From Squalus acanthias (lineage: Eukaryota), in assembly GCA_030390025.1 (NCBI GenBank), contig CM059432.1, positions 50,222,001 to 50,286,000 on the forward strand: a stretch of 64,000 bases of DNA, read 5' to 3'. The notes below the pieces were generated by a model, which was given only the letters and a program-made list of their open reading frames with translations, was not told where the DNA came from and made no database searches. This document shows, piece by piece, positions 1 to 64,000 of the stretch (position 1 is the first letter of the stretch; each line of letters starts with the position of its first letter). The position numbers and the translations under genes were made by a program.

Positions 1-2118
1 GCTAAATGGGATAGATTGAGAGCAGGTCTAGCAGCTCAAAACTGGGCATCAATGAGGTGCTGTGGGCCATCAGCAGCAGCAGAATTGTATTCCGCCACAA
101 TCTGTAACTCTACCATTACCATCAAGCCAGGGGACCAACCCTGGTTCAATGAGGAGTGCAGAAGAGCATGCCAGGAGCAGCACCTAGCATACCTAAAAAT
201 GAGGTGCCAACCTGGTGAAGCTACAACACAGGACTACATACATGTAAAACAGCAGAAGCAGCATGATATTGACATAGCTAAGCGATCCCACAACCAACTG
301 ATAAGGTCAAAGCTCTGCAGTCTTGCCACATCCAGTCGTGAATGGTGGTGGACAATTAAACAATTAACAGGAGGAGAAGGCTCCATGAATATCTCCATCT
401 TCAATGATGGCAGAGCCCAGCACGTGAGTGCAAAAGCCAAGGCTGAAGCGTTTGCAACCATCTTCAGCTAGAAGTGCCGAATGCATGATCCATCTAGGCC
501 TCCCCCGGAGGTCCCCACCATCACAGAAGCCAGTCTTCAGCCAATTCGATATACTCCACGTGATATCAAGAAATGGCTGAGCACACTGGATACAGCAAAG
601 ACAATGGGCCCTGACAACATCCCGGCTGTCGTGCTGAAGAATTGTGCTCCAGAACTAGCCCCACTTCTAGCCAAGCTGTTCCAGTACAGCTACAACACTG
701 GTATTTAACCGACAATGTGGAAAACTGCCCTAGTATGTCCTTTCCACAAAAAGCAGGACAAATCCAATCCAGCCAATTAACACCCCATCAGTCTACTCTC
801 AATCATCAACAAAGTGATGGAAGGTGTTGTCGACAGTGCTATCAAGCAGCACTTACTCACCAATTACCTGCTCACTGATGCTCAGTTTGAGTTCTGCCAG
901 GACCACTCAGCTCCAGACGTCATTACAGCCTTAGTGCAAACATGGACAAAAGAGCTGAATTCCAGAGGTGAGGTGAGAGTGACTGCCCTTGACATCAAGG
1001 CAGCATTTGACCGAGTGTGGCATCGAGGAGTCCTAGTAAAACTGAAGTCAATGGGAATCAGGGGGAAAATGCTCCACCGGCTGGAGTCATACCTAGATTG
1101 TTGTTGTTGGAGGCCAATCATTTCAGCCTCAAGACATTGCTGCAGAAGTTCCTCAGGGCAGTATCCTAGTCCCAACCATTTTCATCTGCTTCATCAATGA
1201 CCTTCCCTCCATCATCAGGTCAGAAGTGGGGATGTTCGCTGTTGTTCAGTTCCAATCGCAACTCCTCAGATAATGAAGCAGTCAGTGCCCACATGCAGCA
1301 AGACCTAGACGACATTCAGGCTTGGGCAAGTAACATTCACGCCACACAAGTATTAGGCAATGACTATCTCCAACAAGAGAGAGTCTAACCACCACCCCTT
1401 GACATTCAAAAGCATTACCATCAATGAATCCCCCACCATCAACATCCTGGGGGTCACCATTTAGCATAAAATTAACTGGACCAGCCACATAAATACTGTG
1501 GCTACAAAAGCAGGTCAGAGGCTGGGTATTCTGTGGTGAGTGACTCACCTCCGAGTCCTGACGCCCCAAAGCCTTTCCGCCATCTATGAGGCACAAGACA
1601 GGAGTGTGATGGAATACTCTCCACTTGCCTGGATGAGTGCATCTCCAACAACACTCAGGAAACACCCAGGACAAAGCAGCCCGCTTGATTGGCATTTGGC
1701 ATCCCATCCACCACCTTAAACATTCACTCCCTCCACCACCGGCGCACCGTGGCTGAAGTGTGCACCATCTACAAGATGCACTGCAGCAACTCGCCAAGGC
1801 TTCTTCGACAGCACCTCACAAACCCGCAACCTTTACCACCTAAAAGGACAAGGGCAGCAGGCGCATGGGAACACCACCACCTCCAAGTCACACATCATCC
1901 TGACTTTGAAGTATATCGCCGTTCCTTCATCGTTGCTGGGTCAAATTCCTGGCACTCCCTCCCTAACAGCACTGTGGGAGTACCTTCACCACACGGACTG
2001 CAGCGGTTCAAGAAGGCGGCTCACCACCACCTTCTCAAGGGCAATTAGGGACGGGCAATAAGTGCTGGCCTAGCAGTGACACTCATCATCCATTGAACAA
2101 ATAAAAAAAACAAAAAAA
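1..2118 (+). mobile_element. Decayed non-LTR retrotransposon (CR1/L2-group LINE): ORF2 RT region and 3' end, 5' part outside the window
   Basis: Broken ORFs carry GPDNIPAVVLK, ALDIKAAFDRVWH and the C-terminus KAAHHHLLKGN*. Short 3' UTR and A-rich tail at about 2100-2118. Same family as 9578, 36806 and 60650. Confidence 0.9.
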
Positions 2119-2605
2119 TGGTGTTATATGTAATAAAGTGCCAGGAAGGCTAAAAGGTCAGGCTATTTATTTTAGCCTTCAGACAAACAAAGTACTGGCT
2201 GCTAGAGGTTGGAATTCCCAGCTATCCCTCAACATCTACACGTTAATTCTGCCTTGCCTAAAATATTCTGGCCATTGCAGCGAGTTTTAATTCATCTTCA
2301 GATTTTAGAAGCTCAAACCATCATATTTTTTTCTCATTCCAGACATACTCACCTCTTCATTTCCACACCATACACGAACACCATTTTCTTCTCACATCCT
2401 ACCACTTGCACAACCACCAACTCCTCCCACCACTCCTTCTTCACTTCACATCACACACACTTCCCTTTACATTCATCACATTCCCATCGTCATTCCATCG
2501 TGCTTCTTCTCCACCTCTCACTACATCCACCTATGCACAAGCCCTACATATCTTCATTTAACTTCTCAACAGACATTCACTAACTCTTACCCTCTCTTTC
2601 TGCAG

Positions 2606-2930
2606 GAGGAGATTGTGCAAACTGCCAGGGAAAGGACCAAAATGGGAGAAGGAATCTCCAAAATCTTCGCCCTCACACAGCCAGAGCAAGAAGCCCTGGA
2701 CATCATTGGCCCAGGCAGAGTCATGAACATCAGGGAAGGAGATGCTCACTATGTACCTCAGCAGGGGGTCTGCTTATTACTTGTAGCCCTTCATTCAACT
2801 CAGCAAGCTTTGCATCTATCTCCCATCTTAATTCTTGTCCCTTTTCTCTTTCTTATAGGTTCTTTTCAAAAAGGAGGACAATCCTTCTGAGGATGCAACA
2901 TCATGCGTTCCATCCCTCCCAGGCACCAGC
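2606..2930 (+). pseudogene. Degenerate Harbinger Myb-partner gene fragment (exon 2 and start of exon 3)
   Basis: Acceptor tctttctgcag|GAG at 2606. EEIVQTARERTKMGEG..LTQPEQEALDIIG resembles exon 2 of the other copies (EKRVHNNRERERTGGG..LTTAEEVALEV). Next acceptor tcttatag| at about 2858. Confidence 0.55.
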
Positions 2931-3826
2931 TCAAACTACGTGGGGTAGATAGTGAGCCAAAGGGGTCGGCACGTAGTAAGTCTGCTCTCCTACAGATCGT
3001 TGGATGTTAGAGCCCCAGTCCCACAGGAGTAGTAGTGGCGCAGCGAAGGCAGTACATGTTAGTCTCTCTCAGGATGTCAGCACATCTGCTCCTTCACCCC
3101 CACCCCCCCCCGCCACCTAACCAATACCCACAGTAATGCCAACTCTCGCGATTTAATCATGAGACACATAACTTTTAATGAGAATTTAGCTCAACTCACG
3201 ATCTCATGATGCACTAAGGAAAACTCACGATTTTAAACTTCATCTGCAATATTGTTGACACACTGAGCAAACTGGATGGCCGGAATTTTCCTGCTGCCAT
3301 GCGTGCGGGATTGGAGGCGGGTCGGGAGTGAAAGTCGCAAAAAATGGGAGCGCATTGGGAACCCGCCGTTATCCCGCCTCCTCGTGCCTTTAACTCGGGT
3401 GCGTTTACTAGCGTGGCATGGACCCGAACAGCAGAGGAAGGCGACCTAATTTAGCTCATGAATACCTTGTTGTCAGATCCTTAACAGTGTTTTCAACAAG
3501 ACCTTTTGAATTTCACTGGGTGACCACGGGAATCACGCAGCTCGGGAACCACGTCTGTCAAGCTGAGGTGGAAGCTCAGTGGCCATTGATCGAGGTCATT
3601 ACTGCAAAGCATAGAAAACACACTAAATACTCCCACATGACACCTGCTTACTTGACTAAGGGAAAGGCTCTTGCTGAGTGCATTTTGAGAACAGATTTAG
3701 GTGTCTACAGTTTGCAAGTATTTTTTACAACTTCGGAAGCCACTCTCACCTCATTGCTACTAACTATCACACCATTGACAAATTGCTTTTCTGATCTCTA
3801 GTTGACCTGCCATCTATTACATCAGC

Positions 3827-5055
3827 ATGGGTGCTGTTCATACTGTCTCATCTTGGTCCTCAGAATCGGACCAGGATGAGCCCCTACACCAGCAACAGCA
3901 GGCACACCAGCAGCAGCAACAACACCAACAAACTTCTCCTCAATTACCTGATGCTCCATAGGTCAGAGGGCATCAGCACAGGGCTGCAACGCGCCACAAC
4001 ACAGGGTATACAGGTAGAGGATGAGCTTCCTCAACATGACTGAGCAGCAGTGCTTCAGGAGGCTCAGGCTATTGCGTCAGGTTGTCACAGACATTTGTAG
4101 TTTGCTGGAACAAGTCCTGCAGCCCAGAGGACCTGATGGCCTTACCAGTGGTTGTCAAAGTCACCACCGCCCTCAACTTCTTTGCCTCAAGCTCCTTTCA
4201 GGGATCTGCAGCAGACATTTGTGGGATCTTGCAGTCGGCCGCCCACAGATGCATCACACAGGTCACCGATGCCATGTTTGACAAGTCAGCCAATTATATC
4301 AGCTTTGCCACTGATGAAGCCAGTGTTAGTGAGCGCGTGCTGGGCTTTGCCACACTGGCTGGCTTCCCCCGGGTGCAAGGCATCATTGACTGCAAACATG
4401 TGGCCATCAGGCCACCCCATCATCACCCAGGAGTCTTTGTCAACTGCAAGGGCTTTTACTCCCTCAATGTGCAGCTGGTCTGCAACCATAGGAAGATCAT
4501 CATGCATGTGTGCGCCAAATTCCTTGGCAGCTGCCATGACTCTTTCGTCCTGCGCCAGTCCACCATCCCTCAGCTCTTCCCACCTCCAAACAAACTTTCC
4601 AGCTGGCTGCTTGGAGACAAGGGCTATCCACTGAAGGCGTGGCTCATGACACCCTTGAGGAGGCCAAGTACTGAGGCCGAGGAGAGATATAATGAAAGCC
4701 ACAAGTCCACTAGATGTGTCATAGAGCAGACAATAGGCATGCTGAAAATGCACTTCAGGTGCTTTGACAGATCTGGTGGAGCCCTTCAGTATGCACCAGC
4801 CAGATTCTCCAGAATCATTGTCGTCTACTGTGTGCTGCACAACATAATGCAGCAGCAAGGATCGGAGCTGCATGAGGAGCAAGGCACTGAGCGCACAGCC
4901 TCTTCAGAGGAGGAGGAGGAGGAGGATGATGAAGAGCATCAGCTGGAAGACAAGGAGGAGGAGCAGCAAGAACCTGAGGTCCAGATGCCAGCAGCACTGG
5001 AGCACATTTCTGCCCAGGAGGCCAGGATGGTCTCATCATGGCCAGATTTACTTAA
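3827..5055 (+). pseudogene. Harbinger/HARBI1-like DDE transposase with stops and frameshifts
   Basis: ATG at 3827 (MGAVHTVSSWSSES, then Q-rich). Motifs [31 protein letters not shown] and [12 protein letters not shown]; acidic tail. In-frame stop near 3959, frameshifts near 4000 and 4140. Confidence 0.9.
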
Positions 5056-5356
5056 CTTCCTGCATTACACCCATATGGCTGCCGCATGCTGTGCCAGGTT
5101 CCCCGCCCCCCACCCCCACAACACCATAAAACATCCCTACAATGACCAAGCCATTCCTTTCACACTGACCCCCATTGCTGGAGGTAACGTTATGTCTGAC
5201 CATTCACTCCAACTCACTCAGTTACTTCCAAAGTAGCATACAAAAATGGGCATGACTGAAAAGTGGTGAAAATAAATAGTTTTATATGTGACATAACAGT
5301 AACGGAACCTTAACAAAAACATTTCGTTAAAAACCCATGTGCTTACCCTTGTGCAT

Positions 5357-7244
5357 CTACTTTTGTGTCATTTTTCATTTACGCGTGCTTCTATGAGGTG
5401 CAACCCCTGTGGCTTCAGCAGAGGTAAAGGCAGCCTGCTCACTTCCCTGCTGCAACTGCGTAGACTCTTTTGGCGGATCTCTTCTGGGTTTTGGAGCCTG
5501 TGATGGCCCCGCCAAAGCCTGCTGCTCCTGCGACTGTGCAGGGGCAGACTTGGCCATCGCGATCCAAGGAGGCATCTGGGGCTCTGACTGAGGGGGAGAC
5601 AACGGGGGGAGAAGTGTGAGCGCTTTGAGTGGAGCCCCCACTTCCATTTCCCCTCTCACCATCATCCCTCTCATGGGCCATCCGCACTTCCCTGCTAGCA
5701 AGGAGCTGGAGAGCACCTTGCTGCACAGCAGTGGGGCCATGAGGACCCAAGTCTACGTTGACATCCCTCCTAGAAAGGAGGTCTATGAGCCTCTGCCATC
5801 TGTTCTCCATAGATAGCATGTGCTCATGTGAGTGGTGCATTAGCTGATCCGTGCAGGTGGTCATCCTTTCCATGGAAGAGCATACCATCCCCATCGCCTG
5901 CGACACGGTGGTGCTCATGTTGGAGATGGACTCCTCCATTCTCGGCACATTTGCAGACATCGCAGCCACAAAACCTGTCCAAGCCTCCTGCACTTCTTCC
6001 TGCAACTCCAGGATCACCCTCTTTCTGGATGGCCCCCGAGGCTGAGTGTCTGAATTCACCTGAACAGAGCTGTGAGCATCCGGCACCCTCCGGCGAGCAG
6101 TCTCCACTCATGTCCCTGTCAACACCATCTCCTCTTACTCACTTGTGACTTGTGATACACCAGGTGACAAGACTGCTTTATGTCGCGTAGGACTCACCGG
6201 GGTGTGCATATCTGCGCTGGTGCTGGGTGCGCATAGGTCTGATGACAGTGCACCCTCAAAGGCTGGAGGCTCCTCTGAGGAGTCGTCTTCCTCTTCTGGC
6301 TGGACAGTGGTGGCGGCAGTGGGGGCGGGGGGGGGAGGCTCTTGATGGACCTGTGGGAGAGTAAAAAGATGATTTAGAAATGTTATATTAAGAATGGGTA
6401 ACGATACCATTATGCACATGATGAACATTCACCGTATGAGTGACTGCTGTATGCCATGTGGCTTTATGAGATGTAATTCTGCCACCAGGTTGCTGAGATG
6501 TCCCCCTCTCTCCGTCTCCCACTGCCAGCTGCTCCGCAACTCCTGACACCTCCAGGGCGACCTCCTCTGCTGTTGTCAACGTGGCGAAGGATGAAGGGCC
6601 ACCTCCGGTTCTCTCCCTCTCCCTGTTATTGTGCACTCGTTTCTCCTGCAAGGAGGGAAAGAAGAGAAGTTTGAGTGAGAGTGATGGCATGAGTGTAAGG
6701 AATGTGTGGGTTACATCTGTAGAGGGTGACTATGAAGGAGTGTGGTGCCAGTGCCAAAGTGCCAATGCCAAATGGCCTCCTTGTGTGTAGTTAGTTGGTA
6801 TGATTGCATTAAGATGAGGGTGAGTATGAGGGGTGGTTAGTCAGATGGAGATTGTGAGTATGTAGATAGAGAGAGAGGGATGGGTGGACATGCAATGTAT
6901 GCTGATGTGAGTAATGATGTGCAGGAGTAGGTTTGGGAAGGCAGAGTGATGGGGATGTGATGACAGGCACAGCAGGATAAAGTTGAGTGTGACATTGCAC
7001 TCACCTTTCCTGATCTCATGAGATCATTGAAGCGCTTCCGGCATTGCACCCAGGTTCTCATCACCACATCCCTGCTGTTCACCTCCTCTGCTATTTGGGG
7101 CCAGGCTTTTTTAGTCTCCTGGGGAGGTCTCTTGCGCCCATCAGCAGGGAAGAGGACCTCCCTGCGTGCTCTGACTGCCTCCACAAGAATATGTAGGGAG
7201 TCATCTGAAAACCTGGGTGCAGCCCTCTGTCTTTGTGAAGCCAT
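5357..7244 (-). pseudogene. Harbinger Myb/SANT-like DNA-binding partner, 3 exons (7244-7005, 6645-6486, 6350-5357), subfamily A
   Basis: Exon 1 reads MASQRQRAAPRFSDDSLHIL..AWPQIAEEVN..RTWVQCRKRFNDL (Myb/trihelix pattern). GT-AG sites: aag|gtgagt, ttgcag|gag, cctg|gtggca, ccacag|gtc. Exon 3 (acidic, coiled-coil, basic tail) is frameshifted. Confidence 0.85.
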
Positions 7245-7575
7245 CTCTGCAAGGCTGAGCAATAACCAGTTGATGATATATCCTCCCAGTACTCTCCTAG
7301 ATGAACCTTTAAATGCAATGTGGCCAAGGCTGCTTTAAATATCCCCGCTGGAAATGAGTCATCGATTACATCATCAGACCCGCACTATTTAATAGGACCA
7401 GGTAACGTGCAGGCCTACCTTAATAGGCGCCATTAACGGAAAGTCGCTCTGTGGAGCGGGAAGATAAAAAGAACATGGTTGCGACACGCCACACCGACCG
7501 CCCACACCCAGCCCGCCCAGGTAATGAAAATTCCGGCTGAAGTGCACGCTCCGCCACAAATTACACGAGGAATCT

Positions 7576-7660
7576 GTAGCGCGAATGTTACCTGCCACTT
7601 ATCAGCCCAAGCCTGAACGTCGTCCAGGTTTTGTTGCATGTGGGCACGGACTGCTCTGTT
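7576..7660 (-). mobile_element. Short LINE fragment (same family as 1-2118)
   Basis: Encodes QQNLDDVQAWADKWQVTFA. Confidence 0.75.
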
Positions 7661-7769
7661 ACTGACCAATACATCATCATCTTGGACACAATGCAAAAAT
7701 AAAAGCCAGCACAAAATAAACATTGCAAACAAAATTTATAAAGCAACTCATGCCATATTCCATACACAA

Positions 7770-9571
7770 TTAAACTCATCACTCTTGTGCATTTCCTTAG
7801 TGCCTGTCTTCCCTGTGCTTTTGCCTGTTCTAGTGCTCCTATGAAGTGCTACCCCAATGGCTGCAGCATGGCTGGTGGAAGACTGCTGACTTTCAGTGCG
7901 GGAGATTGCAGATGACCTTGAGGACGACCTCAAGCAGCTCTGGGCCCAGAAGGCCCGGCTTCAGACTGCACCAACTTGGCATGGGCGACCGCAGTTGGGC
8001 TGGCTGACTGCCAGGCAACAGCAATGGTGGAGTGGCAGGGGTGGCAGCATGAATGCTGTTATCCTGAGAGAGGACAGCAGGTTCGTGCTCCATGGAGCCA
8101 CTGCCACTCCCTTAGTAATATGTTGGAGGACAGATTGCTGAACTGCTATGACACCATGCAAGTCCTTTTGAACACTGATACCCGCAGCCATGATGGCAAC
8201 AGTCTAAGCTTGCGTGGCAGCAAGCTGAGCTTGCATGACTTCAGTCTGAGCTTTCACTGCAGCACTCAGACTTTTGGTGGAAGCTGCAATAGAAGCTGAG
8301 ACAACAGCCATTGGATGCTGCATGGTTGGGTCCGCAAGTGTGCTGATGGAGTTGGCCATCACTTGCATGCTAGAAAGGATGGGCTCCAAGCTATGCGCAA
8401 AGCCCTGTGCCACGTTGGTGCTGGACTCCTCCATGCCCCTTGACATTGAACGCAGGCTATCTGGCAGGTTTCCCAATGCACCAAGCATTTTGTTATGTAT
8501 GCTTCTTCTGTAGCCTGCCCCATCGAAGTCCTCATCTGAGTCCTCTACAGCAGAACTCGTGTGTGACCTCGCCCTCCGGTGAGCTGGCACCTGCATTATC
8601 CTTGCTCTCTGCCTTGGCTGCAGTGAACTTATGCCCAGTGTTTCACCACATGCAGATCCCACCTTGAGTGTTAAATCAAGCGACGGTGGGTCTTCATCAT
8701 CAATCTCTTCTTGGTGTTCCTCCACTGCCTGGCCAGGTGGCAGTTTTTGGGTATCTGAAAGGTAAAAGGCACAAGGGTAAGGTTGTGGTGAGGGAAGGGG
8801 TGGAGAGTAAGAGGTCTTACACCATCTGCAGTTTGTAAGTAAGAAGAGATTGTGGGATGAGGGGAAAGTGGGAAGTGAGAAGGAGGATTAAGTATTAGGA
8901 TACCATCATCTACAATGGTTTCAGCCCCGCTGCTGGTCACAGGCTCAACAGTGACCCTTCCAATAGTGGCCAGCACTGTCCTCTGCATGGGGGTTAGGAA
9001 ATACAGACGTGCCTTTCCCCCTCCGGTTAGTTCCTGTTGTCTCCGGTTATGTGCCACTTTGTCCTGCAAGAGAGAGGGAAGTGTGTTAGTGAGTGTTGTG
9101 CAATCTGTTTGGGTGATGTGGCTGTCATGGTGGAATATCTGGCAGTTTGTGCAAGCTGTGAGATGTAGGTGCAATGCGAAATGTGTGAGGGTGGGGTGGA
9201 GCATATGAATGTTAGGTATGAGATTGATAGAGAATGTCGGTAGGTGAGTGATGGGGTATGGTGAATTGAGGAGTATGTGAAGCTAGTTATGCAGTTGGTC
9301 GGATATGGTATTTGAAGAAGCACTCACTGACTTTGACCACTGGTGTGAGGTCACTGAACTTCTTGCTGCACTGCATCCAGGTTCTCGGGGCTAGATTCCT
9401 GGCATTGACCTCCACGGCTATCCACTCCCACTGCATTTTGACCGTGTGTCTGGAGGGCCTCCTGGTCCCCTGTGGATACAGGATATCTCTCCTCCTTTCC
9501 ACTTTCTGCAGCAAGAACTCCAGTGCAGCGTTGGAAAAACATGGAGCCCGCTGTCTCCCATGTTGTGCCAT
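7770..9571 (-). pseudogene. Harbinger Myb-partner gene, subfamily B copy 1 (exons 9571-9332, 9063-8904, 8754-~7770); no transposase seen
   Basis: MAQHGRQRAPCFSNAALEFLLQKVERRRDILYP..WEWIAVEVN..RTWMQCSKKFSDL. Exon 2 reads DKVAHNRRQQELTGGG. Exons are 240 and 160 nt. Confidence 0.8.
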
Positions 9572-9577
9572 TTTTCA

Positions 9578-10437
9578 CTGTACTTCTAAGTCAGGATGGT
9601 GTGTGACTTGGAGGGGAACTTGGAGGTGGTGGTGTTCCCATGCACCTGCTGCCCTTGTCCTTCTAGGTGGAAGAGGTCGCGGGTTTGGGAGGTGCTGCTG
9701 AAGAAGCCTTGGCGAGTTGCTGCAGTGCATCTTGTAGATGGTACACACTGCAGCCATGGTACGCTGGTGGTGGAGGGAGTGAATGTTAAAGGTGTTGGAT
9801 GGGGTGCCAATCACGTAGGCTGCTTTGTCCTGGATGGTGTCGAGCTTCATGAGTGTTGTTGGAGCTGCACTCATCCAGGCAAGTGGAGAATATTCCATCA
9901 CACTCCTTACTTGTGCCTTGTAGATGGTGGAAAGGCTTTGGGGAGTCAGGAGGTGAGACACTCGCCGCAGAATACCCAGCCTCTGACCTGCTCTTGTTGC
10001 CACAGTATTTATGTGGCTGGTCCAGCTAAGTTTTTGGTCAATGGTGACTCCCAGGATGATGATGGTGGAGGATTCGGTGATGGTAATGCCGTTGAATGTC
10101 AAGGGGTGGTGGTTAGATTCTCGCTTGTTGGAGATAGCCATTGCCTGGCACTTCTGTGGCGTGAATGTTACCTGCCACTTATCAGCCCAAGCCTGAACTT
10201 CGTCCAGGTCTTGTTGTATGCAGACATGGACTGCTTCATTATCTGAGGAGTTGTGAATGGCACTGAATACTGTGCAGTCATCAGCGAACATCCCCATTTC
10301 TGACCTTATGTTGGAGGGAAGTTCATTGATGAAGCAGTTGAAGATGGTTGGGCCTAGGACACTGCCCTGAGGAACTCCTGCAGCGATATCCTGTGGCTGT
10401 GATGATTGACCTTCAACCACCACAACCATCTTCCATT
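9578..10437 (-). mobile_element. LINE fragment (RT C-terminal half), truncated at both ends
   Basis: ORF 9575-10429 carries GVPQGSVLGP, MFADD and LGVTIDQKL. Confidence 0.9.
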
Positions 10438-10817
10438 GCAGTCAATGAAGTACTTTTGAAGTGTAGTCATGGTTGTAATGTAGTGAAAAACAGCACCCAA
10501 TTTGCACACAGCAAGGTCCCACAAACTGCAATGAGATAATGAGCAGATCTGTTTTTATTGATGTTGGTTGAGGCATAAATATTGGTAGGACACCAGGAGA
10601 ACTCCCTTGATCTTCTTCAAATAGTGCCATGGGATCTTTTAGTCCAGCTGAGAGGGCAAGTGGGGCCTAGGTTTAGCATTTCATCTGAAAGACAGCATCT
10701 TTGACAATGCAGCACTCCCTCAATATTGCACTGCGGTGTCAGCCTGGATTATGTGCTCAAGTCTCAAGGAGTGGGACTTGTACTCACAACCTTCTGACTC
10801 AGAGGCGAGAGTGCTGC
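10438..10817 (-). mobile_element. tRNA-derived DeuSINE (SacSINE1/AmnSINE-like)
   Basis: tRNA-like head (gcctctgagtcagaaggttgtgagtacaagtccc on -). Central block aaatagtgccatgggatctttt..gcagcactccctc matches 38466-38909. Family name is from recall. Confidence 0.75.
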
Positions 10818-10946
10818 AAGTGATCTGATATTTAGAAGTAGTGATCTGGAAGCTGGAAACATTCCTGGCAAACCAGACAGCAAAAGATCCCTTGATCCAG
10901 TGAGCTGCACCTGAGAACCCCCTTTTTATATTACTTCATCAGCTCA

Positions 10947-11224
10947 GAGGCCAATCCCACCAGGTTTTGCTGGGGGATTGGGCGCGGGGATTGGGGTCTG
11001 GACTGGGCGGAGCCTCTGCCATTTTGAGTTAAAATCACATAGGGGCAGGTATGATGTAATTGGAGCAGGACTTTGAGATTTTAATAAGGCTTTTGCTTGC
11101 CTGGGGCGGGTGTCTGTCTCGGAGCCAAAAACTGGTGAGTTAAAATTGGGGGAGGTGGGAACAAGTTGTAATTCTAACCCCACCTGCCCCATTCCCGCTG
11201 GGCAGGCTGGGTTAAAATCAGGGC
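10947..11224. mobile_element. Degenerate Harbinger-type MITE
   Basis: Right end gttaaaatcagggc|tta and GGCGGG-type subterminal motifs. Left TIR unclear. Confidence 0.4.
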
Positions 11225-13013
11225 TTAAATCTGTAGCAAAGACATCTCCCATCCCCCAGAACATCGCATTTTGATTCACATTTTTTTGTCAACAAATGGT
11301 AAAACTTGGGTAATAAACACAAAATGCTGCTAGTGACAACTGTGAACTCGTGTGGGTTAAGTAATCATACTCAATACCAGTAAGAACAAGAGACAAATAT
11401 CAATTGCACAAACATTAAATTTGCACTTGCATATGGAATAATTTACTATTAATTTATGAATAGGTGGATTTACTTTAATGAGAAGTTACTAAAAATAGCT
11501 ATTTGTAGACCTTGCCGACGACACTTGATCAGTTGTCAAAATTCTTGCATTAGTGCATGATGTTGTATTTAAAATGGAATTACTTTTTAGGAGCATTTTA
11601 AGACCTAATTTCAGCATATAGCTGCTGTTTGAAATTCAAAGACGCTACAAGAGGCATTTCCTCATGTCTGTGTTGGGGAAAGAGTCACTTTAAGAAAAAG
11701 CATAGTTTGAGAGTTTAACCACATTAAAATTTGATCAAAAGTGTTTCTTCTTTCCTGTTGCCTTAGTAGGGAATGAAAAAGGCAGGAGTAGGTGAAATTT
11801 GATTTTCTTCCTGTAAAATAAGAGAGATAATTTAAAGTCAAGTCAGGCATGACGAGTTGTACATAATTAACAGTAGGCGAAATAATAAACTCAATGATTT
11901 AAAAATATATTATATATAATGATGATAATATTGTGACTGACATCTAGGACGTTGTGTAGATATGGTCACTGGAAGTGTTGATTTGCTGAAAATTCTTTAG
12001 AGAAAAACTTTTATAAGTTCACATAAATCCTAGCTTTTAAATAGAGTTTCTGGTTCATCGCTATTAGTAAGCTGTTGTGATGTATCATTCTATATCATAC
12101 AATAAGAAACAAAAATATTTATTGCAATAGTCTGACTTCCTCCCAGAGATTTCTATCCCAGGACAGAATTTCTACCATCATTTCTGTTACCCTAAAATGC
12201 ATTTTACCAACAAGTTTTGAAAACTATTTGAGGATCTGAACAGTCAAATTGAATACTACAATTGGCAAAGCTCCCCTTACATCAGTGCAGCTAGACTACG
12301 ACTTAATTTTTATTTAAAGGATTATGTTTATGATGATAAGGCTTGGAGAGGGTCTTAATGATAATTAGAAAATAATTGATGTGGCTTGTGTTCTGAATTA
12401 TTCAATTATTCTGAACGACTGCTGAGACACGTTTAAGCTCTCTTGAGTTAGAACATAATTCACCTTTACCAATCCTTCATAAGAAACCTATGCTAGATGC
12501 CATAATAACTCTATGTGGTCTTGATGATTCCTTTAAAATTTGACAATATTCGTCAATATATTGCTCTGTCACCAAGTTTTGGTCCAATTAATTCTTCTAG
12601 ATATTGAGAATCATTTGGAGCACTTGAACAAAATTGTTGCTTAAATTATGTGTGCAGTTCGTAACTGGACAGAGTCTACTTCTTGAACCTTTCTAAAGAG
12701 CTTCAGAATTTTAGTCACCCAGTTGGAGCACACACCTTTAATTGTTCCCATCCCTTCAGATTTCACTTGCACATCATTTTCTGCACCCACCACTAGTGTA
12801 CTCCCTGTAGTCATCCAAATCTGTACCTAGGGTATATATAATTATGATAATAAGTTGACCGTGCAAAATAGGATGCAAACAGCACACTTCATGTCATTGC
12901 AAAGCCTGTTTCTAATTATTCGAGTATAAAGTGCATCCATTTGGCAAATGTAAATGTCAAAACTGCTTGTTGATGAAGAAATAGAACACAAGACATAAGA
13001 GACAATTCTTTAT

Positions 13014-13776
13014 GGGCCAGAAATTCGGCTCTCTGGCTACCTGCAGGTGCAAGCATCGCGCGCGTACTTGCCTACCGCACCTGCAGTTGTGCTTCGGGCC
13101 CACGAGGACTTCGGGTCCTGGGCCTCCTGCAGCTGCCGGCGCGCAGTGCTTGCGTATCCCAGGGGCGCAGTTAGTTCGAAGCGTCCCCTGGGATCACGTG
13201 GGCCATGGAGAGCCAATCGGAGCAGGGCATTTTCATTCATAGATTTGACAGGAAGACCCATCAAATCTATGAATAGAGATCGGCCCCAAAACCACACTTA
13301 AACTTCAAATAAATTTTGAAAAATCATCACATTTTTAAAATAACTATAAGTTACATAAATTAACTACTTTAAACAAAAACTAAAATTTTTGAAAAAATTA
13401 ATTATACTTTTTAACGGTGCTAAAAATAAACTTACCTTTCTTTAAAGTATCTAAAAAAGATAAACCTGTTGAAAAAATGTTTAAATTGTAATTAATTAAC
13501 CACTTACCTTGTTAAAAACAGGCCTTGCGCCTCCTTTTTAAAAGTGCAGCTTCTCCATACTTACCCTCCCGGAGAAACCTGAAAAAAACACCAAAGTTCG
13601 CTGCGTGTGCGCAGCCTCTACCGCGCACGTGTTCGACTTCTGAACCCCTCCTTCAGGGGAACGGAAGTTCCGGTTTCCCGCGCATGCGCAGTACATGCGT
13701 GAAACCGGCACTTCAGGTGGCCTTACGAGTGAGTACACAGCGCGTACTCACCCGACAAGAGCCGAATTTCTGGCCC
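13014..13776. mobile_element. 763-bp Harbinger-type MITE, family X copy 1
   Basis: TIR gggccagaaattcggctct / agagccgaatttctggccc; flanks tat/aat. Highly similar inverted copy at 48997-49759. Confidence 0.9.
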
Positions 13777-14073
13777 AATATGTTGCTCCCAGCTTAGAGC
13801 TTGGCCTGTCAGTACTGCATATCGAGAAACCACAGGTGCAGTCTGCACAATGTTCTGACAATTAATTTAAATGGGCAGAATATGATGGAGAGTGAGCCTT
13901 TGATTTTCCATTGTGTGCTCCTAATGGGCAAAGCTTCCTGCTGGAAGTGGCATTTGAAAAATCAGCCCTGTTGTCTAAGGCAATTTTGAAGTTTACAAAA
14001 AGTAATCAGAGCACTAGAGAATGACTGGCTTTTAAAATCTAAACATTTTATCATCTACTGCTTGGTTTATCTT

Positions 14074-16462
14074 AGCCTAGAAATTCCCCATTGTAGCGCT
14101 GGCCGTTAAGGCCGGTTTTGTTAAAAAAATGGCGGCTGCCTCACTTCCACCCACTTCCAGTGTGGGACATGATGGTCACCATTTTGGTGAGGGCCATAGC
14201 GCTGCCATTGTCAGCGCTGGCCTCTCAAATTTAAATGAATAGATAGTGATGTCAATCGGCGTGCAATGCCTGATTTGACGCCACGACTGCTATTTTGGAC
14301 ATTCTCGCACGCCATAACGCCCTGTCCTAAATACGCACAGAAAAACGTGCATGAGGCAGTCCTGCAGAGACCAGTGACTTCAAACCCAATTCCCCTTTCA
14401 ACATTAGTCCCACACCTTACCTTCCCTCAGTTACCGGCCTTAATGTCAGCGCTTCTTAAAAGGACACACACATCTTTCAGGTAAGCTTGGATTTCAGCTT
14501 TTGGACTTTAACAAAATATTTTATGGAAGTAGTAGCTTGAGGCAATACATTTAAAAAGTTGTTAAAGTGTGCAGGGAGTGCTGCTGGATGCTTGCAAGGT
14601 TTTGGATGGTAAAGGAAGGCCTCTGAGAAGACAGAAAATGCTGCAAATACTCAGCAGGTCAGGCAGCATCTGTGGAAAGAGAAACAGAGTTAGCGTTTCA
14701 GGTCGAGATGCTGCCTGACCTGCTGAGTATTTCCAGCATTTTTTGTTTTTATTACAGATTTCCAGCATCCACAGTATTTTGCATCTGAGAAGACCACTTG
14801 CTCACAGTCCTGAGGGGTACATGGAGATGAAGCAGAGGCAGTCAAGGGAACAAGCTGCTCGCAGATGGTTGAGGAAGATGCAGAAGAGGACGACGCAGAA
14901 GAGGTGGAAGCGGAAGGAAGGATGCAACCCAGACAGCTCCTTTCTGGTCAGGTTATCCGGGATGGAATCATCCGCCTGCGGTACCAGTGACTTCAACCCC
15001 AATTCCCCTTTCAACATTAGTCCCACACCTTACCTTCCCTCTGTTACTGACCATCGCAGCGTCCTCTTGGCCACAATGCTGAAGTAAAAGCCACCACAAA
15101 GCAAACTTTCCAATCCAACTTTATCTATATATGCATCCAATATGACATCAAGAATTCAACTAATCACGCTTGTGTATTCTCTTCGTGACTGTCTTGTGTG
15201 TACCTTTGCCTATACTAGTTCTCTACTCCAGTGGCTGCAGCATGGTTGGTGGAAGGCTGCCGACTTTCAGTGGAGAACACTGCAGATGGCCTTGCAGGAC
15301 GACCTCGAGGAGCTGATGGCTGCGAGTGTGATATTGAGTGATGGCGTTTCTTCTTCTTGTTCCTCACTCTGCTCTCCCTCTTCTTGGTCAACCACTGGCT
15401 GGATTTCTTGGGTGTCTGAAATGAGGAAGGCTTGGGTAGGGTTGTGGTGAAGGGAGGACGAGAACGCAAGAGGTGCATGCTGACACCATGCACAGCTTGT
15501 ACATCAGAAGAGATTGTGGGATGAGGGGGAAGTGAGATGTGAGAAGGAGGATAACGTATGAGGATACCAGCATCTTGTATTCTTTCAGCCCTGCCGCTGA
15601 CCAAGGGCACAGCCATGCCCCTACCAAGAATGGCCAGCACCGTCTCCTCCAAAGGGGTGAGGTGTGCCTTGTGTTTGGTAGAGATTGTTGGTAGGTGAGT
15701 GATGGGGGGTAGGGGTCGTGCATTGAGCAGTGTGTGAGGCTAGTGGTGCAGTTGGTAGGAGATGGCTTTTGAAGATGTATTCACTGACCTTGACCAGTGG
15801 TCTTAGGTCATGAAACATCTTTGGGCACTGGTGCCAGGTCCTGGGGGTGACACTGCTGGCAGTGATGGCCTCAGTGATCTGGTCCCACATCCTTCTTTCT
15901 GGAGGGCCTCCTGGGCCCTTGTGGGTAGAGGACCTCTCTTACAGTGTTAACCCCCTGCACAAAGCTGGAGTGCTGTGCGTGAGACCCTGGGTGCCCCTTC
16001 CCTGGCTTGCAGAGCCATTTGTGTTAGTGCTGAAGCACTTTTACCATTATTTTTATGTACAGAAGGCAGTTCAGCTTTAAGAGCTGAAGACTGCCATTTT
16101 GGAATTATTTTTAATGTTGTTTTTTTCAGAAGGCAGTTGAGCTCGAAGTCCTAAAGACTGCCTATTTTTAAATGTTTTTATTTTTTTCATTTTAGAAGGC
16201 AGTTCCCCTTTAAGGGCTCGAGACTGCTTTCTAAAATGACAGCCTAGCTTTAAGACAATGCTGCCTTGCTCCAGGGATGCTAAGGCCCACTACATTGGGC
16301 CTCCTGCTTAGCGTACCGCCCGAAACAGTGCGTTGCACGGTAGGTTCTGCACTCCGATCATTTAAATCAGCAGGCAGCACCTGTGCTCTTTTTATGGGTG
16401 CGCTCATACCCTCGCTCCGCCGTGGCACCGCCCGTTTTCCCGCATTATCAGATTTCTAGACC
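14074..16462. mobile_element. Non-autonomous Harbinger derivative (subfamily C) with a transposase stump and a decayed Myb gene (-, about 16018-15200)
   Basis: Ends agcctagaaatt / gatttctagacc with TSD CTT. Myb exon 1 has WDQITEAITASSVTPRTWHQCPKMFHDL and donor aag|gtcagt at 15789. Acidic transposase-tail-like stretch at about 14870-14990. Confidence 0.75.
14633..14783. mobile_element. Short fold-back Penelope pLTR-derived insertion
   Basis: 11-bp TSD tctgagaagac (14622-14632, 14784-14794). The sequence matches the pLTR region at about 40617-40730, first in reverse and then in forward orientation. Confidence 0.8.
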
Positions 16463-16685
16463 CTTGTCTTTTTCCCCATTCCATTCTTCCATTCTTTTCT
16501 GTACTTTGGGCCTTGGCCCTTCAATCAGGTATCCTCGATTTAAAAAAGAATAGCTGCTTAGTTCCTTGAGATTGGCCGTTTGATTTGATCATTTGATGTT
16601 GTCTTCTCACATGCTACTGAATACATCATGACAAAATTTTATACTGAAGCTGAAATATCAATGTTACTGATGCTGTTGAGACGAG

Positions 16686-17425
16686 GGGCTGGATTTTGTC
16701 TTGGGGTTGGGTTGGGGTTGTGTCATCCGCATTTCGTGGTTCCCCCCCGACTCCAGATTAATGTGGATGAATGATGCAATTTTCACTTAATTGGGCAATT
16801 GAGTTCCAGCATGTGGGAACCCATGAACTAATTAGTGTTTTCAGTCTGACTGCCTAGACTCAGAGACTGTTGGTGAGAGAGGACCTGCGTGGCTTGCTTT
16901 TGATGTGAGTGGACCTGGATGCAAAAATGGGGGAGGAGGAGGAGAGAGAGAGAGAGAGAGAGAGTTTTTTTTGCATCCAAGTCCTCTCACAGCAAAGGCC
17001 AGGCAGTCTCTGAACACATTCAATGCAGCAGCATCAGAGGCGACTTTCAGACCTAATACTACTACTACCTTCATCACATCTCCGTTGTAATAGTGGACCT
17101 GCAGCTCATAGTCAGCTATCCACTTGTGCTCCCATCAGGTTTCACTGGAGTGTTTCACACCAGGCGTACTTCACGTCAGAAAAGGGTTAAACTAGCTAAA
17201 ACGTTTCAAAATGGCATTACAGAGCCAATTTAGGGCTTGTTAAGGGCTTTAATGGCCTCTCCCGCCTCTTGGAGGCGGGACGGAGTCGGGAACCCCGCGA
17301 CTGATTTTGTCAAAATTGTGTGGAGGTGGGATGGAGTCGGGATGGGGTCGGGACCCCCGACCCCGCAAATTTAACCCCCCACACACCTCCAAACCCGACT
17401 CAATGGGTCATTCAAAATCCAGCCC
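16686..17425. mobile_element. Harbinger-type MITE
   Basis: Perfect 13-bp TIR gggctggattttg / caaaatccagccc. No clear TSD. Internal (GA)n at about 16941-16963. Confidence 0.75.
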
Positions 17426-17489
17426 GGTGACTCCAACCAAGAACTAAAGGTTGGACAATAGAGCTGGTCATTTAATGTCAGGAAATTGG

Positions 17490-17592
17490 ATAAAAGAAAG
17501 ACTTGCATTTATATTGCACCTTTCAGGATATCCCAAAGCACTTTATAGCCAATGAAGTACTTTTGAAGTGTAGTCGCTGTTGTAATGTAGAA
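17490..17592 (-). mobile_element. DeuSINE/L2 3' tail fragment
   Basis: aaagaaagacttgcatttatattgcacc..gaagtacttttgaagtgtagtc matches the tail of 38466-38909. Confidence 0.65.
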
Positions 17593-18067
17593 AACATTAG
17601 AATACCTTGGAAACATCAGCCAAATATAAACCCGAATTGAATCAATTATGTAAAGTGTTAGTCAAAATGCTGCTTTATGGGTAAGTACAACTATTGAAGT
17701 GTACATTGCAGAAAGAGGCCACTTAGCCCATGTCTGCTAGAGCACACCCAAACTAAACCCACTGCTCTGCTCTTTCTCCCCATAGCCCTGTATCTGCCAT
17801 TAAAATTGCCTCGGGATCTTATCTGAGAAATAGAACCCTGATTTGCATATACTTATGAGGCATCTGTCTGATCCAAGCAGACACGTTCAACTGCCTGTTG
17901 TTAAAACTGTCACAGTGGCAGTCTGAGTGGCAGAAAATACCATGTCATTTTATCTCCCGTTCTACATGGTTTCTGTCAAATGGAGGGAGTTAAAATCCCC
18001 CCTTAACACTCTAAGAAACCTCGTCATAATTGTAAAACCTCTATCAAATAACCTCCTCTGAGGCCAA

Positions 18068-18900
18068 GGGCTGGATTTTGATACTGGGGACGTGATGGAG
18101 GCGGGACTCCCACTTTTTGGGTTGTAGTCCCGCCTCCATTGACTTGTGGCCAACCCACTGCATTTTCACTTGATTGACCTTGTTGAGCCCGCCCAGCGAC
18201 CTCAGCAGGCCAATTAAGGGCCACCCGGCAACAGAGGACGTCACAGATTGACATTTCATCTGTCAAGAGCTTTTGACAGATGAAATATCAGCGTTTGACA
18301 GCTCTGTGAAGCTGTCAAACACTGACAATCTGTCTTCTAACTTGAGTCCTTCCTCTCAGGCTGAGTTAGAAATCATTCCGGCACAGAAAACAGAGGCTGC
18401 AGTTTTTGACAGCTCCATGGCCATTCTGCTTTATGTGCCGGTGAGATTTCTGACTCCCGAGACCTGAAGGGCTGACACCTGCAGGAGGAAGCTAAGGTAA
18501 GTAAAACTTTTTCCCACACTTTACACTTACCTTACACACTTACCTCTGCACACATGCACTCATCACTCACCTGCCCACCGGACATATCGACCCCTCCAAC
18601 CCCTGCAGACCCACGGTCCGCCTCGCTAACTTGGCGTGGTTGGGACCTGTCGGGAAGCCCACATTTCACGCATCAAAATAGGGATTAGGCAAAAAACTGC
18701 CTGTTAACAGGCAGTTTATTGCCACTAATCCGCTTCCCGCCTCAGGGAGGCGGGTCCCAGCACAGGTCGGGTACCCGCCTCCAGCGAAACTGGCATGGAG
18801 GCGGGTTGGGGACGGGATGGGTTCGGGACCCCCGAATCTGCAACTTTAACCCCCCACACGCCTCCAAACCCGCCTCCACGTGTCAATGAAAATCTAGCCC
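18068..18900. mobile_element. Harbinger-type MITE
   Basis: TIR gggctggatttt / aaaatctagccc with TSD CAA (18065-18067, 18901-18903). Confidence 0.85.
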
Positions 18901-18912
18901 CAAGTATCTCAA

Positions 18913-19687
18913 GACATAGAAACATAGAAGATAGGAGCAGGGGTAGGCCATTCAGCCCCTCGCGCCTGCTCCGCCATTCGATGAGATCATGGCAGATCAT
19001 CCAAACTCAGTACCCTGTCCCTGCCTTCTCCCCATATCCCTTGATCCCTTTAGCCTTAAGAAATATATCTAACTCCTTCTTGAATATATTTACTGACTTG
19101 GCCTCAACTGCCTTCTGTGGTAGAGAATTCCACAGGTTCACCACTCTCTGGGTGAAGAAATTCCTCCTCATCTCTGTCCTAAATGGCTTACCCCTTATCT
19201 TTAGACTGTGACCTCTTGTTCTGGACTCAGCCACCATCGGGAACATTCTTCCTGCATCCAGTCTGTCTAGCCCTGTTAGAATTTTATAAGTTTCAATGAG
19301 ATCTCCTCTCATTCTTCTAAACTCCAGCGAGCATAAGACCAATCGACCCAATCTCTTCTCGTACGTCATTCCTGCCATCCCAGGTATCAGTCTGGTGAAT
19401 CTTCGCTGCACACCCTCCATGGCAAGAACATCCTTCCTCAGATAAGGCGACCAAAACTGCACACAATACTCAAGGTGTGGTCTCACCAAGGCCCTGTACA
19501 GCTGCAGCAAGACATCCTTGTTCCTGTACTCAAACCCTCTCGCTACGAAGGCCAACATACCATTTGCCTTCTTCACCGCCTGCTGCACCTGCATGCTTAC
19601 CTTCAGTGACTGGTGCACAAGGACATCCAGGTCTCGTTGCACTGCCCCTTCTCCCAATCTATTGCTGTTCAGATAATAATCTGCCTT
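18913..19687 (-). mobile_element. CR1 LINE 3' fragment interrupted by the Gypsy element (resumes at about 24060-24073)
   Basis: [15 protein letters not shown] and RRMRGDLIETYK; tandem (tctatgtt)-type 3' tail at about 18913-18930. Confidence 0.9.
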
Positions 19688-19934
19688 TGTTGAAGCTGCC
19701 GCGAAACACGAATTAAGACTGAATCCATGTGTGGGAAACAAAGGCTTCTTAATACAACTGCATGGTCCAAAATGGCTGAACCGACTGCTCCCAGAATTCT
19801 CTGGAAAAATCCTGAGGCCCCGCCCACTCCTTTTCTCCTGCCTTAAAGGCAAGGTGCCTTAAAGGCAAGGTGCTCGATATATTGTCCACGGACAGAAAAG
19901 TGGATAATGCCCGTTTAGGTGGCGATCCGCCACA
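19688..19934 (-). repeat. 3' LTR
   Basis: Direct repeat of 23809-24055. Confidence 0.95.
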
Positions 19935-19946
19935 CAGCTCCCCCCA
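19935..19946 (-). other. Polypurine tract
   Basis: Minus strand reads ggggggagctg immediately before the 3' LTR TG. Confidence 0.75.
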
Positions 19947-19954
19947 GAATCCGC

Positions 19955-22900
19955 TTAGGAGGTGTGGACGAGACGGTGCGGCGGTCTGATGGGCCGGCCG
20001 GAGCGGCTCTTGTATGACGCCGGTGGTCGTGGAACGGCCAGGCATAGAGTCGCCGGGTGAACCGGCTTGAGGGCAGGTCGGCCGCGTGGCGGTGGATGAG
20101 CTACAGGGACCTGCTCACCGGGCTCCAAGTGTGCTGGCTTGAGTCGGTCAACCGACACTTTTTCGGTCCTGTCGCCCACTTGCAGGGTGAAAGATTTGTC
20201 CCCAGCCTGCAGCACCTTGTAGGGCCCATCGTACGGGGTTTGAAGGGGTCCGCGGTGGGCGTCGTGCCGGACGAAAACGAACCGTGCCTGGTGCAGGCTT
20301 AGTGGGACGTGTGAGGTGGATTCGCTGTGTCGGGCAATGGGCACCGGGGCAAACTGCAGCGCCGGTGAGGCGAAGTCATGGCGTTGCTGGTCAGCTGACC
20401 AGGGTGTCGTGGCGGTGGGCAGGAACTCGCCGGGTACGCGCAGCGGCTGACCGTACACGAGCTCTGCTGCCGATGCGTGGAGGTCTTCTTTAACCGCGGT
20501 GCGCAGGCCGAGGAGGACCCACGGAAGTCGGTCGGTCCAGGTGCCGTCCTGGAGGCTGGCTCGAAGAGATGCCTTCAAGGATCTGTGGAACCGCTCACAC
20601 AGTCCGTTGGCTTGGGGGTGGTACGCTGTGGTGCGGTGAATGGTCACCCCGAGATTGCGTGCGACGGCGGTCCAGAGTTCAGAGGTAAATTGCAGACCTC
20701 TGTCCGACGTCATGTCGGAGGGGACGCCGAACCGTATGACCCAGGTGCTGACGAAGGCTCTGGCGATGTCGGCGGTGGTGGTAGAGGTCAGTGGAATTGC
20801 CTCGGGCCAGCGCGTGGTGTGGTCAACGATCGTCAGCAAGTGCGTGTGGCCTTGCGACAGCGGCAGGGGCCCGACGATGTCCACGTGGATGTGGTCGAAT
20901 CTCCGCGAGGGGACGGTAAACTCCTCGAGGGGTGCTTTCGTGTGTTGCTGTACCTTGGCCCGTTGGCAGGCTAGGCAGGAGTTGGCCCAAGTACGCACAT
21001 CCTTGCGAAGGCCACGCCAGACAAAGCGGTTGGCTACCAATTTGATGGATGCGCGGGCGCCGGGGTGGGAGAGGTTGTGGAGAATGTCGAATACCCGGCG
21101 GCGCCAGGACGCTGGGACGACGGGCTGAGGTTGACATAGGGATATGTCGCACTTGACCGTGACTGCGGTCGGGCCACAGGCGACGTCGGCCAGGCGTAGC
21201 CCTGGTAGGTTGGTAGGTGCAGAGAGCAGATCAGGGTCGGTGATCTGGTCTGCTGCGAGTTGAGCGTAGTCGACTGCCAGCTGTGCGATGTGGATGGCGG
21301 GGCGGGAGAGGCAGTCGACTACCACATTGTCTCGGCCGGAGACGTGTTGGATGTCCGTGGTGAACTCGGACACTGCCGCGAGCTGGCGCTGCTGCCTGGC
21401 GGACCAGGGGTCGGTTGTCTTTGCCATTGCGAATGTCAGGGGCTTGTGGTCGACAAACGCAGTGAAGGGGTGGCCCTCAAGCAAAAACCGAAAATGGCGG
21501 CCCGCCAGGAACAGCGCGAGGAGCTCGCGGTCGACGGTGCTGTACTTGACCTCCAGGGGGCGTAGTTGGCGGCTGAAGAAGGCAAGTGGTTGCCAGGCGC
21601 CGTCGACCCACTGCTCATACACGGCGCCGACCGCGTTGTCGGAGGCGTCCGTGGTGAGCGCTACCCTGGCATTGGGCTGTGGGTGCGCGAGCAGGGTGGC
21701 GTTGGTGAGCGCGGTCTTGGTGGAGTCGAAGGCGGCGGACGTGTCTGCTGTCCATTTGACCACCATCTTGCCGCTCCTGCCCCGGAGGGCTTCATACAGG
21801 GGTCTCATGATGGACGCCGCTTTGGGGATGAAGCGGTTATAGAAATTCACCATCCTGAGGAACTCCTGGAGGCCTTTGATGGTGGTGGGGCGGGGAAATT
21901 GTTGGACGGCCTGCACCTTGGTGGGCAGGGGAATGGCCCCAGCATGGGTGATGTGGTGGCCGAGGAAGTCGATCTTGTCCAGACCGAACTGGCATTTGGC
22001 TGGGCTGAGGATGAGCCCGTGGTCGCTGAGGCGCCCGAACAGGATGCAAAGGTGTTCGAGGTGTTCCTGCTTGGAGGAACTGGCTACCAGGATGTCGTCC
22101 AGGTAGACAAACAGGAACTTCAGGTCCCGAAGGACCAAGTCCATGAGCCGTTGGAAAATCCTGGGCCACGTTTTTGAGGCCGAAGGGCATCCGCAGGAAC
22201 TCGAACAGGCCGAAGGGGGTGATTACGGCCATCTTGGGGACGTCCGCGGGGTGGACGGGAACTTGGTGGTAGCCGCGCACCAGGTCGACCTTGGAAAAGA
22301 CTGAGCGGCCGGCCAGTCTAGCCGAGAAGTCCTGAATGTGCGGCACGGGGTACCGATCAGGGGTGGTGGCGTCGTTGAGGCGGCGGTAATCCCCGCAGGG
22401 GCGCCAACCCCCGCCTGGTTTGGGGGCAATGTGGAATGGGGAGTCCCAGGGACTGTTGGAGCGGCGGATGATGCCGAGCTGTTCCATGGTGGCAAACTCG
22501 GTCCGCGCGATCTCCAGTTTGGCCGGGTCCAGCCTGCGGGCGTGGGCGTATACTGGGGGGCCTGTGGTGGGGATGAAGTGTTCCACCCCGTGTTTGGCGG
22601 CCTCCGCGGAGAAGGTCGGATTGGTAAGGGCCGGGAATTCGGCCAGGAGTGCCGAGTAGTCATCCGTGGCCCAGGCGTGGCACTGTGACGCCATGTCGGC
22701 GGGTTGACGGGGGGCCATGGCGCCCAGGATGGGGGACATGGTGTTCATGTCCACGAGGCGGTGACGAGGGATGTCTACCAGTAGGCCGTGGGCGCACAGG
22801 AAATCTGCGCCGATGAGAGGGGAGAGCACCTTGGCAGTGATGAACTCCCATCGGTAGCGGCGACCAGCGAAGTCGAGGGTGACTGTCCGGGTGCCGTACG

Positions 22901-23768
22901 TCCGGATTTCCGAGCCATTAGCAGCAGCCAGCGCCGGTCCTCGTTCGCCCTTTTGGATGTCGAGGGAGGAGGCCGGGATGATGCTGTGCTGAGCTCCAGT
23001 GTCGCACAGGAACTGGCGGCCGGTTTTGTCATCCGTGACGTACAGCAGGGAGCCCGCATGGCCCACGGCCATCGTGGGGGCTGGTACAGGGGCGGACTTG
23101 AAAGAGCAGGGAGGTGTGCACCGTTGTGCCCTGGCGCCGAACCGTGCGTGGTAGTTACAGTGGCCCGGGTTAGTGGGGCGCAAAGGCCCCGTGGGCCTGG
23201 TGGCTGGTCCTTGTGGCCGCGTGGTGGCCGGTGTGGGGCGCGCACAGGCATTGGCTGCCAGGTCCGGAGTGACGTCGCGGCTGGAGTGAGCGGACAGCAG
23301 CTTGTCGGCCTCATCGGCCAGGGCTTCCAGGTTCGTGAGGCCAGACGCCACGATCGCTGGGCGGATGCTGAGAGGGAGCTGGTGGATGAACAGCGTGCGG
23401 AAGAGGGATCCGGGTGGGCTCTCGTCGGTGAGGGAGAGCATGTGGGAGAGGAGGTCTGACGGTGAGGCATCACCGAGGCCTGGAAGGTCGAGGAGGTTGC
23501 AGTTTCGCTGATATGCCGAGACCGTAAATTTTTTAAGGAGCGCTGCCTTCAGATGTGCATACTTGCCTTCCTCTGGTGGGTTCTGCAGCGCTGTCCAAAC
23601 CTTCGAAACTGTGGCGCTACCGAGTGATGTGACGAGGTAGTCGTACTGCGTCCCATCTGTGGTGATGTTTCGCAGGCGGAAGCGGGATTCAGCTTGGAGA
23701 AACCAGGCTTCGGGCTGCTTTTCCCAAAACTCCGGCAGTTTCACGGAAACTGCGTTCGTGTCCGCCAT
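19955..23768 (-). pseudogene. Gypsy gag-pol polyprotein with one frameshift at about 22160
   Basis: Gag VSVKLPEFW..AWFLQAE; CHCC knuckle CNYHARFGARAQRCTPPC; protease LCDTGA; RT RPCGDYRRLN and YLDD; RNase H TTDASD; integrase HHCC, HVDIVGP, SDRG, NGLCER, then YDGPY. Confidence 0.95.
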
Positions 23769-23793
23769 AGCAGTGCTCGGAATACGTTCTGAG

Positions 23794-23807
23794 CGTCGGG
23801 GTCACCA
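23794..23807 (-). other. Primer binding site for tRNA-Trp
   Basis: TGGTGACCCCGACG one base downstream of the 5' LTR, complementary to the tRNA-Trp 3' end. Confidence 0.9.
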
Positions 23808-23808
23808 A

Positions 23809-24055
23809 TGTTGAGGCTGGCGCGAAACACGAATTAAGACTGAATCCATGTGTGGGAAACAAAGGCTTTTTAATACAACTGCATGGTCCAAAATGGCTGA
23901 ACTGACTGCTCCCAGAATTCTCTGGAAAAATCCTGAGGCCCCGCCCACTCCTTTTCTCCTGCCTTAAAGGCAAGGTGCCTTAAAGGCAAGGTGTTCGATA
24001 TATTGTCCACGGACAGAAAAGTGGATAATGCCCATTTAGGTGGCGATCCGCCACA
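23809..24055 (-). repeat. 5' LTR
   Basis: Direct repeat of 19688-19934. Confidence 0.95.
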
Positions 24056-24663
24056 CCTTTCTGTTTTTGCCACTCCTCATAACTATGGTTTCCCAACACT
24101 GGCATCATCCTGCTGAGCTGTATGCTCTCTATTCAATGACCCAGCTTTCGTATGCAACATTCCCTATTTGTGCTTTGTCACTGTTTAACGAATGTGAAAT
24201 TTGAACCAATCAGGCGAAAGTGTGACACAAAATTTGAGTGTTATTAATGTGATGTATGAAGGCTGACAGAAAAACTGTGTGCAGGATGGAAAATTTAGAT
24301 TTTTAGAGAAGAAATAGTGGTCCCGATTTTAAAAGGGGGGATCGGGTGCGGTGCGCACGAGCCTCGAAATGAGCAGTGCACCCGGGGAGTCTGGGGACAT
24401 GGAGACCCAGCCAGAGCAGATCCCAACTCAAGCCAATTTGCCCTTGTGGGATGCTCTGGAGACCCAAACGAGCCGAAGGAAGAAACCTTTTTGTTTAAGC
24501 TCTTCAACTTCAACTAATCATTCCATCCATAAATGGTAATCAATCTCCTCCACAATTAATCACCTTATTCAAATGACGGTTTGGGGCCTTTAGAAGGCCT
24601 CAAATGAATTCACGCTAGGTCTCAATTGGTGTGAGTTCCACTGAGTCCATTCAAGGGCATAAA

Positions 24664-24859
24664 GGTAGGAATTTCCCAGGGAAACCTGGGAACTCCCTCC
24701 CCACATGCCCCTTGACGTGGGAGTTGATTGGAAGATCTGCTTGTAGCCCTCTTTACTGGGATTTAAAAGTTCGGTCCAAATGGGGTGGGATCCTGACCCA
24801 TATTCCTGTCCTCAGTGTAAATATCGCTAATACCCACTCCAGGTCAAGAATTTCGGGGC
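24664..24859. mobile_element. Small degenerate MITE
   Basis: Ends ggtaggaatttc / gaatttcggggcc resemble the Harbinger TIRs in this window. Confidence 0.35.
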
Positions 24860-25048
24860 CTATATATTTATCAAAACTTTAAAGTAGACCAGATTTCGAA
24901 GGTATTAAAAGTATATTCCAATATGTCAAGACTCAAATACTGGGAGATGGAAGAGACAAACCACCACAAAAAGCAATTATCTCACATTTAAACAGGCAAA
25001 CTTGCAAAAGTTGGTTTTGTTCAATAAAACTGAATTGGAGCACATATC

Positions 25049-25750
25049 AACATAAGAACATAAGAAATAGGAGCAGGAGTAGGCCATTCGGCCCTTCGAG
25101 CCTGCTCCGCCATTCAATGAGATCATGTATGATCTTCTGCCTCAACTCCATTCACCATATCCCTTGATGCCCTTACTAGTCAGAAATCTATCGACTTCTG
25201 TTTTGAATATACCCAATGACTGAGCCTCCACAGCCCTCTGGGGTAGAGAATTCCAAAGATTCACCACCCTCTGTGTGAAGAAATTTCTTCTCATCTCAGT
25301 CCTGAATGGCCTACTCTTTATCCTGAGGCTGTGGCCCCTGGTTCTAGACTCCCCAGCCAAGGGAAACATTTTCTCGGCATCCACCCTATCAAGCCCTGTA
25401 ATAATTATGTATGCTTCAATGAGATCCCCTCTCATTCTTCTGAATTCAAGAGAATACAGGCCTAGTTTACTCAATCTCTTCTCATACGACAGTCCCGCCA
25501 TCCCAGGAATCAATCTCGTGAACCTTCGTTGCACACTCCCTCTATGGCAAGTATATCCTTCCTTAGATAAGGAGACCAAAATTTTACACAGTACTCCAGG
25601 TGTGGTCTCACCAAGGCCCTCTATAATTGGAGTAAGACTTCTTTACTCCTGTACTCAAATCCTCTTGTAATGAAGGCCAGCATACCATTTGCCTTCCTAA
25701 TGGCTTGCTGCACCTGCACATTTACTTTCAGTGACTCATGTACAAGGACA
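25049..25750 (-). mobile_element. CR1 LINE 3' fragment
   Basis: [35 protein letters not shown]; (ttcttatg)n tail. Confidence 0.9.
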
Positions 25751-25989
25751 TGAAGGCACGTGAACCAGAAACAAAAATTAATGAGCAACTTACTTTGTGA
25801 GTCTCTTATCATTACAGTAACTATCAGAGCCGGAGCAGATCACACACTTGAATGTGATCAAGCCATTCAATCGTTTTAAAAATTCTAAACCCAAATCCAC
25901 AAAACAATTCTAAAATGTTCTGCTCTATCTGTTGTGATCATTTAGAAGAGTTAAAGCTCTTTAAAAAAAAATCGACAATATCCAATCAC

Positions 25990-26063
25990 CTTGCAGATCT
26001 CCAGCTCCTGTCCGTTGGGTTCGGGCGGGTCACCGATGAAAGATATGGTTATGAAGCGTGGCT
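25990..26063 (-). other. Candidate host exon (EPRFITISFIGDPPEPNGQELEICK)
   Basis: CpG-retaining non-repeat stretch bounded by ctttatttgaag| and caag|gtgatt. Only one frame is open on -. Protein not recognised. Confidence 0.25.
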
Positions 26064-26474
26064 CTTCAAATAAAGGAGCTCATCATACCATTGATTAAGT
26101 GAAAAGGCCAATTTGTGCAAACTAAATGTTAATGATTTTAATACATTTATATAAAAATCCACAAGTATCTCAGTTTAACAGCTTCAACTATCTTTGTATA
26201 TGAGCACCAGTATTTGACACCATCCTCCTGACTGGCAAAGGCAGCTCCAAACCCTCAGGATTTTCAAATAAAGGAAGCCAACCTACTATTAGTAAGCTTT
26301 AAATTCAACTCAGTGGGAAAGCAATAATATCAGGCTAATTTTTTTTTTAAATAAAGAACTTAGCTGCGGAAAAACAATTATGGAAGATTTTTAAGTAGCT
26401 GGCGCTTCAGTTTAACAGTTAATTATGGGAATTGTAATTCTCTTCATTAACACTATTAGCCACTACAAATTACT

Positions 26475-27530
26475 GGCCCGGATTTTGCAGCGCTCACCAT
26501 TATTAAGGAGTAAATCGGACAAAACATGCGCAGTTAAACACGGAAATCAGGAAGTTGCTGTCCGAGTTGCCCTGCTCCTCCACAAGCTTCGCTACACCAG
26601 TACTTTGCTGATAGACTCGGCATTCACATACATGCAACAGCATAAAGTTGGGCTACTTATCCACTAGATGCCCACTAAACATGCCAGAAAAAGTTAGGGC
26701 TTGTCCTTTCAAGTGTAAGTGAATTTTTAACAGCGTAATAAGTGTTAATTGCTGCCAAACAACTTCTCTGGCTACTTTTACAAGTGAAGAGTCTCATTCA
26801 TTGAGATTTTAATTATTGTTGGAGATTTTAAAACAATAAAAAAAATTAAAAATCTTTACTTTTTCTTTCTGTCTCTTGTTTTTCTCTTTCTTAATCCTAT
26901 CTTTCTTTCCCTCACTTTATTTCACTTTCTGTACATGATTTTACATTAAATATTCTAATATACACTTCCTGGTTCAGACTCAGCAGCTCCAATCATTATC
27001 CGAGCAGGGGCCGGGAGGAGGGGTGGGTGGGGTGGGGGGGTGGCTGGGGGGAGAAGTCACATGCTGTGGAGTTTTGACTCCACAGAAGGCCTTTTTTTTT
27101 CCAGCAGGTTCCCCGCCTGGAAGCCAGCCTGATTGATAGGCTTGGTTCCCTGTCGGGCGGGGAACGCGCTGGAGGAGGCCGCAACTCAGGAGCATGCAGG
27201 GAGCCTTTGCTGGACTAGTGACAGCATGGGGGGTGGGGGTCCGAATCTTGGGGAGGGGATACTGATCCTGGGGGTCTGATCCTGAGTGGGGGTCGGGGGG
27301 GTTCTGATCTTGAGGGGGGTGTGGAGGTGATCCTGAAGGCGGGGTCGGCTATCCTGGAGGAAGGGTGTGAAAGCAAGTTATTTTGGGGGACATGGGGAAG
27401 CACTCCTACTCCTCCTGGGCCACAAGCAGTGCTGGAAAAGCACTTACCTCTTCCATGCAGCAGTCCTTGCCTCCCTTTAGCTGCCAGATATCAGCGCAAT
27501 CAGGGCGGAATTGACTGAAATAGCGCAAAA
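26475..27530. mobile_element. MITE family Y-like left part joined to a G-rich MITE segment; right end uncertain
   Basis: Left TIR ggcccggattttgcag. Internal similarity to 50423-51169 and 35532-36152. Confidence 0.55.
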
Positions 27531-27962
27531 GACCACGGAATTTAAAATGTAGGTCAGTTACGCCCATAACCATTTATAATCGAGTTTCCACGATGTAAAG
27601 CTGATTTGAGGAATGAGGCAATAGCCAAGTGCTTCAATCAGTCCACCAGCCCTTATTTCACACTGTAGCCAACTCAGTTATACCTTGTAGCTGTTATTAA
27701 GTGGTTCATGTTGAACCACTTTATCATTTATTTTAGAACTTTTTTTTGCTTTGTTTTAACATGTTGACAGTTGGGAATGTTAAATTTGTTCCTGGAATTT
27801 GCCTGACACTACGGGCTCAATTTTGCCAGGCACGAGGAGGCGGGTTTGGAGGCGTGTGAGGTGGTAAAATCGCAAAAAATGGCGGTCGGGCCCGATCCCG
27901 CCATTAAAAAGGAGTTTTCAGCAATCATCATTTGCAGGTGGCAGAACTTTTAGCAGGCCTAC

Positions 27963-29191
27963 TGTAGAGTTCTCAAAATTCCCACATTCCCCAGAGTTAT
28001 TAATAAGGGGTACCCTAGACAAAGTCGCTCTAGACCTCGTGGCAGAAGCCTGCGACATTGAACAGAAACCAGGGCCCTGCAAAAACAGCAGGCCAGGTGA
28101 CATGCCTGGGTCTGTAAGAGAGTTGCAAAATTCCCAGACCCCCAAAAGACTCAGAGGAAAAGAGAGAGACCCTAAGAAAAAGGGGCTTTGGACATTTTAA
28201 AACCAATTGAGTGTATTGGACCAGGGACATTTAAAACATGCAGACCTCAGTACAGGCTGCCAAAGGAGGCGGAGCTGGCCTCTACAGAGACAATGTTGTA
28301 TATTACAGGTGGTCGACCTGTCTGGGGAACCGGATGACCCCACTCCAGCCCCATCAAACTGCTTAGCATTTATACAAAGAAGTAAAGGAATGGAGTACTC
28401 AACACAAATGAACAACCATCAGACCAGCAATCATCCTCCACTTAACAAATATTTAATATCATTAAAGGCCATCTCCTGTCATTAAAGTTAACGACCTTAA
28501 CGAGCCCACCAGAATTAAACAAAGCACTGGGAAGATTTGGCAGGCAGATAAGGAACAATCCAACAGCATAACTTGAGACCTGTGCTGGAACAAGCCAGGG
28601 TTCTACAGAGACATGACTGGCAGTTTTGCAGACTAGCAGTTTAAACAAGCTGTTCAAGTCACACAGACAGGCCACAAGCAGGACAGCTGAAGCACAGGAG
28701 TTGTCCAGTACACAGTTCAACAGAAAACAAGACCGTTCAACAAAGAAGGCCAGCAGCTCCAGAAACAGACCGACACGCAAGAAGAAACCAGAGTAACGGT
28801 TCCAGTGACCATCAAACACCTCGAGGCACAAGGGCCTTATGAAACTTTTTACTTAAAAAGGACTTTAAACCATATCTCAACTGTCAAAGGATTTGTTTGG
28901 TAAGCATTATCCCTGGTCCTCAAGAGTCTAACTGAGCTAGTAAAGTGGGGTTGGGAGGGGTGAGGTATTGTTCTACTGTCATTTCCCTCGTTTGTACCGA
29001 AGTTAAGATTGACATGTTATGTTTCATCTCTCTTAAATAAACATTGGTTTTCCTTACACCAATCTACGGGTCTGTTTGTTTGTCCTTATCGCTGCTCGAT
29101 AAGTCCTGGGCTCAGAACTAGGAAGGGGATAGCGATTCGCAACCGCACAACAGGCAGGACAGTCCAGGAAAACATAACTGGCTGACCTACA
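27963..29191 (+). mobile_element. Possible solo LTR or other insertion inside the Harbinger
   Basis: TGTAG..CTACA ends and AATAAA at about 29036. No counterpart in sister elements. No TSD found. Confidence 0.3.
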
Positions 29192-29336
29192 AATAAGCCC
29201 CTGAGACAAAAACTCCTTACACTACTCATTGTTATGGAAGTTTGGAGCCTGAGACCCATCTCCAGTGTGACCTCCTGGGAAACCCCACTCCCCACCTTGA
29301 CTGAGCGCTTCCTCAACTGAGGTATATACCAGAAGA

Positions 29337-29563
29337 ATGGGAACCATTTATTTCCTTTCCTCCTGGACATCAGATTCGGACGAAGACCAGCTGTGACAGC
29401 AGCAGAACCCTGAACAACAGCAGCACCAATAGCAGGAGCAACAACAGGAGCGCCAAGCTGCTGCTCACCCACCTGAAACTGCACAGGCCAGAAGGTGCCA
29501 GAGCGCGACCACAGTGCTGCCCGGGATGCAAGGGACGCACTCATGTTGGCCAGATTTGCTTAG
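29337..29563 (+). pseudogene. Transposase stump: N-terminus joined to C-terminus
   Basis: MGTIYFLSSWTSDSDEDQ plus a Q-rich segment, followed directly by DHSAARDARDALMLARFA*. Both ends are homologous to 3827-5055. Confidence 0.75.
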
Positions 29564-29821
29564 CCTGCACAATCAAACACTTTTGTCTCGCACCTTCTTA
29601 CCAGAGCATCAACAATGGACAAGAACCTGCGGATTCCTATCACTCTGACCACCATACTGACAATTGCAAGTCACCCTAAGCCCTCAATGTGAAAGACCCA
29701 TTTGCGAAATGACACAGGCCACAACTTCAACAGTTTGCCATCAAATCTGTTTATGATCCCATGACAAGGATGGCTGGTCCAAATACAATACATCACAGCA
29801 CCCAAGTGACTACCCTTGTGA

Positions 29822-31802
29822 CTACTTGTGCTTTATCTTCCTCTTATGCGTGCTCCTATGTGATGCTTCCCCTGTGGCTTCAGCAGATGTGGAGGCCCCT
29901 TGCTCACTTTCTTGCTGCTCCTGTCTCGACGCCTTTGGTGGGCGTCCTCTGGGGTTGTGAACCTGTGTGGGCTCGGCCACAGTCTGCTGCTCCTGCAGCT
30001 GTGCAGGGGCTGAGACGCCCATCTCAGTTGGGTAAGGACTCTGGTGGGGCTCTGACCAAGGGCTTTGCAGTGGCATGGTCATGTGAGCGCTTGGAGAGGA
30101 GCCCCCACTTCCTTGTTGTCTGCCACCAACATCCCTCTCATGGGTCCCCCCGCTTCAGAGCTAGCAAGTGGCTTGACAGCACCTTGCTGCACTGCAGGGG
30201 GGCCATGAGGACCCGTTTCTGCACTGGAAGTCCTACTCCAGAGGACTTCCATGAAGGTCTGGTTTGTATGCTCAATAGCTGACCATCGCTCCTCAAGAGA
30301 TGTCATTCTATTCTGAACAATTACCATGTTTTCAAGACCCTGGCGACTAAGCTCCTCCATGGCCGTAGCCATCCTCTCCTTTACCATAGCCATCCTCTCT
30401 TCTACGGTAGCCAGCCTTACCACGGAGTTAGCCATCCTTTCCACGGAGGTTGCCATCCTTTCCGTGGTGATGCGTTCATGTGCCAATGCCTCCACAAAGG
30501 CTCTACTCATGTTCGCGATGGACTCCTCCATTCACTCCACACTCGCAGCAACCCTGGAGACAAAACCTGCCAGAGACTCCTGCACTTGTTCCTGGAGTTC
30601 CAGCACCGCTCTCCTTCATGGATGGACCTGGAGGCACAGGGTCGACATGCAGCTGAGCCGAGCTGGCAGAGTCCTGTGCCCTCCAACAAGGATTCTCCAC
30701 TGCTGTCCCTGTCTCCACCATCTGCTGATGCTCACTTGTGAGCTGTGATACATCAGGTGCCAACACTACTCTATCTCGCGAAGGTCCCACCGAGGTGTGA
30801 GTGTCTGCGCTGGTGCTGGGTGTGCTGAATTCTGCTGACGCTGCACCCTCAGAGGTTGCAGCTTTCTCTGAGGAGTCTGGAAGCTCAGGCTGTTCCTCCT
30901 GGACAGTGGGGATGGGGGCTTTCGATGGTCCTGTGGGGGAGTAAAGGAAAGAGTTAGAGATGTGAGGTCAATGTTACATGCACATTGAATAGTGCAGATG
31001 ATCATGTCAATCTGTTAGAGCATCAGAATCATTATCAGTGACTCATGCAATGTCAATGTGAGAAATGCCAAACTATTCTGTCACCAGCTTGCTGTGATGT
31101 GCCCATCTGTCCATCCCCCACTTGGGAATCGTCCTAGATCCCGTTGATTTCCAGGGCCGCCTCCTCCCAGGCGGTGAGCTGGGCTACTGAGAGTTGCCCT
31201 CCTCCTGTCATGGCTCTTTCCCTCTTATTGTGGGCTCTCTTTTCCTGCAATGAGGGACACAAGTGGAGTTTGAGTGAGAATGAAGGAGTGAGTGCAGAGA
31301 ATGCATAGCATAGATGCTTAGAAGGAGACAAAGGGCCCTCCCTGTGTGTTGTAAGTTGTTGTTGTTGCATCACAGTGATAGGGAGTGTGAGGGCTACATG
31401 GTCGAATAGTTAAGTGAATGTGACCATAGAGAGAGGGGCAATGGGTAAGGGTGCAGGGATGTAAGTGTCAAGTGGGGTGTGGAGGAAGAGGTTAGCAAAG
31501 CAGAGTGCTGGTGAGGAGAGGCGATGGGGATCAGATTGTAGTGATGGGAAAGTCATACTCACTTTTCCTGTGCAGAGAAGGACATGAAACCTCTTCCTGC
31601 ATTGCAGCCAGGTTCTGCAACTCATTGATATGTCGTTGACCTCCTGGGCCACTTGCAGCCACACCGCTTTTGTCTGCTGGGGTGGCTTTTTCCTCCCTGA
31701 GGAAGGGAAGAGCACCTCCTTATTCGATCTTGCTCCCTCCACCAGAGCTTGGAGGGAGGCCTCATCGAAGCGTGAAGCACACTTTTGCCTGCTGGTCTAC
31801 AT
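29822..31802 (-). pseudogene. Myb-partner gene, subfamily A (exons 31802-31563, 31244-31085, 30930-29822)
   Basis: AVWLQVAQEVN..RTWLQCRKRF; GT-AG sites; 240/160-nt exons; premature stops. Confidence 0.85.
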
Positions 31803-32925
31803 AGTCGATCAATGAAGTCCTTACTACAATCACCATAAAGTTTGCAGTCTCCAGAAGAAGCAAGGCTGCTTGCAGGCTTTAAATCCAGCAGCATTGATGA
31901 TGTCATCGGAGGCGACTTTCTGTATGAAAAGACTCATTGGGCCAGGGGTTCCCACACGCTGGGAATCAATTGCCCAACTGGGGGAAAATCGCACTTTTTC
32001 CCCACTTCACTTCGGAGTCGGGGTCCTGACACCAATGCCACCTGACATGCCCCAGCTCGCCCACACTGGCAAAATCGAGCCCTACCAGTTAACTGTTAGT
32101 CAGCTAATCAAATTTTGAGAACCCAGCTAAATAGAATAGATGAATAATTCATGAAGCTCCTCAAAAATGTCATGAACTTCCATGGGTAGTTGTTCATGAA
32201 CATGCATAACTATCTTTAAGTAATTCATGGTTGTTCATATATATCCGTGAATGTTCAAAGGAAGCTTTCTCAGTTCTGGGACATTCATAAACTGACTGAA
32301 CTGTAGTTCATCAAGTCCATAAAAAATACAGTCAGAAACAGGCTAACCCTCATGTCATGTCAAATGAAGTTCTCCATAAGCTATTATTATCTGTAAGGTG
32401 ATAAGTATGTATACTCATATTCTATTAAATGCAACAATAGTTCTTGAACTACTTATGACCAGAAAATCGAAAGTAAAAAATGAAATATTGCTTTCATTTA
32501 TGGTCTCACTTGAGTCGATTATTGAGCAAATTCGTCTACTGAATTTTAATACAAAATGCCCTATACACTGATACATTTGTTGGTTGGGATAAATGTTCAG
32601 TGTTTGGGTACGTCTCCAGGGCCTATGAAATATGAATATTTGTGATACCAGCAACTGCAGACACTGATAAGAGTCTCCCTAGAACATCAGGGAAAACTGA
32701 TGCATACTTACAACTACACCATCAGGCAATTGGACTTCCAGGTATCTGTACAAAACTACTCAGAATTCAGCTCCAATTGATAGTCCTGCTAGTATTACCA
32801 ACAGTAAAATAACTATCAATCTTGGAGTTCAGACATGTGGGGAGAGGTAACAGTGAGTGACTTAAGAAGGGAAGAAAACTGAGAGAAACAGCAGATATAG
32901 ACTTTTTGGAACACTTTCGATCACG

Positions 32926-33678
32926 GGGGGAAAACTTCGTTAGCGACCATTTTGGATCACTAACATCGCCTGGGCGTTAAATTTAGCGCCCGGCAAAAAA
33001 TAGTGCTGGCGATCGCCAAATTCAGTTTTAGCGCCCCAAGAGGGAGGTGGAGCATTAATTCAAGCGCTCCACTTCCTTCTTAGAGCGCTAACCCTGAATA
33101 TCGGGGTAGTGTGTTCTGCAGCGCTACGCAATGGGCCACGTAGCGCTGCCGCATGGAAGGGCTCTTCCCCTCATTAAAGGGGAGGGCCCAAGCCCACAAC
33201 TCTGTGGGGCCCTACCTGGACCACCAGGGAGCGGAATGCCATGCCAGCAGTCCAGCACACAAGAGGAGTGCCGGGCTGCCAGATCGCAACATGGACCCCG
33301 CGTTGAAAGACGTAACGGGCCGCGACAAGTAAGTCGGATGATTTTTTTTCCCCGCCCGCCACCTCCCCTTTACTTACCACCCCGCGAGACTCCTGCCGCT
33401 CCGTTCCCACCCTCTGAATTAGTCGCTGTCATCGCCCGCCGCAGATTCAGGGGACGCGGGACAAATTTGCAGGCGGGGCGAAAACGGGGCGCTGCGCACG
33501 GTGATGATGTCGTCATCGCCAGCGGAGTGGGGCGCTACCGGTTACCGCTGCTGCTAAATTCCCGCTGAATTTAGCGGGAGTCGTTAGCGGCGCTGTGCCC
33601 AGGCGAAACGTCGTTTGCGCCCCATTAGCACCCCCAGAGGCACTAACAGGAGGTGCAAATGCACCAGATTTCTAGCCC
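32926..33678. mobile_element. Harbinger-type MITE rich in TAGCGCC motifs (family Z)
   Basis: Ends gggggaaaactt / gatttctagccc; flanks acg/aca. Similar to 59695-60446. Confidence 0.75.
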
Positions 33679-34439
33679 ACAATCTCTTATCTCTTTCACT
33701 CATATGCTCAAACTACATATTACCCTAGCCTCCATTAATTTAATTGAGTCAGTGTCCATGCATACAGCTGCTGTGGGATCCAGCAATCCTTCATTCTAAC
33801 CTCATCCCTGTCATGGTACCAGAGAACCAATAACACAAATCACACCCATCTGGCAGTTTGCATTCCATTTAACTTTACATTAAATTTGAATTTAATCAAC
33901 CAATTTCTTTGCTTAATTTCACTCAATTGTCATGAAGACTTTCCGTGCTTCATTCTATTTCTGTATGCAGGCACTGCTTTATAACCTGGGCCTTTTTCCT
34001 CTGTCAATTTTCCTCCTTCATCTGTGCCTTTTGAGTTAATTTGGTATCTATAACTCATTTAGACTTATGTTCAAGTGATATAAATCTTCATCAAGAAATC
34101 TAGCGCACAATTGTTAAATAATTTGACGCAGTGCTTAGCTGCAGTTCTCTATAGCTCTTTCCCAACTTGGATCTTGTAGTCTTGATGAAAATCTTTTATG
34201 TGAGAAAGGCAAGCCAGAGAGTCCCTCATTTGCCTCCAGCCCATAAACCAGTATAGCAAAAAGAGAACTAAAAACCTGGGGGCACCCAGCCAACTTAAAA
34301 GCCCTTCTTCCGTTTTGATGTCAATGTAATACAAAAGAAAAAGAGGTACCATCACAATTAATCAAAAATAGATTTCAAAAGGCAGTAGGGCCTCTCTCAA
34401 TCCTTACAAGCAATGCACGCACCTTAAGAATTAAGCAAA

Positions 34440-35352
34440 ACTTTGAGAAAAGTACTTTCCGCCACTACCATCCATCTCCTTAAACCCTTCTCCCCTGCTG
34501 CCTTTGCCCTCACCTCCAAAAATCAATTGCAAGGTGCTCATGGATTTCTTTGTCACTAAGATTGAGACCATCCATTAGCTACCTCTGTCACATCCATCCC
34601 TTCCCTCATCACCAAATCTATCCCACTCCCTGGCCACTGTCAAAGGCTGAACCAAATTGTTCACAAACTCGACATCCTATTTGACCCTGAGCTGAACTTC
34701 CGACCCATATCCTCTCCATTACCAAGACCCATTTCCACCCCTGCCTCAGCCCATCTGCTGTTGAAACCCTCATCCATGCTTTTTGTTAGCTCCAGACTAT
34801 TCCAATGCTCTCCTGGCCGGCCTCCTATATCCACCCTCCATAAAGTTGAGCTCATCCAAAACTCCGCTGCCCGTATCATAACCCACACCAAGTCCCGCTC
34901 ACCCATCACCCCTGTGCTCACTGACATACACTGGCTCCCAGTCCACCAGCACCTTGAATTTAAAATTCTAATCTTCATGTTTAAATCCCTTCATGGCCTC
35001 GCCCCTCCCTATCTCTGTAACCTCCTCCAGCACTACAACCCTCCAAAACTCTGCATTCCTCTAACTCTGGCCTCTTATGCATCCCCCACTCTCTCATTAT
35101 TGGTGGTAGTGCCTGCAACCCTCTAGGCCCTAAGTTCTGGAATTGCCTACCTAAAGCTCTCTGCATCTCCACCTCTCTCTCCATCTTTAAGACCCTCCTT
35201 AAAACCTACCACTTTGACCATGTTTTTAGTCACCCCTCCTAATATCTCCTTCTTTGGTTCGGTGTCAATTTTCATCTATAACGCTGGTGAAGCTCCTTGG
35301 GATGTTTTCCTATGTTAAAGGCGCTAGATAAATGCAAATTGCTGTTGTTGTT
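34440..35352 (+). mobile_element. Old L2 LINE 3' fragment
   Basis: LIQNSAARIIT..ITPVLTDIHWLPV..FKILIFMFKSLHGLAPPYL; tail aaggcgctagataaatgcaa..(gtt)n. Confidence 0.85.
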
Positions 35353-35531
35353 GAGTAATGCAGATAGGGAGCATTGGTACCAGCGGGCTGGTGCCTTTAC
35401 AGGCTGATATCTCTGTGGTGTTCCTCCTAATCATCCTTTTCTTCGTCCTCAAATCAGAAGAACAGGCAGAGGCTTAAGGGTGACCTCCATTGGTTTCCAA
35501 GGTTTGGTCTGCAACCTTAACAATATTTACT

Positions 35532-36152
35532 GGCCCATAATTTGTGGTCAGCGGTGATGCAGAAGTGATGTCATCATGCTGTCTAAGCAGCCAATCACAT
35601 TGAAGAATTTTCACAGACAGCAAACCAGGAAATAAAAAGAAGCTTTTATCCTCACTTTTTAAATATGTTACAGAGAGCAAAATAAAGATTAAACATTTCA
35701 TATGGGGATAAGGTAGAAGCTGAAATATCATGAACAAACTTAAAAAAAAAAAAATAATTGTAATTTTTATCATAATGGAGAAATTTGACATTCCACAAAT
35801 ATAAAAATTAGTTATTCAGAGCCAGAACAATTGGTTAGGAGTCAATATGCTGTTAAAACTCCAGTTATACCTATTCTAACAAGGCTTTACATTTAATGGG
35901 TTATTTAACAGCGATATTAGCGAGGAAAAGTTCAAGTTTTCATCAGTTCCACTGATTTCACCGATTGCCGTCTATCGGGGCGAGTGGCGGTGGGGGGGGG
36001 GGTGGGGGGCGGTCCACAGCGCAGCCAGTGTCGGAGCAGTGAATGACTGACCGCAACTTCAGGATTTCCACATTTAGATATGCATGCGCTAAATCCTGAC
36101 GTTGCAATCAGTTTCAGAGGGGTAATGATGGCAATCACTGACAGTCCGGGCC
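35532..36152. mobile_element. MITE, family Y-like
   Basis: Ends ggcccataattt / gtccgggcc; flanks act/att. Internal similarity to 50423-51169. Confidence 0.6.
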
Positions 36153-36805
36153 ATTAAAAATGTTTTAAAACTTACAAATACTTGAAAATGTTAAACTATT
36201 CAAAACTTAAATACACTTTAAAAAATGTTTAAAGATCCTGCTCTGGGGTCTTTGCAGCTTTTGACTGTGGAGCATTGCTGGCCCACCACAGGCCTGTTCT
36301 GCAGAACTGTTGAACACCATTTGCAGCCATTAGGCAGTGGGAACGGAATTGAAACCCTACAGGAATTCTCGCTCATCTGCTGTCATTTTCATGCAACAGT
36401 CCAAGGTCACCCCCAGCAAGCATCAGGAAAATATCCAAGAGGATTTTAGGGCAGGGATTCGATAGTGGTCCTTACCTAATAATTATTCTCTATTAGGCAC
36501 TCAAACAGTGGCAAAACAAAGGAAAATCTAGACCGTGGAGTAAGTTATTAGGAACCCCCCTTGATCGGGGCAGTATTAATGAGTTCAAGAGACAACTAGG
36601 CTTGTTTCTGAAGTGAGAAGGGATTGAAGGATATGTTGAGAAGGCAGGAATGTGGTGTTGGGATCTAAGAAAAATTGTCTGACTTGTTGGTCTTTAAATT
36701 CTTTTCCTCTTTGTAAAAAATGTATATTATTTTCAGTCTGAACTATGATGGGAAGTAAATGCAGCTGAATCAGTTTAGTCGCCATGTCTGAATTGATTAG
36801 GCTAC

Positions 36806-38393
36806 TCCTGAGGTCCCCACCATCACAGAAGCCAGCCTTCAGCCAATTCGATTCAGCAAAGGCTATGGGCCCCGACAACGTCCCGGCCATCGTACTGAAG
36901 ACTTGTGCTCCAGAATTATCCGCGCCTCTAGCCAAGCTGTTCCAGTACAGCTACAACACTGGCATCTATCCGACAATGTGGAAAACTGCCCAGGTATGTC
37001 CTGTCCACAAAAAGCAGGACAAATCCAACTCGTACAATTACCGGCCCATCAGTCTACTCTCAATCATCAGCAAAGTGATGGAAGGTGTCATCGACAGTGC
37101 TATCAAGCGGCACTTACTCACTAATAACCTGCTCACAGATGTCCAGTTTGGGTTCCGCCAAGACCACTCGGCTCCCGACCTCATAACAGTCTTGGTCCAA
37201 AAATGGTCCAAACATGGACAAAGGAGCTGAATTTCAGAGGTGAGGGGAGAGTGACTGCCCTTGACATCAAGGCAGCATTTGACCGAGTGTGGCATCAAGG
37301 AGCCCTAGTAAAACTGAAGTCAATGGGAATCGGGGGGGAAAATTCTCCACTGGCTGGAATTATACCTAGCACAAAGGAAGATGGTTGTGGTGGTTAAAGG
37401 TCAATCATCACAGCCCTAGGACATCACTGCAGGAGTTCCTCAGGGCAGTGTCCTACACCCAACCATCTTCAGCTGCTTCATCAATGACCTTCCCTCCAAC
37501 ACAAGGTCAGAAGTGGGGATGTTCGCTGATGACTGCACAGTGTTCAGGGCCATTCACAACTCCTCAGATAATGAAGCAGTCCATGCCAGCATGCAACAAG
37601 ACCTGGATGACGTTCAAGCTTGGGCTGATAAGTGGCAGGTAACATTCGCGCCACAGAAGTGCCAGGCAATGCCTATCTCCAACAAGCGAGAGCCTAACCA
37701 CCTCCCCTTGACATTCAATGGTATTACCATCGCCGAATCCCCCACCATCAACATCCTGGGGGTCACCATTGACCAGAAACTTAACTGGACCAGCCACATA
37801 AATACTGTGGCAACAAGAGCAGGTCAGAGGCTGGGTATTCTGTGACGAGTGTCTCACGTCCTGACTCCCCAAAGCCTTTCCACCATCTACAAGGCACAAG
37901 TCAGGAGTGTGATGGAATACTCTCCACTTGCTTGGATGAGTGCAGCTCCAACAACACTCAAGAAGCTCGACTCCATCCAGGACAAAGCAGCCCACTTGAT
38001 TGGCACCCCATCCACCACCTTAAACATTCACTCCCTCCACCACCGGCGTACCGTGGCTGCAGTCATCTACAAGATGCACTGCAGTAACTCGCCACGGCTT
38101 CTTCGGCAGCACCTCCCAAACCCGCAACCTCTTCCACCTAGAAGGACAAGGGCAGCAGGCCCTCCAAGTCACACACCATCCTCACTTAGAAGTATATCGC
38201 CGATCCTTCATCATCGCTGGGTCAAAATCCTGGAACTCCCTCCCTAACAGCACTGTGGGAGTACCTTCACCACACGGACTGCAGCGGTTCAAGAAGGCGG
38301 CTCACCACCACCTTCTCAAGGGCAATTAGGGATGGGCAATAAATGCTAGCCTTGTCAGCGACGCTCACATCCCATACACAAATTTTTAAAAAA
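36806..38393 (+). mobile_element. 5'-truncated LINE (same family as 1-2118)
   Basis: YRPISLLSIISKVME, ALDIKAAFD and MFADD; 3' UTR and A-rich tail. Confidence 0.9.
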
Positions 38394-38465
38394 TTACATA
38401 ATTCTGCATAATCAGATAGTTCTGAGGCACATACTTAATTTCCTTGAATTAGTAAATCCATGTTA

Positions 38466-38909
38466 GAAAGAAAGACGTGCATTTATATAGCGCATTTCCC
38501 AAAGAGCTTTAGAGCTAAAGAAGTACTTTTAGAAGTGTAGTCACTGTTGTAATGCAGGAAACATGGCAGCACAGCAAGCTCCCACAAACAACAATGTGAT
38601 AACGACCAGATAATCTGTTTTAGTGATGTTGATTGAGGGATAAATATTGGCCAAGGCACTGGGGATAACTCCCCTGCTCTTCTTCGAAATAGTGCCATGG
38701 GATCGTTGACATCCACATGAGAGGGCAAACAGGGCCTTCATTTAACGTCTCATCTGAAAGACGGCATCTCCGACAGTGCAGCACTCCCTCAATACTTCAC
38801 TGGAGTATCAGCCTTGGTTTATTGCCCTCAAGGGTCTGGAGTGGGACCTCCACCCACAACCTTCTGACTCAGAGGCAAGAGTCCTACCCACTGAGCCACG
38901 GCTGACACT
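38466..38909 (-). mobile_element. Near full-length tRNA-derived DeuSINE (SacSINE1-like)
   Basis: Head gtgtcagccgtggctcagtgggtag (A box) with a degenerate B box; central Deu-like block; L2-like tail gcgctatataaatgcacgtctttctttct. Confidence 0.8.
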
Positions 38910-39643
38910 AGTGATTTGGAATATACAAGGCTAGGACCAGCTGAGATTGTGCAGTCAGAAAATTAAAAACCTTCACTTTCTGGATTCGCAAGGTGAATCT
39001 GATGGATGAGTACCGTTATATTAGAGATGCTGGGCATGCAACTGACTCCTGTTTCCCCAACATTCAACCACCAACTGGCCAGGAGCAATGTATAATTATA
39101 GACGGTACCTTAGGGCTGGATTTTAACAGCCCCGAGGAGGTGGGTTTGGAGGCGGCTCAGCTGCTAAAATCAGAAAAAATGGCTTCAGACCCCCAACCCG
39201 CCTCCATCCCGCCCCCACGCAATTTCAGTGAGTGTCTGTTCAGCTGCTCCCAAACTGACCCGACTCCAGCCGGTGGGACAGGTAGTTAAGGCAGTTAAGA
39301 GCCTGTTAATTGCTATTTTGATAGAGGTTTCCCATTTTTGTGCCTCTGGCTCCTGTTTCCCATCTTGTCAGAAACAGTCCAGCTGCAAGGAGACGAGTTG
39401 GTGGAGGACATGATCTGTAGTCATTATTGGTGCAGAACTTTAAAAACGCTCCTGTAACATGGCTGGCATTCAAATGCAACAACTTTGTTGTTGGAGGTTT
39501 GGGTTAAGATTTTGCAAATCTCCTGACCTTGTGATTGGTCAAGCTGACACACATCTGCTGTTTGAACTGATTGGAATAATTTCAGGCCACTTTGAGTGTG
39601 CGCTTGCAAGCTTCTTGCTTCAACTGAAATCTATAACAACGGG

Positions 39644-39872
39644 ATGAGAACCATTTACATCCTCTCATCCTGGTCGTCAGATTCGGAGGAAGAGCAGCGC
39701 GGCTTAGTGCTGCCGGATGAACAAGTGGCTCAGCACACAGCCTCCTTGGAGGATGAGGAGGAGGACAGGGAGTGACTGCCTTACGGGGACGGATGTGGCC
39801 AATCCAGCAGCAGGCGACCACATTGATGGCCGTCAGGCAAGGGATGCACTTATCCATGCCAGATTCACATGA
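39644..39872 (+). pseudogene. Transposase stump with an in-frame N/C junction
   Basis: MRTIYILSSWSSDSEEEQ|RGLVLPDEQVAQHTASLEDEEE..ARDALIHARFT*, compared with the full copy's ..[21 protein letters not shown]. Confidence 0.78.
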
Positions 39873-40598
39873 GCTTACACTTCAAACACAGGTGGCTGGC
39901 AGATGGAGATGAAGATAAAGTCAAGGTTCTTATCACACTATACATCATCTGTCCAATAAATGGTGCTTTCCGATCACTGTCACCACCATCATTATAAATG
40001 GAATTAGCCCTGAGCCCTCATTCTGCAACTTCCATTTCCCAGAACACATAGACCAGAACCTCAACTGCTTGCCATCACTTTTGTTTAATGACCTCACAAA
40101 AAGAGGACACTCAATAATTTACAGCACAATAAAACACCCATGTTTTACTTTAATTCTCCGCTCCACGCCCACTCAGGCCTCTTACATTGTTCCACTGAAG
40201 CTCAACGTAAGCTCAAGGAACAGCACCTCATCTTTCGATTAGGCACTTTACAGCCTTCTGGACTCAGCATAGAGTTCAACAATTTCAGATCATAACCTCG
40301 GCCCCTATCATATATATTTTTTTTCACACTTTTTTTCTGTTTGTGTTTTCTTTTCTTCTCTCCCACATGGCAGCTGTCTTTCATTCTGCCAGTGTAATTT
40401 ACACTTCATCTAGAGCCATCTTTTGTTTCTTAACCTGTCCCATTACCATCTCCTTTTGCCTTGAATATCTCTTAATGTCTCTTAACCTCTCCTGACTTCT
40501 ATCCTATCACAGACCTTCCCTTTTGTTCTTTCATCCCCTCCCCCCTTTCCCAGCTCCTACACTTGCTTAAAAGACTGTTCCATTTCCTGCTTTTTTCC

Positions 40599-40635
40599 AG
40601 TTCTGGCGAAAGGTCATCGACCTGAAACGTTAACT
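40599..40635 (+). ncRNA. Minimal type I hammerhead ribozyme motif with a core variant (CUGGCGA)
   Basis: agtt-CTGGCGA-a-aggtc(atc)gacct-GAAAC-GTT-aact. Confidence 0.6.
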
Positions 40636-40818
40636 CTGTTTCTCTCTTCACAGATGCTGCCTGACCTGCTGAGTATTTCCAGCATTTTCTGTTTTTATTT
40701 CAGATTTCCTGCATCTGCAGTATTTTCTTTTTGTATTAGTGTTTAATTCACTGCCACCTCTCTTCCAGGAATGCCCACCTTGAAGAAGTTCGGCTCTTCT
40801 CTCTGACGGGATTTCTGT

Positions 40819-43480
40819 TTGTCTCTTTTACCTTGTTCATCTTCATTGCTTTCTGTCTCCCTTCTCGTGTTTGATCAGGTATCTACCAAAACTTGCTTTC
40901 ACAGCCACATATCTTTCCTCAGCAACTGTCTCCGGCTCCAACTTACTCCACGTGGTTTCCAACTGAAATTCCACCCTTCGTGTTTTAGATCCACCCAGGA
41001 TTACAGATATCTCCAAGATATTCAGCATTCCTCGAACCACTGCTCTCGCCCTATCCTGAGATCCATGCTGAATGCCATGCGCCACCACATGAACACTCTC
41101 GACCTCTCTCTTCAGCAGCATCGACTCACTCTATCTCAAAGCTGTCCTGGTCTGCAGTTCCATTTCATCCTTCGCCTCATCCGGCGCTTTAACAAAAAAC
41201 TTTTTTTCTTCCTTTCAGGTGTCAAGGATCGCAAGCTTTAACAACTCTTGGACACCAACGCCCCTCCGGAACCTTCTTCCCCTTCGCTTTCCTCTGACCC
41301 CATCCCTTCTCCCAATCTCACCCCCTGCCGCGTTTTCACTATCCCCTCTGACCTTCCCCCCTCTGACCCCGAACGATCAGTCCTTTGCCAAGGCTTGAGC
41401 TTCATCCCCTTGCGCCCCCACCTCAATGAATTTCGAGTTCGGCATGATGCTGAGCTCTTTTTCTGCCGCCTTCGTCTCCGTGCCCACTTCTTTGGCCAGG
41501 AGTCTTCCCCACGCACAGCTGACCCTTTCTCTCGTTTTCAGAATTCTCATTCTACCTGGACCCCTCCCTCTGGCCTCTTACCCTCTCTAGATCTTTTCAT
41601 TGCAAACTGCCGGCGTGACATCGGCCGTCTCAATTTCGCTGCTCCCCTCACTCACTCCAACCTACCTCCTTCTGAACTTGCAGCACTCCATTCTCTCAGA
41701 TCCAACCCCAACATTGCCATTAAACCTGCTGACAAGGGTGGTGCTGTTGTTTTTCGGCGAACTGACCTCTACCTAGCGGAAGCTGAACGCCAACTCTCCG
41801 ACACCTCCTCCTACCTCCCCCTGGACATGACCCTACTACTGAACATCAAGCCACCGTTTCCAAGACTGTCACTGACCTCATCTCCTCTGGAGATCTTCCC
41901 TCCATGGCCGCCAACCTCATAGTTCCCCAACCCCGCACAGCCCGCTTCTACCTCCTCCCCAAGATCCACAAACAGGACTGCCCTGGTAGACCCATCATTT
42001 CAGCCTGTTCTTGCCCCACGGAACTTATCTCTTCCTATCTCAACTCTACTTTTTTCTCCCCTTGTCCAGTCTCTTCCCACCTACATCGGCGACTCTTCTG
42101 ACGCCCTCCGCCACTTTAACAGTTTCCAGTTTCCTGATCCCAACCACCTCCTTTTCACTATGGACGTACAATCCCTCTACACCTCCATCCCCCACCAGGA
42201 TGGCCTGAGGGCGCTCCGCTTCTTCCTTGAACAGAGGCCCAACCAGTCCCCATCCACCACCACCCTCCTCCGCCTGGCTGAACTTGTTCTCACATTGAAC
42301 AACTTCTCCTTTGACTCCACTCACTTCCTCCAAATCAAAGGTGTTGCTATGGGAACCCGAATGGGTCCTAGCTATGCCTGCCTTTTCTTGGGATCTGTGG
42401 AACATTCTTTGTTCCAGTCCTACTCAGGTCCCCTCCCTCACCTCTTTTTCCGGTATATTGATGACTGTATCGGTGCCGTTTCCTGAACTAGAAAATTTCA
42501 TTCACTTTGCTTCAATTTCCACCCTTCCCTCACCTTCACATGGTCCATCTCCGACTCTTCCCTTCCCTTCCTCGACTTCTCCGCCTCCATCTCTGGGATA
42601 GGCTATTGACAAACAATCACTACAAGCCCACTGACTCCCACAGCTACCTGGACTACACTTCCTCCCACCCCGCTTCCTGTAAGGACTCTATTCCATTCTC
42701 CCAGTTTCTCCGTCTCTGCCGCATCTGCTCTGACGATGCCACCTTCCATACCAGTGCTTCCGACATGTCTTCCTTTTTCCTCAACTGATGATTCCCCTCT
42801 ACTGTGGTTGACACGGTCCTTGACCATGTCCGTTCTATCTCCCGCACATCTGCCCTCACCCCTGCCCCTCCCTCCCCTTGTCCTCACCTTTCACCCCACC
42901 AGCCTCCACATTCAATGGATCAAACTCCGCCATTTCCGCCACCACCAGCATGATCCCACCACCAAACACATCTTCCCCTCACCTCCCCTTTCAGCATTCT
43001 GAAGGGGCCGCTCCCTCCTTGACACCCTGGTCCAATCCTCTATCACCCCCAACACCCCTTCCCCTTCGCCCGGCACCTTCCCGTGCAAGCGCAGGAGATG
43101 CAACACATGACCCTATACCTCCCCCCTTCCCACTGTCCAGGGCCCCAAACACCCCTTCCAGGTGAAACAGCGATTTACTTGTACTTCTTGCAATTTAGTA
43201 TACTGTATTCGCTGCTCACGATGTGGTCTCCTCTACATTGGGGAGACCAAACGCAGATTGGGTGACCGCTTTGCGGAACACCTCTGTTCAGTCCGTAAGG
43301 GGGACCCCGAGCTTCCGGTCGCCTGTCACTTTAATTCACCGCTCCACGCCCACTCAGACCTCACCGTCCTCGGCCTCTTACACTGTTCCACTGAAGCTCA
43401 ACCTAAGCTCGAGGAACAGCACCTCATCTTTCGATTAGGCACTTTACAGCCTTCTGGACTCAACACAATTTCAGATCATA
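40819..43480 (+). pseudogene. PLE reverse transcriptase / GIY-YIG endonuclease ORF, disrupted
   Basis: IKPADKGG, FYLLPKIHK, MDVQSLYTSIPH, GVAMGTRMGPSYA, RYIDD; Cys linker GTFPCKRRRCNT; NLVYCIRCSRCGLLYIGET. Confidence 0.92.
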
Positions 43481-43794
43481 ACCTCGGCCCCTATCATATA
43501 TATTTTTTTTCACACTATTTTTTTGTTTGTGTTTTCTTTTCTTCTCTCCCACATGGCAGCTGTCTTTCATTCTGCCAGTGTAATTTACACTTCATCTAGA
43601 GCCATCTTTTGTTTCTTAACCTGTCCCATTACCATCTCCTTTTGCCTTGAATATCTCTTAATGTCTCTTAATGTCTCTTAACCTCTCCTGCCTTCTATCC
43701 TATCACAGACCTTACCTTTTGTTCTTCCATCCCCTCCCCCCTTTCCCAGCTCCTACACTTGCTTAAAAGTCTGTTCCATTTCCTGCTTTTTTCC

Positions 43795-43831
43795 AGTTCT
43801 GATGAAAGGTCATCGACCTGAAACGTTAACT
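43795..43831 (+). ncRNA. Minimal type I hammerhead ribozyme motif with an intact core
   Basis: Stem I agtt/aact, CUGAUGA, stem II aggtc/gacct, GAAA, palindromic ACGU stem III, predicted GUU cleavage triplet. Confidence 0.8.
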
Positions 43832-43920
43832 CTGTTTCTCTCTTCACAGATGCTGCCTGACCTGCTGAGTATCTGCCAGCATTTTCTGTTTTTAAAACAC
43901 CCATGTGACTACCCTTGTGA

Positions 43921-45837
43921 CTATTTTTGTGTTAACTTCCTCTTACGTGTGCTTCTACGTGGTGCTTCCCCTGTGGCTGCAGCAGATGTAGAAGCACCTT
44001 GCTCACTTTGATGCTGCGTCTGCCTAGATGCCTTTGGCAGGCGTCCTCTGGGTTTGGGAGCTTGGGAGGGCTCCTCCACAGTCTGCTTGTCCTGTGGCTC
44101 TGCAGGGGCTGAGACATCTATCTCAGTTTGGTGTGGAATGTGGGGCTCTGACCGAGGGCTCCGCAGTGGCATGGTCATGTGAGTGCTTGGAGAGGAGCCC
44201 ACACTTCCTTGTTGCCTGCCACCAACTTCCCTCTCATGGGTCAGTCACACTTCAGTGCTAGCAAGTGGCTGGAGAGCACCTTGCTGCACATCAGGAGGAC
44301 CATGAGACCCGTCTCTGTACTGGCAGTCCTCATAAAGGAGACGTCCATGAAGCTCTGGTGTTTCTCCTCAATAGATGCCCATCTCTCCTCCATTGCAGAC
44401 AATCTATTTTGAAGAGTCACCATGTTTTCGTTAGTCTGGCGACTTATGTCCTCCATGGCAGGTTGCCACCCTCTCCATGGTGGAACGTTCATGCGCCATT
44501 GCCTCCACAAAGGCAGTGCTCATGTTAGAGATGGACTCCTCCATTCTCTGCACACTCGCAGTTACCCTGGATGCAAACCCTGTCAGAGACTCCTGCACTT
44601 TGTTCCTGGAGTTCCAGCACTGCTCTCTTTCTGGATGGCCCCAGAGGCACAGCGTCTACATGCAGCTGAGCAGAGCTAGGCGAGTCCTGCGACCTCCGAC
44701 GAGGACTCTCCACTGCTGACGCTGTCTCCACCATCTGCTGATGCTCACTTGTGAGCTGTGATACACCAGGTGACAACTCTACTCTATGTCGTGAAGGCCC
44801 CGTCGAGGTGTGCGTTGCTGCGCTGATGCTGGCTGCGCTGAGTCCTGGTGACGCTGCTCCCTCTGAGGGTCCAGGTTCCTCTGAGGAGTCATCCGGCTCT
44901 TCCTCCTGGGCAGTGAGGAGGGGGACTCTCGATGGTTCTGTGAGAGAGTAAAGGCATGAGTTAGACATCAGATTTTCAGATAGCAGACAAATCCTTTTGT
45001 GTAGATGATCAGAAGTCAATCTCTATGAGCATCATATGCCATTGCAGTCAATCATGAATTGTAAATGCGAGGGATGAAAATGCATTCTGTCACCAGCTTC
45101 CTCAAATGCGCCCGTCTCTCCTTCCCCCACTTCCAGCTCCTCGCCACCTCCCACTGATGTCGTGAGCAGCCTCCTCAGCGTTTGTTAATGTGGCCAGGGA
45201 TGGTGAGCCTCCTCCTGTCTTTGCTCTCTCCCTCTTATTGTGGGTTAGCTTTTCCTGCAAGGAGGGACACAAGTGGAGTTTCAGCGAGAGTGATGGAGTG
45301 ACTGTGAAGAATCCAAAACCTAGAAGCTTAGAGGGAGACCAAGATGGAGTGAGGTGGCAAGAGGAAGGAGCCTCCCTGTGCGTTGTTAGCTGTTGTCATT
45401 GCATAGCAGTGAGAGTGAGTGTGAGGGCTGCATAGTAGAATAGTGAAGTGATTCAGTACAGAGAGAGAGATAGAGAGGTAAGGGTGCAAGAGAAGTAAGG
45501 GTAAGGTGGGATGTGGAGGAGCAAGCTGACAATGCAGAGTGCTGGTGATGAGAAGAGAAGGGAAGTAGTTTGAAGGTAAGTGTGATGTGACACTCACTTT
45601 TGATGTTCGCAGAAGATCATTGAAGCGTTTTTGGCACTGGACCCAAGTGCGTGTACATAGCGACCTTGCGCTGACCTCCTCAGCAATATCTAGCCAGGCT
45701 GCCTTTGTCTGCTGAGGAGGCTTCCTCCAGCCACCGGGAGGGAACAGAATCTGCCTACGTCCTCTTACTCCCTGCACAAGAGCTTGCAGGGAGTCCTCAG
45801 TGAATCAGGGAGCAGCCTTGGATTTTGCAGCACTCAT
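43921..45837 (-). pseudogene. Myb-partner gene, subfamily A (exons 45837-45598, 45254-45094, 44937-43921)
   Basis: AAWLDIAEEVS..RTWVQCQKRFNDL; GT-AG sites; C-terminal PKPRGRLPK..RRSTRKRK. Confidence 0.85.
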
Positions 45838-46324
45838 GGTCACCTTGGACCATTCAAGCTGCAGCAGTAATGAGAAATGAGAGGCTGAGGCTACATGGAG
45901 CCCTTAAAAACAAGTGCAGCAAAGACCTCATCAGTGCAGACCAACAGACCCGCTCACAGTCAATGCAGCAGGCAGCGCGCATGACGGGACTAATTGGTCC
46001 AATTAAATCAAAATGGGACATCAGGTCGGCTGAAACCGGCAGCGGGTCCAAAACCCGCCCACCAGGCAGCCTGACTCCATCCCGCCTCCTCCATTAAAAT
46101 CGGGGCCTTAGTCTTAATTTCCATGAAGCATATGATGTGATTTTTCCATGTCATACAGATACCACCAATTCCAGGGACTACCAGAAGAGGGCTGATACTA
46201 GTCCCTGGGGCAGCAGTGGAAGGCCTGCTGAATCTCCACCTCCCTTTTAGCTATGAACTTGGGGGAGACCTCTGACTTCCTCCTCGTTCCACGCCTCCAT
46301 TGCAGCAATGTTCAGAATCTCGAG

Positions 46325-46935
46325 AGTTATAGAATCATAGAATCATAGAAAGTTACAGCACGGAAGGAGGCCATTTCGGCCCATCGTGTCCGTGCCGGCC
46401 AACAAAGAGCTATCCAGCCTAATCGCACTTCCCAGCTCTTGGTCCGCAGCCCTGCAGGTTACAGCATCCCAAGTGCACATCCAAGTACTTTTTAAATGTG
46501 GTAAGGGTTTCTGCCTCTACTGAGTTCCAGACCCCCACAACCCTCCGGATGAAGAAATTTCCCCTCAAATCCCCTCTAAACCTTCCACTAATTACTTTAA
46601 ATCTGTGCCCCCTGGTTTTTGACCCCTCTGCTAAGGGAAATAGGTCCTTTCTATCCACTTTATCTAGGCCCCTCATAATTTTATACGCCTCAATAAGGTC
46701 TCCCCTCAGTCCTCCTCTGTTCCAAGGAAAACAAACCCAGCCTATCCAGTCTTTCCTCATAGCTAAGATTCTCTACTCCCGGCAACATCCTTGTAAATCT
46801 CCTCTGTACCCTCTCTAGTGCAATCATGTCTTTCCTGTAATGTGGTGACCAGAACTGCACGCAGTACTCTAGCTGCGGCCTGACGAGTGTTTTATACAGT
46901 TGAAGCATAACCCCCCTGCTCTTGTATCTCGTCAT
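46325..46935 (-). mobile_element. CR1 LINE 3' fragment
   Basis: LVRPQLEYCVQFWSPHYRKD; (gattctat)n tail. Confidence 0.9.
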
Positions 46936-47238
46936 AAGGAATCAAACATTGCAGCTTTGGGTGATGCCCACCTCTCCAACCTGTCTGCATTCACTGGCGC
47001 AGATAGCAAAGGGACATATATTACAATGAGGAATGTGTCACCCAAGTGCCCAATCCAGCAGCCACCATATGTGAGTATGTTTACATGCAGCACGATTGGT
47101 GTTTGTTGCTTAACTTTAGAGATTACACAAACAGTTAGCAGAGTGCCCTGTGATGCTCCACCAAGCTTGCAGTGAAATGCTGTTAACATGTATTGCAAGG
47201 CAATATTCTAAAATGAAGCAAATGCTAACAGTACTTAC

Positions 47239-47886
47239 CTTGGCAACCTTCCTGAGACCAGCAAATTTCTTCCTCACCTGCTTCCAGGCTCAGTGCAGAG
47301 GGAGATAGCATCTAATCTTTTACATAGAATTACATAGAATGTACGGCACAGAAACAGGCCATCCAGCCCAACAGGTCAATGCCGGTGTTTATGCTCCACA
47401 CGAGCCTCCTCCCACCCTACTTCATCTAACCTTGTCAATATAACCTTCTATTCCTTTCTCCCTCATATATTTAAGGGGAAGCTATTGGCCTCAACTACTC
47501 CTTGTGGCAGTGAGTTCCACATTCTAGCCACTCTGGGTAAAGAAGTTCCTCCTGAATCCCTATTGGATCTATTAGTAACTCTCTTATATTTATGGCCTCT
47601 AGTTTTGGACTCCCCCACAAGTGAAAACATTTCTCTACATCTACCCTATCAAATCCTTTCATAATTGTAAAGACCTCTATCGGGTCACCCTCAATTGTCT
47701 CATTTCTAGAAATAAAGAGCCCCAGCCTGTTCAGTCTTTCCTGATAGGTATAACATATCTTTCTGCCATTTCCATCCAGGCTAGCCTGCTGCTGGTCTTC
47801 ACACAGCTCCAAAAACGAATCAGCCTTCGTTGTAAGACAGCAGGACCTGCTTCTTTCAATGGAGTAGTTCTCATTGCACGCCCATG
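47239..47886 (-). pseudogene. Highly decayed Myb-partner exon 1, split by a CR1 fragment
   Basis: ..SRLAWMEMAE (about 47760-47790), then WKQVRKKFAGLRKVAK|gtaagt ending at 47239. Confidence 0.55.
47320..47752 (-). mobile_element. Old CR1 3' fragment
   Basis: YQERLNRLGLF..IMKGFDRVDVEK; (ttctatgtaa) tail. Confidence 0.8.
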
Positions 47887-48996
47887 GCTCAAGTCATTTT
47901 GATGCCTCTTCAGTAGCAGAACAGCTTCAAGGGCAGCCAACAGCCCCTTAAGAGCTGATAGCGCTGGGTAACACGGTGCTAGATAGCATGTTCGTGGTGT
48001 CTCAACTTTCGCAGCACAGTATGCAGCACCAACAATTTAATTAAATGAGTTGACAATGCTTTTGAGCCCAAGGTCAGCTCATTTGCTATAGGCACTGCAG
48101 GACCTGAGCAGTAGCATTCCCATGGCCATGGAGAGTACATAATCAGCCCCATACACTTCTATCCTGTAAGCCACAAGAAAGGAAAATATAGCCCTTTGAC
48201 AGGCTAATGAGTTAATTTGGCTGCAGTGCACAAAATAATCAAATTTTGCCCTTCATCTGATTTTAATGAAGATGGGACAGATTATATGTATAATTTTGCT
48301 CAATAGAGTAATCAAAGCTGTGGATCGACAAATTCTGAGTGACATATATGCCCAAGCTCATTTTTAGTAATTAAATCTTTTTTTAAATCAGAATTAGTAA
48401 AGCATAATTGAATACAGAAATATACTGAATTGTAGAGTTGGGAGAAAGGTTGAGAAACTCACAAAGCTGCAGGGAACTTCATGATTACCAACTGCCCCTT
48501 TGTTGAACTTGATTTAAATCTTTTATCAGTCCGTGATTAGATGCCTTTAATGAGGCCTCCTATTTGCTAACCTCCATGTAGGATTGAACAATGATCACAT
48601 TAGCCTATGTCACTGCACATGCTGTGATTTGATCAATGGGAAGCTGATCTATATTTCAGGCTATTAGCTACACAGGATGGAAGTTGTCAAGTGTTATTGG
48701 AAAGAACAGAGGGCCTTGTCAGCTCAAAAGCCTATCTGTCAGATTATTTTGACAAAAATCAACCACCTTGGCTTTTTTCAGGTCTGAGGACCACAACAGA
48801 ACATTATTTTGTTTTTGAAGCTATGATTTTGTAATAGTTCATACTTGGAAACGTGCCCTAATTTTCAGAACTGGGCCTGCAGGTCTTCCGAGAAGACAAT
48901 TGTAGTTGAATTAATTATTTATATTTTAGAAACTGTAATCATAAGTTGTGCTTACTTGTAGCCAAACTGTTAACAGATCAGTAGTTCAAAGATAAT

Positions 48997-49759
48997 GGCC
49001 CAGAAATTCGACTCTTGTCGGGTGAGTACGCGCTGTGTACTCACCCGTAAGGCCACCTGAAGTGCCGGTTTCCTGCATGTACTGCGCATGCGCTGGAAAC
49101 CGGAACTTCCGTTCCCCTGAAGGAAGGGGTTCAGAAGTCGAACGCGAGCGCGGGAGAGGCAGCGCGCACGCAGCGAACTTCGGGTTTTTTTCAGGTTTCT
49201 CCGGGAGGGTAAGTATGGAGAAGCTGCACTTTTAAAAAGGAGGCACAAGGCCTGTTTTTAACAAGGTAAGTGGTTAATTAAGTAGAATTTAAACATTTTT
49301 TCAACAGGTTTATCTTTTTTTACATACTTTAAAGAAAGGTAAGTTTATTTTTAGCACCGTTAAAAAGTGTAATTAATTTTTTCAAAAATTTAATTTTTGT
49401 TTAAAGTAGTTAATTTATGTAATTTATAGCTATTTTAAAAATGTGATGTTTTTTTTAAATTTATTTGAAGTTTTAGAGTGGTTTTGGGGCCGATCTCTAT
49501 TCATAGATTTGACAGGTCTTCCTGTCAAATCTATGAATGAAAATTCCCTGCTCCGATTGGCTCTCCATTGCCCACGTGATCCCAGGGGACGCTTCGAACT
49601 AACTGCACCCCTGGGATATGCAAGCACTGCGCGCCGGCAGCTGCAGGAGGCCCAGGAGCCGAAGTCCTCGTGGGCCCGAAGCACAACGGCAGGCGTGGTA
49701 GGTAAGTACGCGCGTGATGCTTGCACCCGCAGGAAGCCAGAGAGCCAAATTTCTGGCCC
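48997..49759. mobile_element. 763-bp MITE, family X copy 2 (inverted)
   Basis: TIR ggcccagaaattcgactct / agagccaaatttctggccc; TSD AAT. Confidence 0.92.
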
Positions 49760-50422
49760 AATGTAAAATTTTGACTTTTATTTACCTATGTGGCCTTGAA
49801 GGTGCTGTAGTTTAATTCATATTATAATGTTGCTATGAAGTTATATTCAGTTCACAAAAGGTTGACTCCCAGAAACACACAAGCTATCTGGAATGTTGAT
49901 TAGGACCATTAGTTGGAATACCAAATGAAGTATTTATTAAAAATTGTATATTCTCACATATCAGTTCAAGACAATAAGGAGTTGTCCAGCACATCCTAAA
50001 ATATTGGCACTCAATGTTTGAATGGTTTTCATTCAAGACACCCAGCCGAGGGCTTGGCTCAACAGACAATGTAGTTGCCATAGTCTCCCACAATAAGGAG
50101 GAAGGTTCTCATTCAAGATAGCAACATTGATTGGTGGCCTGACAAGCCATTCCTCAACACACAGAGGAGTGAGTGAGGAATCAGAGATCAGTCTTTATCT
50201 GTCCATCCCCATCTTGGGACAAATTAGTCTTGAATAGTATGTATCTGCAAGAGTCAATGTAAGATAGCAAGGTCTCACTTCCTAAGGTTAGTGCCAGTCA
50301 GCTCAGAGACTGCTGAAATGTAAAGTGAGTTCAACCCATAACAAAGGACAAAGTTGCAAAATCTATAATTTTGATGGTCCAAGAAACAATAAGAAATAGC
50401 TCAACTTTGCCATGAAAACAAT

Positions 50423-51169
50423 GGCCCAGATTTTGCAGTAGCAGGGCATCTAATGGTGTCTGCCATTAGTTAGACTTGTCCTTGCACGTTTAGGTTTTAC
50501 AGTTTTTGTGTGGCAAGTTGCTGGAAGTGCGAGCTGATAACGGTGCAGCGAGGGAAACAGGGTATCTGGGACCTGAGTGAGCAGGGCAAGCAACTGTGTG
50601 TCTCCTTAGCCAATCAGATTTGAAGGATTTTGAAATAACCAGTGCAATAACAGTGTAAATCAGGGTGGATGAATTCTATGTCAAATCAGGTACAGAAAGA
50701 GAAATAAAGAGAGGGAAATAAAAATGGGATTAAGAGAGAAAAAAGAAACAGAAAGGAATAGTAAAATGAAAATTTTAAATGTTACATTTTAAAAACAACA
50801 ATTAGTACCTGAAGGAATGAGACTCCACACGAGTAACAGTTAATTTTCAGTGCCAGAGAAGTTGATTGGTAGTAATTAACAGTTATCATGTTGTTAAAAG
50901 TGTACTTAGACTTGAAATAACAAGACTTAACTTTCTGTGGCGAGTTTGGTTTGTATCTATCACGCCATTCAATGCTTTTCAATGATGAGTCAGACAGCGA
51001 GATGCCATTTTCGCGAAGCTAACAGCAGAGCGGCGCAACTCGGACAGCAACTTTTGGATATCCGTGTTGAACCATGCATTTGTCCCTCGCCTGAAGTTGC
51101 TGTGCCATTTGCACATAAATAACAGCATGCCATTAGCCTCACCATTATTTTGACAGCAAAATCTGGCCC
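50423..51169. mobile_element. MITE, family Y
   Basis: TIR ggcccagattttgc / gcaaaatctggccc; flanks aat/agt. Confidence 0.8.
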
Positions 51170-52093
51170 AGTATTCTGTTAATTCATGTAAAATAAACCA
51201 GTTTGTTGATTTACAATTGTGTTTCATCTTGTGAGGGTGCTTTTCAGTAAGCCTTAAAAGATGGGAGAGAGCACAGGCAGCACATGCAAGAACATATAAT
51301 ACAGTACGCATAGCAAGGAGATTTATTTATAATCTCCAGGTCATGCTGTCATTTAACTGGTATTGAACAGTAAAGGTACTCTCCAATTTGTAGGTGAACC
51401 AAAGTCCGCTGACATTGAACCTGAGAGAATATCTCGTAGACCTGAAATTTGAAACAGAAAACAATTTAGATCTTTTATTATATCTGTATTTTGCATTATA
51501 ATGCAAATAAATTTAGAAATCACAGTAATTCTGGTTTGTGGTGACTGATCCCAAGTGTTTTATGGATCCAATTTAGCCAGGTTTAATAATCGGTTAAAAA
51601 ATATTTTAGTGGCACAGGCCTTTCAACCCTTCTGCATTTTGTGTATGACAAACTAATTTTTATTTCCGCAGAATTCCCCATGGAGTTTAATTTGCCATAA
51701 CAGTGTCAGCTTCCAACAATTTAGATGATTTATGCTAATGCTGAGTAGCTTCAAACAATATTCTAGAGGTTCTCTAGTAACTTAGACAGCTGAATGTTTG
51801 GAATCCTACCTAGAAGATGGCAAGTGTTGAGTCTCTAGGTTTCATATAATTCAAGCTTACATATCTTGATAAGATGAGATTTGGAAATTCTCAGTTGGGC
51901 TGCTAGATGAAGTGTCACATAGATAGAACCAACTTATTTAAATTCCGCCTCCTTTTTAATAATCATGCATTTATGCGCAGTGAATGCGGACAGCCATAAC
52001 TCAGACTCTCTTTTCCTATTGGCTGAAGGCATTATGTGTAGAAAGTTGCATCTGTTGGGATAAGGTAGGGAGATATTGGGGTAAAGAGTCTTC

Positions 52094-52882
52094 GGCCGGA
52101 ATTTTCTCAAGGGAGGCAGGTTGGGGGCGGGGGGCCTCCGAGGGGGGCGAGAAACCCAGGAGGACGGGTTTTCCGCAGGCCCTGCTGACTTTAACGAAAG
52201 GGCCTGATTTGAATGTGAGGCCTCGGATTCCCACCCGCAGCCAGCCAGATTGAGAGGCTGGCTGGCTGTGGGTGGGTAGGCCTCAAAAGCGAGGGTCCGG
52301 TCCGGGGGAGGGATCGTGGGAGAGGGGGTCGGCAATTGGTTGGGGAACGGGGTGCGGGGGAGAGGATCGGCCGGGGTCAGGGATTGGGGGATGGGGGGGG
52401 GCTTGGCCAGGGATCGGGGGTGGGGTAGGGTCGGCCGGGGATTGGCAGTGGGGGGGGAGAGAGGATTGGGCTGGCCACCGGAGGATCGTGTCCGGCCTCA
52501 TCATCATCGTTGCGGGGGGGAGGCTTGGGGGGGAGGCCTGGGGGGGTGATCGGAGGCCTCGTGGGGGGGTCTCCGATCGCGGGGGGTGAGTATGGTCGGG
52601 ACCCTGGATCCAGGAGGTAGGTATAACTGCCGGATTTCACGAATTGTGTGAAACTCGTCCATAGGCAGTTAAACACAAAATGGACGGGGGAAAAAGAGGC
52701 TTCCAGCCTCATTACAATATTTAAATTGAGGTAACGCTGCCTGGGAGTGGGTTAGTCGCCCGCCCCCCCGTCCCACCAAGACCAGAAGTGGGCGGATTGG
52801 AGGCGGGATCAGGTCATTTTTAACACTTTAACTGCCCCCCATGCTTCAAACCCACCTGTTTTTTTAGGGGAAAATTCTGGCC
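52094..52882. mobile_element. MITE sharing its TIR with the 3278-7538 element; G-rich interior
   Basis: ggccggaattttc / gaaaattctggcc; flanks ttc/tta. Confidence 0.8.
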
Positions 52883-53789
52883 TTATATCTTGTAAAATGC
52901 TAGCCTAATCTCAAAAGTCAATTTTTCAGTATAAGATGGTAAATACTTTGTAAAATCATTAGAATTTAATTACACAAAGGTTCACTCTTACAATTATAAT
53001 TTATCTCCGTTTGAAATAAAAGCATTAATATATTATGAAAAATTTGGCTTCAATTTCTCCTTGGCCCATGGATTTTCAGCTTGTTTCTGGTAATTTATGC
53101 CCAGTTTGTATCCACATCCCCACCTGCTGTCACATCAGGCTTCTGTCTTTGTAAACAGTTCATGCTTCCATGGACATGCACTGATTCGTGACTGTGCTGC
53201 ACAGCCCTGCTGACAGTCCCTTGCCGTGTGAGAAGGGGCTGCTGTTATCATGTGCCCTGGCAGAAACCTGACAGGTGCCTCAGAAAAAAAAACCTCCCGC
53301 CACTACTCCACTTGACATTTGCTAGAATTGAAATAAAGACAAACAAACCTTGTCACTCACTGCCATTATAAATCATGATATGGTATTGCTGCTGAATGGA
53401 AGCTAAGTCAATTTATTCCATGGTGCTTGGCAGCATATGCTACTGGTGATATTCGGGGCTGGAGAAATTAATGACTTTTTTTCCTCCTCTGCAAAAATGG
53501 TATGTATGAATGCACGAGTAGCCATAATTAACAATGAAAGCAAATATTTAAATTAGTCCTGGAAAGAATTCACATAAATCTTTCCTCAAATATCAATAAA
53601 GACCTAAATTGAAATAAAATGAATCTTTGAAGACTGAACAGCTCTTTGGAACATGAAGGTACCCAGATGAAATATAAAGGAGCCAGATGCAATAAACAAA
53701 GGTTGGTTGAAAGTTCAAGTTTAATGATTAATTTTTATGGAAAAATAATTCATTGTTGATCTACTATGATGCATATGTGCATAAAGATG

Positions 53790-53950
53790 GTAAGGGGCAA
53801 AATGACTTGACTTTATGAAAATATGTTTAGGGCTACGGAACAAATGAAATGGTAAATAGAGTTGAGGTACAGATCAGCCATGATCTGAATGAGTGGGGGA
53901 ACAGGCTCGAGGGGCTGAATGGCCTGTTTACTCCTGTTCCCATGTTCCTA
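53790..53950 (+). mobile_element. CR1 3' UTR remnant
   Basis: gatcagccatgatct..gaggggctgaatggcct..ctcctgttcccatgttcct. Confidence 0.6.
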
Positions 53951-54221
53951 CATTTATTCACCAAAATAGTTATTTACTGCAATGTTTGCTTTGTTTAGAC
54001 CAAACTTCGTGGTACTGTTTCCTAGTATCAGTGTGCTATAGCGATAGGTAAAGTGGTGTCATACATATGGACTCCAGTAACTTTTATTGACTATCATTCT
54101 TGTGTAGAAGTACATTATTTGTGCAGAGCCTGGAATCAAACTATTAAGTGCTTGTTTTATCCAAGCTTCATTGAACCAAGGCCTCATCTGCCCTCTCAGG
54201 AGGATGGAAATGATCTCACGG

Positions 54222-57200
54222 CACTATTCAAAGAAGATAGGGAAGGAAAGAAAGGAGGTGGGGTGGCAGTATTGGTTAAGGAGAATGCTCCAGTGCTGGA
54301 GAGAGAGGATGTCCTGGAGGGGTCAAGGACAGATTCTATTTGGTTACAGTTAAGAAATAATAGAGGTGCCATTACACTACTAGGTGTATTCTATAGGCCA
54401 CCAACTAGTGGGAAAGATATAGAGGAGCAAATTTGCGGGGAAATTACAGAGAGGTGCAGGAAATATAGTGTAGTAATAATGGGGGACTTCAATTATCCTA
54501 ATATAGACTGGGATAAAAATAATGTAAAGGGCAGAGATAGGGAAGAATTTCTGAAGTGTATTCAGGAGAACTTTCTTGATCAGTACGTTTCCGGCCCAAC
54601 GAGAAAGGAGGCATTGCTGGATCTGGTTTTAGGGAATGAGGTGGGTCAAGTGGAGCAAGTTTCAGTAGGGGAACATTTAGGGAACAGTGATCATAGTATC
54701 ACAAGGTTTAGATTAGCTATGGAAAAGGACAGGGAGCAATCTAGAGTAAAAATACTTAATTGGAGGAAGGCAAATTTCAGTGGTTTGAGAACAGATCTGG
54801 CCCGAGTAAATCGGAATCAAAGATTGGCAGGCAAAACTGTAATCGAACAATGGGCTGCCTTTAAAGAGGAGATGGTTCGGGTACAGTCGAGGTACATTCC
54901 CACGAGGGGGAAAGGTAGGGCAACTAAAACCAGAGCTCCCTGGATGATGAAAGAGATAGAGAGTAAGATGAAGCAGAAAAAGGGCGCATATGACAGATGC
55001 CAGGTTGAGAATACAAGTGAGAATCAGGCTGAATATAGAAAGTTCAGAGGGGAAGTGAAAAAGAAAATGAGAAGGGAAAGAGAAAGTATGAGAACAGATT
55101 AGCAGCTAACATAAAAGGGAATTCAAAAGTCCTCTATAGGCATATAAATAATAACCGGGTAGTAAGAGGAGGGGTGGGGCCGATTAGGGATCAAAAAGGA
55201 GACCTACACATAGAGGCAGAGGGTATGGCTGAGGTACAAAATGAGTACTTTCCATCTGTCTTCACCAAGGAAGATGATGCTGCCAAAGTCATAGTGAAAG
55301 AGGAGGTAGTGGAGATAATGGATGAGGTAAAAATTGATAAAGAGGAGGTACTAGAAAGGCTATCTGAACTTAAAATTGATATGTCACCAGGACCGGATGG
55401 GATGCATCCTAGGATGCTGAGGGAGGTTAAGGAGGAATTGGCGGAGGTACTCGCCATAATCTTCCAATCCTCCTTGGATACAGGGGTGGTGCCAGAGGAC
55501 TGGAGAATTGTAAATGTTACACCCTTGTTCAAAAAAGGGTGTAAGGATAAACCCAGCAACTACAGGCCAGTCAGTTTATCCTCGGTAGTGGGGAAGCTTT
55601 TGGAAACGATAATCAGGGACAAAGTTAACAGTCACTTGGACAAGTTTGGATTAATTAAGTTAAGCCAGCACAGATTTGTTAAAGGCAAATCGTGTTTAAC
55701 TAACTTGATCGAGTTTTTTGATGAAGTAACAGAGAGGGTTGATGAGGGCAATGCAGTTGACATGGTGTATATGGACTTCCAAAAGACATTTCATAAAGTG
55801 CCACATAATAGGCTTGCCAGCAAAGTTGAAACCCATGAAATAAAAGGGACAATGGCAGCATGGATACAAAATTGGCTAAGTAGACAGGAAATAGAGAGTA
55901 GTGATGAACGGTCGTTTTTCGGACTGAAGGAAGGTATACAGTGGTGTTCCCTAGGGGTCAGTACTAGGAACACTGCTTTTCTTGATATATATTAATGACT
56001 TGGACTTGGGAGTACGGGGCACAATTTCAAAATTTGCAGATGACACAAAACTTGGAAGTATAGTGAACAGTGAGTAGGATAGTGATAGACTTCAAGAAGA
56101 CATAGGGGTAAAAATTCAGTTGGTTGCGCCTCCCGTTAGCGCCTTAAGAGGGCGCTAATGGGGCGCAAAGCCGCTAACGCCCAGGCGCAGCGATGTTTGC
56201 GCCGCTCGGGAACTTAACTAGAGATTGTGCGGCGGCGCTAAACTTTACCGCTGCGACCACCTGCGCGCGCAGATTGTGACGTCATTCCATGGTGCAACGC
56301 CCTTGTGGCGCTCTGGAGCGGAAATTGAGTGGCGCCCCCTGCCTTACCGCCTGGCGCATCCAACGACCAGAAGACTGGAACGCTATCAATCGCTGTGGGG
56401 CTGGGGGGGGCGCTATTTAAAGGGGGCCTCTTCCTGTCTTTTATTGTTGGTGGCATTTTTGAACTATGCATTCTGAGAGAGAGAGGGAGAGACTTCTGGA
56501 GAGATTCAACGTTGTGTGAAGGAGTTTTGGGTACTGAGCAGCACTTTGCAGGTTCATTTTGATTTGCCATTCCTTGTATCGATTTAGCAGAGACTGTGGG
56601 AGCTGCACTCTGAGCTCTTTGCCTGGTACTCTCCATTGTTCTTTCCAGCACATTTGATGTGCAAGTCTCTCCAGGCCGAGATTCAAGGCTGCAATGAACA
56701 GGATGTGGATGGAAAGCAAGATTAACCATCCCCTTTAAGAACTGGCCCGTGCCATTGTGTGTGTGTTCCATTGCTGACTGACATTACATGAGCTTCGCCA
56801 GCGCTCTGAGTTAGCGCCTCACTCCTTGGCCTTTGTGCCTTAATACAGGTGTGCAGCGCCTGATTTAGCGCTCCACTCACCTCCCGGGGCGGTAAAAGTG
56901 AAGTTTCCAGTCAGTGCCGATAATTAGCGCCAGGCGCTAATATTTGCGTCCAGACGATATTTGCGTCCCAAATGGGGTGCGACCTAATTTTTCCCCCATA
57001 GACAGGCTGGTGAAATGGGCGGACACGTGGCAGATGAAATTTAACGCAGAAAAGTGCCAAGTGATACATTTTGGCAGGAAGAACGAGGAGAGGCAATATA
57101 AACTAAAGGGTACAATCCTAAAGGGGGTGCATGAGTCCTGGGGGTATATGTGCACAAATCGTTGAAGGTGGCAGGGCAGGTTGAGAAAGCGGTTATAAAA

Positions 57201-57844
57201 GCATACGGGATATTGGGCTTTATAAATAGAGGCATAGAGTACAAAAGCAAGGAGGTTATGATGAAAATTTATAAAACACTGTTTTGGTCTCAGCTGGAGT
57301 ATTGTGTTCAATTCTGGGCACCGCACTTTATGAAGGATGTGAAGGCCTTAGAGAGGGTGCAGAAAAGATTTATGAGAATGATTCCAGGGATGAGGGACGT
57401 CAGTTACGTGGTGGATAGACTAGAGAAGCTGGGGTTGTTCTCCTTATAGCAGATAAGGTTGAGAGGAGATTTGATAGAGGTATTTGAAATCATGAGGGGT
57501 CTGGATAGAGTAGATAGAGAGAAACTGTTCCCATTGGCAGAAGGGTCGAGAACCAGAGACACAGATTTAAGGTGATTGGCAAAAGAACCAAAGGCGACAT
57601 GAGGAAAAACTTTTTTACACAGCGAGTGGTTAGGATCTGGACTGCACTGCCTGAAAGGGTGGTGGAGGCAGACTCAATCGTGGCTTTCAAAAGGGAGTTG
57701 GATAAGTGCCTGAAGGAAAAAAATTTGCAGGGCTACGGGGAAAGGGCGGGGGAGTGGGACTAGCTGAGTGCTCTTGCAGAGAGTCGGCAAGGGTTCGACG
57801 GGCCGAATGGCCTCTTTCTGTGCTCTAACCATTCTATAATTCTA
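54222..57844 (+). mobile_element. CR1 LINE, most of ORF2 (APE endonuclease + RT), disrupted, with a MITE insertion
   Basis: GGGVAVLVK, GVFYRPP, MGDFNYP, LDLVL, SDH; SPGPDG, YRPVSL, YMDFQK, KFADD; CR1 3' end. Confidence 0.95.
56105..56997. mobile_element. MITE (TAGCGCC-rich, family Z-like) inserted in the CR1 RT
   Basis: TIR ggggtaaaaatt / aatttttccccc with TSD ATA. Removing it restores CR1 caagaagacatagacaggctg (QEDIDRL). Confidence 0.92.
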
Positions 57845-57854
57845 AGAGCTAGAG

Positions 57855-58010
57855 GACTTCTCCCAATGTCCTGGCCAACATTTATCCCTCAACCAACAGA
57901 TGATCTTGTCAATGATTTCATTGCTGTTAGTGGGAGCTTGCTGCGCACAATTTTGGCTGCTGTATTTCCTACAGTACAACAGTAATTGGAACATCCTGAG
58001 GCCGTGAAAG
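57855..58010 (+). mobile_element. DeuSINE fragment
   Basis: gtcctggccaacatttatccctcaaccaac..gtgggagcttgctg is the reverse complement of the SINE body. Confidence 0.65.
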
Positions 58011-58319
58011 GAAGATCCTATCCTGAGGGCTTTTCATATTGGGATCAATTCTCTGGTGGTTTGCTAATCGATTCCTCACTCCATTCAATCATCTGAAAGC
58101 AGCCAGGTTGTCATATAATATTTTAATAACCAGGATAAACATGGTTTTCTATGTTATAAATAGGCAATGATATTAACATTTAGCTTAATGTAATTCTGAT
58201 CTCTGAGATGGCTAATTTGTATACAATAATTGACTTCAACAATTAATGAGCTATTTCTAAATATATGTATCTTATTTTTGTTAAGCTGTTTTTATATGGC
58301 TACAAAAGAAAGTCGGTTG

Positions 58320-59112
58320 GGTGATGCATTTTGAGGATGACTAACCAGGCAAGGGAATACACAATGAATGGTAGGGCCCTAGGAAGGACAGAGGATCAGA
58401 GGGACCTTGGTGTGCATGTACATAGATCCCTGAAGGCAGCAGGACAGGTAGATAAGGTGGTTAAAAAGGCATATGGGATACTTGCCTTCATTAGCCGAGG
58501 CATAGAATATAAGAGCAGGGAGGTTATGATGGAGCTGTACAAAACGCTAGTTAGGCCACAGCTGGAATACTGTGTGCAGTTCTGGTCGCCACACTATAGG
58601 AAGGATATGATTGCATTGGAGAGGGTGCAGAGGAGATTTACCAGGATGTTACCTGGGCTGGAGCGCTTCAGCTATGAAGAGAGACTGGACAGGCTGGGGT
58701 TGTTTTCCTTAGAGCAGAGAAGGCTGAGGGGGGACCTGATTGAGGTGTACAAAATTATGAGGGGCATAGATAGGGTAGATAGAAATAAACTTTTCCCCTT
58801 AGTAGAGGGGTCAATAACCAGGGGCATAGTTTCAAGGTAAGGGGCAGGAGGTTTAGAGGGGATTTGAGAAAAAACTTTTTCACCCAGAGGGTGGTTGGAA
58901 TCTGGAACTCACTGCCTGAAAGGGTGGTAGAGGCAGGAACCCTCACAACATTCAAGAAGCATTTAGATGAGCACTTGAAACGCCATAGCATACAAGGCTA
59001 CAGATCAAGTGCTGGAAAATGGGATTAGAAAAGACAGGGCTTGATGGCCGGCGCGGACACGATGGGCCAAAGGGTCTCTTTCTGTGCTGTATAACTCTAT
59101 GACTCTCTATGA
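58320..59112 (+). mobile_element. CR1 LINE 3' fragment
   Basis: RDLGVHVHRSLK..LVRPQLEYCVQFWSP; (actctatg)n tail. Confidence 0.9.
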
Positions 59113-59694
59113 CTTTAATTTGAACTCCGGGGTGGAAAGCTGGTGGAACGTGTGGGCTAACTGCCCAGGAGGTGCTGAGAGAGGCCCAGTCCAGGCTGGA
59201 TCTCATCTAAATGTAGCAGGCGAGCTGCCCACCCGAATGGTTCAAAGGTTCTGCCCGGTGATTATCGGATGACCTGGAGGTCGCCAACCAGAACTCAGGT
59301 AAGTTGCCGGGGGAGGTGGTCGGCTGAGTTTCACGAACACGGAATGGCCGGAGCCCGGGGCAGCAGTGGCTCAAGCTTTCTTTGTGGGGCCCAGAGCAGC
59401 ACTGAGATATAATTTTGTGCTTAGCTTTCGGGGTTTGCATTTTTGCTCCGACTGCTTCGACTGAGTTGGATGCTCCGCTCAGTAAGCCTTAAAATGGCTT
59501 TTTAATCGATAGGACTCGGATTTGCTTATATTTATGAATCAACTGCCCGAGTCAGGCAGAGGCCTCAACCGCTCAGGAGAACAGTAACGTGAAAAAGGCT
59601 GCCGGGCGGAAACAGAGAGGAAAGTGTAGCGCTTTCATTTTAACACCCATTCCACCTGCTTTCCTCCCTTGTGTATTATAAATTTCAATACATA

Positions 59695-60446
59695 GGGAGG
59701 AAAATTGGCTCGTGCTCCCTTTGGGATGATAACTTCGCGCTACTTTTAGCGCCCCGAAAAAGTTAGCACCCCTGCACCCAAAATTCAATGGTAGCGCCCC
59801 AAGCAGGAGGCGAGGCGCTCCTGGAAGCGCTCCCCCTCCCTCTTGGGGCGCTCCCATTCAATACCGTGCGCTACGTGCAGCAGCACCACACGCGCCGGCA
59901 CGTAACGCTACGGTACTGCATGCCTCCCTCCCCTGATTAAAGGGGAGGGGCCTTGCGCAGCACGCACTGGGGCCCTGCTGGACCACCGGGGAGCGGGTTG
60001 CAGGCAAAAGAGCCCCAGCACTCAAGAGGAGTGCCGGGCTGAGTGATCGCGGCCGGCACCCCGCAGGAGGAGGTGAAAGGAGGCATGTGCTGGCAGGCAG
60101 CCCAAAAAAAAGGGCTGCCCGGCACCTGCCCTTTAATTATCGCTGCCCCGGCAGCAAAAACAACCTGACCCTGTCGGACATAGCGTCCGGTGGTAGGTCA
60201 GAGGGCGCGAGCCAAGTTTGTGGCTGGGGCGCAAGCAGGGCGCTGTGCATGGCGATGACGTCATCAACAGAGGCGCAGCGCAGCCGGGCACTAACGGCTG
60301 CTGCCGCCACTAACGTCCCGCTGGATTTCATGGGTGGCATTAGCGGTGCCGTGCCCGGGCGCTAGTTGCTTTGCGCCCCGTTAGCGCCTAACCCTAACCC
60401 CCTCGGGGCGCTAACGGGAGGCACAAAACAATTAAATCTCTGCCCC
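59695..60446. mobile_element. MITE, family Z
   Basis: Ends gggaggaaaatt / aatctctgcccc with TSD ATA. Similar to 32926-33678. Confidence 0.8.
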
Positions 60447-60649
60447 ATAAGGCTTATTAATTTATGTTTTTACCTGGAAAATAATTGCTGTTTGAGATAT
60501 TAGATGAATCATCATGCTAATTGTAGATTGCTAACTACAGGACAAATGGACACAGAGGGCCCAATTCTCCTAAGATCCAGTGTAAGTCGGGCGGGATGCA
60601 GATTTACAGGTATGCAGCTGAACCCTGCTATACCTCCAGGTTCAGCTAA

Positions 60650-61728
60650 TTTTTTTTTTAATTCGTTCCTGGGATGTGGGCGTCACTGGCAAGGCCAGCA
60701 TTTATTGCCCATCCCTAATTACCCTTGGGAAGGTGGTGGTGAGCCACCTTCTTGAACCGCTGCAGTTCCAGGATTTTGACAAGCGACGATGAAGGATCGG
60801 CGATATATTTCTAAGTCAGGATGGTGTGTGACTTGGAGGGGAACTTGGAGGTGGTGGTGTTCCCATGCGCCTACTGCCCTTGTCCTTCTAGGTGGAAGAG
60901 GTTGCGGGTTTGGGAGGTGCTGCCGAAGAAGCCTTGGTGAGTTGCTGCAGTGCATCTTGTAGATGGTACACACTGCAGCCACGGTACACCAGTGGTGGAG
61001 GGAGTGAATATTTAAGGTGGTGGATGGGATGCCAATCAAGTGGGCTGCTTTGTCCTGGATGGTGTCGAGCTTCTTGAGTGTTGTTGGAGCTGCACTCATC
61101 CAAGCAAGTGGAGAGTATTCCTTCAGACTCCTTACTTGTGCCTTGTAGATGGTGGAAAGGCTTTGGGGAGTCAGGAGGTGAGACACGCACCGCAGAATAC
61201 CTAGCCTCTGACCTGCTCTTGTTGCCACAGTATTTATGTGGCTGGTCCAGTTAAATTTCTGGTCAATGGTGTCCCCCAGGATGTTGATGGTGTGGGATTC
61301 GGTGATGGTAATGCCGTTGAATGTCAAGGGGCGGTGGTTAGACTCTCGCTTGTTGGAGATAGTCCTTGCCTGGCACTTCTGTGATGCGAATGTTACCTGC
61401 CACTTACCAGCCCAAGCCTGAACATCGTCCAGGTCTTGTTGCATGCAGGCATGGACTGCTTCATTATCTGAGGAGTTGTGATTGGCGCTGAACACTGTGC
61501 AGTTATCAGCGAACATCCCCATTTCTGACCTTATGTTGGAGGGAAGGTCATTGGTGAAGCCGCCGAAGATGGTTGGGCCTAGGACACTGCCCTGAGGTAC
61601 TCCTGCAGCGATGTCCTGGGGCTGTGATGATTGACCTTCAACCCCACAACCACCTTCCTTTGTGCTAGGTATGACTCCAGCCAGTGGAGAGTTTTCCTGC
61701 TGATTCCCATTGAAGTCAATTTTACCAG
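60650..61728 (-). mobile_element. 5'-truncated LINE (same family as 1-2118)
   Basis: MFADN and AWAGKWQVTF; 3' UTR and poly(A) at about 60650-60659. Confidence 0.9.
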
Positions 61729-61734
61729 AGCAAC

Positions 61735-63627
61735 CAGGGCAACAGCAATGGTGGCAGCACGAATGCTGTTATCCTGAGAGAGGACAGCAGGTTCGTGCTC
61801 CATGGAGCCACTGCCACTCCCCTGGGGCAGCGCCTCATCAATCCTAGTAATATGTTGGAGGACAGATTGCTGAACTGCTGTGACACCCTGCAAGCCCCTT
61901 TGAACACTGATACCCACAGCCATGGTGGCAACAGTCTAAGCTTGCGTGGCAGCAAGCTGACCTTGTGTGACTTCAGTCTGAGCTTTCACTGCAGCAATCA
62001 GACTTTTGGTGGAAGCTGCAATAGAAGCTGAGACAACAGCCATTGGATGCTGCATGGTTGGGTCCGCAAGTGTGCTGATGGAGTTGGCCATCACTTTCAT
62101 GCTGGAAAGGATGGGCTCCAAGCTATGCGCAAAGCCCTGTGCCACGTTGGTGCTGGACTCCTCCATGCCCCTTGACATTGAACGCAGGCTATCTGGCAGG
62201 TTTCCCAATGCACCAAGCATTTGTTATGTATGCCTTCTTCTGTAGCCTGCCCCATCGAAGTCCTCATCTGAGTCCTCGACAGCAGAACTCGTGTGTGACC
62301 TCGCCCTCCGGTGAGCTGGCACCTGCATTATCCTTGCTCTCTGCCTTGGCTGCAGTGAACTCATGCCCAGTGTTTTACCACATGCAGATCCCACCTTGAG
62401 TGTTAAATCAAGCGACGGTGGGTCTTCATCATCAATCTCTTCTTGGTGTTCCTCCACTGCCTGGCCAGGTGGCAGTTCTTGGGTATCTGAAAGGTAAAAG
62501 GCACAAGGGTATGGTTGTGGTGAGGGAAGGGGTGGAGAGTAAGAGGTCTTACACCATCTGCAGTTTGTAAGTAAGAAAAGATTGTACGATGAGGGGAAAG
62601 TGAGATGTGAGAAGGAGGATTAGGTATTAGGATACCATCATCTTCAATGGTTTCAGCCCCGCTGCTGATCATGGGCTCAGCAATGACCCTTCTGATAGTG
62701 GTCAGCACCGTCCTCTGCATGGGGGTTAGGAAATGCAGACGTGCCTTTCCCCCTCCAGTTAGTTCCTGTTGTCTACGGTTATGTGCCACATTGTCCTGCA
62801 AGAGAGAGGGAAGTGTGTTAGTGAGTATTGTGAAATCTGTTTGGGTGATGTGGCTGTCATGGTGGAATATCTGGCAGTGTGTGCAAGCTGTGAGATGTAG
62901 GTGCGAGGCTTGATGCAATGCTAAATGTGTGAGGGTGGGGTGGAGCATATGAATGTTAGGTATGAGTCCTGATTGATAGAGATTGTTGGTAGGTGAGTGA
63001 TGGGGTATGGTGAATTGAGCAGTATGTGAGGCTAGTGGTGCAGTTGGTGGGATATGACATTTGAAGAAGCACTCACTGATCTTGCCCACTGGTGTGAGGT
63101 CATTGAACTTCTTGCTGCACTGCATCCAGGTCCTCGGGGCTAGATTCCTGGCATTGACCTCCACGGCTATCCACTCCCACTGCATTTTGACCGTGTGTCT
63201 GGAGGGCCTTCTGGCCCCCTGTGAATACAGGATATCTCTCTTCCTTTCCACTTTCTGCACCAAGAACTCCAGTGCAGTGTCGGAAAAACCTGGAGCCCGC
63301 TGTCTCCCATGTTGTGCCATTTTTTACTGTTTCCCAGGTCAGAATCACTTCCTGCACAACTCCGAGCACCTGCACCAACCATAAAGCACCTCCCCTTTAA
63401 GAGGTGGAAGCTGGCTTTGAGAAGTGCTAGGAAGTTAAGATTTTGCACTCCCTGCTGATGCGTGTAGCCAATGAATAGTACGGTAAGCACTGGCTGCACT
63501 CAGAAATCATGCTAATTAGCAGGCAGCACAAAGATGGCGTGCTATATTAATTTCAAACAATGGGCGCAGGTTAATCGCGCATTGCGATCCCCGCACTCAT
63601 TATCGGAGCCTCTCCAATTTAGCCCCC
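61735..63627 (-). mobile_element. Harbinger subfamily B copy 2: Myb gene (exons 63320-63081, 62795-62636, 62485-) and right end
   Basis: Closely similar to 8020-9577. TIR-like end ccaatttagcccc at about 63627. The exon 1 donor is mutated (aag|atcagt). Confidence 0.8.
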
Positions 63628-63673
63628 AGTGCCTCTGACAATGCAGCACTCCCTCAGTACTGCATTGAAGTAT

Positions 63674-64000
63674 GGCCGGAATTTTGCCAGTGCTCAGCGG
63701 ACGGGATCAGTGGCGGGTCGGCAGTTAAATGTGAATTGATTGACAGCAGGTTGGGAACCCACTGTCAAATCGCGCACACTGGCCTTTCCCGATGTCAGGT
63801 CTGCCAGCGCTGGCAGGGGAGCCAATTTAAATGATTAGTGGCTTGTTTACAGCCATTTAATAATGGTTTTAGACTTACCTTTTGATTTTGACAGCTCGTC
63901 CACGGGTTTCACGCTGTTGCTAGATCTGTGAAGCTGAGGCGGGAGGTCAGTTGCCATTGAAGCAGCTGATGAGTTGACAGCTTCAAGTGTCAAGTAAAAG
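63674..64000. mobile_element. Left end of another Harbinger-type element, inserted in a DeuSINE fragment and running off the window
   Basis: ggccggaattttgccag TIR directly after SINE sequence gcagcactccctcagtactgc (about 63630-63670). Confidence 0.7.

Follow-up and report, generated by a model that had tools for sequence, protein, structure and literature searches.

Our analysis reports on three families of Harbinger elements without a transposase core (A, B and C) in the genome of Squalus acanthias, each with a copy in a stretch of 64,000 nucleotides (contig CM059432.1, positions 50,222,001 to 50,286,000; hereafter the window). We propose, with a probability of about three in four, that A, B and C are nonautonomous deletion families which were later multiplied, and that their Myb gene is an unselected passenger. 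Our data support the founding of these families by repeated, independent deletions, and support deletion before amplification. The initial annotation of the window had suggested that the Myb gene was kept because it is needed; near-identity to the parental exon 3, the lack of an amino-acid deficit and the amplification of Myb-less families speak against this, and the evidence favours retention by inheritance over retention by need. The features of the window are as follows, in window coordinates.

3278-7538: F, a complete but decayed two-gene Harbinger (PF13359 E 4.8e-34, PF13873 E 1.7e-12)
7654-9581, minus strand: LINE-cut piece of a Harbinger Myb gene, no ends, class undecidable
14074-16462: element C, third family (consensus 2372 bp), without the transposase core and with a SINE-like insert common to the copies
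27813-32082: element A, transposase-deleted Harbinger copy with TIRs and 3-bp TSD, 96% identical to its consensus
27813-27829, plus strand: left TIR of A, 16/17 complementary to 32066-32082
27963-29221: private insertion in this A copy, a gap against the consensus, showing LTR-type dinucleotides at its ends and a duplication of 4 bp
29337-29563, plus strand: transposase remnant of A, an out-of-frame fusion of the N-terminus with the final codons
29822-30930, minus strand: Myb exon 3 of A, 2 frameshifts in the window copy
31085-31244, minus strand: Myb exon 2 of A, GT-AG splice sites in the consensus
31563-31802, minus strand: Myb exon 1 of A, Myb/SANT domain (PF13873 E 1.4e-8), stop at codon 2 in the window copy
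32066-32082, minus strand: right TIR of A
39113-46107: element B, copy of the second transposase-deleted family with TIRs and TSD, 93-96% identical to its consensus
39644-39872, plus strand: transposase remnant of B, in-frame junction 39698/39699 on the 6-bp repeat 39693-39698
40144-43892, plus strand: Penelope-like retroelement inside B, between its two genes, with RT and GIY-YIG remnants and a terminal direct repeat
43920-44937, minus strand: Myb exon 3 of B
45094-45254, minus strand: Myb exon 2 of B
45598-45837, minus strand: Myb exon 1 of B (PF13873 E 1.5e-9), stop at codon 11 in the window copy
61750-63630, minus strand: LINE-cut right half of a Harbinger, comprising the Myb gene and the right end, class undecidable

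The description of A and B as transposase-deleted Harbingers, with TIRs, 3-bp flanks and the two transposase remnants, is confirmed. The A copy ends in 17-bp TIRs (16/17 matching) between identical 3-bp target flanks (27810-27812 and 32083-32085), and the B copy in 14-bp TIRs (11/14 matching), also between identical flanks (39110-39112 and 46108-46110); the family consensuses measure 3279 bp and 3266 bp. In the window A, B and C all show the short TIRs and 3-bp target duplication of PIF/Harbinger elements, and the TSD is exact in 22/27 A copies and in only 4/16 B copies, with ten more B copies showing one mismatch. The 1.26-kb insertion in the window copy of A, missing in 29 other A loci, is likely a solo LTR, judging by its ends. 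The 3.75-kb Penelope-like insert in B carries a terminal repeat (40147-40697 / 43328-43894) and gave profile matches to PF01541 (E 6.5e-5) and, below the cut-off, to PF00078 (E 1.1e-5). Exon 1 matches PF13873 above the cut-off in each of A, B, F and the 63-kb fragment. The three-exon structure that had been described for the Myb gene holds, and its frame is open in the consensus of both families (A 502 aa, B 471 aa); the genes of the window copies themselves are broken, with three stops and two one-base indels in A and two stops and four one-base indels in B relative to the consensus. Element C does belong to a transposase-less family, although not to one with a whole Myb, which is frameshifted and partly deleted already in the consensus of 15 copies. 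Two further copies that had been read as Myb-only members of a subfamily B (taken as 8040-9581 and 61750-63630) proved to be LINE-cut fragments with no left end in the window, so that a Myb-only status cannot be assigned to them.

The deletion breakpoints of A and B, taken from the numbered sequence, differ as had been noted: that of A (29504/29505, out of frame) lies directly after a 6-bp repeat at 29499-29504, and that of B is in frame. We rejected the B junction peptide as a functional mini-transposase, since a stop at 39773-39775, shared by the family consensus, ends the frame after 47 codons throughout the family. A search of the genome shows both junctions to be multi-copy, each spanned by 40/40 scored candidates. 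The deletion junctions are common to many loci with differing flanks and TSDs, and this recurrence led us to reject a single-copy deletion after insertion. The far-side junction motif of A has 1,107 exact matches; 9/30 copies match the motif exactly, which scales to about 3,700 copies of the family (2,200-7,500), and the junction was present in 30/30 matches taken in order of position. The transposase core was missing in 30/30 A loci chosen by Myb and in 30/30 chosen by position, and was found in 3/30 Myb-selected B loci. The B junction has 421 exact matches. Copies diverge by 2.6-5.7% from their consensuses, which were built from normal-length copies only (25 for A, 17 for B, 15 for C and 8 for T).

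Complete relatives of these elements are abundant. The near side of the A breakpoint without the junction has 899 exact matches, and all ten loci examined continue into a transposase core, eight of them with an A-type left end. The parents of A and B carry a core homologous to that of the complete relative P5, on which PF13359 (DDE_Tnp_4) scores E 4.2e-37; P5 and P6, of a complete family younger than A, are 96.8% identical, and one has an open 411-aa transposase. Against a parent consensus of seven copies A differs by 0.0% in the N-terminus and by only 1.3-1.7% in Myb exon 3, and thus its open Myb frame is best read as inherited. The relatives designated P were rejected as the parents of A at 85% identity, the pool R being nearer. 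In the trees A groups with R and P, B with Q and T, and FD with F and G (F being our reference for the deletion families FD and G), and this placing of each family with its own parents upholds the claim of repeated, independent transposase loss.

The junctions of A, B and FD/G each lie at 6-bp direct repeats bracketing the transposase gene, and the suggestion that the sequence at the gene ends could favour deletion is supported by short repeats that mark the breakpoints at both ends. The repeat at the A junction is a 5/6 match in the parents. We propose that the deletions probably arose by microhomology-guided repair between these repeats, whose position would account for the tendency of the transposase to be lost before Myb. 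The breakpoints of A and FD/G coincide at one homologous base. A single ancient deletion behind both was rejected, as each falls beside its own parents in the trees and both lineages have a 6-bp repeat there; the junction may have been copied between the families by conversion.

Families lacking a whole Myb gene have spread at least as well. The derivatives G, BT and C lost the transposase, and their Myb is lost or broken too, yet they amplified, as did FD, which like C carries a frameshifted Myb; an open Myb without a DDE frame is seen in the consensuses of A and B, and not in those of C and FD. As such families amplified as well as or better than the others, Myb appears dispensable for spread. 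A census of 0.8 Mb, from which a tandem array on C5 was excluded, gave nine copies of class G, the commonest, against one of A. Among the B-junction matches listed, 34/68 sit 274-414 bp from a Myb-deletion junction, the split between B, T and BT resting on listed match coordinates and earlier loci. The reciprocal class also exists: family T has an open 415-aa transposase consensus and a Myb cut after exon 1 (17/30 loci), its junction has 557 exact matches, and it outnumbers B within B's own lineage. The question whether transposase-only derivatives are equally common therefore has a divided answer, since Myb-keeping families are still in mild excess. Among the loci examined for other purposes, no Myb-deleted derivative of A was met with.

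The alternative that A (and B) are semi-autonomous, supplying their own Myb for their own ends, borrowing the transposase from complete or T-type elements and keeping the frame by selection, is unlikely. In its stronger form, to which we give the same low weight, A would be a specificity-supplying parasite whose own Myb variant is fitted to its own right end and which borrows the nuclease only, and B and T would be a split, mutually complementing Harbinger; if true, this would be a vertebrate two-component transposon spread over separate high-copy elements. The open consensus frames of A and B are consistent with semi-autonomy, as are the closely related left ends of the reciprocal pair B and T and the absence of the core from all 30 Myb-selected A loci. 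Exon 1, exon 2 and the right end of A lie 11-16% from the sampled parent consensus, unlike exon 3, and exon 1 differs by 9-23% from all four parent copies that cover it. Variants shared at high frequency among A copies give an omega of 0.34-0.40 when pooled (p=0.011), and 0.10-0.30 for the shared classes of exon 1 alone; six duplicate or near-duplicate loci (L001, L002, L031, L037, L038 and L039) had been dropped before this analysis. What this exon-1 signal reflects, however, is a surplus of silent changes (shared/single 25/26, p=0.0009 relative to introns), while amino-acid changes show no deficit (14/53 against 42/133 in introns, p=0.73). We read the low omega as the result of silent variants imported from complete relatives: high-frequency A variants occur in at least two parent copies in 8/23 cases against 4/79 singletons (p=0.0006), with 15/23 untraced, and a like silent excess is seen in exons 1 and 2 of FD (p about 0.02-0.03).

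The signal is absent in B, where, as in exons 2 and 3 of A, the shared/single ratio of amino-acid changes is flat against introns, and no amino-acid-change deficit was found among the shared variants of A, B or FD within the limited power of about 30 full copies per family. Omega for private changes is 0.88 in A and 1.08 in B, as under neutrality, and the Myb frame is open in 2/31 full A copies and 3/29 full B copies, about nine in ten being broken by neutral decay. Family A showed neither stops nor frameshifts at high frequency, although the indel test has no power (0 shared frameshifts in A and 1 in B; p 0.26 and 1.0). Between-family dN/dS (0.49 for A and P, 0.42 for A and B) was set aside because it spans time inside complete elements. 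Among the listed joints from four presumed-RNA runs, beside which there were nine more, none matched a Myb intron, a result counted neither for nor against expression. A copy gains no advantage of its own from encoding a diffusible protein, which counts against semi-autonomy, as does the spread of the double-deleted BT, G and C without a whole Myb. One GC-rich hexamer is found repeatedly in subterminal position across A, P, B, T, FD and F, so that the ends look non-private if it serves as a binding site. The same model has been proposed for Harbinger-1M_cIno of Caenorhabditis inopinata, where supply in trans is likewise a proposal in the available text (PMC13668399), an analogy that may speak for it.

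Slightly less probable is selection against the transposase, in which copies with a transposase gene suffer more silencing or purging and Myb is retained by default. Amplified Myb-keeping families number three to four (A, B, FD and perhaps a C precursor) against one transposase-keeping family (T), and the census holds three Myb-whole coreless elements against one transposase-only element with ends, apparently single-copy (1/40), as this reading would predict. The same census nevertheless contains nine elements with both genes, seven of them clear, and eight further, more diverged transposase fragments without detectable Myb; T amplified with an open transposase, and the gene-end repeats account for the order of loss without selection. 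That the elements are dominant repressors, favoured by the host because surplus Myb covers ends or titrates transposase and so damps transposition, is very improbable, as Myb copy number is its sole support from this genome, beside an analogy with the inhibition of a large Ping element by overexpression in yeast (PMC10288884, available text), whereas about nine in ten copies decay neutrally and the complete P5/P6 family kept amplifying.

Our data suggest a model for these putative passenger families. Internal deletion of the transposase core would found each family, and proteins of complete relatives would likely multiply the copies, with the Myb gene probably riding along as inherited from the full-length parent. 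The Myb-only state would then be an intermediate in a nested series, from complete elements through loss of the transposase to loss of Myb as well, within a pool of elements that likely swaps modules by recombination. That A, a large family, kept its Myb counts against the passenger reading.

The parents seen here resemble the autonomous vertebrate Harbingers (Harbinger3_DR and teleost families) in their DDE_Tnp_4 and Myb/SANT genes, short TIRs and 3-bp TSD, as described in the accessible parts of PMC9179366, PMC10288884 and PMC5339849, and A, B and C differ from these in lacking the catalytic core. For teleosts, a passage on Spy-like transposase-only elements states that no single-ORF Harbinger was reported (PMC9179366). 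The portions available on the MtPH derivatives of Medicago (PMC2213677) and on mPing/Ping (PMC10288884) describe a likeness in nonautonomous internal deletion, mosaic copies, a model of abortive gap repair, mobilisation in trans (mPing by both proteins) and an advantage of small size, smaller PIF/Harbinger elements excising and inserting more often (PMC10288884); those derivatives are mostly noncoding or without ORF1, whereas several amplified intermediates in our case retain one gene complete in structure. The closest likeness is to Harbinger-1M_cIno, a PIF/Harbinger for which the available text reports amplified MADF(Myb)-only deletion derivatives at 19 loci, 14 of them intact, beside few DDE-only and many shorter noncoding ones (PMC13668399). 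Our case differs from what is described there in its 3.7-Gb genome, thousands of copies and several independent junctions, in its abundant complete parents and amplified transposase-keeping family, and in a direct selection test, which gave no amino-acid deficit; there is no sign of present-day activity.

The literature searched, which lay outside Repbase, subscription journals and supplements, contained no vertebrate Myb-only Harbinger family. Our case extends Myb/MADF-only Harbingers, represented there by one nematode, to thousands of copies in a genome of vertebrate size. Independent replicates, surviving parent pools and a reciprocal class, which the nematode study did not have, together allow a needed gene to be tested against an inherited one, and the thousands of scattered Myb/SANT genes provide a stock on which NAIF1-type domestication can draw.

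The window (G000:C8:50222001-50286000, in a 3.7-Gb genome) is densely packed with Harbinger DNA transposons and LINEs, and holds three Harbingers that lack the transposase core:

14074-16462: element C, of a third coreless family
27813-32082: element A, with TIRs and identical 3-bp flanks; Myb gene on the minus strand
39113-46107: element B, with TIRs and identical 3-bp flanks; Myb gene on the minus strand

In A and B a three-exon Myb/SANT gene (PF13873 profile match) is faced by a transposase remnant of 227-229 bp, whose junction is out of frame in A and in frame in B, there followed by a stop also present in the family consensus. The ends, flanks and three exons described in the initial annotation are present, but both window genes are broken (three stops and two one-base indels in A; two stops and four one-base indels in B). 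An insertion of 1.26 kb, likely a solo LTR, is private to the window A copy (27963-29221; a 4-bp duplication, ends of LTR type), and a Penelope-like element sits inside the B copy. C, proposed as a third case, is coreless, but its consensus Myb gene (15 copies) is frameshifted twice in exon 1 and has lost parts of exons 2 and 3; the family is older (copies 6.5-10.3% from consensus), and near-identical copies cluster on C6 at 54.7-56.8 Mb. Two fragments (8040-9581 and 61750-63630) are without a left end and hence not classifiable. A Gypsy-like element at 19955-23801 has long gag-pol frames of 654 and 755 aa, and its direct repeat (19688-19935 / 23809-24056) is 248 bp long and 97.6% identical.

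A and B are multi-copy families, amplified after the deletion. Each junction is spanned by 40 of 40 scored candidates (95-100% identity in A, 88-100% in B), and that of A recurs in 30/30 loci selected by the Myb half and in the first 30 motif matches by position. As the A motif has 1,107 exact matches and is exact in 9/30 copies, we estimate ~3,700 A copies (2,200-7,500); exact matches to the B junction number 421. Copies diverge from their own consensus by 2.9-5.7% (A) and 2.6-4.5% (B), and the consensus Myb frame is open with GT-AG introns (502 and 471 aa), so that neither the single-copy junction nor the broken consensus considered in the initial annotation was found.

Complete parents persist beside these families. 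A pattern for the junction-less near side of A is matched exactly 899 times, and 10/10 loci run into transposase core, eight with A-type left ends (87-94%) and two with those of P, a complete sister type. The consensus of seven parents (R) is 0.0% different from A over the N-terminus and 1.3-1.7% over exon 3. For exons 1 and 2 and the right end the difference is 11-16%, and here the four parent copies covering these parts also diverge widely among themselves. Given such parents, an open consensus Myb frame is expected from recent descent from a working parent. For B, 3/30 Myb-selected loci are complete elements. In trees built from the left block and from exon 3, A falls beside R and P, B clusters with its complete relatives (Q) and the transposase-keeping family T, and the deletion family FD groups with the window's complete two-gene Harbinger (F) and a second deletion family, G (supports 86-100); these sequence groupings indicate that the core was lost independently, as had been claimed. 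Between related elements (L361-L366 and the consensus sequences of the families), exons 1 and 2 of Myb and the right end differ by 9-25%, intron 1 by only 3.5-10% and exon 3 by 3-6%. One young complete P element (P5, L171:474-4733) has an open 411-aa transposase, TIRs and a TSD, and is 96.8% identical to a second copy.

The B junction lies on a 6-bp repeat that occurs at each end of the parental gene, the F-lineage junction on a different 6-bp repeat and the A junction on a homologue of the latter (5/6 match in parents), so that the breakpoints of A and FD/G coincide at one homologous base; in G most of the Myb gene is deleted across a 7-bp repeat. These repeats support the suggestion that low-complexity gene ends favour deletion and fit the abortive gap-repair model applied to Medicago elements (PMC2213677), whereby excision breaks repaired via microhomology would produce the core deletions. 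At L260, a minisatellite of >1.3 kb has grown out of the acidic-tail codons of a Harbinger transposase.

A census of 16 blocks of 50 kb at fixed position on C1-C16, counting elements other than MITEs, gave nine elements with core beside Myb (seven clear, two partial), three coreless ones with Myb whole (an A copy, an FD copy and an unassigned one), two C-type, one transposase-only with TIRs and TSD, and eight diverged core fragments, not classifiable, with no detectable Myb. G, with both genes deleted and exon 1 alone left, contributed nine copies; scaled genome-wide (~42,000; 19,000-79,000) it is the largest derivative class seen. FD shares the transposase junction of G and amplified despite a frameshifting exon 3 deletion (30/30 loci, from a query itself carrying it), and 2/29 loci of the C lineage join the C transposase junction to a still-whole exon 3. 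The double-deleted BT (about 1.6 kb) makes up 16/29 junction-selected loci of the B lineage; among the 68 B-junction matches listed, 34 lie 274-414 bp from the Myb-deletion junction. Copies of B with whole Myb therefore account for no more than half of the B-junction family, and probably for a minor share. Exon 1 is kept in the abundant, double-deleted G and BT and in T. A tandem array at L171-L175 (G000:C5:30.006-30.050 Mb; period ~2.43 kb, at least 13 units) is based on a Harbinger fragment whose Myb exon 1 is frameshifted.

That such families supply their own Myb and borrow transposase would agree with the low omega of shared A variants (0.34-0.40 at high frequency, p=0.011; 0.10-0.30 in exon 1) and with the distance of A from R in exons 1 and 2 and the right end. 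Changes private to single copies, however, accumulate neutrally (omega 0.88 for A and 1.08 for B), and Myb is still open in 2/31 and 3/29 full copies. Exon-1 amino-acid variants of A are shared at the rate seen in introns (shared/single 14/53 vs 42/133, p=0.73), the low omega arising from a silent excess (25/26, p=0.0009 against introns) found likewise in the flanking right end and, more mildly, in FD; exons 2 and 3 of A and all of B give no signal against introns. Shared A exon-1 variants match parent alleles in 8/23 cases vs 4/79 for singletons (p=0.0006; four parent copies compared, 15/23 shared variants untraced to parents), and one haplotype is limited to a 210-bp tract; together with the silent excess, this suggests import from complete elements, where Myb would be under selection. 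With no amino-acid deficit seen, and with G, BT, C and FD amplified despite broken or deleted Myb, the idea that Myb is kept because it is needed is not supported, and semi-autonomy is unlikely.

Selection against transposase, rather than for Myb, is a slightly poorer candidate still. It would account for Myb-keeping families numbering 3 or 4 against one keeping transposase, but that one, T (2666 bp; 17/30 loci from a transposase query), amplified with an open 415-aa transposase consensus, its Myb gene cut directly after exon 1. The T junction has 557 exact matches; BT accounts for 34/100 of those listed, leaving ~400-900 T copies, depending on the match rate assumed. By copy number, family A by itself is about four to nine times as large as T; within the lineage of B, T is commoner than B. 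Of 40 scored candidates for the junction of the transposase-only census element, none but that element itself spanned it. Repression by the Myb of these families is very improbable.

We favour, at a probability of about 0.74, a joint reading in which deletions arose at microhomology, the deleted families were mobilised in trans without need of their own Myb, and lineages exchanged sequence by recombination. PIF/Harbinger transposition requires both proteins, both can act in trans, and smaller elements are more mobile (PMC10288884). TSDs are exact in 22/27 A copies vs 7/29 copies, similar in age, of B, T and BT (p=2e-5), inexact ones having mostly one mismatch, distributed over all three positions; the mobilising transposase may have left this difference as its footprint, and for mPing, cleavage inside the TSDs has been reported (PMC4561436). 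A, B, T and FD loci have a common palindromic 5-3-5 target preference around the TSD, often inside microsatellite-like tails. Runs (X1-X15) under six organism codes contain family A sequence, and in organism C a single contig crosses the junction of A, differing at 22 of 230 bases; the family may be common to related species.

Our literature search, Repbase aside, found no vertebrate Myb-only Harbinger family: the available text on teleosts reports no single-ORF Harbinger (PMC9179366), and that on a Harbinger expansion in a newt describes no Myb-only families (PMC5741667). Amplified Myb-keeping, transposase-less families resemble the MADF-only Harbingers of C. inopinata, a configuration termed previously unreported, with trans supply left untested there (PMC13668399, 2026). 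The dogfish families are notable for their scale and for the controls (parents, nested and reciprocal classes) that lie within the same genome.
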